Below are positions 1 through 64,000 of a DNA stretch of 64,000 nt, piece after piece. The number at the start of each line of letters is the position of its first letter. The first letter of the stretch is position 1. A model generated the notes under the pieces. The model worked only from the letters and a program-made list of their open reading frames with translations, did no database searches and was not told where the DNA came from. The translations under genes and the position numbers were made by a program. Location of the stretch: positions 37,265 through 101,264 of the forward strand of contig NW_021832718.1 in NCBI RefSeq assembly GCF_006345805.1. The letters are read 5' to 3'. Source of the stretch: Octopus sinensis (Eukaryota).

Positions 1-25
1 TATCTTCGCTCCCTAAGGACGCCAT
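1..25 (-). CDS. Possible first coding exon of a neighbouring gene (MASLGSED...), running off the left edge
   Basis: Minus strand reads CAAAATGGCGTCCTTAGGGAGCGAAGATA: ATG in an AAAATGGCG (YY1/Kozak-like) context in non-repetitive-looking sequence. Only 8 codons are visible. Confidence 0.25.
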
Positions 26-106
26 TTTGACCAGTTCTGTTTGCAGTTGAACATTGTAAAATCTTACAGCGTTAAAGTTCAGCCTTGCACGCCCAGAACC
101 AAGGGA

Positions 107-171
107 TCTCTTATTATAAAAGGCAGATTTTATCTGCCTCCCTTTGTATCTTATAGAAATCTACAATATAG
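107..171 (+). mobile_element. Helitron-like 5' terminus fragment
   Basis: Starts A|TC (TCTCTTATTATAAAAGGCAG-ATTTTAT-CTGCCT, small hairpin). 62/65 nt identical to the reverse complement of 12182-12246. Confidence 0.6.
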
Positions 172-184
172 ACAATTGAGAATG

Positions 185-2110
185 TTAAATATAAATCGTC
201 TTTGAAAGTTTCTTTGGCCAGTGAACAGTTCTGCCTGACCTCATAACATAAGGTTTGTTCGATGCGGGCTGCGACGACGATGTTGGTGTTGATAAAGGTG
301 CATGTGTAAATGGTGGTGTTGTCAAAGGTGCATGTGTGAATGGTGGTGTTGTCAAAGGTGCATGTGAAGGTTCAACGATGGTTGTGGAAGTGGGGTCATC
401 AAAAGATGTGGACACCTCAAAATATGCCCTTTTAAGACGGTCTACGGAGACGGTCTCCGAACGACCGTTAATGTCAAGTTTTAACACTTTCGGCGTTCGG
501 GAAATCACACGAAAAGGTCCTTTATAAGGAGAAACAAGAGGTCCTTTGACAGAATCATCACGAACAATAACATGCGTCCAAGACTCAAGATCTGATGGCA
601 CATTAGAAGGAGGATTTTGGTGTCGAGGGCCCATTGGAGGAAGGGCAGAAAAATATCTGCATAGTCGAGCAACATAAGACTCTAAATTAAGAAACTGTGA
701 CTTGTCTGGCACCAACATCGTACCAGGCAATGCCAGTGTGGTACCATACAAGAGCTCGGCAGAAGAAAAACCAAGATCTGTTTTAATCGCAGTCCGACAT
801 CCAAGCAGGACGATAGGAAGAAATTCAGTCCACGACTGTGGATTCGGCGAGGCACGCAACGCGGCCTTAAGTTGCCTGTGGAAACGCTCCACCATCCCAT
901 TAGAAGCGGGATGGTAACTAGTGGTGCGTATATGATGCATCCCCAGGATTCGTGATTACTCACGAAATAAAACCGCTTCGAATTCTCGACCACGATCTGT
1001 GGTTAAACTGGACGGTACACCATACCTAGAAATCCAATTAGCTGGCAAGAGAAGAAAGCCAAAGGTTTAGTTTCACCATCTATGGTGTGCTGCAAGACAG
1101 CGCCAACTGCAGAATCTGATGCGTCCACAGATAAAGTAAGTGGAGCATCAGGAGCCGGATGTGCTAAAACAGGAACTGAAGCTAGTTCCTTTTTAACTAA
1201 CTCAAAGGCAGACAGTGCTTCAGCTGAAAGAGTAAGACGGGCGTCCTTTTTAGAATTGCCCTTTAGCATCTGCGTTAAAGGAAACAACTTGTCCGCACAC
1301 CGGTTTATGAAGCGTCGATAGAAATTAACTATACCCCAAAAATGGCGAAGTTGACGCAAAGAAGAAGGTGGTGCGATGCGCTGAATTGCATCGACTTTAG
1401 ACGAGAGTGGTTTGATTCTACTCGAATCAATATAATGACCGAGAAAATCAAGAGATGATTGCCCCCCAAAAAACTTGTCTGGATTAATGCGAACACCATA
1501 GTCGCGAAGACGCTGAAAAAGCTGAGACAAGTGCTGGAGATGATTTTCATGTGTATCACTTTCGATGAGAATATCATCGACATACGCGAAAACAAAATCA
1601 AGTCCACGAACAACTTCATCTATAAAACGTTGGAGCGTACTACAGGCGTTCCGCAAACCAAAACTCATGTATAGAAATTCGAAACAACCGAAAGGAGTGG
1701 TAATTGCCGTTTTAGGAACATCGTCTGGGTTGACCGGTATTTGATGATAAGCACGTATGAGGTCAACCTTAGAAAAAATGGTACAGCCATGGAGATTTGC
1801 TGAAAAGTCATTGAGATTCCTAATTGGATATCTGTCCGGAATTTAGACGCCGATAATCTCCCACCGGACGAAAATCTGTATCCCCTTTTCGAACTAAATG
1901 AAGGGGTGAAGCCCATGGACTGGGGGATGGGCGTATCAGACCAAGCTGGAGCATATGCTCAAACTCAGCCCTAGCCGTTTTAAGACGGTCAGGTGCAAGA
2001 CGCCGTAGGCGCGAAAAAACAGGCGGCCCAGTAGTTGTAATAAAATGGAGTGTCGAGTGTACGGGTTTTGCCATTTTAAAGGTAATATCAAGTAGCTCTG
2101 GAAAAGAAGC
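185..2110 (-). mobile_element. Outer (host) Ty3/Gypsy element, 3' part: RT, partial RNase H and integrase, with internal deletion, no LTR
   Basis: ORFs 1820-2137 (SPWASPLHLV..DYRRLN), 1003-1668 (YVDD RT motif, DAS RNase H start), 185-940 (integrase C-terminal half). Frameshifts and stops present. LAFFSCQL is fused directly to NWISRYGVP at about 1040. Confidence 0.9.
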
Positions 2111-2542
2111 TGTAACAGGATCTGGAATCGGTATCACTGAAGGGGTGTCCGATCCGATCCCGTCACATTCAATTTAGTTAAATATAACCGACGAAGTCAG
2201 GTTATCTGGGAAAGACAGCAAATGTTGTTTTATTACTCGTGATGGTGTAGATCTGGTGTACGTATTTCTGAGGGGGACCGACAGCCGAATCTGTTGTACT
2301 GCTTCTTGTTGGCTGGTCGAAGTGGTTCGATGTGGTCCGCTGCTAAGTCGCTGCGTAGTTCTCAGAGACTGCCAATGCGCGTCTGTTCACGAGGGCTGCC
2401 AGGGCCAGAGAGACTGAGTGAGTGGACGGTGTTTTAAGGGTCAGTTTCCCGCACATGCGCATGGGGAAGACTTCCGGTGGCCACCCGGAAGTAGTCCCAT
2501 TCTGCGCATGCGCGCTGAACCTTACACAGCAGCATCACTACA
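2111..2542 (-). repeat. 3' LTR
   Basis: TGTAACA...ACTACA on the plus strand. About 13 substitutions against 7020-7451 by manual comparison (about 97% identity). Confidence 0.95.
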
Positions 2543-2554
2543 TGGCTCCCCCTC
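2543..2554 (-). promoter_or_regulatory. Polypurine tract
   Basis: GAGGGGGAGCCA immediately precedes the 3' LTR on the minus strand. Confidence 0.8.
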
Positions 2555-2676
2555 GAGTGCGGAAGTACGAAAACAAGAAAATTTGTAGTGGTGCTGCAGA
2601 AAAACAGACGGCTTGCCGATCCCCCAGAAGATTTGGTACACAATATACTACAAAAAACAAGAAATTTGAAAGAAAG

Positions 2677-5600
2677 TCAAATATAAATTGTCTTTGAGAG
2701 TTTCTTTGGCCAATGCACTGTTCTGCCCGATCTTGTAACATACGGTGTGCTCGGGGCACCGTTGACGGCGAAGGTGGTGTTGTGGGAGCCGGTGAAGGCA
2801 AAGGTGTCTGTGCAGGTGAATGTGTTTGTGCAGGTGAAGGTGTCGGCGCTGGTGAAGGTGTTGTTAAAGGTGCATAGGTGGGTGTGGCAACGTTGTCATC
2901 AAAAGATGAAGACGCCTCAAAGTATGCTTTCTTCAGTCGGTCCACGGAAACAGTCTCCGAATGACCATTTATTTCAATGGTGAAAACCTTAGGTGTTCGA
3001 GAAAGCACACGGAAAGGTCTTTTATAAGGAGAAACAAGTGGTCCCTTGACAGAGTCGTTCCGAACAAAAACATGCGACCAAGTGTCCATATCCGGTGAGA
3101 GATGGGATGGTGGAGATTGTTTCCTGGGAACCATGGGTGGAAGATTCGAAAAATAGGAACGCAGTCTGGCGACATAGGTCGCCGGATCATGGGGCTGGGA
3201 AGTGTCTGGCACCAACATCGTACCAGGCAATGCCAGAGTGGTACCATACAGTAGCTCTGCAGAAGAAAATCCCAGGTCTGCCTTGACAGCAGTGCGACAA
3301 CCGAGAAGCACAATTGGCAGAAATTCAATCCAGGACTGTGGATCTGAAGAGGCACGAAGAGCGGCCTTAAGCTGTCTATGGAACCGTTCAACTAATCCAT
3401 TAGACGCTGGATGATAGCTGGTAGTGTGGATATGATGCACACCTAAAATGCGCGACAATTCGCGAAATAGCGAAGCTTCAAACTGACGTCCACAATCTGT
3501 AGTCAATCTGGACGGAACTCCGAAACGGGAAATCCGGTTCGAAACGAAGGCTCGCGCAACAGTCTCAGTAGAAATGTCTGCTATCGGAATGGCTTCTGTC
3601 CAGCGGGAGAAACGATCGACACAAGTTAACAGATAAGAAAACCCGCGACTCACAGGCCATGGTCCAACCAGATCGATGTGGACATGGCGAAAACGGGCCT
3701 CCGTAGGGGGGAAAATGTCCAAGCGGGGCACGAACGTGCCGTTGAATCTTGGACCGTTGACACTTGGAGCAGGTGCGTGTCCAAGAAGTAATAGTGCGAC
3801 GCATATTCGGCCAGAAAAACCGAGCAGTGATCAGCTTAAGGGTGGCAGCGATGCCAGGATGTGATAAGGAGTGCAGTGCTTCAAACACTGAGCGTTGATG
3901 ATTCTCAGGCACGAGTGGCCTGGGAGAACCAGTGGAAGTATCACCGAGAATGGTGCCTTCGGCTGACGGAAGCGGAGGGTGGGAAAACTGGCAACAGGAG
4001 AACCTGGGCGAAGTTAAGTCTAACGACGCCAAAGGTGGCTACTCCTGCGAGATGGCACTTAAGTCGATAGCAGCAGGAGACGAAAGGGTGCAGACTAGAA
4101 GGCGAGAGAGAGCGTCAGCAGGAACGTTCTCTTTTCCAGGTATGTGTCGAATGTTACTAGTAAATTGAGAGATAAAATCCAGGTGCCGGAAAGCACGAGG
4201 TGAGAGTTTGTCCGTTTTTGAACACAGGGCAAACGTAAGGGGCTTGTGATCCGTATAGATCACAAAATCTCGCCCTTCAAGTTGATGCTGGAAATGACGA
4301 ACCGATAGATAGATCGCTAGGAGCTTACGATCAAAGGTGCTGTATCGTCGTTCAGCTGGTTGCAGTTGACGGGAAATGAAAGCCAGAGGTCGAATATGAT
4401 CATCCACTGTGTGTTGTAACACAGCGCCAATCGCAGTGTCCGATGCGTCTACAGTCAAAGAGAGAGAAGCACCAGGAACCGGATGTGCAAGCAAAGAAAC
4501 AGAAGCCAGCTCCTTCTTAATGGACTCAAAGGCTGTCACTGCCTCAACAGAGAGGGTGACTTGACCGTCCTTTCTAGGAGTGTCCTTTAATAGCCTGGTG
4601 AGAGGAAGTAGCTTATCTGCACAACCGGGAATAAAACGTCTGTAGAAATTGATCATCCCTAGATAATGCCTGAGCTGGCGCAAGGAAGTGGGAGGTGCGA
4701 TGCGTTGAATGGCATCGACCTTTGACGACAGAGGGCTGATTCCACTCGAATCAATATGATGGCCTAGAAAATCTAGAGAAGAGCGTCCGAAAACACACTT
4801 GTCGGGATTTATACGTATACTATAAGCGCGAAGACGCTGAAAAAACTGAGAAAGGTGCTGGAGATGATTTTCACGTGTGTCGCTCGCAATGTGTATATCA
4901 TCGACATTGGCAAACACAAAATAAATACCGCGGACAACCTCATCAATGAAACGCTGGAAAGTGCTGGTAGCATTCCGCAAACCGAAACTCATATACAAAA
5001 ACTCAAAACACCCAAAAGGGGTAGTGATCGTAGTTTTCGGAACGTCGGCTGGGTTGACCGGTATTTGATGGTACGCGCGTATAAGGTCGACCTTCGAAAA
5101 AATGGTACAACCATGGAGATTTGCCGTAAAGTCCTGTATAATTCTGATTGGATACCTGTCGGCTATTGTTACGGCATTGAGGCGTCGATAGTCTCCTACC
5201 GGGCGAAAATCAGACTCGCCCTTTCGCGCCAAATGAAGGGGAGACGCCCATGGGCTGGTGGAGGGGCGTATAAGGCCAAGTTGAAGCATGTGCTCAAACT
5301 CGGCCCTAGCCGTCTTTAGACGGTCAGGCGCAAGGCGCCGTGGGCGCGAAAAAACAGGCGGCCCAGTGGTGGTGATAAAATGAAGGGTCGAGTGGGTAGG
5401 CTTTTCCGGTTGAAAGGCAATATCCAATAGCTCCGGAAATGAAGCCAAAAGAGAGTGAAAAACGTCTCCAGAGGTGGCAACAAAGAATGTCGGGCTAAGG
5501 ACCGCATTGGTGGAACTCCCAGTCGGCGTCGAGAGCGACGTCGTGCTGTTAAGAAGCCTCCGACGCCTGACATCCACCAATAGATTAAATCTATCCAAGA

Positions 5601-5890
5601 AATCAGCGCCGAGAATAGGATGCGGGATGTCAGCGGGATGACGAATGTTGATGTCGAGGCGCAGCGAAATCTGACCGAAGGTGGTTATGGGAGACGAGTA
5701 AATGGCATGCAAGACAATTGAAGAGCGCTTGGGCTTGTCTGCAGTCAGACGAAGGGGCCAGATGCTGCAACAAGAGCCAGTGTCCACCATGAAGAATTTC
5801 TTCGACACAAGATCTTTTACAAAGAACGCACGATTTTTGGGAAACGAGAAAGAAGAAGGTGACGTGCTCACCTCCTCCTGATTTAGTTTC
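2677..5890 (-). pseudogene. pol: Gypsy pol (protease-RT-RNase H-integrase), disrupted
   Basis: Protease VDTGS; RT with YR..N, KVDL..AYHQI and the YADD-equivalent ANVDD; RNase H VDAS..TDHKPL; integrase HH-CC, then D(LVGP), D and E(RFH). In-frame TAG at 4039-4041 and frameshifts near 3710 and 2750. Protease has a short in-frame deletion relative to the outer copy (RHP vs RRDFQWVFVI). Confidence 0.9.
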
Positions 5891-5892
5891 CC
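5851..5892 (-). promoter_or_regulatory. gag-pol -1 ribosomal frameshift signal
   Basis: G GGA AAC slippery heptamer (5886-5892) directly before the gag TAA, 6-nt spacer, then a 12-bp stem AGGAGGAGGUGA/UCACCUUCUUCU with loop GCACG. pol lies in the -1 frame. Confidence 0.8.
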
Positions 5893-6632
5893 GAGGGCTG
5901 GAAAGTGCACGGCTGGGTACACCGTTCTGCCTTTTCGGCATACTTGGAATGGTACCAGCACCAGCCGGAACGAGAAACAGAGTCACTCCGACTACGAGAA
6001 ACAGAGCCACTGCGACTACGACTGCGAGGTCGGCGCCCGATCGCACGCCACAGATCATTGATTCACTGCGTAAGTGCATCGATCCTCTCGGCTAGAGAAT
6101 TTTGCGTCGGAGAAAATGTCGGAGGGGGCTCTGTACATGCGTACAGGCCTCGCGATGGAGATGGTCCCGAAAATTCTAATATTTTATCGGCCATCGTGGC
6201 AATCTGGTCTACTGACACAGACTCCAGTGCCGTGGCCAACATTGTCTGCACGTGGGCAGGCAACCTGGAGAAGAAAATCTTCCGCAAGAGTGGTGCGTCT
6301 GCTGCGTTCCCGCTTAGCTCCCTTAGGTGGTGCAGGAACTGGGATGGAGTCCTGTCCCCCAACTGTTCGTCGGCCATCAGCTCATTAAATTGACTCTCCT
6401 CCGACCGCGTGTTGCGGCGGAGGATTTCGGCTTTTACTGACGCGTATGTGGCGTCAGGGTGGGGACTCATTATGAGATCCCTGACCGATGTGGCGAGTCG
6501 GGAAGGCAAACTCGAATATAGCAGATGCAACTGCTGCTGTGGAGGAACGGCATGTGCGGCAAAATGCGACTCCACATGGGCAAGCCACAGACCCGCATCC
6601 CCTGTGAATGAAGGCAAACCTGATGCAGCCAT
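5883..6632 (-). pseudogene. gag: Gypsy gag with a premature stop
   Basis: ORF 6063-6632 continues in frame past TGA (6063-6065) through an SR-rich linker to CWYHSKYAEKAERCTQPC and ends GN-stop at 5883. Confidence 0.85.
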
Positions 6633-7005
6633 GTTTGTCCGAAAAATCGCCTGTCAGAAAGGGGCAGAAGGTAAGAACGAGAAGTGGAGAACACGTGGAA
6701 CCGACAAAGCAAACCAAAAAAAAATCGTGTTTTGTGTACTGGTGTATGTGTGTGTGCACCTCGTGGGTAGTAAAGAAATAGGTGTGTGTGTGCACAAAGG
6801 AAAAACAAAAGCTACAGAAAAGAAAAAAAATAATGTGTGTGTGTGTTTTTTTTTTTTCAGTGTACTGAGTGCGATGGATAAAACTTTTGTTTGTACGCAC
6901 CTTCGCTGTCCTGAAAGGAAAAGAAAATGATAATGAAACTGAGTGTTCAGTGTGCTAACTGGCAAAACCTGTTCGCTGCGTCTTCTGTTCTTTTTTTTTT
7001 TTTAC

Positions 7006-7017
7006 TCGGGGTCACCA
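7006..7017 (-). promoter_or_regulatory. Primer binding site, tRNA-Trp
   Basis: TGGTGACCCCGA, 2 nt after the 5' LTR; complementary to the metazoan tRNA-Trp 3' end (UCGGGGUCACCA). Confidence 0.85.
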
Positions 7018-7019
7018 AT

Positions 7020-7451
7020 TGTAACAGGATCTGGAATCGATATCACTGAAGGGGTGTCCGATCTGATCCCGTCACATTCAATTTAGTTAAATATAACAGA
7101 CGAAGTCAGGTTATCTGGGAAAGACAGCAAATGTTGTTTTATTACTCGTGATGGTGTAGATCTGGTGTACGTATTTCTGAGGGGGACCGACAGCCGAATC
7201 TGTTGTACTGCTTCTTGTTGGCTGGTCGAAGTGGTTCGATGTGGTCCGCTGCTAAGTCAGTGCATAGTTCTCAGAGACTGCCAATGCGCGTCTGTTCACG
7301 AGGGCTATCAGGGCCAGAGAGACTGAATGAGTGGACGGTATTTTAGGGGTCAGTTTCCCGCACATGCGCATGGGGAAGACTTCCGGTGGCCACCCGGAAG
7401 TAGTCCCATTCTACGCATGCGCGCTGAACCATACACAGCAGCATCACTACA
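7020..7451 (-). repeat. 5' LTR
   Basis: Near-identical direct repeat of 2111-2542, followed on the minus strand by the PBS. Confidence 0.95.
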
Positions 7452-7752
7452 AAGCCAAAAGAGAATGAAAAACATCTCCAGATGTAGAAACAATAAATGT
7501 CGGGCTAAGAGCTGAATCGGTAGATTCTCTGGTCGGCGTGGAGAGTGTAGTTGAACTGTCGACTAGCCTCCGACGTCTGACATCTACCAATAAATCAAAG
7601 TTATATAGAAAATCCGCTCCTAAAATAGGATGCGGAATGTCAGCAATGACAAAAACCCACTGAAAATCTCGACGAAGATTTATGTCAAGGCGTAAAGAGA
7701 TCTGACCAAATGTGGCTATTGGTGATGAGTCAATAGCGTGCAAAATAACATT
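7452..7752 (-). mobile_element. Outer Gypsy element, 5' part (protease C-terminal half), truncated
   Basis: ORF 7447-7743 (HPILGADFL..LLVDVRRRRL). Joins 2110 seamlessly across the AAGC TSD. Confidence 0.9.
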
Positions 7753-7756
7753 AGGT

Positions 7757-7900
7757 TAGGGTTGCCAGACGTCCCTTATATAAGGGATGTGGCCCATATT
7801 TGATAATTTTGTCTCCTGTCCCGTACTGATCTTTCAGGGACACGCTAAATGTCCCAAATTTAGTTAATTTCCAAATCTCGAAATAAAAATATATTTTTAC
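7757..7900 (+). mobile_element. Single terminus of a hAT (Blackjack-like) DNA transposon
   Basis: TAGGGTTGCCAGACGTCCC start with repeated subterminal GTCCC/GGGAC motifs. No partner end was found. Right boundary approximate. Confidence 0.4.
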
Positions 7901-9918
7901 TACCTTCTTATGGTTCTTAGTTGTAATTGTTTACTTTTTTCATATCCTCTTTGATTGGTTAAAATTACACAAATAGGACAACTTTAACACGAAATAACTT
8001 CTAAGATACGAAATTTTGTCAAAAATGTTGAAAGTGAACCGTGTTCAGCATGAGAAATTACACCAGTATACGAAGTTTCAAACTGTTTAGTTAAAAAAAA
8101 TAATTTTTTAATCTGTGAGCGAAACTGAACAGATCCGTCCTGTGTAGGCTTGTTGTCCCAGTAAGTGGAAAGCTCAAGAGTTACCTCTGTGGCACACACT
8201 CTAGCAACACCATGCTGCTCCATAAAAGCATCATCCAGGGTGCGAAACACTTCTTGCAAGTTATGCTAGCACCATCGGCATGAAAAGCCAGCAACAATAA
8301 GTTAGTGTTAACATATTTAATGTAAGCAACCTCAAAAAATTAAGTTTTTAGTCTTGAAGAATAATAACTAATAGTGTTGTCAGTCTTGTAGCAGGCATGG
8401 GAGTCAACTCTAGCTATATTTCAATATAATTCTGTCCTCATTATTGAAGCATAAATCTTCACCATAATTGCTGAAACAGTGATAAATATTTCAGTAAGTA
8501 AATTATTGTATATTGTAAGAAACCAGAAGTATTTAGAGAATAAGTGCTTCAGAAATAACCTTTACTTGAAAAGCAATAAATAAATTTGTTCATTCATTCT
8601 ATGTCCATTTTTTCATGCTAGCATAGATTGAATAATTACTTATTCATCCTTTGTTTTACAGCTAGATGTTCTTATTTTGTGAACCCTTCCAAGGATTATT
8701 AAAAAAAGCTCACTAGAAATAAGTAAGCAGTGAGGAAAAAACAATATTACATAGTCACAGTTAGTATTTGGGACTGCCCACCATGTATCACTTTTAATTC
8801 TCTTCTTCACAAGTTGCTATATCTATTAAACAAGAGGGAAATTCTTTTATACTGATGAGTTTCTTCAAGACAGGTGCCTTCACTTTGGTTAGAGATATCA
8901 AATTTCTTGCTGGTCTCTAATGAGAGCAAAAGAGGGGAAAGGGCAATCTACAGATGAACAGATTGTGTACACTCACAGTACAAATAAAATGTTATTAAAC
9001 AAATATTTCAGTACTGTTGAAAGTATGTGTTATCTAGGTAAGAATAGCTAAATTAATATTGTAAGCATTGAAAATTTTGTGGTATTTGTGTGAGGCTGAA
9101 AAATATTTTACATGAGCTAGAAAGTTCTTAGCAATATTTGTATCGACAGCTAAACTGTGGAGGTTGATAGGGTCTTGGTTAGTCTATGTTGAATATACAT
9201 CTGCACATGCATTTTTAAAATAAGGCAAGCTTTCTTAAAGATAGCAGTTACCCTATTCACACCATTAATATTTATCCAATAGAAAGACCAGTCTGTATCT
9301 GTTCCACAAAGTGCCAGAACAGATACTGCCAGATGTCCTACTTGATCCAAGTTCTGCCAATCTACCATTATTAACCCTGAAAACATGAATGGCAAAGTTT
9401 ACCAGGGAGGGATTTGGACTGAGAGTGCAGAGAGTCAGAACAAATACTGTGAAGCATTCTGGCCCAAGAGTCTAACGATTTTCCCAATCTACTTCCTTGT
9501 GAAGGACACTTCCTGCGTCCTGCTTTTTAGTTTCAGGGTGGGTAGGGAGAAAGATACCTTCACTACAGTTAGAGATATTGAATTTTTTGCTAGTCTCTAA
9601 TGAGAACAAAGAAGAGGGAAAAGAGCAAACAGGGTAAATATATCAGTTACAGATGAACACATTATATACACTCACAAATAAAATGTTATGCAATATGTCC
9701 ATGGCATATAGCAGCAATGTTATAAAACCTCTATGAAAATTGATTGACCTTAGATAGGCACATCTGAAAGTATTAAAAAACAAACAAGGGTACTTTATAA
9801 CAAAAACAAAACAAAAGCAAAATTTAAAGAAATATTAAAAAACAAGAAACTACAATGGTACTTTTTAAAATGATTTAATTTAAAAACAAATATAAAAAAA
9901 CTTTCTAATTAGCAAATA

Positions 9919-10276
9919 CTAGCAGTATCGCCCGGCGTTGCTCGGGTTTGTTTCGACCCGCTGGAATTGTAATTTTGAAGAGTAAAAATTTTGTGAACAT
10001 TTTTCTGGTCGAAATACACCGAAAAGTGGCGACACAGCAGTGAAAAAATCGTAAAAAATAGGGATTTTCATAGAAAAAAGCATCTTTTTGATGTAAATAA
10101 TTTTTGGTGTTAACATGGTCCGATTTGAATTTTATGTTCTACGGAAGGAAGAGCAACCCTTCTTCTATCATACTCTCAATTTTGGTCGACTTGCGCCGCA
10201 GGGTCTCGGAGGAGATAGTGTTAGTTGAAGGTTACCAAACGTGGCGCACACAGACAACTTTAGCTTTATATAGAGA
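9919..10276 (-). mobile_element. Short non-autonomous Helitron (358 bp)
   Basis: Minus strand: A|TCTCTATATAAAG 5' end at 10276; 3' end CCCG-AGCAACGC-CGGG hairpin followed by CTAG|T at 9919. Confidence 0.85.
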
Positions 10277-11390
10277 TAACACACACACATTAATACACAT
10301 ACATAGACACACACACACATGTATGTATGGATGTATATATGGGTACTTGTATCGCAGAGTGGTCCCGGTTGCGCACACGCGGATTCGCGCGTGCGAGCCA
10401 GACGTAGGTACTCGATACTCGATCGCCCTTAAATAATTACTTTTTTTTACAGAAACGCGAACGTATATAACGCGCAAAATTATTCCGTACAATTTATCAA
10501 ATTAAATAACGCAAAATTAATATATTTTTTGAAATTGCAAATTATTTAGAATATAAAAATCTGGCTGCTATTTCTAGGTGCCTGAGTAACAACCTCGCGG
10601 ATTTACAGATAAATGAATTAATTACTATTTTACAGAATAAAATTAAATAATTCTTGAAAATTAATTAATATTAATATTTTTTGAACAAAGTAAATAATTT
10701 TTAAAACTTAAATAATAATTTTTTTTACACAAACGCGAACGGGGAAAAGGGGGTGGCGAATTCGATTTTTTTATTTTCGTTGAATGAATAGAAAAAATGT
10801 ATAATATATGTTGTACATACCTAAATTTTTTCTTTTTCATGACATTGTAGCAAAATAGTAGTGAATTATATAAATACCAGCAGTACATTTTTTTTCTGGG
10901 GTATTTTTTTTCAACCTCGTCACATATTTGCCCCTTTCAATTTAAACAAAGTCTTAATTAAGCAATTACGGCAGCTTAGCAATGGTTTCAATACAGGCGT
11001 GACATCTGTATCTCAATTGTTCAAAACCCTTCGAATTTTTTCGCACGTGATGATATCATAGTGAAAACTTTCAATTACGCGCGCTTAGAAGTACGCTCGC
11101 AAATCAATACTACCAAAATTTTGAAGTTCGCGCTCCGCTTGTGTGTGTGTGTGTGTGTGCGTGCTTTAGGTGTACGTAGGTATGTGTTTTTGTGTGTGTG
11201 TGTCACTGAAGCCATACATACATATATACATACATAACCTCTCTCTCTCTCTTTTCTCTCTCAGTCACTCACTACAAAAAGTGAATAAAAAAAGTTCAGT
11301 TATTTCTGTCTTTCACTCTCTCTGTCTCTTTACACACACTAACAAAAGCACTTCACTTACACACGACACTTTCTGTGTCGCACAACCCAT

Positions 11391-11473
<83 letters not shown>

Positions 11474-12246
11474 GCACGCACACATGTACATCAATGCTTT
11501 CGGAGTGAAATGTTAAAATATTGAGTTTTCTCGAATTTTGTCTTAATTGGGGGTGAAATTGAAAGAAATTTGTTATGGCATGACCGAATGGAGTACTTTG
11601 AAAAATCTTAGGTAAACTCTAATTGAAGAAATTGTGTGAGGAGTAAATCGTTATGTATTTATTTGTTTCTGTTTGCTGTGTTTTTTTTTTATTTTTTGAG
11701 TAGTGGTTTAAGGTACACTTGCAAAGAGAAAGTGGGAGAAATTATGTTGATAGCATGAGTGATCCGTTTTATAGAAATACTTTCAGTTTAGTCTTCCTCA
11801 AATCACTCTGTCGCTATTTACTCTCTTCCAAGAACATTTTCACTCACTCTTATCTCTTAGCTTGCCATACATTTTACTCATGTATCTATCAGCGTGATAG
11901 ACAGAAACAAATATTACATCGCCATCGCCATCGCCATCGCATTCTATTGTCTACCTGTCAACACACACACAGTGAATTACTTTCAGTTTATTCGTTGCAC
12001 ACTGTGTGTGTGCGTGTGCGTGTGGTGTAAACCACATTAAGAAAAGCATTTGACATACACACCAGAATGTGAGTTTTCTGTAAATTTTGCTTAATTGGAG
12101 TTTAAATTTTAAAAACTGGACCTGGCATGACCCGATGCATTCTACTCTTAAAATGCTAGGTAAATTGTAATTGAAGAAATCCTATATTGTAGATTTCTAT
12201 AACTGACAAAGGGAGGCAGATAAAATCTGCCTTTTATAATAAGAGA
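10277..12246 (-). mobile_element. Larger Helitron-like element body with its own 5' end
   Basis: A|TCTCTTATTATAAAAGGCAG 5' end at 12246. Internal microsatellites and two diverged ~150-bp modules (about 11500-11640 and 12060-12190). Confidence 0.55.
11395..11470. repeat. (CA)n microsatellite
   Basis: Long pure CA run seen directly. Confidence 0.95.
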
Positions 12247-12256
12247 TATAGCAACT

Positions 12257-12394
12257 TTAATCATTCCCTATTTGTCTGTGCTCCTTTTGTCTTTTTAACG
12301 TGGTTGGTAAGTTGGTAGGAATAACGTCTTTCGAAGGATCTTTATGTTTCAAAATAATGAGGCATTTCACCGTCACCTCTTCTTTACCATTCAT
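12257..12394 (-). CDS. MRPL9: MRPL9 terminal coding exon (138 nt incl. stop)
   Basis: tttcag|ATGAATGGT acceptor; TAA at 12257-12259. Confidence 0.75.
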   Translation of the reverse strand: MNGKEEVTVKCLIILKHKDPSKDVIPTNLPTTLKRQKEHRQIGND

Positions 12395-12441
12395 CTGAAA
12401 TGTAAAGAAGTAAATATAGTCACAGGTATCTGGTGTGTACT

Positions 12442-12472
<31 letters not shown>

Positions 12473-14674
12473 TAAAAGTACATGCATTTCTTTAAACAGC
12501 ATGTTTGGTTCAACAACTGGCTTAATATTAAGCCAATTCAAGTCTCTGACAATGCATCCAGTTATTGTTTAGCCCTAGGCCAGACCTATAATTAATGGTA
12601 TTCCAGTCATGATCATTATTCTCTTCAAGCATAGAGCATCTAGGACTTCATTATCCAATGTAGCCTTCTTCAATTTTTTAGATGATAAGGTAAGATTTGA
12701 GAAAGGTTTTACTATTTCTGGCATACTGGGTGATCATGAAGAGTCTCCATCATTGGCTTTAATACATCCAGTTAGTATAAGAAGTCAATGCATGTATTAC
12801 AGGTAATGAAACAGAAAAGGCAAAATTGAGAGTAAAACTTAGTTTTCACTATTGTTTTAGTAGAGATAGAGTAACAGTAGAGAAATACAGACAAGATATA
12901 TAAATAACAACAATAAAATTGTCGGTGATCTTCTAGAAGTAACTTGAAAACACAAGCTTACTTTCAATTGTATATCTATTTCCTCAGGTTCTGTAATTAT
13001 TTTATCAGGCAGAGTGATGACTTCTTCAGCTACTTCAACACCCTTCAGAAACAGAAAGAGAATTAAAAGGAAAATAAGAGAACAAACAATATTACTGTAA
13101 TTGTATTAATTGACCTAATGAATATGCTAGATAGTATATCTATTATTTGGACTAATTGTTGAAATACAGGGTTTATTCCTTTTCATACATAAAGGGATTA
13201 CACGAGGCATGTAGATGTGAATGTGGCCTCAAACGTTCTGGTGAAAGGTAAGATTTATGATAAACTAATGCAAAATATATAGCTCTTGAATCTAGGCTAT
13301 AAATTTTCATTTTTACATATCATCATAAGTGCATTAGGCTATGTATCTAGGGATCTGCACAAAAAAAATCCAATCTGTTAATGGCACAGCAAAAATTTGT
13401 AAGATGTTCAAAAGATTCTTGATCTGAGATACTTTAGATAAATATGTGCATACACTTGGCTGTGTTCATCTACAAGGACATACAATGTACATGTCAATGT
13501 CTATCATGAGCTGTGAAGCAGAAAATAATTCCTCAAAGATAGTCTTTATAAAGAACAAATTTCACTCTATTATTACTGAAGAGCACTTAAATTCTTTATC
13601 CATATAGTCTGTAAAGAATGACATACAAGGTACTTGACAATGTCTATCATGAGCTGCGAAGCAGAAAATAATTCCTCAAAGATAGTCTTTATAAAGAACA
13701 AATTTCACTCTACTATTACTGAAGAGCGCTTACATTCTTTATCCAAACAGTCTGTAAAGAATGACATTGCAAGGAAACTCTTAATATGATAAAAGTTAAG
13801 TTTACATGAATAAATTGCAGAAAAAAGAGCAGTTTGTGAAATGTGGTTCATGTAATATGTATTCTCACAGGTGTTTAAAATGAAAGATTATATTAACTCT
13901 AGTCTTTGCTATGTTTTATTTCATTAATCTACATATCATCAAGCATAAATAATGCCTAATTTTCATCCTTCCATATCTTAAAAACTATATGAGAAGTAAC
14001 ACAGTATAGCAATTTAAACCAAAAGCTGAGATGTGCTGGTTAAATTTTATTTAAAAATTTCTAGTAATCTGTCATGGAACAAGCATATCGAAAAAGGTAA
14101 CAGTGATCACTCAGTGCATGTTACTGGGAGAAAGAGGCTCACTGCATGGCCCTTTTTTCCATAGATTTCACATTTTCCATCCTTTGGGCTTCAAAGTCCT
14201 TGCATGGGTAGTAGGGCCTTTCACATCTTGCTGAAAGGTATTCTATAATTATCCTACAAGAGTGGAAGGTGTGGGATGTAATAGTTCAAACTTTAGGACC
14301 ACAAAAATGAAAGTCAGCTACTGACTAGATTAAAATAGATGTACTTTTGGAGTAAATATGCAACACTGCATGTTACATGTTACTCTAAAGTTTTTAGGAT
14401 AATTTAGGCCCTACAATCAAGATTCATGTTATATCTTTTACAGTATTTACTCTTCTCAAAGTATATTCAATCAAAATTAATCTTCTTTAGCATAATATGG
14501 TATCTGCTGAGTCTATCTTCACAATTAGTTAAAGATTATAAAAGAAAATAGTTAAACAGTAGAATACTTTACCCTCAGTCTAAAAGCCACAACAACATGC
14601 TCCTTGCTCAACACCCATGGATTATCACCACTCATTGGAATAGCAAGGTACATGTTAGATAATGTTTTCAGAGT
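12257..14674 (-). CDS. MRPL9: Mitochondrial ribosomal protein L9 (bL9m), last three exons: join(14573-14674, 12962-13042, 12257-12394)
   Basis: AG/GT-bounded phase-0 exons splice to TLKTLSNMYLAIPMSGDNPWVLSKEHVVVAFRLR-GVEVAEEVITLPDKIITEPEEIDIQLK-MNGKEEVTVKCLIILKH...*. This matches the metazoan mRpL9 C-terminal pattern (PW.L...HV..AFR..GV.V.E..I.LP...IT.P...NG.E.V.V). 5' exons not found. Confidence 0.82.
12962..13042 (-). CDS. MRPL9: MRPL9 internal exon (81 nt)
   Basis: ttctgaag| ... |gtaagc; GVEVAEEVITLPDKIITEPEEIDIQLK. Confidence 0.82.
13496..13775. repeat. Tandem duplication, 143-bp period, in an MRPL9 intron
   Basis: 13496-13638 is repeated at 13639-13775 with few substitutions. Confidence 0.9.
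14573..14674 (-). CDS. MRPL9: MRPL9 internal exon (102 nt)
   Basis: tttgtag| ... |gtaaag; TLKTLSNMYLAIPMSGDNPWVLSKEHVVVAFRLR. Confidence 0.82.
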
Positions 14675-15380
14675 CTACAAATAAAATATCAAGAAATTAT
14701 TACCGTCATCATTGGTTTAATGATTATATCTTTCACACAAATAAAGCAGCTATCCTCTCAGAATTCTATTTTTATGACAGTTTTATTTCCATTGTTCTGT
14801 GTTAACATATAGCCAAGATGTTAAATTTTTGTTTTGTGTTGGAGCAAATTTACAGTTACAGCTACCTGTTACCACTTAACCCAGGGAACAGAGAATAAAA
14901 TGCATTTTTATCAACCAAGTAGACTGAAGCCTGTAGATTTATATTCCTTGAAAAGGCTCATGAACTTACAAAATTGGGGACATAAATGAAGTAATGTGAC
15001 ATGCCATCATCCTAATAATAATGTTTCCTAACAGGCGGCATAAAGCTACATATTTTGCTAGCAGAGAACAGTTGATTAAATCAAATCCATTATTTGACTG
15101 GTTTTATTTTATCAACCTGGAAAGATAAAAGGCTGTGTTGACTTTGATGGGGTTTGAATGCATATGTAACTAAATATTGATTTTAAATTTTGGAACAAGA
15201 CCAGCAATTTCGGGAAGTGGGTAAGTTGATTACATCAGCTCCATAGTTCAACTGGTATTTGGCAGAATTTGAACTCAGAACATAAGATAGGTGAGATGCC
15301 ACCAAGTATTTTGCTCAGTGTGCTAATGATTTTGCCAGCTTACCACATTGATGTGACTAAATATTGGTTTCAAATTTTGG

Positions 15381-18300
15381 CATCATCATCATCATCATCA
15401 TCATCATTTAGCATCCGTTTTCCATGCTAGCATGGGTTGGACGGTTCAACTGGGGTCTGTGAAGCCAGAAGGCTGCATCAGGCCCAGTCTGATCTGGCAG
15501 TGTTTCTACAGCTGGATGCCCTTCCTAACACCAACCACTCCGCGAGTGTAGTGGGTGCTTTTTACGTGCCACCTGCACAGGAGCCAGACGGAGCTGGCAA
15601 ACGGCCACGAACAGATGGTGCTTTTACGTGCCACCGGCACGGGGGCCAGGTGAGGCTGGCAACGGACACAAACGGATGGTGCTTTTACGTGCCACCAGCA
15701 CGGAGGCCAGTCGGGGCGGTGCTGGCAACGGCCACGAACGGATGGTGCTTTTTACGTGTCACTGGCACGGAGGCCAGTCGGGGCGGCACTGGCAATGGCC
15801 ACAATCGGATGGTTCGCTTACTTGTTACCGGCACTGGTATCACAGCTGCAATTTCCATTGATGTTGATCGACTTCGATTTTGGTTCTGCTTCTGATATCT
15901 GATTTGATTTGGTTTGATTTGATTTTGATTTTGATTTTCACTTACCTCAACGGGTCTTCACAAGTGGAGTTTTGTGTCCCAAGAAGGAAAGGTATGTATA
16001 AGTCGACTGGCTACATACCAGGTAGAGGCCACGGGTTATGGTCTCACTAGTCTTGCTGGGTCTTCTCACGCACAGCATACTTCCATAGGTCTCGGTCTCT
16101 AGTCATTTCCTTGGTGATACCTAAAGTGAGAAGGTTGTGCTTCACCACCTCGTCCCAGGTTTTCCTGGGTCGACCGCTTCCACAGGTTCCCTCAACTGCT
16201 AGGGTGTGGCACTTTTGCACACAACTATCTTCAGCCATTCTCGTCACATGACCATACCAGTGCAAACGTTTCTCTTGCACACCACAACTGATGCTTCTTA
16301 GGTCCAACTTTTCTCTCAAGGTACTTACACTCTGTCGATTATGAACACTGACATTACACATCCATCAGAGCATACTGTCTTCATTTCTTGCGAGCTTACG
16401 CATATCCTCAGCAGTCACGGCCCATGTTTCCCTACCATATAGCATGGCTGTACGTTCACATGCATCATACAGTCTGCCTTTTACTCTGAGCGAGAGGCCT
16501 TTTGTCACCAGCAGGGGTAAGAGCTCTCTAAACTTTGCCCAGGCTATTCTTACTCTAGCAGTTACACTTTCAGCACACCCACCCCCGCTACTGACTTGGT
16601 CACCTAGGTATCGGAAGCTATCAACTACTTCTAGTTTGACTCCCTGGAACGTGGTAGAAGTTGGTCTCTGCACATTTCCAGTGTTTATTGCTCCTGAGCA
16701 TCAGCCACATTCAAAAACTATTTTCCTAGTTAGCCTTCCTTTGACATTGCTGCACCTCTTATGTGTCCATAGCTTACACTTGGTGCACCTTTTCTACAGA
16801 TCGAGCAGGGCCATCTACCTGAAGTCGTTTGTGATTGGTCTACCTTCCTACTTATTAGGACTTTGGTTTTGGCTAGGTTGATTCTAAGGCCCTTCGATTC
16901 TAATCCTTGCTTCCACACCTGAAACTTCTCCTCCAGTTCTGATAGTGACTCAGCAATTAGAGCAAAGTCATCAGCATAGAGGAGCTCCCAGGGGCATCCT
17001 GTCTTGAATTCCTCCGTTATTGCCTGGAGGACTATGATAAATAGGAGGGGACTGAGGACTGAACCTTGGTGGACCCCAACCTCTACCCGGAATTCTTCAC
17101 TGTACTCATTGCCAACCCTCACCTTACTAGCAGCATCTCTGTACATGGCTCGCACAGCTCTCACTAACCATTCATCTATCCCTAGTTTCCTCATTGACCA
17201 CCAGATAAGAGATCGGGGGACCCTGTCGAAGGCTTTCTCCATGTCAACAAAAGCCAGGTACAGGGCTTATCTTTGGCTAGGTATTTCTCCGGCAGCTGTC
17301 TTACCAGGAATATAGCATCAGTAGTACTTTTCCCTGGCACGAACCCAAACTGCATCTCATCTAAGCTAACTCTCTCTCTAATAAGTTGGGCTATAACCCT
17401 CTCCGTAACCTTCATTACCTGATCCACCAGCTTAATACCCCTGTAGTTATTTGTATCTAGGGCGTCACCTTTACCTTTGTAGCAGTTGACTAGTATGCTG
17501 CTACACCAGTCATTGGGTATGACTCCTTCGTGTATCACCTGGTTAACTATATGGGTGACTAGGCTAAAGCCGACACTACCAGATATTTTGAGCATCTCTG
17601 CAGTAATTCCTGATGGGCCTGGGGCTTTCCCTGTTTTCATGCTTGTAATTGCCTTAACTACTAAGGAACTGTCAACTCGGATTGCTGGTCCCTCTGTTGG
17701 GTCGACATTCGGCAGACTCTCTTTATCCCATTCATTTTCCTCATTCAGCGACCTTTCATATTGGCGTCTCCAAACCTCTCTCTTTGCATCCTCATTTAGC
17801 ACAAGTGAACCGTCATCCTTGCGAACACATTTCTCTCCTACCACGTCACGATTCTCTCTCACACACTGTCTTGCAACACGAAATACCTCAAGTCTTTCAT
17901 CCTCACGGCGCAGAACATTGGCAAATTTTTTCTTATCTGCTTTCCCTCTGGCTAAATACACCTGCCTCCTAGCTTCCCTTCTGGCAGTCTGATACACTTC
18001 CCTGCTACCACCGTTCTTCCAGTCCTTCCAAGTCTGTTTCTTTTGTCTAATAGCCCTGTCAACAATATTGTTCCACCACCACGTTATTTTGGGTCTTGAG
18101 GGGACTTTGCACCAGTCACAGATCTGGTCAGTGGCTTTCAGCAGGTTGTCCCTCAGAAGCGTCCAGTTGTCTTCTACCCCATGTGTAGCTATACCCACTT
18201 CTATTTCGTCAAAGGCTTCAAGTAACATATCTCTAAATCTCTGTCCATTCGCAGGGTCTTTAAGCTTCCAGACCCTTCTTCTCCATGTTGGTCATCTTCT

Positions 18301-19250
18301 AGTCATCCTCTTAGTCCTGATCCTAAAGTCACTAACTACCAGTCTATGTTGTGGGGTGCATTCTTCGCCTGGGAAGGTTTTGGCATTTATAAGCAGCCTT
18401 CTTTCCCTTTTTCTGGCAAGGATGTAGTCGATTTGGCTAGTATGCCGGCCCGATCGGTAGGTGACCAGGTGGCTTGTCGGTTTCCTGAAGTTAGTGTTGC
18501 AAACCATAAGACTATTCGCATCGCAGAACTCCAGCAGCCTGGTTCCCTCCTCATTGCGGGAACCATAACCATAGCTTCCATGTACGCCATGGAAGGCCCC
18601 TGCATATCGTCCAACATGCCCATTGAAGTCACCAGCCACAAAGAGAAGGTCCCTGTCGTTCGTCAATGAGGTGGTCTGCAGTAGGGTGTCATAGAAACTG
18701 TCTTTCTGTCCATCGGGTAGTTCTGGCTGAGGGGCATAGGCCAATATAATGGTTGCTAATCTATGATGAAGCACTATTCTAATCTTAAGTATTCTGTCAC
18801 TTACTCTGATTACCTCAAGTACCTTATCTACCAATTTTTCAACGAGAGGTATACCCACGCCTCCAACCCCATCAGTGTTTCCTGCCCAGAAAATCTTGTA
18901 CCTGTTTCCTTTGCCTGTGAGGAACCTAGCAGAACCACCTCTCCACCTTACTTCTTGGATGCAACAGATATCAACTCGTCTCCGTTCAAGCATCTCAACA
19001 ATCTCACCAGACCTACCTTTCAGTGTGCCTACGTTGAGAGTGCCAACCCTGAGGGTGTGGAAGGTATGGGCCCTAGAGGCCCAGGGACGGGGAGCAGTGG
19101 TGTCATGTACCTGAAAAGAAAGCTCGCATTTGGCAGAATTCATAAGCAAAGCAATGATCTTAAGTTCAACCTGCTTCACAACACTATCATGTTTTGCGCC
19201 GTATGGTCACTACCTTATATAGTAGGGGTGGTATTGGCTTAAGGCCTTTA
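15381..19250 (-). mobile_element. Near full-length RTE-clade LINE (APE endonuclease + RT), frameshifted
   Basis: APE ORF 18292-19179 (GTLNVGTL, GDFNGHVG, SQIDYIL); RT pieces 17191-18228, 16730-17242 (QGSVLSP, YADD), 16365-16673, 16047-16361; repeat-containing 3' UTR and a (GAT)n tail at 15381-15407. 5' boundary approximate. Confidence 0.93.
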
Positions 19251-19254
19251 GGTG

Positions 19255-19727
19255 TTCATGGAAGAAAAGCAAAGGAAGACAAGATGAGATAAGGACTTCT
19301 GGTTTCACCGTACACTCTTGCAAATCCCAACCTGCTCACACTCTGTCTCAACACACTTATACTCACCTTGTACATTAAGGAAACACCCAGACTTGCTGCT
19401 CCTTCTAATCATTCTCATTCTCGTTCTTAAAGTTGAGTAACCATGTTGCTCCTCTACAAGAACATATTTGCCTCTCCCTTCTCCCTTTCCTTCATACTTT
19501 AACCCCTCATTTTCTTCCATACACGACACCCACCATCACCACCACCACAGGTCTTGTAGTTTTGTGACCTCACCATGCACTCAGTACACATTTTAAAGTG
19601 ATTGGTGTTAGGAAGGTTATCCAGCCATAGAAACTAGGCCGTTGCAGACACTAGAAGACAGCATGGTCCTTGTACACATTGGATCCTGTAAAACCATCTA
19701 GCCTATATGTAATGATGGTGATGATTG
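19255..19727 (+). mobile_element. Diverged RTE-related 3' fragment, opposite orientation
   Basis: GATGATGGTGATGAT tail at about 19712-19726; similar to the element at 50500-51700. Boundaries approximate. Confidence 0.55.
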
Positions 19728-19782
19728 TGTTTTAGATACTATTTAATGCATTTTTGAATACCTATCTTATATATCATTCCAT

Positions 19783-19863
19783 AACATTCTATACCACTTT
19801 GTAAACTCTATGGTGATAATGTAACCAAGTTTCAGGAACAGTTACGCAAACAAAGTTTACGAA
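19783..19863 (+). CDS. COMMD4: COMMD4 exon (81 nt), non-canonical acceptor
   Basis: ttccAT|aacattct ... cgaa|gtaagt. Confidence 0.75.
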
Positions 19864-22800
19864 GTAAGTATAAAATATTTAGTAGTTCTCACATATTCTA
19901 GTTAGTATGCTAGCTAAAGCACATTAAATCAATAGAAATTGTGTGCTACTTATTATATTGTCAGGGTAAAATGCTGAGATAAAAATAAGGACTTGGGTCT
20001 GCTAAGTACATTTTAAGTACAATAGTTGAAAAAGTATCAACTAATATCCACTAACTTACAAACTTTAAATTTTAGGCTGACTGACTCAACACAGTCTATA
20101 CAGAACAATTGAGGTGAACCTTATTTTGCTCACTTGTTATGTTGATAATACTCAGTGTATATAGAGACACTCTATTTGTTACCAAGTGTTATTATGTGTA
20201 TACACACCCTATTTGTTCAAAAACATTCTGAAAAAGAATTATTTTACATTCTCTCAAAGTTTCTAAATTCTTATAATATCAACTATATATCTTTCACTGG
20301 TTTCAGTCACTAGATTGTGGTCATACTGGGACACCATCTCAAAGAATTTTTAGTCAAATGTATTGACCCCAGTACTTATTTTTTTAAAGACTGGTACTTA
20401 TTCTGTCGATCTCTTGCCAAACCACTAAGTTATGGGGTCATAAACACACCAGCACTGATTGTCAAGTGGTGGTGGTGGTGGTAGTGAGGACAGACACAGA
20501 GACACACACACATATATGTACATATATACAACAGGCTTCTTTCAGTTTCCATCTACCAAATCCACTCGCAAGGTTTTGGTCAGCCCAAGGCTATAATATG
20601 AAACACTTGCTCAAGGTGCTTGCACTGAGACTGAGTCCTGAACCATGTGGTTGGGAAACACGCTTCTTACCACATAGCCAAGCAGTTATATATGACATCA
20701 GGTCATTTATAAAGGTATTAAATCAGCAGAATTATAATTAAGAAAAAATAATGACAGTCTTTGATAAATCCTTACAGTTGCTTTAAAAACTCAGTGATTG
20801 GTTGATGTAATAATGTGCATTATCAAACAGGTATACATTATGATTCAACTAACCATGCACACACACTGGAACACACACAGACACACACACAAATTTTAAA
20901 ATTTCCTGTTTAGGGGAGAGAGAGAGAGAGTTACCAATTTAGTTTTGACATCATCAATGTTGTTTACATCGCAGCTGGCAAGCTATGTATGTATGCATAT
21001 GTGTTTATATATATGTTTGTGTATATGTATATATTTGTGTTGGTGTGATATTGATATACATACATATATAGCTAATAGTGAGGGATTATCAATCCAGGCA
21101 AAATATTTCATAAGCTCTCTGTTGGCATACCTGGTATACTTATGGCAGGGCTATGATTCATCACAATTCTAGATTGTAAATCCATGGATGGCCTCCAGCG
21201 AAACAAGTTAAAAATAATAATCATTACATATTCCTCCTTTATTGGAGGAAATTAGGCTTACAGCAAGTATACAAATATATTAATTCTTTATGTTTCTTTT
21301 TTAATTTAGTATCACATATGAACTCAGTTCAGTGGCGGGTTGATTATGTTATCAGTTCGAAATCACTAAAGGTAAGGCATTAAGACATATAATATAGTAA
21401 TTTAAAAGTTTTTTTATTATTCAGCTATTTACAAATGTTGGATTTCAATATATCATGACTGTTTATTGATACTATAATATAAAATTGAACTAATATTTTT
21501 TTTTCAAATCAGTCTTTCTATGTATTAAATTTTTTGTTAATATGTTTGTATTACATACTACTTAACTGTGAAATTTTCTTGGTCTAGATATTTCTCTCAA
21601 GTGATGTGGTAATATTAAGGACTCTGAAGTATAATGTTTTGAATATTTTTTTGTCCCTTACTAGTTTCATTTCATAAACTGCAACTAACCTTCATACTAA
21701 TTTCAAGACCTTAGTCAGTTATATTGACTCTAGTACTTTGTCTTTCCGTCACACTGTTGTCAGTTTGAATTGCTGCTCACTCTGTTGAGTTAGCATGAGG
21801 TAAACCTTATTTATCCTATGCATTCTGCTCATTCAACAACCTATCATGGTAGCACTTCCATGTCATTAGAAGTAACAAGTGTGCTTTCATCATTTTGGAT
21901 ATACTATTCTCTGATGACATCTAGCTTCCTTCTGACTTACTCACTCTCTTGTGATACTGAACACCTCAACCTGTGATCCTCATATTGCAGAATACGTGCA
22001 CATCTCTTCCTTTCTGGTTCACCCTGAGTTTCTCTTTCAGCTACTTGATAATTCTCTCAATTTCTACATTCTTTACAACTCTATATACCATGTCATTCCA
22101 CCACAATATTCGATCTAGCTGGAACTTTGATTTGGTCACGTGTCTGATTTGTAACCCTGAGAAGGTTATCTCAGAGGAACTCATGGTCTTCATCTATGCT
22201 ATAAGGACCTAGCTTTGCCTCCCTAGATCTTGTTGTATTTCTTCAAACCTATAGCTAACTACAGGTTCCATGTCTTCTGTCTCTGAGTTTGTCTAGCTCT
22301 GACTCTGATGTCATCAGCCAATATTTTATGTTGGAGAGTGCATTTTTTACCAGGAAAGGATTTCATATTTACAGTGGCTTGCCTCTCGTATTTCCTTGTG
22401 AGGATGAAACCAATCTCACTTGATTTGTAGGTGATGAGACGACTGGCTGGTTTCTTAAAGTGTGTTGCAAATTATGTTGGTTGCATTAAAAAGCAGCAAG
22501 AGTCTTAAATCCTCCTTATTCTTCATACTATAGCCATTGCAGTACATGAGGAGAAGCAATAACAACAGCTGGTCAGTTTTTGTTATTTCAATGTTCTTGA
22601 ATTCTTTTCCAGACAGTAAACAAACCAAATGTACAGATATGTTTAAAAGTTGTAAACCCAGACACAGGAAACGCAAAACCAGTTGTATTTAATATGTCTG
22701 CAGAAAAATTTCGTGTTTTTCTAAATGGTAAGTCTTTTGATTAAAGCCTATTTAAATTTGAATTTTTAAGTCCTGGTTTTCTAAAGAGGATATTTTTGTG

Positions 22801-25531
22801 ATTCGGCATAGAGGTGACTGTGTTGTTGAGAAGCATGTGGTCTTGGGTTCTGTTCCACTGTGCAGCACATGTGGTCAGAGCCTTCTACAAAAGTCCTAGA
22901 CTGATCAGAGCCATGTGAATAGATATCGTACACAGAAGCCCATCGCATGTGAATGTGTGAGCGTGTATATGCACGCATGCATGTGCCTTTTCCTTGACCT
23001 CAAATGATGATTGTAAACAAGCATCACTTTTATAAAAATGATGTTATTTGTTTCCAGCCATTTTTGATAAGCATGTCTGGCCATGGAAGAATATTATCTT
23101 GCTTGGAAACAAGTAAGAGTTGGTGACAGGATGGACATACAGCTATAGAAAAGCTGCTTCAGCTAATCCTGTCTGACTCATGCAAGCATAATAACAATGA
23201 TGTCAAAATGTTTAAATATATATGTGTGCGTGCATGTTTAGCAGTTTTTCATATCAGTGTATATACATGTTAGGAATCATAAAAACATTATTGTCCTGTC
23301 TAGAGATTAAACAAAAAACCAGCAACAGAACTCATAATTGCTACAAATGCTGGGTCTCACTAGCACTGATGATCTCTCACTCTCCTTACCATACTAAAGA
23401 CTATCGCAAAGACTGGCTTGCTTCCTCAGAGCCAGAGAAGTTTCTAACAATTACTAACCCTAATCAAAGTTCAAGTGTGACCTAAAATAAAATACTGTTA
23501 TATCTGAAATGGCAACAGTGATGCTAGAATAAATACAAACAACCTACTCTGTGTCCATTAGTACACCTAAGGAGTTGGTAAAATGTGTTGTTCTTTCTTT
23601 ATTTTATCTACAACCAGTACAGAGACCACTATTCTTTTGAAGTAGCTATTTTACCTGGAATTAACAAGAATTGTGAGAGATATGTTTAGTGGACAACATC
23701 CAAGATCCTCTAAAAATAGGTTGTAACTTTTTATAATATGCAGGCGTGGCTGTGTGGTAAGAAGTTTGCTTCCCAACCACATGGTTCTGGGTTCTGTCCA
23801 CTGTATGACACCTTGAGCTAGTGTCTTCTGCTATACCCTCAAGCCAACCAAAGCCTTGTGAGTGGATTTGGTAGACAAAAACTGAAAGAAGCCTATCCTG
23901 TATATATATGTGTCTTCATATCTGTGTTTGTCCTCCACCACAGCTTGACTACCGGTGTTGGTTGTTTACATCCCCATAACTTAGTGGTTTGGCAAAGGAA
24001 ACTGATAGAATAAGTATCAGGCTTAAAAAATAAGTACTGGGGTTGATTGATTCAACTAAAAAATTTTTCAAAGTGGTGTCCCAGCATGGTCACAGTCTCA
24101 GGACTTAAACAAGTAAAAGATAAGATGTAATTTATGTTTGGAAAGGAATATGATGGATACTTGAACTTTTACCCCATAAGCAGCAGAAATCATCAATTGA
24201 TATTTCAATAGAAAACAGCAGACATTATCAATTGATGTTTCAAAAGTTTTACATAGATACAACCATCATAAAAAAAAAGTGAATATTTTACAACACTTTT
24301 TAATGAGATTGAAAATGTTATTGTACAAGAGACTAACAATTATTATAGTTTTTGTGCTTATTTAAAGTGGGTATGTATAAAAATTACTCTTGAGATATTT
24401 TTTGCTTTTTGCCTAATTGGTACATACATTCATGCAACCCTTTCCCACTGTTTAAATGTTAATGGTTGCTTGACCTTCATGAAATAACAGCTGAATCTCT
24501 CTCATAGCTCACTTTACCATGTTAAAAAAGTGTATATTGAATAATGTAGGTTTAGTTGCAGTTCATCTCAGCCTTTCAGTCTCCTGTGATACATAGGACA
24601 TCCAAGTTCTCCTTTCTCATGCAGTCTTTCTAGTAACTCCCAGTTCTTTTCATCTTGTTTGTCTGTTGCTGAGATGATTCTTATTCCTGTTGGTTACTTA
24701 AGAAAATTTTACATTGTTAGATAGTTTTGAGTGCTATTACTTGTGTATAGATATCATCTTCATGTCCTGATGTCAGAGGGCACTTTAACTTCAGAAGAGC
24801 TTTAGCCAGAGGATGTCATCAATTTCTGAAGCAGGGAACTTTCTTTCCTCAAGATAAGTGAGTTTTTTTGCTTCCTATCTAATGTTTTTAGATGGCAGTC
24901 CTGTTAACCTTCTGTCCATCTACCAATCTAGAGGACCAGGTCTGTTATGCTCAAAGACATTGAGTAGATGCCTTTGCTTGTATCTCCTAGAGGAAGCCTC
25001 ACATCCCTACAAAGTTCCTTGATACACTGGTGCTGATTGAGTGTGGTGGGAGTCATAGATAAGGTACATTAGTTATGGGGTGATTTGGGGATAACAACAA
25101 TATAGACACTGAATATGGAGACTAGAGAGAAGTTGAATATAATCTGTTGGATGTATAATGTCTTCTATGAGAGACAGTATAAATGAGTTGAGAAAGTGTC
25201 AGGGCATTAAAGGTATTAATCAGTATATGAAGGAGAGATAACTATGCTAACTGAGAGGGACATGTAAATAATAGAAGATGAATGAAAAGTGTGTTGACAA
25301 AGTGAGAGGAAGTGAGGCAGATTTGTCTCTGGATATTATGCCACAAATATGAGATAACATTTGCTCATTTCCAATTTGGAAAAACTAATTTTAAAGCAAT
25401 ATTTATGATTACTGTGATTGAATTTAAAAAAAAATTTTTTCCATTTTTCTTAAAGTGAATTTTTTCTTTATTTTATATTTCTAGAACTAAAACAAGTTGA
25501 TACCATAATGGACAACCTGAATTCATCATAA
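19783..25531 (+). CDS. COMMD4: COMM domain-containing protein 4, last four exons: join(19783-19863, 21310-21371, 22613-22727, 25485-25531)
   Basis: Phase-consistent splice gives (E)HSIPLCKLYGDNVTKFQEQLRKQSLR-ISHMNSVQWRVDYVISSKSLK-TVNKPNVQICLKVVNPDTGNAKPVVFNMSAEKFRVFLN-ELKQVDTIMDNLNSS*. It matches COMMD4 motifs (WRVDY, SA.KF.V.L.ELKQ). First listed exon has an AT acceptor; 5' exons not found. Confidence 0.9.
20290..20680 (-). mobile_element. tRNA-derived SINE (octopus OK/OR-type)
   Basis: Reverse complement of the family at 23740, with tRNA-like head at the right end. Boundaries approximate. Confidence 0.75.
21310..21371 (+). CDS. COMMD4: COMMD4 exon (62 nt)
   Basis: tttag| ... aag|gtaagg; contains WRVDY. 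Confidence 0.9.
21700..22560 (-). mobile_element. Old degraded RTE LINE fragment (end of APE and linker)
   Basis: ICNT.FKKPASRLITY-like remnant with many stops; homologous to 18200-18600. Boundaries approximate. Confidence 0.6.
22613..22727 (+). CDS. COMMD4: COMMD4 exon (115 nt)
   Basis: ttttccag| ... aatg|gtaagt; MSAEKFRVFLN. Confidence 0.9.
22800..23180 (+). mobile_element. tRNA-derived SINE, diverged
   Basis: Head CATGTGGTCTTGGGTTCTGTTCCACTG and family body. Boundaries approximate. Confidence 0.6.
23740..24122 (+). mobile_element. tRNA-derived SINE (octopus OK/OR-type)
   Basis: A-box-like TGGCTGTGTGG, B-box-like GGTTCTGTCC, central microsatellite, AAAAGATAA tail. Confidence 0.8.
25485..25531 (+). 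CDS. COMMD4: COMMD4 terminal coding exon
   Basis: tttctag|aactaaaacaag; ELKQVDTIMDNLNSS*. Confidence 0.88.
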
Positions 25532-26472
25532 CAAATAATGTACAGCTGTCTTCTTGGCAAATGAATTCTCTGCAGAAACAGTTCAGACTTGGTGCTCTTA
25601 GGAAAACCCTGAATAGATACCACAAACTCTTTTCCTTTCCCCAATCTCAATAGGCTTAATTCAGAAATCATCTGATTCACAGTTGTATCTTTTTCCTGTC
25701 CTTAGGTAAGGCATGAATTTCACAACTTTTGTATGGTTAAGGCTGACCAATGATTACAGAATCTATTTGGCATATTTAGTAGAGATTATTGACAAGATGG
25801 TACACCAACTTTCTTCAGAGATACATGAACATCACAACCTCCTTACCTGCATTAAAATCAATTATTATTTATATTATCAAACATTGCACTATACATATAT
25901 TAATATTTAGGATACTACCTTTTTACATTCTGGATGAAGCCATTTTGTTTATGCTACCAAAGATTTTAGTAAAGGCATAAACATCATAAACCTATCACCA
26001 GCTGTGCATGATTGACCTTAGTCTTCAGTTTTATGCAGAAAGTACTTAACCTACTTTGCTAATATATCTAAATGTCACAACTTCCTGTCTCTCCATTCTA
26101 AATATGAACTCTGACTGACTTTTAATACTAGAGGGATGTGGATTCATGGCAAATAAAATACCTTGTGGTGTTTCAATACAACCTTTTAGATTCCAAGTTT
26201 AAATCCCTTGGTGTCAACTTTACCTTCCATCCTTTGGTGTGGTTAAGGAAAATAAAGTTTTTGGTAAGTATTATGGAGGCAGTATAATTAACTGTTTCCT
26301 CAATCTAAATGTCTGGCCTTGTGCCTATATTGGAAGCAATTATTAGAGGATGATGAATGGGAGAATCTTTAGTGTTGGACAAAATGCTTTGCTGCATTTA
26401 GTTAAAGCCGTTTAACGTTTTGCAATCAAATCCCTCTGAGATGAACTTTGCCTTTTGTCCTTTCGAGGGTTC

Positions 26473-27003
26473 ATCATTGTTTAACATCCACTTTCCATGC
26501 TAGCATGGGTTGGACGGTTTGACTGAGGGCTGGCGAACCAGATGGCTGCACCAGGCTCCAGTCTTGATCTGGCAGAGTTTCTACAGCTGGATGCCCTTCC
26601 TAATGCCAACCACTCCAAGAGTGTAGTGGGTGCTTTTACGTGTCAGGCAGTAATGGCAACGACCTCGCTCAAATCTTTTTACATATGTCACCGGCACAGG
26701 TGCCAGTAAGGCAATACTGGTAACGATCCTGCTCGAATGGTGCCTTTTACATGCCACCGGCACCGAAGCCAGTTAGCCACTCTGGCAGCGATCACGCTCG
26801 GATGGTGCTCTTAGCACCCTACTATCACGGGGCACAAGTGCCAGTAAGGCGACACTGGTAACGATCACACTCGAATGGTGCCTTTTATGTGCCACTGGCA
26901 CAGAAGCCAGTTAGCTGCTCTGTCAACGATCATGCTCATATGGTGCTCTTTGCACCCCGCTAGCACGGGTGCCTGTCATCGAATTTCACTTTGATTTTGA
27001 TTG
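26473..27003 (-). mobile_element. RTE LINE 3' UTR fragment with repeat array
   Basis: Same tail and 3' UTR as 15381-15900, including a duplicated ~130-bp block. Confidence 0.85.
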
Positions 27004-28934
27004 ATAAAATAAATTTCTTGTCAAATAATGGGGTTGCTGTAATCAACACTTCTCTAAATTGAAATGCAATTTAGTTACAACAATTTAACTTTTTTCATTG
27101 AAATTCAGCCAAGACAGATTTTCCCTTCATCCTTCTGGGACCAATGAATTACTGGAGGAATCAATTGAGTCAATTACACTCCTCCCTAGAAATGTGTTCT
27201 TGTATCTGTTTAAAAATAGAATTACACATAAAAGTGGTTGATGACAATATTTAGATATATCTATTTTCTGAGTTCAAATCTCACCGAGACTCTTTCAGCC
27301 TTGCAGGTTGAAAAAATAGTCACCAGGTCATATATTGCATCCCATTTCCTTGGCTTTGTGCCAAGATACATACCAGTAATACACTGAATTTGGTACACCA
27401 TCTTACACAACGCCCTACATCTAGTTGAAAGATATTTTTATGTTGACATAGTTTGGAGAGAAGTCCAGCTTTGTGACAAACAAGAATTATCAAATATTTG
27501 CTCCCATCCCCTATCTTTTGTAATATTTAAGTTCTAAATAGGTACAACACTGACTTTCCGGACTCTGATGGTCCAGAACCTCTTGTAATCCACTCTGCTT
27601 TATGAACAGGAACTTCAAATTCTCACAGTTGCCAGACTAGCTTACTTGGTAGCTCTATATTTCATTTAATTAAGTAAATTTAATATTTGTTTAATATAGA
27701 GGTGACCACCCCTGGTTTGGAAAAATCAGTCATCTGAAAGTTTTCAGAAAATCAATGTTGTACCTGTAATAATAAAATCAAGCTACAATGCTTCATATAA
27801 GTAAATAAATACTAATGTCTTTTAACTGTTTTTGTCCCCCAAAAATTTCATAAGGGAATGAGATGTGATATACATGCTTTTCTCATAGATATTATTAATG
27901 TTAGTCAGAAACATAACCAAGATTGTGGATAGGAACTCCTTTGGTTTCTAAGTATATTTGACTGAGAATATAATTAAATGAAACATCTAACATGACCAAT
28001 ACAATACTGACCAGAATAGCCAAAATCAGAGATTTCATACTGTCCAAACAAAGTTTCTTTACCAACTGTAAATAAAATATGTAAATTATTATTTTAAAGA
28101 AATGAATCTGATTTATTGTTTCAATCTAAAAACAAAAAATTTTCCTTTTTGATTTTAGTTTTGTTACCAAACTTTTCCTTAAATAAAACTGACCATCTTA
28201 TTTGACCACTTCCGGCTGTAGTTCTTATAAAGGATCTTTAGCACATGTTTTCTTAGACTTTTACGCCACTTGATTCACTGTTGTTTTGCAATATGCATAG
28301 CTAAGAATTTTTCTCTCATTTTCTCAATTGCCTCATTCATTCATTCACTCATGTAACCCGTAATACCAACATGTACTATCATGTTTATATTACATGTTTG
28401 ATTCTTCAAATAACCTTCAAACTGTAATTCCCTAAAATCTTAGTTCTCTGTCACTGTTTCATAATGTTTTCGACATTGTTCTCTAAAATTTGTATGCATT
28501 CTTGTTTTACTTATGTCTCTCAATATAGTCATGTCTCTCTCCCCAACAATAGTAAATTGGCCATTGCTTGTCTGCAGTGCCCCCACCACCTATACTGGAA
28601 ACCCCTACAGGGCTCTGCCTTGCTTCTGAACCAGAAGACTTACATACCTTCTTCCCTCCTTCCAACAAAACTGCATGCACCAAAGGGTGATATGTTACTT
28701 AGGAAATTATTAGTAAATTAACATGCCACCTACCTCTTTCTCCCTATATATAACGGAATAACCATGGCAGATCATTTATTTAATTAATTTATACATTGAC
28801 CTATTTATATTTGCGGCAGTAATGCTTATATTTACAACGCTACTCACTACCAATAGGGACAACAATTTTAACATGTTTGAATGATGGTAGGTTAAAGCGA
28901 GACGAACCGATGTGACATTTCGGTTGCCAAACAA

Positions 28935-30250
28935 TCACTGAAACTTTCTTTTCAGGTGCCCAATACCATCTCTCCTGCCCATGTAACCTCCAGTGTCCCT
29001 TACCCAGTTCTCAGGGTTGGCACTGTGAATATAGGCACATTGAAAAGTAGATCTTGCAAGATTGTTGAGCTGCTTGAATGGAGGCATGTTGTTGTATGCT
29101 GCATTCAGGAGGTAAGGTGGGGAGGAGCTTCAGCCATGTTCCTCACAGGCAAGACGTGTAGGTATACTTCTTGCAGAGAAATGGGTAGATAAGGTCATAG
29201 AAGTAGTCAGAGTGAGCAATAGAGTGCTTAAGCTTGGGCTAGTCTTGCAGAATAGCATAGCATCAATTATCTCTGTCTATACCCTACAAGCAAGCCTACT
29301 AAATGAACAGAAGGACTATTTTTATGATATTCTCCTGCAGGCTACCTCCAAGACAAATGACAAGAATCTCATCTTTGTGGCTGGGTATTTCAATGAGCAT
29401 ATCAAACGGCAGCCCGGTATTTTCCATGATGTACATGGGGGCCATGGAATTGGAGGGAACAGGGTTACTGGTGTTCTGTAATGCAAATAACCTATTGATC
29501 TGCAACACTAACTTCAAGAAGCTGACCAGCCAGCTGATAACCTACCAATCAGGTGGCTACGCTAGCCAGATTGATTACATTCTCACCAAGCAGCAGGATG
29601 CATTGTTGCTCTTAAATACAGAGTGTTTCGGATTTCAAGACAGTTTATGAGAGAAATCGTGATGTCATAGGAGATAAATGTGTCTGCATGGATGATGGTG
29701 CACTTGTATTTAATGATTATGCAAAGAAAGAGGCTTCAAAATGTTATTATGAAAGACTGCTGAATGTGGAGAATGAATGGGAGGAGAAACTTGTCAACGC
29801 CACTGTGAGGCCCACCTCATCCCAGGTCTTTCAAAGGCTTTCTCTATGTCAATAAAAGCCAGGTACAGAGATTTATCTTTGGCTGGGTATTTCTCCCGCA
29901 GTTGTCTTACCAGAAATATAGCATTAGTGGTGCTTTTTCCTGGCACAAACCCAAACTGCATCTCATCTAAACTGACCCTCTCCGTGACTTTCATTACCTG
30001 ATCCAACAACTTAATACCTCTATTATTATTCGTATCTAATACATCATCACCTTTACTTTTGTAGCAGTTGACTATGGTGCTGCTCCTCTTTCATGTGTCA
30101 CCTGATTGACTATACGGGTGACTAGACTATAGCCAACACTGCTAGATATTTTAAGCATCTCTGCGGTGATTCCTGATGGGCTGGAAGCTTTCCCTGTCTT
30201 CATACCCTTAATTGCTTTATCTACCAAGGTAAACAATGCATCCTGTAGCT
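28935..30250 (+). mobile_element. Rearranged RTE LINE: APE and RT start (+), followed by an inverted RT segment (-)
   Basis: Plus ORFs 28956-29650 (APE); minus ORFs 29794-30009 and 30072-30272 (LDEMQFGF, SGITAEMLK). Confidence 0.85.
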
Positions 30251-30344
30251 CAAGTTTCATTGGCAGCAACATGTTAATACTAATGGAATAAAAATACCTT
30301 ACTTAAAAAAAGAAAAAAACAAGAGTTGGTGACAGGAAGGATAT

Positions 30345-31160
30345 CATTTTACTATAATGGGCGTTATATCCATCTGTCTCTGCCCTCTTCATGGTCAAAG
30401 AGCTGGACCAGTGTTTTTCAGAATTATGAAGGAGGAAATCAAGGAAGTTTTTAGTGAAAAAAACATGAAAAATTACGATTATTACTGGATATTGAAGGTA
30501 ATTGTTCAGTTCACAGGCGTAAAAAAGTAAATAAAAATTACGGGGGAGATAACTAATAAAAGAAGTAAAGGGAAGTAAGTCAACTTCTTATAATGAGTGT
30601 TATGTCCGTCTGTCTGCTCCCTTTTCATGGTCAAATGGCCGGATTACAAAGGAGGTAAATAGGGAAAAATGTGAAGAAGTATGATTATTTAGTGTATATC
30701 GAGTTTTGTATCAATAAATCACCTTTGATTTTTTTTTTTTTAAATTCCTGTGACGAGGATTAACTCTGGATTCCCCTCACTATATAGTTCATGAATTTTG
30801 AGGGTTTAGACTTGCGATACTATCCCTTTATTTCCCATCATAGGTGGGCAGATTCCTAAAGATTCTAGTCATGCATTCACAGCAAACAAGGCACAAGGCC
30901 AGACTTTAGATCGTGTAGGAGTATTTTTACCTGTTCTGATGTTTACACACAGCCAGTTATATGTCGCTATGAGTAGAGAAAAGGACTCCAGTAATTTGAA
31001 AATTAGTGTCGACCAAACAGAAAATATCGTCTACAAAGAAGTTTTGTAATCATATTGATATTATTGAAAGGAATATGATTCACAATTTAAATATGGATAT
31101 TTGTGAACTTTGAATGTATAAGACTATAAGCCTGCATAAAATAGTGTAAACAACTAAAAT
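30345..31160 (+). mobile_element. Helitron remnant carrying the PIF1-like helicase C-terminus (30852-31049)
   Basis: HAFTANKAQGQTLDRVGVFLP..FTHSQLYVAMSR...TENIVYKEVL* matches the RepHel helicase end. Outer boundaries approximate. Confidence 0.8.
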
Positions 31161-31956
31161 AAAAGTATATCTAAATAACATTTTTTTTCTTAATACTTTT
31201 TGTGTAGTGATTGAAGGAAGGTCTGGCTTTTGTTAGGTGTGGTCCCCATAACCATTCAGGATACAGAGGCTAGGAGTTTATTTCAATTCGGGAGTGAATT
31301 GTCATCACATGTCACTTAGTCGCAAACATGTCATGTAGCTGCAATAGAATGCTGCATCACCAACAATAATGTGATTTCTTTAAGACATCACCAAGTAATC
31401 TATCAAGTCCATTTATACATTTCTCAATACATACTGCTCTTGTGACCGCCCTCCCTCATTTTATGTCCCCATCATAGATGGGTAGATTTGCTAGTGTTGT
31501 AGTCTTGTCCAACCTATGTCTGTCTGAAAAATGGGATATAAAAATAATGATGATACACAGACATAAAAACTAATTTTGGTTAGAAAAGAGAAACAGACCC
31601 ACAGAAAGTATCAGAATAGCACATTGTTTGCCAGATGACTGGCTAATCACTTTTTCTTTGTAACTGGAGTCTTTATATTTTCTCTGCTATTTTATTGTAA
31701 ACATATTTCAATTATGCCACTTTTATCATAATTATTTGACGCACCAACAAGAAATAACCACATGAACTAAATTATGAATGCATATATCTTTTATTGTAGA
31801 AATACTACTATATATCTTTGTGAGAGGATGTTTGGAAAGTATTATTGTAAGATTATGCTTATCACTATATCTGTGCAAGAGAGAGAGACTGTGTTTGTGT
31901 GTGTGTGACTTTATGATTTATTTGTTGACATTCCAATTAACAACATGCAGGAAAAT

Positions 31957-32040
31957 CTACTCAGGTAGAGGAAGTTCTCCTCCTTTTTTGGCCAATTGTT
32001 CAGCAGCTTCGATTCCAGCACAACATTTATCCACATGGAC
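31957..32040 (-). CDS. RNASEH1-like: RNase H1-like terminal exon (84 nt incl. stop)
   Basis: ttcctag|gtccat; VHVDKCCAGIEAAEQLAKKGGELPLPE*. Confidence 0.85.
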   Translation of the reverse strand, partial: VHVDKCCAGIEAAEQLAKKGGELPLPE

Positions 32041-35000
32041 CTAGGAAATAGAAATAATATACAATCAAAATAATTTTTATATTTATTTGTTAATGTAAAG
32101 AGGAGGAGGCTATCCACAGCCTATCTATTTTTATTCTCCTATGCGGAGACTGAGAATAGAAATTAGAGAAACTCTCATTAAACTATAAAATTAAATAAAA
32201 TAATAATTTTAAAAATCTCTAAACATTATTAGTACCAATTTGAAACATGCATATTGTATTCCCAGGCCTACAATAATCATTTCCAAGTCCCTCCCTTCCC
32301 TGAATAACATCCCATTGGAATTCCCTTCCTGCCCTAGTTCTTTCTGTAGCAATCAACTTGAAGCAGCCAACTTAACCACTCTTAGAGGGCCTACATGGGC
32401 CATGAACACAATTCATTTCTATGAACCTTAATATTGATAATTCTTTCTAATTTTCGCACAAGGCCAACACTTTTCTTTCTTTTAATAATAATTCTAATTA
32501 CAATAAACCAGTCCCACTGGTTTGTTATTAAGTACTGACCATTCCTTGGTTAATCAAGTTACAAATTATACTAATATTTCTCTCAAAAGAGTTAAGTAGG
32601 TATCTTGCCTTTTCTGTTTCAAATTCATGTCTAAAATTTTAAGCATTGATTCATTCATAAAATAGTGTTTTTTTAAATTAAAAACAACCATTCAAATACA
32701 CTATTTTCTTTAAAACCCCTTTCTTCTAAGTGCTAGGCAATATATAATAACAACTGTTTATGACTATTTTCATTGGTTATTAAAGAAAAGTTTCTTGTTT
32801 CTTTGAATAATAGAAAGTTATTACTAACATTTTTAGACATGAAAAATTTTCTAGGCATCTACTCAAATTTTTGATGAGAGATTAAAATGACATTTAATTC
32901 TTCTAGAGTTCTTTGACAATCTGTCAATGAGACTAGTTCATCTGGAACCTTGTAATTCTTTGTGCTAGTTCATTCAGTAGTTGAAACAAACTTAAGAGAG
33001 TTAAGGATGTGTGTGGCAGGGGTGTACATATGCATACTTGCTTTTCTCCTCCCTCATTCAAATTTTATTCTTTTCTGTGCCAGCTATTTCTCATCTATTT
33101 CCAGTTCATCTGTTGTTCAGACTACATTCTATATTCCACCTTCACACACTGAAAAGTATTATTTGGTTGATAACCAGATGAGAAGAGGAGAGAGTGGAAG
33201 CAAAAAGACTTCCAGTTACTGTGGCTCTAAGTCTCCCTGCTAAGTTTCTTTATAACCACTACTTTTCTTCAAACCTCTCCAACATCAACAGTAGTTCAAC
33301 TACCAATTATTTTACACTGATGACATCTTGCCTCACCTTTCTTTGTACTTATTCTCATCACATTTCTTTCCTCTCTCACTCCTCCTACACCAATGCAGCT
33401 ACTGTTGAGGATGAGCAGTTTTCCATCCCTAAATTTTGCACTAATTTGTGTTGTCACCTGCCCAAATCCATAAAATTAAATATTAAAAAATTATTGATCT
33501 ATTTCTCACCTCAAAGCTTTTACTTCATTATCAGAGAAAAGGGAGGAGAGAGCATCTAAGTAGTAACAACTTGCTAGAAAAAGCCAAATTTCTCTTAAAT
33601 CACACCCTGCTGTCTTGGAATAGGACATACTTCAGAAAAGATGCATGGCCTTGGCTAGAATACCTTTGATCATAAGTCTGTTCAATTAGGGTTAAAACAA
33701 CAACATTTTTAGAGTTGCACCTCACAGAATGCTCCAACTTACAGCTAATCAAAGCACAACAACCCTTGCCAGTTCTCTGGTACCTCAACTCACTGGTTGA
33801 CACTACCAGTTCTACACTGATGACTCTTCACAACATATGTTTCACCTCTGACTCATCAGACAGTTAAATGTGGGACTGAAACCATTCTCCTAGATATGTC
33901 CTTCCACACTGCTCACACAACCAAACCTAACAGTCTGCAACATATGGAAGAAACCCCTCATACCATCATCAACTTCTACTATATCATCAAGATGATCAGT
34001 AGGAAAGGTAAAAAGCACACAGACTGAAAAATTTTTCTCCTCCAAAATTACAGTCAGATTTTCTAATCTCTTACCAAAATCTTTGCAAACCTTGATAAGT
34101 AATCTTAACCTCTTCTAATTAGACCACAATGGAAAAAAAAAACAAAGCACACAATCAAACATGTTTTCTCTCTCTCTCTCACACACACACAGAATAAAAT
34201 CCTTCAGTTGGTTTAGATGTCATGATAGAGTTTTCTTTTAGCTTCCCAGTTCGTCCTGCTTAAACTTACCCATTTAACATTGATTCCCTCCAATTTCTTA
34301 TCCAATTCCTGCAGTTCTTCTTTGTTTGTCACTTCTTCTCCACTTGATTTCATCCAGTTCTTCTTTTTCCAACCCTCCAACCATTTAGTTATACCTGGTG
34401 TGAGGGAGAGAAGGAACAGATTTAACATTATTGTCTTAGGCCTAACTTTTTGGTGTTACATTTAAAATCCCACCCAGCGTAACACTACCCTCTGGTCACT
34501 AATGGCCTCTAACTTATTCTGTTGCAAGTATTTGTGTTAATCTCTTGGTTCCTTTTAATTTAAATTTATTGCAAGCTCTGAAGTGTTGACGCTCAGGTTA
34601 AGGCCCCACTTCTCTCATGATTAAGATACACAAATACACAAAGTAATTATCATGGAAGTCAATAATGACAGCAAACACCAGAGAAACCACCATCATCATA
34701 ATTTAACATCCATTTTTCCATACTTGCATGGATCAGACTGAAATAGTTAAGGCAGATTTTCTACAGCCAGATGTATTTCCTATTGTCAACCCTCACTTTG
34801 TTTCTAATTTTACCTTGTGCTTATTCTTAGTGCAAGTTTTGAAGAGTACAGTGCAATTTTAACAGTTATTTTGTCAAAGCTGTTATGGAAATGACAAAGG
34901 AGCATATTCGGTATATTATGCTTTATAAGTTCAATAAAGGCAACAAAGCAACAGAAATTGCAAGGTATATTAATGCAGTATATGGGGTTCAGAAATAAGC

Positions 35001-38000
35001 ATAAGCCAGTATCAACAGTGGTTCCAGAAATTCCGAGCCAGAAACTACAGCCTAGAAGACGAGCCTCATTCTGGAAGATCTGTAGAGCCCAACAAGGACA
35101 TCCTGCAAACCCTGGTGGAACAAAATCCCATTGTAACTGTTGAGGAACTAGCAGAGAAACTTGGATTTGGTCATTCAACCATTCATCAACACCTGTGTGC
35201 CATTAGAAAAGTCAGCAAATTAGGTCAATGGGTCCCCCACAAACGTCCTGAGTCTAATTGCGCGCAGAGAGTGAATGGGTGTTCTTCTTTGCTGTTACAT
35301 CTCACAAATGAACTTTTTTGGACCAAGTAGTGACTGGTGACAAGAAATGGGTTCTCTATAAACATGTCAAGCACTGAAGACATTGGGTAGGAAAAGGAGA
35401 AACACTGGCACCACATAATGTGTTGTTATCTGTATGGTGGGATATGAAAGGTTTAGTCCACATTGAACTTTTAAACCCAAACCAAACAATAACAAAGGAG
35501 ATCTACTGCGAGCAGCTTGAGCAACTTAAGTCAGCACTAAAAGAAAAACAACTATTTTTGGTTTCAAGACGAAAGGTGTTCTTCCATCAGAATAATGCTC
35601 AGCCACATATAGCAAGGATGACATTCCAAAGGCTGGAGCAGTTTGAATGGGAAACCATATTCACCGGACATTGCCCCATCTGATTATCATTTATTCTGCA
35701 GTCTTCAAAATTATTTGGGCTAAAAAATAGGAATTTTGCAGATGAGGTCAGAACTGTACTGGAGGAGTATTTTTCGTCACAGACAAGTGAATTTTGGAAG
35801 AGGGGCAAGTGTACCAGATATATGGAAGAGCATTGTAGAAAATGAAGGAGAGTATATTTTAGACTGGAAAAGAATTTTGTTTATCTTAATTTTGAAAAAT
35901 GAAAGAAGTACAAAAAACCACATTATTTATGGCATGACCCAATAGTTCCAAGATATGTATGGTTAATAAAATAACACCTGTGACATGAGAGATGTGGGTG
36001 TGGCTATCATCATTATCATCATCATTTAATGTCTGTTTACCATGCTGGCATGGGTTAGACGGTTTGACTGGAAGTGGTAAGCTGGAGAGCTGCACCAGAT
36101 TCCAGTCTGATTTGGCATGGTTTTTACAGGTGGATGCCCTTTCTAATACCAACCACTCCGAAAGTGTAATGGGTGCTTTTTTATGTGCCACTGGCATGGG
36201 CACCTTTTACATGACACCAGTAACAGCCATGACTACGATTTCACAGGTGCCATTTACATGACACTAGCAAAGGTCATGACTATGGTGTCACTTGGTTCAA
36301 TGAGTCTCCCCATGCACAGCTATACAAACAGAAATAACAATATTATGATGAATGAGAAGTAGATAAACAAACTGAAAAATAAAAACAAAAGTATTCCACA
36401 TAAATATTACCTGTAACAGATTTACTTGTACAAATATTCTGTGAAGAGCAAAGATAAGTGTAGCTCCAGCTGCTATTTGCTACAATGAAGCTGACCAATA
36501 AACATATAAACATCTGCCAATTTGTTCCTGGAAGACTACATGTAAAAAGCCCTGCTGCTAAAGGTGAATATTGTAAAAGAGGTATTCTGGAAATACCTAA
36601 TCCCCAGGCCAATGAGGGAGGCTCTATAATTACTTAACATGCTAGAAATAGCAATCTGATCTCCCTCAAATCACTCCCTACCATCTTAAAAATGGATAGA
36701 CACATTGGATAAATGTAGTTCTAGATACATTTAAGAAATAAAAAAATAAAAAAACGGGATAGTCTGCTTTGTTCAATCAGCATCGATCTAAAATAACATG
36801 CACAATTTTCTGCTTCAACCTTAACATATAGTAATTTTGCAATAGGATGCAGTCACACACAACACTAAGAGATCCTCTGGACATTCACTGATGGAAGTAA
36901 AATACTTGGGTTCCAAATGAAAGAAGTTAGGGAATAACATCCACAAACACTAAATAGGTTAAGGATTAGTTGATTCATAGGAGAAACAAACATAACTTAC
37001 TCTGTATTAGGTTCAGATTATTAGTTTTGATAATAAGGTTTGAAATCTTTTTGGCCTTTGCTTGTTCAACAGCTCTAATGGCAGCCTGCAAACAAAATAA
37101 TTTCATTTTAGAAAAAGACTAAACAAAAACAAAAAAACATCTCTAGATGCTTAAATATAAAGGTTGAAGTTACAATAGCAAGAAGGGGGAAGAGTTTTTG
37201 TGCCTTCAGATGAAGTCACCCCCACTCCACACACAAGGTGTCAATTAATGAGGAGCTTCCCAACAAATAATTCTCTCAGTATTTTCACTTGAAAACTTAA
37301 ATAGAATAGCTTACATATAATACAGCGCGATTGTTTGTTTGTTTGCCACCAAGTCTTTCACTTGTGTTCCTGTAAAAACAGAGCATGCTAGACTTAGTAA
37401 TTCTGCTGACTAATAAAAATTACACTGCTTTTCATCATATGAAGCAATAAACCAATATACATCTTCAAATACAATCATATACATACACAAAGCAACATAC
37501 ACCATCATATATACTCACCTACAGACATACACACAATCCGACATATATCATCATACACACACACACACTATACACCATCGTGCACATTCAAAGTAAAAAA
37601 ATTGTGATAAGTAGATAGCTGGTAAGTAGATAGACAGACAGACTGATCTTTTAGAAGAAGTAGCTTATTGCAATATTGGAAGGAAAAAAATAAGAATCTC
37701 CATTCTTTCAGTCTGTCAAGTCTTTCATTCCCTATACAATGATACACTACACACATACACATTCTTATGAATATAACTGTATTCATTGTGTAACTCTTTC
37801 TCAGTATGTGTGAATGTATGTACACAGATAAACACAAATTTCTCTATGTGATTGTTAGAAACATTTAGTTAAATAAAGCTAATGCTTTTGAAAATAAAAC
37901 ATTTCATGCTTTCTATCGTCATATCTCCAATTGACTAAATATCTTTAATGATTTTGTTGATAAATGAGTTTCTGTATAAACATACATATGTATACAGACA

Positions 38001-38028
38001 GATAGATAATATTGTGTCATATTCATAC

Positions 38029-38063
<35 letters not shown>

Positions 38064-41000
38064 CCTGTATGAATGTGTATACACATGTCATTATACAGAG
38101 AAAGACAAACAGAGAGAGAGAGGGGGAAAGAAAGAGATATGTGAACAGAATAGCGATTCATATTTTTATGTTAAAAATAGTGCTGAGAAATATATGTGTG
38201 TCTGTACATACATGGACTCTCAATGAAACACCTGCACAGATGATGCTTATAGAGATCAAAAGTTTGTACTGCACATTAGGTCACTCCCTCCATCAAATTG
38301 ACACTGTTTGTACAGATGGATGATGTGTCATACATCAGATGTCAAAGTGATTGCAGAGCAACGTGAGACAAAATGTTTTACTCAAGAACAGCAGCCCAGT
38401 CCAGGAAATGATCTCACATTCACAAGTTCAACACTAACTACTAGGCCCCCCCCCCAATCTGTGTTCATACAAATATACATGCAGAGAGGGGTGAGTAAAG
38501 CGAACTGGAAGACAGGTTTCACAAAAATGATACGACTGATACACATTTACAGACATACAAATATATACATTTACACACACTATATACACACATTCATACA
38601 CAAAAAGAGTATATACAATGTTCACACCCTGAAACGCCTATCAATATACAAACCAACATTTTAACAAACTTCAATACATAAAGTAAAGACTTACCAGTTA
38701 ATTTGTGATGGAGAGTATGAGGGGTGAGGGATATTTATTATGACAAAGATATACATGAATCAAAGGAGTAAATTAGGTGCCATTATCTTAATATGACCAC
38801 CATACTGCAACTCAGTCCAGGCAATGTTGTTCCTGACACTGACAAAATCTTCAACTGAGCAAACAAAGGAATCTATATGTGATGGATGGACCACACATTA
38901 CCTGAGGGGGAAATTTGAAACCAGCCACTGATGTAACCTAAAAAAAACCCATATAAAACTAAGTTCAACCCTTAAGTCCAAAAGAGTAATTTAACGTGAC
39001 GTAACTATAAATTTGTAAAATCGGAGACTCCTTATTTTCCTCAACACAGATGTACCCCAACAGATGCTTTTTCACTTGCAATTCCTCCTTGATGCCAAAG
39101 AAATTATTCCCCCTCATCCTTGTTGTTTCTACCCACTCAATCTCATAGGAAAATCTGCTAAGTTTCTTCCCATCATATCACAGCCTTACTGTTTTACATA
39201 AAAGATAAACTATATAAAGTAGTCCTAAATATACAAAAGACAGATAGGTTATGGCTTATAGAAACATTACTAAGCGATATATTGAAACAATTCAAATCTA
39301 TAAAGGCACAATAATCCTTCTGTTCCCAAAGAATAAATAGAAATGGGGGACCACATTCTATATTTCTAGCTCTATCCCCATCCATCCCATGTTGTTATGT
39401 GACTAATTAGTCAAGCGCTAACAAGAAACAAAACAACAACAAAAAACTTACATTTCTCTGTCTCCCCAGTAGACACCAAATCCAGCTGAGGCATCAGGTT
39501 TACCATTGTTGAGACAGCTGCCATAAATGAAAACAACTCCATAATCATGAGCCAATTTTTTCTCTGTAAAGAAAAATTTGCATAAATTATATATAAAAAT
39601 ATATTGCAGCTTGGCTCTTTATAGAAATTATAAAAAATATATTGTTGCCTGGCTCTTTATATAAATCATCTATGAACTGGCTAGAAATTATGGAGAGTGT
39701 AATCTCTAGGGAGAATATTTGGGTGAGACAAATGAGTGAATGTAATTGTTAAGCTGTTTCTTTTTTATCAATTTTACTGTGAGGAAGGGCTCTACGAATA
39801 TCTGACAAATCTTCCAAAACCAATGAGATCAATGTGGTTTATGTTTATATACAACTCCAGGAAAAGAAGAGTAGCAAGTAGATTTCAAAAGACTGATGTC
39901 CTGGTGAAGTAGGCTTGGGCATAGTAGTTAGACAGAATATGGCAGAGGAGAGTAAGATAGAGATGAGAGAAGTTAGCTTGAGACCAGCCAGCTCCAAAGA
40001 GCAGAAACCACAGTATCAGTGGTAGAAAATGCAGAGTGAGGGAATAGCATGTTTGTGACCCAGAGGCTGAGAAGTGTTGGTGAGAGACTATACCAATGAT
40101 TTTAATTTTGGTACAAGGCCAACATTTTTGAGGGGAGCAGGTTAGTCAAAACCATTGACCTTAAACTTACTTGATTGGTGAGTTCAAGGTCAACTCTGAA
40201 AGGATGAAAGACAAAGTTGGCATTGGCAGAATTTGAACTCAGGACATAAAGAGCCAGAGCAAACACTTGTGAGAAATTTTCTTGATGCTCTACTGATTTT
40301 ACCAATCCCCAATAATAATAATTGTTTCTAATATAGGCACAAAACCTGAAGTTTGCAGGAAGAGATCAGTCAATTAAATCAATCCTTGTAACTGACAAGT
40401 ACATTATTTTATTAACCATGGAGAGGTGAATGGCAAAGTAGATCTTGGTAGGGATTGCAATAATAATGATGATGATGATGATGATGAGTATGGATTCAAA
40501 GACACAGAAACTATTGACACTGATGAGTATGAATATGAAGTCATGGAAGCTATTGACAGATCATGGAACAATTTATTCCAAGAGTGATACTTATAGAAGA
40601 AAGGGTGGGAGGGAATTGATCAGTTGTTGGGATTGTGTTGAAGCAGAGAAAAGCAGCTTAGGATGATATGTAAAAAATGCCACCGAACCATTGCTGATAC
40701 ATGTGAAGAAGTCCAAAATCATCAAAATTGATAATTGTGTTAAGAAAGAGAAATCTAAAGAAGAAAAGAACACAAAAAAAAAAGTACAGTCAGTTTGCAA
40801 GAGATATGAGCTCCAAGACAGACACAGAAGCACTTATATGCACAGCACAAGAACAAGCATTGAGGACAAACTATTTAAAGTGCAAAATTGATAACACAAC
40901 TAAGAGTGACAAATGCCAAATGAATGGTGAGAGGAGTGAAACAGTGTGCATTGTTAGTGAATAACCAAAATCAGCACACTGTAAATACAAAGACGACAAG

Positions 41001-43594
41001 ACAATGAGGCAAGAATGATCCATTGGAGATTTGTGGAAATTATGGCCTAGAAAGATCAGACATGGTATGACCAAATTTCAGAGGGAATTACTGCGAATGA
41101 AGATTGCAAAACCCTGTGAAATACAATGATTCAGTGTGATCATCAGATTAGACAATGGAAACCTAACATTGTTGTGGTGAACAGAAAATAAAATAAAATA
41201 TGCCTGATAATTGACAAGCATGTCTGGTGATAACAGGATCGAAGAGAAAGAAAAAGAAAAAGTGAACAACTATGATGAATTGAAGTGGGAAATACACAGG
41301 TTATGGGCAATGGAGAGAGTGGACATGATACAAATAGTGATTGGTGCAGGTGGAAGAATCAGCAGTTATCAAATACCAATACAGCTCAAGAAGATTGGTA
41401 CAAATGTAAAAATAGAACACCTGTAAAAATCAGCATTGCTTGGAACTGCAAGAGTTCTCCACAGAGTTCTTGAACCATGATCAGTAAACAAGTGTCACTT
41501 TAGCCTGCTGGCTAGGAGAAGCTGACACTTTTTATCATACCAAGCAAAATAAGCTGCAAGTTTTCATTAACAAAAAACAATAATAAAATATTAACAATCT
41601 CTTAAAAGGAGAATGAAAACATGATACATTACCAGTAAAACCTCCTTCTTCTTCAACACACTTCTTCTTTTCAGGAGGTTCTGATGCGTCTTCAGATGAA
41701 TCAGAAGCCTTCCTCTTAGTAGTTCCTGTCAAAAGCTTAGAATCAATTGCCAGTTTAACACTTGTTGTCAACTTAGCCAAATCATTTTCAACATTACATG
41801 CTAATGTTGAAAATTCTTTGCTTTCTTCTGAGTCATCCAAATCAGCCAGCATTGACACCAGTGTCTGACAGAGAGGAGAGACTTCTTTCACTCTGGACAT
41901 GAGTTTTTTCACAATCGGTTGAATAGATTTTGCTACACTGGAGAGAGTTTTGTCTGTTAATATATAAATAAAATAGCAAATTAGTTACATAATATTAACA
42001 AAAAAACACTAATTACTTGGGAGAGCAAAAATGGGAAAAGACTATTAAATATATATCCACTGAGAGACAGAGAGAGTGTGTGTGTATTTAAGAAATTTGT
42101 TAGTCATCCACATGGTTTCTGGTTCAGTGACACTGGGTGGTACCTAGACCAAATATCTTCTGTTATAGTCCTGAGCCAATGAAATCTTTATGAGTGAATT
42201 TGTAAGATGGAAACTAAAAGAAGTTCCTTGTGTGTGTGATGTGATGATTGTAAATGAACATCTCCATCATTAAAACAATGCTATTTATCTCTAATCTCCT
42301 GTGAAAAACATGTCTGGCTATGAGGGAAAATATTACCTTGCTTAAGGGTTGGCAATAACAAGGGCATCAAGATGATGGGATGACTGGAATAGGTATCTGC
42401 TAGTCTTCTTCAAAAATCTTGTCCAAACATACACACGAGAGCAGATATGTGGTTAACCTTGACTAATGGTGGCCCAATATAGTACTTAACTGGAACTTTG
42501 TTTTTATTGGCCCTCAACAAATGAAAGACAAAGTTTATCATAGTGGGATTTAAACTCACAATAGAAAGAGATGGAACAAAACCTGCACAGCATTTTGTCT
42601 GACACTACTAATCCTGCCACAACAGCAATCTTTCATCTTTATTTGTTTCAGCTTTTGGATTGCAGCCATGCACTGCCTTGAACGATTTAGTTGAACAAAG
42701 TGAGCCAGTACTAATTTTTTAAAAGTCTGGTACTTACTACATCAGTTTCTTTTGTCAAACTACAAAGTTATGGGCACATAAACAAACTAACTCTGGTTGT
42801 CAAGCAGAAACACAAGACAGACACACTTTGTGTGATGGGCTTCAGTTTCATCATCATCATCGTTTAACGTCCGTTCTCCATGCTAGCATGGGTTTGATGG
42901 TTCAACCGGGGATCTAGGAAGCCAGAAGGCTGCACCAGGCTCCAGTCTGATCTGGCAATGTTTCTACAGCTGGATGTCCTTCCTAATGCTAACCACTCCG
43001 TGAGTGTAGTGGGTGCTTTTTACGTGCCACCAGCACAGGTGCCAGGTGAGGCTGACAACAGCCACAATTGGATTGGTGCTTTTTACATGCCACCGGCACG
43101 GAATCCAGTCAAGGCGGCGCTGGCATCGGCCACGTTCTGTTTACCAAATTCACTCACAAGGTATTGGTCAGCCTGGACTATAGTATAAGACACTTGCCCA
43201 AAATGCAAGCATAGTAGGACTGAACCTGAAATCATATGATTGCAAAGCAAGCTTCTTCACAACACAACCAAACCTGCACAATAATTATTTTTTGATACAG
43301 ACACAAAGTCACAATGAGAGAACAGCTGACTATATCAATCTCAGTACTGGACCATTATTGAGCCCCAGAAGGATGAAAGTTAATTGACCTAACTAGGATT
43401 TGAACTCAGAACGTAAAAAACTGAGCTAAATACCACAAGATATTCATTCAACACTCTACTGATTATACCAAACAGCACTAAAATTCTATTCACCTGATGC
43501 CGGAATTTCTGCAAAAGCCAGAGCTTCCTCTTCTGTACTGAACTTCTTAAACTTGGCGCCATAGAAACCATTTATCTGTTCTTGACATTCAGTC
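31957..43594 (-). CDS. RNASEH1-like: RNase H1-like protein with degenerate active site: join(43494-43594, 41633-41953, 39452-39563, 37315-37369, 37001-37085, 34270-34394, 31957-32040); first exon not located
   Basis: Seven AG/GT exons with compatible phases and no stop: HBD (TECQEQINGFYGAKFKKFSTEEEALAF), long connector, then VVFIYGSCLNNG..AGFGVYWG / ERLGGKQTNNRAVLY / AAIRAVEQAK..LIIKTNN / ITKWLEGWKKKNW...VTNKEEL..LD / VHVDKCCAGIEAAEQLAKKG. AATAAA at about 31917-31922. Confidence 0.9.
34270..34394 (-). CDS. RNASEH1-like: RNase H1-like exon (125 nt)
   Basis: caccag| ... tgg|gtaagt; ITKWLEGWKKKNW substrate-binding region. Confidence 0.92.
34810..35943 (+). mobile_element. Mariner-family transposon, decayed, in an RNase H1-like intron
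   Basis: EHIRYIMLY, WVPH, VTGD.KW, LSVWWD and FHQNNAQPH motifs; 3' TIR ATTATTTATGGCATGACCCAATA. 5' TIR not seen. Confidence 0.85.
37001..37085 (-). CDS. RNASEH1-like: RNase H1-like exon (85 nt)
   Basis: tttgcag| ... |gtaagt; IKTNN where RNase H1 has TDS. Confidence 0.9.
37315..37369 (-). CDS. RNASEH1-like: RNase H1-like exon (55 nt)
   Basis: tttttacag| ... |gtaagc; QTNNRAVL where RNase H1 has QTN.RAE. Confidence 0.9.
39452..39563 (-). CDS. RNASEH1-like: RNase H1-like exon: catalytic domain start (112 nt)
   Basis: tttacag| ... |gtaagt; FIYGSC where RNase H1 has YTDG.C. Confidence 0.9.
40480..41480 (+). mobile_element. R4/Dong-like LINE 3' fragment (zinc knuckle and restriction-like endonuclease), decayed
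   Basis: ETV.I.S..., IHW, KPNIVVV, EKEKEKV.NY.ELKWEI..LW and IVIGA motifs, next to an (ATG)n run. Boundaries approximate. Confidence 0.7.
41633..41953 (-). CDS. RNASEH1-like: RNase H1-like exon: connection domain (321 nt)
   Basis: taacag| ... actg|gtaatg; open frame with KRKAS and PPEKKK basic patches. Confidence 0.85.
42110..42420 (+). mobile_element. tRNA-derived SINE, diverged
   Basis: Family head and body. Boundaries approximate. Confidence 0.6.
42630..43270 (-). mobile_element. tRNA-derived SINE interrupted by an RTE 3' tail (about 42847-43135)
   Basis: SINE halves join across the CATCATCATCATCGTTTAACG... insertion. Confidence 0.75.
43494..43594 (-). CDS. RNASEH1-like: RNase H1-like exon: hybrid-binding domain (101 nt)
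   Basis: tttttcag|g ... tcag|gtgaat; FKKF motif. Confidence 0.88.
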
Positions 43595-44829
43595 CTGAAA
43601 AAGAAGAAATATCTTCTGTAAATGTTTAATTTCAATTATTGTTTAAAACAAAGATTGGAGTGGTAGTGAATTGGGCAGGATTTAAAAGTAATGAGGTGAC
43701 TGGAAGTGATAAATGCACTGAAACTGGGAAATAGTAGACAGAGTGAAACATAAGGATAAAGTTTCAGTTCTTAAAACTTTTATTTTCTCTTCCACATTTC
43801 TGATTTTGTGTTTCAGAGAAATCATTATTCATGAGTGCCAGGTGACATAGCAAATATATCTTCAATCTTATCTGTTGCAACAATAGTAGCAGTAGTTGTT
43901 TAGTCCAATGTTATCCTTGACCAAGCAGACTGTAAGGTGTGATTTGAGGGAGATTTCTCCCTATTTCTAGCAGTCAAACTAAACCTGTAGTTTTGTCCAT
44001 CAGTCAATAAAGTGACTGACTTGACTGTTGTTAAGGTTTAGTTCTAGTCTGGGCCCACATTGCACATGTATATATGCAGTGCTTATCATGACTATCGGAA
44101 TGTATTTCATTTTGGTTGGTGTACAGTACTGATGATTGCAGTGAATACAAGCAAACAGAATTGGCCATTATGGCTCACTTTGATTCCTCAGGGACTATTA
44201 GAAGCTTTTTTCTTTTTAATGATTAAGAAGGACAGTATCCATTATTAATTTCAGGAACCCATGTAACTGAAGGGAAGAGGTTTTCCTGAAATCAGAGCAG
44301 AAGAGCAGACTCTGTTGAAGGTTCCTCAAGGATTAGGTAGTTGTGTTAAGGATTAAGTCTACCGTTATCACCAAGAATGGCCCCTTTAATGGGATCCATA
44401 TAGCTTCCATATACCAGTTTTTATTCCAGAAGCTCTGATTGACCTGAGGGTAAGGTAGAAGACACTTGTCCAAGGTGCTGCGCAGCAGGATCAAACTCAA
44501 AACCACTTAGTTACAAAGCAAACTTCTTAACTTCCACAGCCATACTTAACTGAACAGATCCGGTTGTTATTTCTAGCAGGTCAAGCAACTGGTATTCATT
44601 TATTGAATCAAGTGGTATTGCTTGTGGATATGTATTATGTGAGTTGTGTTTGTGTGTATTAAGAATAATCTTAGATAACTTGTGTACCCGTACCGTCAAA
44701 AATGACAGCATGAAAATGATACAGATAATAAAATCAAAATAAAAACATTACAACCTTTATCTCAGTAATTGCTTCAGCACTACGTTTCTAGTGAAAACCC
44801 TACCAGCAATGAGTTTGCCTTGTTTTGGA

Positions 44830-45230
44830 TGGTTCGTTTAATTCTTCCATTCTTCTCATTGATTTCTCTCCTTTATGCTGCTTCCTCTTCTGTTTCATCA
44901 TCGTCTTTGTGATGCTTTCATTCTTAGATATTCTCTTCTCACTGCTGCTTGCTCTTCTGTTTCATCTCGGCACTTTTGTGCTGCCCTCCCTTTCTTTGGA
45001 TATCTCTCCTTTGTGCAATTAGGTGCTCCTTTTCATTTTGACGTCTTCGAGCCTGTCTTCTTGCATTTTGCACTCATCTCTCTTGTCTCACTTCTCGTGA
45101 TTGATTTAATAACCTTAATGTATTGTTTAATCTTCTTGCATCCAGTTCTTCCTGAGTGAGACTGGCTGTTCTTCACCTTTGTCTCTCTCTGGCTAACCAT
45201 CGCCTTCTATCAGATTCATTCTCCATAGCA
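44830..45230 (-). mobile_element. Possible Helitron RepHel N-terminal repeat remnant
   Basis: Purine-rich minus strand translating to repeated R.DETEE.AA.RRE units with stops. Family assignment is an inference. Confidence 0.35.
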
Positions 45231-47045
45231 GGTGGATAAATATATTTAATACAACAAATTACAAACTTCAAAACAAATGAGTATATTTGTGTGTGTGTGT
45301 ACGTACGTTAATTTGTTTATATTTCTATACACAACCATACAAAGTATAAAATTACACAGGATTATATTAATGGCATACACAGAGAGTTTTTTTCCAAGCA
45401 ACATCTACACAGTCTCTATCTCTGTCTCTTTCACACTCTTACCGCCTTGGCAAAATTCTTCATTCATAAATATTTACAAACATCACTGTATCAGCAAGCA
45501 TTTGTAAATATTTATAATCACCTTCCCTTTATATTTAGCTTTCTTTAAACAGACAATATTATGTAGTGAGATGGTGTAGCAAAAAATGCTGAGGTAGCAG
45601 ATAAAATAGGCATGTGGATGACATCAAAGTAAAACAATGGGAAAGCATCGGATTGTGTTTTAAATAATTTATTTAATCAACACTTGCATTTACTTCTTGG
45701 ATACACCAAAAAATTCACCACATGACATTACCAACTTGCTTCAAGTTGGCAAAGAAGAAAATAAACAGGGGAAATACTGTGCCAATATATGAGGTAGAAC
45801 TGGACATGTTTTGTGTCTGTGTGTGCGCTGGTCATTCGGTGGTGTCTGTTTATGTTCTGCGACTGCTACTGTGTTGGGTTGTTCATGCTGAATATGTGAT
45901 TCTTTGTTGGCTGCTTGACTGGTGCAAGTTACTTGTTGGCTGTCTCGCCTGGTGACGGCTATCTGCCTCTGTCATATGTCTGACTGTATTTATAATGGTC
46001 ATGACAGCTAGAAGGACAGACATACCACAAGAGTAATTTCTACCAATGTAGGTCACCTCCTGTCCACTTGAACCTTAAATGACACGGTTCAGGTCATAGG
46101 TTGACGGGAAATCCGTTGATCACTTTTGACAGGACAAAGAAATTTCTTTTGCACTTGTTTGGCCAGTGGTGGATCAAATGAGCGAGAATTCTTAGACTTG
46201 ATTTCAAATCTCAGCTTGGAAAAAAGGATGTGGGTACATCACATCCAGCCCACTACAATTATCAAGCTTTCTTTCAATAGACAATATTTTAATTTTATGA
46301 CTTAAAAATTACTACATATTTACTTATCTTATATTCTATTAACTTTGCTGCAGATTTTTAAACAAAAAAAATCTTCCAGAACAGTCAAACATCCATAGAT
46401 ATACAGAAAATATAATTTTGAGGTGCAAAAATCTTATTTACTTATCTTATATATTGTTATTAATGTTTATCAGAAAAAAATCAGTGTTCATTGAATAAAA
46501 ATGAAAATGTTGCTGAGAGAGAGAAAGAGAGTGAGTGAAAAGAGTGAGAGACAAAGAGAGAGTGTGTGTGCGCATTTGTAAATAGAAAGTGAGAGAAAGA
46601 GCGAGGCAGTGTTCATCAATAAAGTGAAAAGGCTGTTGTTCAGAGAGAGAAAGCGAGAGGGAGAGGGCGAGAGGTGTTTGATACCAATCCCTCTCTCATT
46701 GTTATTACCATTTTGTCTCTTCCCTTTTTTTTACTCTTACTTATGCCGACGTCTACTCTCTTATTGCATGATTTTGGACAAACTTACAAACAAGCTCATT
46801 ATTATGATAGATATCTTATGAATATGAAAAATTCCTAACTAATAGACATGTGGGATAGCCTTCGAATTACCATCCACAAGTTATTATTATTATTATATTT
46901 ATCCTTAGCTGAAAGGAGTTCCACCTGTATAACCATTCCACTGGGAGATGAGACTGACAGGTGGTAGCTGACAACAAGAAGCATAGGAGCTTTTAAGAGA
47001 ACATTCTGAGGCTTTTGCTCAAAACAAACTAAACAGATGGATATA

Positions 47046-48022
47046 CAGGGGTTGGACAAAATAATGGAAACACCTAGCATCATAATTTTGAAATATCTAT
47101 AAAACCGTCTAAAGCTTGTTTATTTTTGTGTTTTGATTTATTATTAGTGTTGCTTAATGTTTTGCTAAAATTGCTGTTTCTTTTCAGATATCATCATAAA
47201 AAGGTAATTAAAATTCATTAAAAATGACAGATCTATCGGACTTTCAAAGAGGTCAAATTGTTGGTGCTCATATGGCAGGCACTAGCATAATGAAAACAGA
47301 CGAAATGTTTGGTGTATCAAGAAGTACTATCACAAAAGTAATGACAGCCTTTGAGAAAGAGGGAAAAACCTCCTTGTCAAAACAAAACTCTGGAAGAAAA
47401 TCAAAACTTTCAGATGGGGACCATCAGACACTTATGCGAATTGTTAGAGAGGATCACAACAGTACAGCTCCCAAAATTACTGCAGAGCTTAATGACTACC
47501 TTGAGAACCCAGTTTCCACAAAAACTGTTCGCCAGGAGCTGCATGGGAGGGCTGCAATCAGAAAACTACTACTTTCAAAAACAAACATTGCAAAGCATTT
47601 AGAGTGGAGTAAAAACCTACAGAATTGGTCCCTAGAGCAGTAGAAGAATGTTATTTTCTTTCAGTATGATAATGCACCAATTCACACAGCTAAAATTGTT
47701 ACTGAATGGCATGAGGAAAATTTTAGTGAAGTTGAACATCTCTGGCTACCACAGTCCCCAGAGCTCAATATTATTGAACATTTATGGTGAATTTTAAGAA
47801 AACAAGTAAGGAGTTGATATCGTTCACCATCATCACTACAAGAACTGGAGACTGATTTAGCTAAAGAATAGACAAAAATTTCTTTGCAAACAAATCAAAA
47901 TTTGTATGAGTCCATACCTCATAGAATTCAAGCTGTAAATACTGCCAAAAGCGGTCCTACCCCATATTAAAATAAATTTGTTAGAAATTTTAAGATGTTT
48001 CCATTATTTTGTCCAACCCCTG
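47046..48022 (+). mobile_element. Tc1-like transposon, internally deleted (977 bp)
   Basis: TIRs CAGGGGTTGGACAAAATAATGGAAAC at both ends with TA TSD; HTH ORF 47224-47643; jump from W.NVIF to FQYDNAPIH; later SPELNIIEHLW. Confidence 0.93.
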
Positions 48023-49424
48023 TATATAAGTATCTATATTCTTACATATAGCAATAGCAACACTATATACTTTTCTCCTTATTTTACAACTCTGTCTTGG
48101 TACTCTACCACTGTTCCGAGACATATTTTAATTTTGAATTGTATCTTATTTCAATTCACCCTATTTCATTACCAGCTGTATGTTTATTCAAAACTAAATA
48201 TTTTATAAATATCCCAACCAAATTTTGGTTTCTTCCTTAATTTTAGGTTTCTACTCTAACTCTTTAAGGCACACCCTACCCCTTACTAACTTCTTCCCTC
48301 TTTTTCTCCTTTTCTGTTATGTCTCTGCATGTCACATTCTAAGGTCAGCAGAATACTTCTGCTAGCTTACTTTCCACCCTTCTGTTTTTTTTGTGAAAGG
48401 AATGAGTTCCTTTGTTCAGGTGCTCCATTTGCTATAAAAATCTGCTGAATGGAGGGCTGGGCATGCTGTGGTTACTGATGTACAAACATGTGCTGAAGTT
48501 ATGACATCTCCAGTGCTTCCTTGATGGTGAGTAGGTGTGGTCATAGTTTTTCAGATGGGATTTTCCAGTTTGTCTCTTTGACTGAGCTGCAGTCTTGAAT
48601 CAAGCATAGACATAGAGTGTTGTCAGGTGCTCACAGTCCTCTGTCAATCAGGAAAAGCAGTCAGTGGAAGATCTACTCCGGCCTTCTATAGAGGGTTAGT
48701 GGCAGGCAAGTACAATGATGTTCTCGGGGAGATTCTGGGCGTTGGTGAGAATCAACTGGTCGGTCTGTTTCAAGTTTTTGGGCCAGGGCCTACGGATAAT
48801 TTCCAGAAATCCTTGACTTCGCAGTACTACCAGGGGGTAACTGGCAGGACTTCCAAGCGAAAGGAAGGAAGGTGGCAGGATTGTCTTTCTTTGCTCGGTA
48901 GCCTTAGCAAATGAGGTTATGTGGTGAACCATATTGAAAGGGCTGAAGACAGACACTTTCCTCTTTGGCCAAGCCTTCAACTTCTTAAGCTTAACTTGAA
49001 ATGGAAAGTGAGGGTGGAAAGGGAAGTGCTGCTTCCCCATAATTTTACTAAAAGGTGGGTGAATGTTGCAAGAATGGTCCAAGTGAATGGTCCAACTAAG
49101 CATGCACCTGTTAGTTGAAGGAGGACAATGTAAAGAGAGCACTTGTCCTAGTGGTCAGCACAATCCTGGTTTTTGTGGGATCTCCACAAGCAGCCCTAAG
49201 AAGTCTCCTTCTTTTGGGGAATTATTCATTGTTATAATTTACATTGAGATTGTTTTATTTTTTACATGCCTTTTATCTAACCCCACATTGTATTGTCCTG
49301 TACTGTCCCCAATGTTTTTGTGAACCCTTAGTGGTTAATGAACATTATCATTATTCATATTATTGTTATTGCCATTATTTATAATACTAGTATTACTGTC
49401 TTTATTATTATTAATAGTGGTATT

Positions 49425-49443
49425 ATTATTATTATTATTATTA

Positions 49444-49478
<35 letters not shown>
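49425..49478. repeat. (TTA)n microsatellite
   Basis: Seen directly. Confidence 0.9.
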
Positions 49479-49479
<1 letters not shown>

Positions 49480-49486
49480 CGTTGTT

Positions 49487-49945
49487 AAGGCAGAGAGCTA
49501 GCAGAATCATTAGCATGCCAGGCAAAATGCTTAGTGGTATCTCTTCCTGCCTTACAGTCTGAGTTCAAATTCCGCCCCGGTCGACTCTGTCTTCCATCCT
49601 ATTGGGGTTGATAAAATAAGTACCAGTCACACACTGGGGTCAATGTAATCAACTAGACCCCTACCCAAAATTTCAGGCCTTGTAGAAAGGATTATTATCA
49701 TTGCTATTGTCATTATTTATAATACTAGTATTATTGTCTTTATTATTAATAGTATCATTATTATTATCAAGGCAGTGAGCTGGCAGAATCGTTAGCATGC
49801 CAGGCAAAATGCTTTGTGTCTTTACATTCTGAGTTCAAATTCCATCAAGGTTGACTTTGCCTTTCATCCTTTCGAGGTCAATAAATTAAGTACCAGTGAA
49901 ACATTGGGATCAATATAATCAACTAGTCCATTCCCCCATAATTTA
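49487..49945 (+). mobile_element. Two tandem copies of a second tRNA-derived SINE family
   Basis: GGCAG.GAGCT.GCAGAATC.TTAGC...GAGTTCAAATTCC heads at about 49487 and 49780. Confidence 0.8.
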
Positions 49946-50499
49946 GTAGTAAGGATTATCCTTTTCCTATTATTAGTATTGCTATTGTTTTTAATTTCAT
50001 CCTTCTTTCCCTTTTAGCCTTTTTAATTTTGTCGCTTGTACTAAACTGAAATGATATTTCACCCATCAATTGTAATTTGATACTGGCGTCTGTCGGTTTA
50101 CTTGTAATTGTAAACACTAACTCACTTCTACCATTCAACTATTTGTTTAGCTTTCTCTTTCTTCTGCTTCTACCAATTCTCCATCTTTAACTTCTTAATG
50201 TTCTTGTCCTCTTTCGTCATCATTTTTTTCTTTCATCTCCTAACCATGCTTTTATTTACTTTTTGTTTCTTCCTGATATAAGCAAAATGCAAAGTCTGGC
50301 AGACACACCATGTAAAAGTGCACATTTGATAAAGGTCTGAGAAAGTGCTACTCTAATGTCTAAGATCACAAATATTACATAAATTTTCACTTTGAACTTT
50401 TGCATAAACTGGCATTCAAAGCAGAGTTGGTACAGAAAAGAGTTGGTACTGATCATTAAAGATGTGTCAAAGTCTTTCTTTCTCTTATTTGGATTATAT

Positions 50500-51800
50500 A
50501 TCATTATCATTTAACATCCATTTGTCCATGCCAATGTGTTGGACAGCTCAACAGGAGCTGGCAAGCCAGAGGACTACACAAAGCCTCACTGTCTGTTTTG
50601 GCATGGTTTTGTAACAGGATCTGGTATCGGTATCACTGAAAGGGTGTCGATCCGATCCTGTCACATACAATTTAGTAAGATATAACAGACGAAGTCAGGT
50701 TATCGGTGAAAGACAGCAGTTTGTTTATTAATTGCGATGGTGTACGTATATCTGATGGGAAAACGACAGCCGAATCTGTTGTACAGCTTCTTGTTCGTTG
50801 GTTGAAGTGGTTCGATGTCGTCCGCGGCTAAGTCGGTGTAATTATTAGAGTCTACGAATGCACGTCTGTTCACGAGGGCTGACGGCCAGAGAGAATGAAT
50901 CGAGTTTAGCGGGCCTTAGGGATCATTTCCCGCACATGCGCATGGGGAAGACTTCCGGTGGCCACCCGGAAGTAGTCCCATTCTGCGCATGCGCGCTGAA
51001 CCCTACACAGTAGCATCACTACAGTTTTTACAGCTGGATGCCTTTCCTTGCCAATCACTTTATAACGTGAACTGAATGCTTTTCACATGGCACCAGCACT
51101 GGTAAGGTCTACTTTGCATATGGCTTTTACAGCAGGATGCTCTTCCTAATGCCAACCACTTTACAATGTGGACAGAATGCTTTTTATGTGGCACCAACAC
51201 CAGTGAGGTTACCAAGTAACTTGCAAGACAAAAGTCCTCTGAGAGGTGGGATGGTATTGAAGGATGTCCCTTTGTGCCTGGTGATGAGGGATTAGAGTAT
51301 AAAAGAGGGTCAGAAGCAGGTGTCTTGCTGTAGAAGAGATATATGGTTACCATTGTTGGAGAGAGAGAGATAGAGAGAGTAATTGAGAATGAGGGAAAAC
51401 AAGAGTGGAAGAGAACGAGATTGAGAGAGATGGTGGTGATATGCCAGGAGATACTCTTAAGGTATAGAGATGAGAATACAAATTGGATGGTAGAGCATTG
51501 CTAAGGGTGCATGAGTAGAGAATTCATGAGAATGCAAAGCGGGGAGGGTGGAATGCAGCATCTAGTGAAACCTTGGTTATACAGAGTGGTTGGGTGGAGG
51601 GAAACAGGATCACAATGATACAGTGGGTGGGGCAGTGAGGACAGAACTGGGCTGCAGGAGTGAGGAAGAGGCGAAGGGGAGATGTAGTTTCGTTTATTAG
51701 GGTAAGGTGTGTGAAAAGCTTTTTAATGTTACATATGGGTGTAACACAGTACTTCTAGAATTCAGTTTTGCTGAGGTGGGTGGGTCTTCTCAAGAACCTC
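50500..51800 (-). mobile_element. RTE-related 3' fragment hosting the solo LTR
   Basis: CATTATCATTTAACATCC tail; GGCATGGTTT|TTACAGCTGGATGCC is split by the LTR. Boundaries approximate. Confidence 0.65.
50610..51023 (-). mobile_element. Solo LTR related to the Gypsy LTRs at 2111 and 7020
   Basis: TGTAACA...ACTACA, 414 bp, flanked by the 4-bp TSD GTTT (50606-50609 and 51024-51027); colinear with but clearly diverged from the paired LTRs. Confidence 0.93.
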
Positions 51801-52098
51801 ATAAAACCAGACATCTCAGTCTGTGAAGCCTAACATCTTGTAATCAGTCCTCACTACTTCATCCCATGTCTTCTTCCATATTTGCCATCAACTTTAAATG
51901 ATTGACACTTCTTTATCTCTATTACACTTTATTGTACATGCACATTTATGTTACATGTGCATTACAACATACTAGCTTCATTACTCTCGAGTTTATGCAT
52001 GTCTTCTGCATTTAGAGTCCCTGTCCCACTACAATGAAGTACAACCGTTCATACACAAGCATCATACAATCTGCTTTACATTACACACACACATACAT

Positions 52099-52131
<33 letters not shown>

Positions 52132-52933
52132 AATAATCAAACATATTACTAAAAGAAATTTGGCAATGTGTTTAACACTTGTGATTTGAAATGAAATTTT
52201 TCTCTCCATCATCATTTAACATCCATATCCCATGCTGGCAGGGGTTGGACAGTTTGACAGAAGTAGATATGCCAGAAGACTATGCCAAACTCAAATGTCT
52301 GCTTTAGCATGATTTTTACAGCTTGATACCCTTTCTAATACCAGCCACTTTACAGTGTGTACAGGGTGCTTTCATGCAGCACTGACAGTGAAGTTTCTAG
52401 GTAACTCACAAGACAAGACCCCTAAATTGAGGGTGTGCAGTATTGAGGGAGATAAGAAGGCTTCCCGAAGGAAAAAAAAAAAAAACAGGGTATAGCTGGG
52501 TCTAATCTACTCCCAAATGATGGAAATCATTACTGCAATGTCTGCAACTGTAGAAAACAAGCCAAAAATGTAATATACAAGTGAGAGACATGGTATTCTG
52601 ATTTGTCTAAGAGGACATAAATAAGAACTGACTCAGAGTTGGCTAACCCATCCAACCCACACAAGCATACAATTGACACTGGTGAGAATACAGTTTCTAA
52701 AATGGATAAAGAAATTCGAAGGATTGTTTTCATACAACAGTAGAATGCTTGTCATGTCTACAGGAGATGTGGGTTCGATTCATAGGGGCAGCCTTTGATT
52801 TTTCCTATCAAAAAAGGGTTTTTCAACCCAATATTTATATGATATTACTTATAGTTTTAGGTGTACTTCAAGAACCAATTCCTAAAAAGAGTTATTCCAT
52901 GTTATCTAGAAACTTTATAAATTCTTATGATGT

Positions 52934-52940
<7 letters not shown>

Positions 52941-52997
<57 letters not shown>
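52941..52997. repeat. (TA)n microsatellite
   Basis: Seen directly. Confidence 0.95.
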
Positions 52998-53000
<3 letters not shown>

Positions 53001-53534
53001 GGCATCCATAAAGTTAGTATATAGTTAGACTGAAGAAAATATGACTTCAGTTGCTGAGGTATATGTAAGAAGCCCAAAGAAATCAATTCACAGTGGTAGT
53101 TCAGAAATTGGTATCAAACAACATCATTACATAAAATATTTACAAAACTCAATATGAAACTTTACATTCCGCGCCTAATTCACGGACTTCTGAAGGATGA
53201 TCCTGATCACAGGTCTCAATTTTTTGAACAGTTTGTAAGTCAAGGAAACCAAGTTTGTAAATCAGAGGAAGCCAAGAAGTATTGAAGCTCTTCGGCAGTA
53301 CATTATTGATACATTTGCTAACCTTCATCCAAACTTGTGTACCAAAGTTTGTCACAGCGTGCTTTTACTTTGTTGAGAATGCATTGAAGCTAATGGCTTA
53401 CATTTTGAACATTTATCATAACTGTAGTAAATAAAATTGATTGCTTATATTGTTACGATATTTTCTGAAAATCTTTTTAGTCTAATCATATTTCTTTATT
53501 ACAAATAACTGTATAGTAATTTATGGACATCCTG
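52998..53534. mobile_element. Tc1/mariner-derived non-autonomous element
   Basis: Imperfect TIRs CAGGGCATCCATAAA / TTTATGGACATCCTG; left end in a TA run. Confidence 0.65.
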
Positions 53535-55791
53535 TGTGTATGTGTGTGTGTTGTGTGTGTATGTATATGTGTGTGTGTTTATCCCACATCACTGCTGGTG
53601 TTGGTTTGTTTACATCCCCATAATTTAGTAGTTTGACAACAGTAAGAGATAGAATAAGTAACAGACTTAAAAATAAGAATTGGGGTCAATTTGATCCACT
53701 AAATTCTTGAAGGTGGTACCCCAGCATGGTCACAATCCAATGACTGTAAAAGATAGCTATATTGATTATTTCCCTTACGTAATTTTGTTCGGAGTGCTTC
53801 CATTGGTGCATCAACATCAGAGAAAATATGTTTAAGACAGGAAGTAAATCAGTGATAGTCAGTGTTACCATTTCTTTTGTTTTAGGGAGAGAACCACTGG
53901 CATAATTAATTAAGTTCTAGTTTAGCAAATCAAGAACACTTGATGATTGTTGGAAAATCAAACGAGTTGGATTAGTTATCTGTCATTTTAAGAGGCCTAC
54001 TTGAGAAGCCACTTAATTATATGGAATTAGAGAGTCATAAAAGAATTTAGCAGTCAACTGAAGTAAAAATTTCCATCATAACCATTACATTGTGCTTCTC
54101 ATAGGATGCATTTCTCGCTCCACCACCACCGCCAGTGAATCTCACAATAAATAACATTCTTTTCTTTCGTTTCACCATATCGCTGGCAGGATGGATGAAT
54201 GAGTGCTATACCCAATCAAAGGTATTTTACCTACTTTCAATTATTGGATTGCAGCTATCATGGGGCACAGCTTTCAAGAGTCTTTGATGATCATATTGAT
54301 CCCAGTAATTACTTTAGAGACTTAAGGGAACTTTTAACTCAACACACAGGTTTAGCCGACAGTGGTTGTAAAAACATGAAAGTACTTGTGAAAATACAAA
54401 AACCACAAAAGTTCTAAATAGTGAAAATCTGGCTGTGTTGGAGTTCTTGGACTTGTCTGATGAATATTCAAACAGTTTCTATCAACCAAATGTCATTCAT
54501 AAAAATGACAAAGAAAAGACACTTGTCTATGATACTGTACTGCAGGACCAAACCTAAAACCATGGGACTGCAAAGCAAATTCTTTATCCATACAACCATA
54601 AATGTACAAATGAAAGCTTATAATAAATAATATAAGTCATGTATCTAGATGAAAACATTAGCCACACCTATGAAGTGGCTGTGCCAACTGAAAATTAAAA
54701 TAGCCTAGAAAATTTCAGAAGTGGCTGTTGCACCACTGCACTGACTGTAAACTCACTATCACACACATACAATGACTGTGCTGGTCATCAATAGTGGTAT
54801 AATTATGAGAAACAAGTTTTTATAAAATGCAGATTAAAATAGACATCTTATGTAGATAGATTCCGATTAAAAAGAAAAACTTGATCCTGTAACATTTTTA
54901 ATTTTCTTAAACCTTCACTTAATATAAATAAAGAGGAATAGCATGGAGTTTAACAAATTCACTGACATCAATTATTAAGAGCTTAAAGCTCTTCAAGTTA
55001 ACTGAATGAAAACAAATATTTTTTCCATAGAACTATGATCCACTGAAGTAAAAAGGATGTCTTACAATCTTGTAGAGGAGCTTAGAATTAAGTTGAAATG
55101 AAATCAGAAGTCCAGAATTGAAATCTTCTCCTTATGTGACTGACAGATATGATAGATAGGGCAGACATACAATCAGTGTTGCTGTATGAGAATAAAACTT
55201 AGTCACTCAAAATAATATGAAGTGGGAACCAGAAATACAGGTTGAACAATACAAAGGGAGGATTTTTACAAAAAGGCAGCTGAGTTATCAAGTGACAAAT
55301 AAATAAACTTGATAGTAAATTGGATAGAACAGGACCTGTTCTGAATCTCTACACTCCGGACAGGTTGCTTTGTGGTATCTGTTCTGGCCTTTAGGGTCCT
55401 TGACATTAAAGCCTGTAATGACACTGGGTGCCAAGTCATAATGGTCAAAAGGCAAAAACCTTTCCCTTGCACAACATCTGTAGCATAGAGAGAGGAGACT
55501 TACATGCATGGATAACTGTCAGTCTTCTACTTGAAAGAAAAAAAAAACTTGCCAATATATCCATACATATATATGCAGATCCAGAGTCAACTGTGGCCAA
55601 AGGAGTTCCTAGTTATAAAACAAATCAGCCAAAGGGCGCAGGTTAGATGAAGTGGTTGGTATGGATGTGTAATGTGAATCAAGTATACAAACTCATAGCC
55701 ACATATTATGAAGGACAGGTTTCCAACAGCTTCATCACCGGTTCATTGCATTTGTGACAGGGAATATTACAACAGATTGTAATTCAATGTA

Positions 55792-56132
55792 TAGGGTGGT
55801 CCAAAAGTCTTGTCACCCACTATCAAAAAGTAACATGAACAACAGAGGAACAATATAATAATATCAAACACATATACTGGTTTTAGTATATTCACTTTCA
55901 TTGACACTGACATTGTCACACATCAAGAAGATCTATATAAACACCATCACTTTTATGGTACAAAATGATGCAGCACCATGTTCTGTGCTTTGGTAATAGT
56001 TGCAAAGGTTGCCAAAACAGCATCCTTCAACTGTCAGGTATTCTGGTATAGCTCTTGTGAAACTCTCTCCTTGATAATAGAAAATTAAAAAACAATATTT
56101 ACAGGTGGTGACAAGACTTTTGGACCAGTCCG
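55792..56132. mobile_element. Tc1/mariner MITE (341 bp)
   Basis: TIR core TGGTCCAAAAGTCTTGTCACC exactly inverted at both ends; TA flanks. Confidence 0.8.
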
Positions 56133-56214
56133 TAGAACAAATATCCCAAAGGAGTGAGGTGGGAGCAATGTATATATCCCTCCCCAATATACATTGGCAA
56201 AAGCTCTACATATA

Positions 56215-56433
56215 TATTTCTTTACTACCCACAAGGGGCTAAACATAGAGGGGACAAACAAAGGGATTAAGTCGATTATATTGACCCCAGTGCGTAACTG
56301 GTACTTAATTTATCGACCCCGAAAGGATGAAAGGCAAAGTCGACCTCGGCGGAATTTGAACCCAGAACACTCGACAACAGACGGAATACGGCTACACATT
56401 TCGCCCTGCGTGCTAACGATTCTGCCAGCTCTA
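56215..56433 (-). mobile_element. Young tRNA-derived SINE (second family)
   Basis: CpG-rich reverse-complement copy of the family at 49487. Confidence 0.85.
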
Positions 56434-58709
56434 CATATAACCACACGAGGGGCTACTGCTCAGTTCCCTCTCTACCAAATTCCATTCATAAAGTACTGAT
56501 TAACAAGAAGCTACAGTAAAAGTACTTGTCCAAGGTACCATGCAATGGCATTAAACACAGGATTATGAGATTGTGAAGCAAGTTTCTTAACTACACAAAA
56601 ACATGTCTGCACCCAAACATAAAATAAACCAAATAACTGATAAAACTGACCAGACAACAAGTTTACGTATCTATCCATCCATCCATCTATCTATCTATCT
56701 CACACACACAAACTATAGATCAACTTGTGAAAATATTGTATCATTTATATTTATCATTCCTTTTCCTTGTTTCAGTCATTAGACAGCAATCATGCCGAGG
56801 TATCACCTTGAAGGGTTTACCCAAACAAATCAACTCCAGAACTCATATCTTTTGCTGAATTGCTAAGTTACAAGGATGTAAACAAATCAACATTCATTGT
56901 AAAATAGTGGAGGGGAGAGATACAAAATGTACATACACACACACATACATGATGTACTTCAACACAGTTTCTATTTACCAAATTCACTAACATTTTCCTA
57001 AGGTGCTTTGAAGTGAGACTGAACCTGAAATCATGTGGTTGCAAAGCAAGCTTCTTAACCACACAGCCATACTTCTGAATATGAAGAAACAAATGTATTC
57101 AGTTAACATCTCTGAAAGTACAGGACAACAAAATCAGACAATGTAAGAAAACCCTCAAGTAAGCCAGCAGTAGATCATATTGCAATTTTGATATATATAT
57201 CAGTGTATTTTATGATATACATATGTGTGTGTGTGTGTGTGCCTGTGAGTTCATAGGTAATACAAGTTTTCTTAATGCTGGAATGCATCTGAATGAGTTT
57301 GCCATATGGACTTCTGTTTCATTTTAGCTAAATCTAGTTAACATCTTAACTATGAAACCCAGCCTTTTAACTCACTCTCAATTAACTGCCTCATTCTTCC
57401 TCACCCTGAGTCATGCATTATATATTAATAACATGCTAAGCTACTCACATACACGATTGTTGTTATTCTATCTCAACTGTTGTACTTAGGTATACACCTA
57501 AGTTCTTGTGAACAATGTCATCTGCATCAGTTTTAGATTCCATTGAGAACTGTTTTTGCACAGAATACAAATTACATCAGGAATGACTACAACAAAACCT
57601 CTAAATAATATTGGTTTCAAATTTTGGCACAAGACCAGCATTTTTGAGGTGGGGGATGTCAGTTACATCAACCCCAGTTCTCGACTGGTCTTTATTTTAC
57701 TGACCCCCAAAACAATGAAATACAAAGTCAACCTCAGCAGAATTTGAACTCAGAACATAAAGATCAACAAAATGTTGCTAAGCATTTTGCCTAGTGTGCT
57801 AACAATTCTGTCTGCTTGCTGCCCTATAATTTCTAAATAATATTACAATTGCTGTGTAGCAGACCAATCCAACCCATGCCAGCATGGAAATCATCATCGT
57901 TTAACATCCACTTTACCATGCTTGCATGGGTCAGACAAAATATGTTGTGGCAAAATTTCTAAGGTCCTTCCTTTATGGAAGATTAAATGAACATGTATGA
58001 TGGTGATACTCATTTACAACCATGTGATGTCAAGATAAGGGTATGTATGCACACACACAACAGGCCATTTCTATTTTCTGCCTACCGAATCCATTCACAA
58101 AGTTTCGGTTGGCTGCCCAAGCTGCTACATAATGAAATTGAACTTGAGACCACATGGTTAGGAAGCAAGATCCTTAACCACACAGCAATGCTGGTGCCTA
58201 TTATAATATTGATGATGCTGCTGATTGTAACAACTTTTGAACAAAGTCACAATGAAAAAACATCTTAGAGGGTGGTGGTTGCTTGACATTTTATTCATTC
58301 TACAGCCAAGTTTCAATTCCAATAATCATTGATACTTTTGAGAAAGACATGAACATCATGGCATCATCATCATTTGGCTGGTATGTAGTGCAGCCATTCA
58401 TGGTTTCAATTCTTATTTGAAACTGTTTAACATATATAACTGATACCTTTTGGAAAGGCATGAATGCCATAACATATATTTCACCTATGTTGTGAAAAAG
58501 CTTCTAGATGGTCACTTGACCTGCTAAATGTAGCAGTGAAATTTTCACTCAATTCACACTTTATTGTATTCGGTAAATAAATGACATCAAATAATGTAAT
58601 CCTACTAACTTGGATGGTCACCTAGAGTACCTTTGGATCAGGGGCTTGTCCAATCACGTTAAACAACATAAAAACTTGTTTTTATGTAAATAAGAAAAAC
58701 AATTCACCA

Positions 58710-58835
58710 CCACTACTATAGTCACTCCCTACTTACCTTACCACCACTATAGCCACCCCTTCTTACTCCCCACCACCATAGTCACCTCCTACCACATCAT
58801 CACAGCTATAGTCACCTCCTACTTATCCTACCACC
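58710..58835. repeat. Degenerate ~28-30-bp minisatellite (CCACCACTATAGTCACCTCCTAC)
   Basis: About four imperfect units seen. Confidence 0.6.
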
Positions 58836-59589
58836 TTTTTTTAAAATTTTATTTTTCCTGCTTAAAGTTAGAAACTGTCAGAAAGTAAGAAGAAAACAAA
58901 CTGGTTTGCTGAGTAAGAACAACCAGCTTAACCTACATCACTGCTGATGTAGGTGTTTGGTTACTACCAGCATAGATGTGATTGGTCATAGTGTAGGGCT
59001 AGACAACACTACACTCAACACCAGGCTGGTTAGTATGTGTTCTCAGCATAAATTAACTCCATTTTGTCATCGCACAAGCGGCACAAGAGAAACGAGTCTG
59101 TCATATCCTACAAATATTAGACAGGTTTGCGACACTCACTGGGCGGGGCTCTAAAAGTGCTTGCAGCCTATTTCTGCTAACAATAAAAACCATAGAAATT
59201 TGTTGATTTTATGGTTTTTGTGGCTTTTCCACCCATCATTATACAAACACAAACTTACAGAGTGGGTTGTTAAATTTTTTTCATTCAATCATTTAAACAG
59301 ACTGAATGCTTCTAATAAAAAAAAACGGACAATGCACAAAAGGAACAACAGCTGCAGCAGGATATCCAAAGTCGAGTGGGCACCTATTTTTTTTATTACT
59401 CATACAAAACCCCTTTCTTCTGAATTTAAGTCAATATAACAGTTATCTCAGCAGTCACATGAAAAAAAAAAAAAAAAAAACTGAATCTAAACTATCTCAA
59501 TATTTAAAGTTTTGTAGAAGTGTGTGGTTTAACCCTTTAGCATTCAGATTAAGTTAAGTTAATTTTTTGGCTCAAAAAGCAAAAAGCAA

Positions 59590-59850
59590 GGCCATGTAGG
59601 GGGACATGGAGTTATGTACAGGGTGGTGTTCATGCCATTTCTGGTCAAGAGAGACTTTGAACCGAGCGGTTGTCGGCATCTTCACTATCTCGTCTGGCAG
59701 CTTATTCCACGGATCCGCAAACCGGACGGAGAAAGCCCCTCTCCTTCGATTGAGATGAAATCGCTGCAGATAGAGCTTTTTGGAGTGATCCTGCAGCTGA
59801 CGCTCTGGAGCAGGAGTGAAGAACAGCTCCTTTGAGAGGTTACACTTTCC
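59590..59850 (-). mobile_element. CR1-clade LINE 3' fragment
   Basis: Minus strand RVADPWNKLPDEIVKMPTTARFKVSLDQKW, typical of the CR1 ORF2 end. Confidence 0.75.
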
Positions 59851-60999
59851 GCTAATGATGTTACTGTGAAATGTAATGCATATTTATTTGCATTGTTTTG
59901 AATTAATCACGCATTATTTGTAGGTTTGAGATATTGATGGTGTGGTTGTCTATTTTAAAAATCTGGTAGGTGTGAGAGGCAAGATCTAGCCAGTTTGAAC
60001 AAAACACAGGTAGAATATTTTAGCCAGATATGGTCAGTTTAAATGCTAAAGAGTTAACCAGATGAGGAAGGGCACAGTCTTTGATTTTTTTTTTTTTTGT
60101 AGGGTACCTAAAACTGGAGGAGGGGTAGAAATAAAAACCCATGGGTCATAGTTTGCAGCAAACACATCAAGATATCCTTAAACCGGGGACTTATTCTGAA
60201 TGCTTGCAGCAGAATGGACTGCACTAAAGGTATCCAGGTTGTGAGATGGTGGTCCTGGTATTCTTAAACTGGAGAAACTTAAAACTGAAGCACATAAACC
60301 AATGAGGGAACCTCTTTGTGGTTGCTTGACATGCTGGAAATAATAGCTAAATCTTTCTCAATGCTTCACTACCTTAAAAGGAAAGGACACACCAGGTAAT
60401 GTAGTCCTAATTAGATGGAATGATCAGGATTAGAACAATTTTCAACATGGGGTTGCTCAATCTTCTCTGGGGTAATTATTACTTAGTCAGTGCAGACCTG
60501 GGGCTAATTAACAAATATAAAACACAAACTCAAACAGAAACTTTTTTATAAGCAGCTACGGAACTTACATGCTCAATAATAAAAATTAAAAAATAATTCT
60601 TTCTACTAAAGGTACTAGGCCTGAAATATTTTTAGGAGAGGGGACTAGTCAATTACATCAACTCCAATTCTCAACTGGTAGTCATTTAATTGACCCCCAA
60701 AAAGATGAAAGGCACTATCAACTTTAGCAACATTTGAACTCAAAACATAAAACTGGAAAAAATACAGCTAAGCAGTTTGTCTGGCATAATAATGATTCTG
60801 CCAGCTTGCTAGCACAATACCACATATTTTGAGGGAGGATGCTGGCTTCAATATACTTCAATATATGTCTTCTGTTTATTTTACCGACTCTATAAAAACA
60901 AAAAGTCAAGACATTTCCAGCGTGATTTGAACTCAGTACCTAGAGTGATATAACTAATATTGCATGTTTGGTCAAAATAGATCTATTTTACTGCAGTAA

Positions 61000-61375
61000 C
61001 ACTGATCCCAAGGACCAGTTGAAAAGTTCATTGGCTAACTAAGATACTCTCATGGAATGTGATCAAATGGGATTTATTTTTCAACATAGTCCCTCTTGTG
61101 CTCCACACACTTCTTCCATCAACATTGCAGTGTTTGGATCCCATTAGTGAAGAAGTTTTCATCCAGTTAATAAAAAAAAGTCAACAGCAGATATGACATT
61201 ATCATCACTGTGATACTGGTTCCCAGCCAAGTAATTTTCAATTTGGGGAACAAATGATTGTCAGATGGATCCAAATCAATAGAATAGGATCAAGAGAATA
61301 GGGATGGTGATCAACCAGTTCATAGCCAGAATCATGCACAATAGCCACTGAAACCAAGGACTTGTATGCACTAGC
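61000..61375 (-). mobile_element. Mariner 3' fragment
   Basis: Degraded LAGNQYHSDDNVISAVDFF C-terminus followed by a TIR-like end. Boundaries approximate. Confidence 0.55.
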
Positions 61376-61756
61376 CATCCATGGCCCCTTTAATGGTTTG
61401 GCTTTTTGTTCTCATATATGGTCTCATATATGAAGATTTATGGGTTTAGGGTGTAGTTCTTTATGTGGGGAGGGAGAGGGAAGAACAGGGTTGATGTACG
61501 TGTGAGCATCTGATCGTGCACAGTTGTGTGGTCTAGGAGGCATATTTGTGTGGTTGAGTCAGTTCAGTGAGTAAGTAAGTATGTTTGTATGTATGTATTA
61601 TCAGAGTGTATTCCAGCATGTGTGTGTGTGCATATCTGGCAGTTTTTTAAAGAAGCAAGAATCTGTGTGTATGCTTGCATGTATGTGTGTGGTTGTGTTC
61701 CTCTGTGTGTTTATGTGCGCATGTGTATAGGAACTGTTCACACCTATATACTCCTT

Positions 61757-62122
61757 ACTCTTTTGTTTCAGTCATTTGAATGCGGCCATGCTGGAGCACC
61801 ACCTTTAGTCGAGCAAATCGAACCCCAGGACTTATTCTTTGTAAGCGTAGTACTTATTCTATCATTCTCTTTTGCCAAACTGCTATGTTACGGGGACATA
61901 AACACACCAGCATCAGTTGTCAAGCGATGTTGGGGGGAAAAACACAGACACACATATATATGACAGGCTTCTTTCAGTTTCCGTCTACCAAATCCACTCA
62001 CAAGGCTTTGGTCAGCCTGAGGCTATAGCAGAAGACACTTACCTAAGGTGCCACGCAGTGGGACTGAACCCGGAACCATGTGGTTCCTAAGCAAGCTACT
62101 TACCACACAGTCACTCCTACAC
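61757..62122 (-). mobile_element. tRNA-derived SINE (octopus OK/OR-type), well preserved
   Basis: Complete reverse-complement copy with A/B boxes at the right end. Confidence 0.85.
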
Positions 62123-63082
62123 CTAAATGTATTTGTATGCATTCCCTGATAGCCTTCTGTCATATTTCCTACCTTATTTATACTTACCCATGCCTATATG
62201 TGTGCAATTGTGCATACTTACATGTATCTATTTGTATGGGCTTACTTGTATTCTACTGTTATTCTACCCCAACCTTTTTTATACCTGCCTATATCATCAT
62301 ATACATGCCTACTGATCCACCCACATGGACACACCCATGTATGCATATTACATGAGTGGTAACAGTAACGTTGAATTTCTACAACCTATTATCTGTATTT
62401 TCTATTCAGTATTGGTAATGTTTTGTTTATGAGGATATTCTAATGTATTTGTCTAATCAAAGGGTCTCTTGGATGTTTAGACAAAATATCAATGTTAATT
62501 CAGTCAACCATGCCACCATATTGATAGAGTATAGATGGCTGTCTCCTGTCATACTTCCACCAGTGTCCATTTCCTCTCTCCAAATGTATCTTGTACACCA
62601 TCTCCATGCGTTTTATGCTGCAGACCACATTCCTGGTCTTACAGTTAATAGTGGAGTTAAAAGTATAAACTACAGTTCTTATCAGTGCATGTGATCTTAT
62701 CAAAGGGGCACATCTTTCATAATTGTGGATCTCACTAGTTTCTCAACAATCTTAACATTGAGTTTGGTGTTCTTCAGGGCCTTTCTAAACCTATGGGCTA
62801 ACTTCTAATGCAGCACAACCTCTACAAACATCACTCCTTGATATTCATCTGCTTTATACCAAGTGTTTGCTCAGTCACAAATCCTCTGTATTTTGCTCCA
62901 ATGTTTGCCCCAATGTCTAGGGCAGGTTCCACTGGCATCCTTATATCTAATTTCTTTCTAGAGAACTGCATGCAGTGCATGAAGTCCTATTTCATATAGT
63001 TCACACAGAGGAGACATATTGTTCATTATCATACCACTATTACTATGTTCATGTTTACATTGTATGAGAAGTGGCATTGAAC

Positions 63083-63084
<2 letters not shown>

Positions 63085-63122
<38 letters not shown>
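63085..63122. repeat. (GT)n microsatellite
   Basis: Seen directly. Confidence 0.95.
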
Positions 63123-63128
<6 letters not shown>

Positions 63129-63494
63129 GGTGTAACGATCCTCTCAAGACAGTAAAATACACATGAGTGTGTGTGTGTGTGCACATATATATATATACAC
63201 ACATATATATATACACATATATATATACTTATATAATATATATGGTAAGATAAAAGTTCATCGTTTAGAAATTTTTTCAATTAAAAATTATTTTTTAAGA
63301 TAAGGGGAAGACCTATTATGAAAAGACAGTGTCCAAGCAAAAAAGAAGAAACCATATTTACATTCCCTATGGCCATTCCAGGGGTTCATTACCATATTTA
63401 ATGCACGAAGGTGCATTACGATAATTACTCCTTCGCCAAGGGAAAATAAAAAACACATCACATACTAGGGCGACACTTCTTTAAACAAACCCCA

Positions 63495-64000
63495 ACCACT
63501 CCGAAAGTGTAGTGGGTGCTTTTACGTGCCACTAGCACGAGGGCCAGTCTGGCGGTACTGGCAACGGCCACACTCGAAATGGTGTTTTTTATGTGCCACC
63601 TGCACAGGAGTCAGTCCAGGGGCACTGGTAATGACCTCGCTCGAATGTTTTGTTCATGTGCCAGTAAGGCAATGCAGGTAACAATCACACTCAAATGGTG
63701 ATTTTTACGTGCCCACCGGCACGGAAACATGACAGCTGCTCTGGCAGTGATCTTGCTTGGATGGAGCTGTTAGCGCTCCACTGGCACAGGTGGCAGTCAT
63801 CGAATTTGGTTCAATTTCGATTTCACTTGCCTCAACAGGTCTTCGCAAGCAGAGTTTAGTGTCCAAAGAAGGAAAGGTATGCATAAGTGGGCTGGCTACA
63901 TCCCTGATAAAGGCCTTGAGTTATGGTCTCATTTGTCCTGCAGGGTCTTCTCCCACACAGCATATTTCCAAAGGTCTCAGTCACTAGTCATTGCCACGGT
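63495..64000 (-). mobile_element. RTE LINE 3' UTR fragment continuing past the window edge
   Basis: Colinear with 15530-16110, including the repeat array. Confidence 0.85.

Follow-up and report, generated by a model that had tools for sequence, protein, structure and literature searches.

The window, by which we mean the whole 64,000-nucleotide stretch of Octopus sinensis DNA analyzed here, carries an intact, spliced and catalytically dismantled paralog of RNase H1, and comprises exons 2-8 of one unit of an array in which RNASEH1 has recently been duplicated in tandem. The gene is already present in RefSeq as XP_036355104.1, "ribonuclease H1-like". The array copies are not drifting pseudogenes, and their reading frames and splice sites are maintained by selection; we give an even chance to the reading that they represent a selected, non-catalytic, hybrid-binding derivative of RNase H1, possibly engaged in genetic conflict.

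Gene structure and active-site residues

The gene is encoded on the minus strand in seven exons, from position 43594 down to 31957. All seven carry an AG acceptor and a GT donor, their phases are compatible, no stop codon precedes the TAG at 31959-31957, and in-frame splicing yields an RNase H1-like protein; inspection of boundaries and frame thus bore out the seven in-phase exons, free of stops and frameshifts, of the first-pass annotation, and every motif quoted there was found on the minus strand at its place. The features are as follows.

43595..64000, minus strand: 3' part of intron 1, reaching the scaffold end
43494..43594, minus strand: exon 2, TECQEQINGFYGAKFKKFSTEEEALAFAEIPAS; second half of the hybrid-binding domain (HBD), with FKKF at 43540-43551
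41633..41953, minus strand: linker exon, 107 codons, AG/GT boundaries
39452..39563, minus strand: catalytic exon 1, EKKLAHDYGVVFIYGSC...GVYWGDREM; FIYGSC at 39514-39531, GVYWG at 39463-39477
37315..37369, minus strand: catalytic exon 2, NTSERLGGKQTNNRAVLY; TNNR/NRAVL at 37318-37338
37001..37085, minus strand: catalytic exon 3, AAIRAVEQAKAKKISNLIIKTNNLNLIQ; KTNN at 37017-37028
34270..34394, minus strand: catalytic exon 4 (basic protrusion), ITKWLEGWKKKNW...INVKW; WLEGWKKKNW at 34354-34383
31957..32040, minus strand: last coding exon, VHVDKCCAGIEAAEQLAKKGGELPLPE followed by the stop codon (31959-31957); AAEQLA at 31990-32007
31917..31922, minus strand: AATAAA, a polyadenylation-signal-like hexamer recognized from its letters only, starting 35 nt past the stop codon

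Positions 21957-51900 of the window are 100% identical to the XP_036355104.1 locus (L004) on VCDQ01002559.1, an unplaced O. sinensis scaffold of which the window is the end. The protein encoded by exon 2 is 100% identical to the counterpart exon in the O. sinensis isoforms X1 and X2. The linker exon, a 100% match to P0004 and P0015, is predicted to form two long helices (pLDDT about 82), and the RefSeq model XP_036355104.1 begins at an internal Met of this exon (MSRVKEV...). Catalytic exon 4 is nearly identical to that of the canonical O. bimaculoides gene. No Rfam family matched anywhere in the window.

The window protein matches the Pfam RNase_H family (PF00075, E=5.6e-21) and human RNase H1 (2QK9, E=7e-36), with 40-42% identity to the human catalytic domain. 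The AlphaFold model of its catalytic domain (pLDDT 91-98) matches human RNase H1, and the best Foldseek matches are human RNase H1-hybrid complexes, with a target-normalised TM-score of 0.90-0.94.

Alignment to 2QK9 shows that all five active-site residues are replaced, with D145/E186/D210/H264/D274 changed to Y/V/N/C/E; together with the codons, this agrees with the first reading of Y, V, N and E at the four carboxylate positions. Catalytic exon 1 encodes Tyr for D145 (TAT, 39525-39523) and Ile for T144; catalytic exon 2 encodes Val for E186 (GTA, 37323-37321) and Lys for R179, with T181 and N182 kept; and catalytic exon 3 encodes Asn for both D210 (AAT, 37022-37020) and S211. In the last coding exon, H264 is replaced by Cys (TGT, 32025-32023) and D274 by Glu (GAA, 32001-31999), and the His loop has lost two codons. 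An RNase H1 that lacks D145, E186 and D210 cannot hold the two metal ions, as is established by mutagenesis, and therefore does not cut RNA; with the carboxylates and H264 replaced, the protein is thus to be classed as a homolog or derivative and not as a functional member of the enzyme class. The substrate groove may be obstructed by the Tyr that replaces D145.

The substrate-contact features had been described as preserved, and this holds for the three tryptophans (W221, W225 and W231), for N240, T181 and N182, and for the second half of the HBD, which is identical to that of the canonical copy. The HBD profile (Pfam PF01693, RNase H1 N-terminal) is matched with E=5.6e-10 at positions 17-44 of 44, and its first half belongs to exon 1. 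The first base of exon 2 is a single G, the last letter of a codon whose other two bases must come from exon 1. No credible exon-1-like peptide was found in the window by regular-expression searches in all six frames; exon 1 is absent, as window position 64000 is the last of the scaffold, and window positions 47657-64000 match intron 1 of a chromosomal O. sinensis copy (L007) at 99%. In sister copies, exon 1 ends directly before the gt donor in either TG (Trp) or CG (Arg), so that the Trp postulated at this junction is found in some sister units, and replaced by Arg in others.

In the O. sinensis sister copies, exon 1 lies inside a 1.94-kb tandem repeat detected by repeat search, several units of which are frameshifted or stop-bearing. 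The upstream mitochondrial ATG is changed to AAG, and in the first HBD strand the changes F>D, A>P, V>E and Y>H are seen, with DYPV in place of FYAV, and W>R in some units; the function of the HBD is therefore uncertain. For RNase H1, the replacements W43A, K59A and K60A abolish hybrid binding (PMC6868509).

The tandem array between RPS7 and COMMD

The locus was compared between Octopus species and Argonauta. In O. sinensis and O. vulgaris the array is located between RPS7 and a COMM-domain gene: the O. sinensis chromosome carries here a 134-kb gene with two exon-1 start points, and the O. vulgaris chromosome carries copies A, B and C. Two copies in tandem are found on another unplaced scaffold of O. 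sinensis. The scaffold of the window is itself unplaced, and matches the chromosomal array in its flanks at 98.7-99.5% identity. The paralog recognized in the first-pass annotation is indeed derived from RNase H1; it does not stand alone, but is accompanied by further units in a tandem array specific to this lineage. Nor does the finding extend to cephalopods in general, as the array is confined to O. vulgaris and O. sinensis; a single canonical gene was found both in O. bimaculoides, where it spans 39 kb and adjoins RPS7, and in Argonauta. The exon boundaries of the window gene match those of O. bimaculoides RNASEH1, and the descent from the RNASEH1 locus is given by the agreement of exon structure and synteny.

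Positions 1-7.7 kb of the window match what lies upstream of exon 1 in the other units, and part of this is a repeated LTR element. They were not taken as the next unit since the match is partly this repeat; only positions 1-3744 were used, which match L007 at 99.5%.

The first unit of the array retains D-E-D, and the downstream units have lost two to five of the five residues in varying combinations; exon variants are shuffled among the copies. A separate canonical RNASEH1, as was to be sought according to the first annotation, is present at least in part (FTDGCC, NNRAEIY and KTDSQ in O. sinensis isoform X1), but the annotation of neither O. vulgaris nor O. sinensis contains a product that is canonical throughout. 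This would fit an array that acts as one complex transcription unit, in which upstream promoters splice into downstream 3' exon cassettes and produce chimeric active and dead isoforms. The longest annotated isoforms of both species do join copy A, from its exon 1 up to catalytic exon 2 or 3, with the 3' exons of a downstream copy: isoform X1 of O. sinensis (P0017) spans 134 kb, and isoform X2 of O. vulgaris (P0023), which extends over 113 kb, takes its exons past catalytic exon 2 from the downstream copy. We nevertheless regard such a unit as quite improbable. The units examined (L001, L003 and L007) are each complete in their exons, including a separate exon 1; the window copy has its own stop codon and AATAAA hexamer; and a 99-aa gene model sits exactly where the last two exons of copy A itself are expected, at a 36.6-kb offset as in O. 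bimaculoides. Moreover, spliced alignments across copies are error-prone because introns and exons are near-identical. A search for the terminal exons of copy A with the C-terminal 70 residues of O. bimaculoides as protein query gave one candidate, an uninformative genomic read-through ORF, and a search for COMM-domain exons downstream of the gene found no COMM match among 10 ORFs of at least 50 aa.

Substitution pattern and selection

Among the O. sinensis copies, introns diverge by 0.54-0.79% and catalytic exons by 3.9-7.4% (Fisher P 2e-8 to 6e-20), a 6- to 10-fold excess in the exons. Amino-acid changes in the exons of the catalytic domain build up at about ten times the rate seen for introns or silent sites. 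The differences stop at the exon borders: between the window and L002, 11 of 112 positions differ inside catalytic exon 1 compared with one of 599 in the 300-nt flanks, and between the window and L003, 13 of 85 positions differ inside catalytic exon 3 compared with five of 600 in the flanks. A minimum-event count over the six degenerate copies gave 83.5 nonsynonymous versus 4.5 synonymous events (pN/pS 4.7, P=3e-5). Pairwise dN/dS of the catalytic domain is 2.5-13 (e.g. 33 nonsynonymous and no synonymous differences between the window and L003, and 56 and two between the window and L001); these estimates draw on pairs that are not independent and on sequences that recombine, with few synonymous sites (S about 92). 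The HBD and linker, with small counts, give a dN/dS of about 1.1-1.9.

Neither RNA editing nor gene conversion was accepted to explain why the changes are limited to exons. A>G does not dominate the substitution spectrum (in the window copy, 10 A>G versus 10 T>A, 10 G>A and 10 C>T), and conversion from a divergent donor, whether cDNA-mediated or ordinary, was rejected because silent sites within the same exons are nearly identical; the silent divergence among copies is under 2.5%.

The copies might be young, functionless duplicates, i.e. pseudogenes in the making, with the catalytic loss as decay and the intact frames as a sign of youth. Silent and intron divergence of only 0.5-2.5% leaves little time for stop codons to arise, and at such an age an intact frame says little by itself. 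The lost mitochondrial start codon and the defective exon-1 repeat units, the HBD and linker ratios given above, and the chromosomal copy L007, with a 1-nt frameshift in an A-run in its tail, are also what such a reading would expect, as is copy C of O. vulgaris, which lacks the linker acceptor and has YKNF in place of FKKF. Further, no transcript-derived protein of any O. sinensis or O. vulgaris copy was found among the protein-search matches. However, decay predicts similar divergence in exons and introns and dN/dS near 1, which does not agree with the sharp-bordered excess in exons and the preponderance of nonsynonymous events; about seven stop codons are expected among the about 84 amino-acid-changing events and none is seen (P about 1e-3); and five of the six exon length changes are in frame (linker +3, -18 and -3; catalytic exon 1, -3; last exon, -6), the sixth being the 1-nt loss in L007, compared with 21 of 66 short indels being multiples of three in the alignment of the whole gene, which is mostly intron. 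Conserved core columns are spared as well. We therefore hold functionless duplicates to be unlikely. A dN/dS near 1 and disabled relatives had been named earlier as marks of a young pseudogene; dN/dS lies well above 1, and the sister copies are mostly intact. The gene had also been called retained, and it is kept by selection; the signal goes beyond simple retention, however, and is one of positive, diversifying selection around the active site.

In the window copy, all five catalytic positions are changed, compared with three of the 32 other columns that are conserved at 90% or more (P=1.3e-4 for catalytic versus other conserved columns), and these three all adjoin catalytic residues; of the remaining columns, 27 of 115 are changed. 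The changes cluster in strand 1, at the start of helix A, in the D210 strand and the following helix, and in the His loop.

Such clustering in groove-lining segments might also be the outcome of detoxification, in which a dead duplicate acted as a dominant-negative competitor and selection then weakened its binding in the groove until it was inert or bound another ligand. No external antagonist would then be needed for dN/dS to exceed 1, and copy L002 is altered at T181 and N182 as well. The contacts to the DNA strand (the three tryptophans, N240 and the residue aligned to human S233), however, are unchanged in six of six degenerate copies, in all of which the phosphate pocket is also mostly untouched; the second half of the HBD with FKKF (human K59/K60) is kept in all copies but one; and the copies diverge from one another instead of converging on an inert state. 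Detoxification thus appears to us a rather remote prospect, and we return to the preferred reading of a selected, non-catalytic derivative.

Comparison with known systems and putative function

Like canonical metazoan RNase H1 (2QK9, 2QKK and 6VRD), the window gene has the order HBD, seen here by its second half, then linker and type-1 RNase H domain; it differs in the five replaced residues, the His-loop deletion, the multi-copy array and the rapid amino-acid evolution. D145 or E186 is missing in none of the 93 other homologs compared. The closest engineered counterpart is the D210N mutant of RNase H1, used as a hybrid probe in R-ChIP and in crystal structures, which binds RNA:DNA hybrids without cutting them (PMC6868509; PDB 2QK9 titles). 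The window protein has the same replacement of Asp210 by Asn, but also lacks D145, E186, H264 and D274 and is changed at neighbouring residues, and its hybrid binding is putative.

Broken tetrads also occur in 'ribonuclease H1-like' proteins of other animals, namely XP_039765861.1 of Pararge aegeria (D145A), XP_049887164.1 of Pectinophora gossypiella (D145N and D274N), XP_055329058.1 of Paramacrobiotus (E186L), and CAG0922122.1 of Notodromas (D145G and D210E), and in a metagenomic three-domain ORF, P0109 (D145V and D210S). These are single proteins or multi-domain fusions that have lost one or two residues, and no description of them was found in the literature searched; nothing relevant was found there either for RNase H1 of octopus or other cephalopods, or for a pseudoenzyme or inactive paralog.

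In their mode of evolution, the copies resemble the phospholipase A2 isozymes of snake venom and the conotoxins, whose exons diverge faster than their introns, and the tandemly amplified antiviral factors APOBEC3 and TRIM5. The shared signature consists of tandem copies, near-identical introns, hyper-divergent exons and dN/dS above 1; the proteins and their biology are unrelated, and the analogy is one of evolutionary mode only.

The array arose at the ancestral RPS7-RNASEH1-COMMD locus in the lineage of O. vulgaris and O. sinensis. Since the gene is intact, changes fast in amino-acid sequence and has lost the cutting residues, its product probably has a new, non-cutting job. The pseudo-nuclease may dock on RNA:DNA hybrids via the HBD and the basic protrusion and phosphate pocket, and would then occupy these hybrids without cleavage. 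A generic hybrid binder would not be predicted to be under diversifying selection, and the ligand may thus no longer be a hybrid; in that case the protein might bind a derived ligand instead. As the sister copies lack the mitochondrial start codon, the window copy would act outside the mitochondria if its exon 1 is alike. A generic reader of R-loops would not need diversifying selection, which makes conflict or a changed ligand more likely. Diversifying selection and tandem amplification together suggest a conflict-type role rather than housekeeping R-loop reading, e.g. blocking, or competing for, the access of RNase H to replication intermediates of retroelements or viruses.

More speculatively, and with little confidence on our part, the dead RNase H1 array might be a rapidly evolving host module whose proteins occupy RNA:DNA replication intermediates of retroelements or viruses, or serve as decoys for the factors of these elements, and so restrict them, with active RNase H1 in O. 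vulgaris and O. sinensis perhaps made only from chimeric transcripts between units. If true, a housekeeping nuclease would have given rise to a type of restriction factor not known before.

Catalytically dead RNase H1 (D210N) is the standard engineered probe for R-loops. A naturally dead RNase H1 that is tandemly amplified and positively selected would show that evolution has made use of non-cutting hybrid binding, or of a function derived from it, and the array would supply ready-made protein variants for study. Exons that diverge about ten times as much as introns, with about 84 replacement and about five silent changes, form a signature usual for toxin and immune genes, which one would not expect of a housekeeping nuclease and which points to a so far unrecognised conflict over RNA:DNA hybrids in a retroelement-rich genome. 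The current lack of a fully canonical RNase H1 product in both species is, in addition, a question of annotation. Finally, the broken-site RNase H1-like proteins of moths, a tardigrade and an ostracod suggest that loss of the active site may be a recurrent and overlooked theme.

Gene model and active site of the window copy

The window comprises the final 64 kb of the unplaced Octopus sinensis scaffold VCDQ01002559.1 (101,264 bp), as placed by the coordinates of the gene's locus (L004), which is 100% identical to window positions 21957-51900. RefSeq names the gene just "ribonuclease H1-like"; its protein XP_036355104.1, "ribonuclease H1-like [Octopus sinensis]" (242 aa), is identical to the translated exons of the window starting at a Met inside the linker exon. 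Close matches in the protein search were only O. sinensis and O. vulgaris "ribonuclease H1(-like)" proteins, and no paper on the gene was found in a literature search. The motifs quoted in the first-pass annotation were all located on the minus strand at the expected places, and its seven in-phase exons have AG acceptors, GT donors and compatible phases, giving a 293-codon open frame:

43594-43494, minus strand, exon
41953-41633, minus strand, exon (linker)
39563-39452, minus strand, exon
37369-37315, minus strand, exon
37085-37001, minus strand, exon
34394-34270, minus strand, exon
32040-31957, minus strand, exon
31959-31957, minus strand, stop codon TAG ending the frame

An AATAAA hexamer lies 3' of the TAG. 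Exon 2 starts with a lone G, so two bases are needed from the upstream exon; exon 1 was sought in the window and not found, which is explained by the window reaching the scaffold end, with exon 1 beyond the assembled sequence.

Pfam searches identified an RNase H domain (E=5.6e-21), and a further hit (E=5.6e-10) covers the second half of the N-terminal hybrid-binding domain. The catalytic domain matched human RNase H1 (2QK9) with E=7e-36 in a PDB sequence search. In this alignment the residues at D145, E186, D210, H264 and D274 (human numbering) are Tyr, Val, Asn, Cys and Glu, which fully bears out the dismantled active site reported in the first-pass annotation. RNase H1 without D145, E186 and D210 does not cut. 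The glycines, alanines, three basic-protrusion tryptophans, N240, T181 and N182 are retained. In the 2007 structure of human RNase H1, the residues of the phosphate-binding pocket are reportedly R179, T181 and N240.

An AlphaFold2 model (71 aligned homologs) gave a pLDDT of 91-98 for the catalytic domain, and its best Foldseek matches in the PDB were human RNase H1 catalytic-domain/hybrid complexes (target-normalised TM-score 0.90-0.94, rmsd 1.1-2.6 Å), several of them crystal structures of the D210N mutant. D210N RNase H1 is in use as a hybrid binder that does not cut, with the W43A/K59A/K60A/D210N mutant as non-binding control (PMC6868509); W221 of the basic protrusion stacks on deoxyribose, and the DNA strand is selected by the phosphate-binding pocket (PMC8960830). 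The window gene derives from RNase H1 and is intact, with its catalytic site dismantled and its fold and DNA-strand contacts preserved.

The linker exon (window 41633-41953; model residues 35-109) was predicted to form two long helices (pLDDT about 82), whereas the human linker is usually described as disordered; a helical linker in cephalopod RNase H1, as modelled, might mediate self-association.

The tandem array in O. sinensis and O. vulgaris

The window gene is one unit of a lineage-specific tandem RNase H1 array. On O. sinensis chromosome CM016872.1, a 134-kb RNase H1 gene model with two exon-1 start points lies between RPS7 and a COMM-domain gene, with L007 as the downstream unit; on O. 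vulgaris chromosome OX597827.1, units A, B (L001) and C (L006) lie between the same two genes. Two more tandem units (L002 and L003) are found on the unplaced O. sinensis scaffold VCDQ01002521.1. O. bimaculoides has a single canonical 39-kb gene adjoining RPS7 (viewed to 10 kb downstream), and Argonauta hians is canonical too, as are several cephalopod proteins derived from transcripts; because of this, the array would postdate the split from O. bimaculoides, as judged from the sampled genomes. Window positions 1-3744 match, at 99.5% identity, the stretch directly 5' of the L007 exon-1 region, so another unit probably follows the window copy. The unplaced O. sinensis scaffolds may represent extra units or a second haplotype of the array; in either case, two species assembled independently of each other show several distinct degenerate units.

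The active-site residues of the units are summarized in the table below. D145 and E186 are present in all 93 other RNase H1 homologs compared. Every catalytic exon occurs in two or three types that are differently combined from unit to unit, which implies recombination or gene conversion between units.

Table. Active-site positions in the array units (last exon: H264, D274)
Unit A, first member of each chromosomal array (proteins only): D145 region FTDGCC; E186 region NNRAEIY; D210 region KTDSQ (in O. sinensis)
Window copy: D145 to Y; E186 to V; D210 to N; last exon C, E
L002: D145 to A; E186 to V; D210 to N; last exon C, E
L003: D145 to A; E186 to V; D210 to S; last exon C, D kept
L007: D145 to Y; E186 kept; D210 to S; last exon C, E
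O. vulgaris B: D145 to A; E186 kept; D210 to S; last exon H kept, D kept
O. vulgaris C: D145 to A; E186 kept; D210 to S; last exon C, N

Exon 1 of L007 and L003 lies within a 1.94-kb unit repeated 6-7 times upstream of these two O. sinensis array units:

L007 3600-16000, exon-1 repeats
L003 300-10100, exon-1 repeats

The ATG of the mitochondrial isoform is AAG in all of these repeat units, the encoded peptide is MSDYPVKKGREPGVHET(W/R) where MPFYAVKKGRVPGVYETW is canonical, and some units carry a frameshift or stop; exon 1 of O. vulgaris unit B is canonical, upstream ATG included. The window copy and L007 share 99% identity in intron 1, which makes an exon 1 of the altered type probable for the window copy too. 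The suggestion that exon 1 ends in TG and completes a Trp is plausible, since the donor context gives Trp in some sister units, and not certain, since it gives Arg in others.

A rival reading, that the array is a single complex transcription unit with inter-unit splicing, is suggested by the longest annotated isoforms (P0017, O. sinensis X1; P0023, O. vulgaris X2), which join 5' exons of unit A to degenerate 3' exons of downstream units. Neither species has an annotated RNase H1 product that is canonical throughout, and the exact place expected for the last two exons of unit A itself is occupied by a separate 99-aa gene model.

Further features of the array loci were observed. Window positions 21919-26812 are 98-99% identical to DNA downstream of the terminal units L006 and L007, where the COMM-domain gene is annotated on the opposite strand; no COMM-domain exon was found among the ORFs of at least 50 aa in this window segment, and the duplication unit seems to include the 3' flank of that gene. 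The terminal units carry an 18-27 kb insertion (L007 61551-81494; L006 12473-41300) at the same point in the intron between the first and second catalytic exons (window positions 38061/37602), so they look orthologous, though their types of first catalytic exon differ. Although present as a single copy, the O. bimaculoides gene contains a further, partial copy of its first catalytic exon (VVFTDGCCFHNGKHGASAGLGVF; L005 37206-37274), some 190 nt 3' of the real one. In L007, an A-run close to the 3' end of the final exon (86838-86920) is one A short (A5 vs A6), and the resulting frameshift turns the last 8 codons into a tail of 23 residues in RefSeq isoforms; this may reflect genuine variation or an assembly error in the homopolymer.

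Selection on the catalytic exons

A four-way alignment covering the 12-kb gene body shows that the introns of the O. sinensis units differ by 0.54-0.79% and the five catalytic exons by 3.9-7.4% (Fisher P 2e-8 to 6e-20). The divergence ends at exon borders, e.g. 11/112 positions within the first catalytic exon vs 1-2/599 in its 300-nt flanks. Catalytic-domain dN/dS between degenerate units is 2.5-13 (Nei-Gojobori), with 33 nonsynonymous and 0 synonymous differences between the window copy and L003, and 56 and 2 between the window copy and O. vulgaris B. Since pairwise comparisons are non-independent, a per-codon minimum-spanning-tree count was added; it gave 83.5 nonsynonymous vs 4.5 synonymous events for six units (pN/pS 4.7, binomial P=3e-5).

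No nonsense changes were seen, vs about 7 expected by chance (P about 1e-3). Five of six exon length changes are in frame (linker +3, -18 and -3; first catalytic exon -3; last exon -6), the sixth being the 1-nt loss in L007; in the alignment of the entire gene, where intron predominates, only 21 of 66 short indels are multiples of three. In the window copy all 5 catalytic positions are changed, vs 3 of 32 other columns conserved at >=90% in RNase H1 (P=1.3e-4); these three (T144I, S211N and the Asn five residues before D274) are all next to catalytic residues. The remaining columns are changed at 27/115. That the units are young pseudogenes is contradicted by the exon-limited divergence, the replacement excess, the zero stops, the in-frame indels and the spared core columns. 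The catalytic exons are under positive selection and not decaying, as estimated from a small number of synonymous sites (about 92) in sequences that recombine. One assembly was built on error-prone long reads; the same types of exon are found again in O. vulgaris, which was assembled independently, and the D210S-type exon is identical in L003 and L001 (0/85 different). Hard-wired RNA editing was rejected as the cause of the changes, since the substitution spectrum lacks an A>G bias.

Relation to other RNase H1 proteins and candidate role

The window gene is a member of the RNase H1 family by homology and locus, and not an RNase H by defining chemistry. A scan of 1.84 billion representative proteins yielded 139 further relatives, most with the full D-E-D-H-D. 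Broken tetrads (P0109, P0194, P0207, P0208, P0216, P0240) occur in a few animal "RNase H1-like" proteins from two moths, a tardigrade (E186L) and an ostracod (D145G/D210E in the second domain), including D145A in Pararge and D145N/D274N in Pectinophora, and in a three-domain metagenomic ORF with degenerate second and third domains. Octopus is therefore not alone in having RNase H1 duplicates that have lost catalysis, a loss that appears not to have been described so far; we know of no other RNase H1 case with an array and a selection signal like the octopus one.

The window itself holds an LTR element and a LINE:

2111-7451, minus strand, LTR retrotransposon with 432-nt LTRs at 2111-2542 and 7020-7451
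185-1668, second partial RT/RNase H copy adjoining the LTR retrotransposon
16730-19179, minus strand, LINE with ORFs for endonuclease (Exo_endo_phos) and reverse transcriptase

The long ORFs of the LTR retrotransposon encode integrase, RT together with RNase H, and a gag-like protein (DUF7041), and its copies in other loci are 94-99% identical, so the family is young; copies of the LINE, about 93% identical, lie within intron 1 of other array units.

The window protein would bind RNA:DNA hybrids or a derived ligand and leave them uncut. If its exon 1 is like that of the sister copies in O. sinensis, it would act outside mitochondria. A rival explanation is selection that removes a dominant-negative hybrid binder. 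The R-loop reader proposed in the first-pass annotation holds as far as an intact non-catalytic derivative is concerned; for its role, the diversifying selection and tandem amplification fit a conflict-type function better than a housekeeping R-loop reader. In such a conflict, we speculate, the array protein might hinder RNase H from reaching the replication intermediates of retroelements or viruses.
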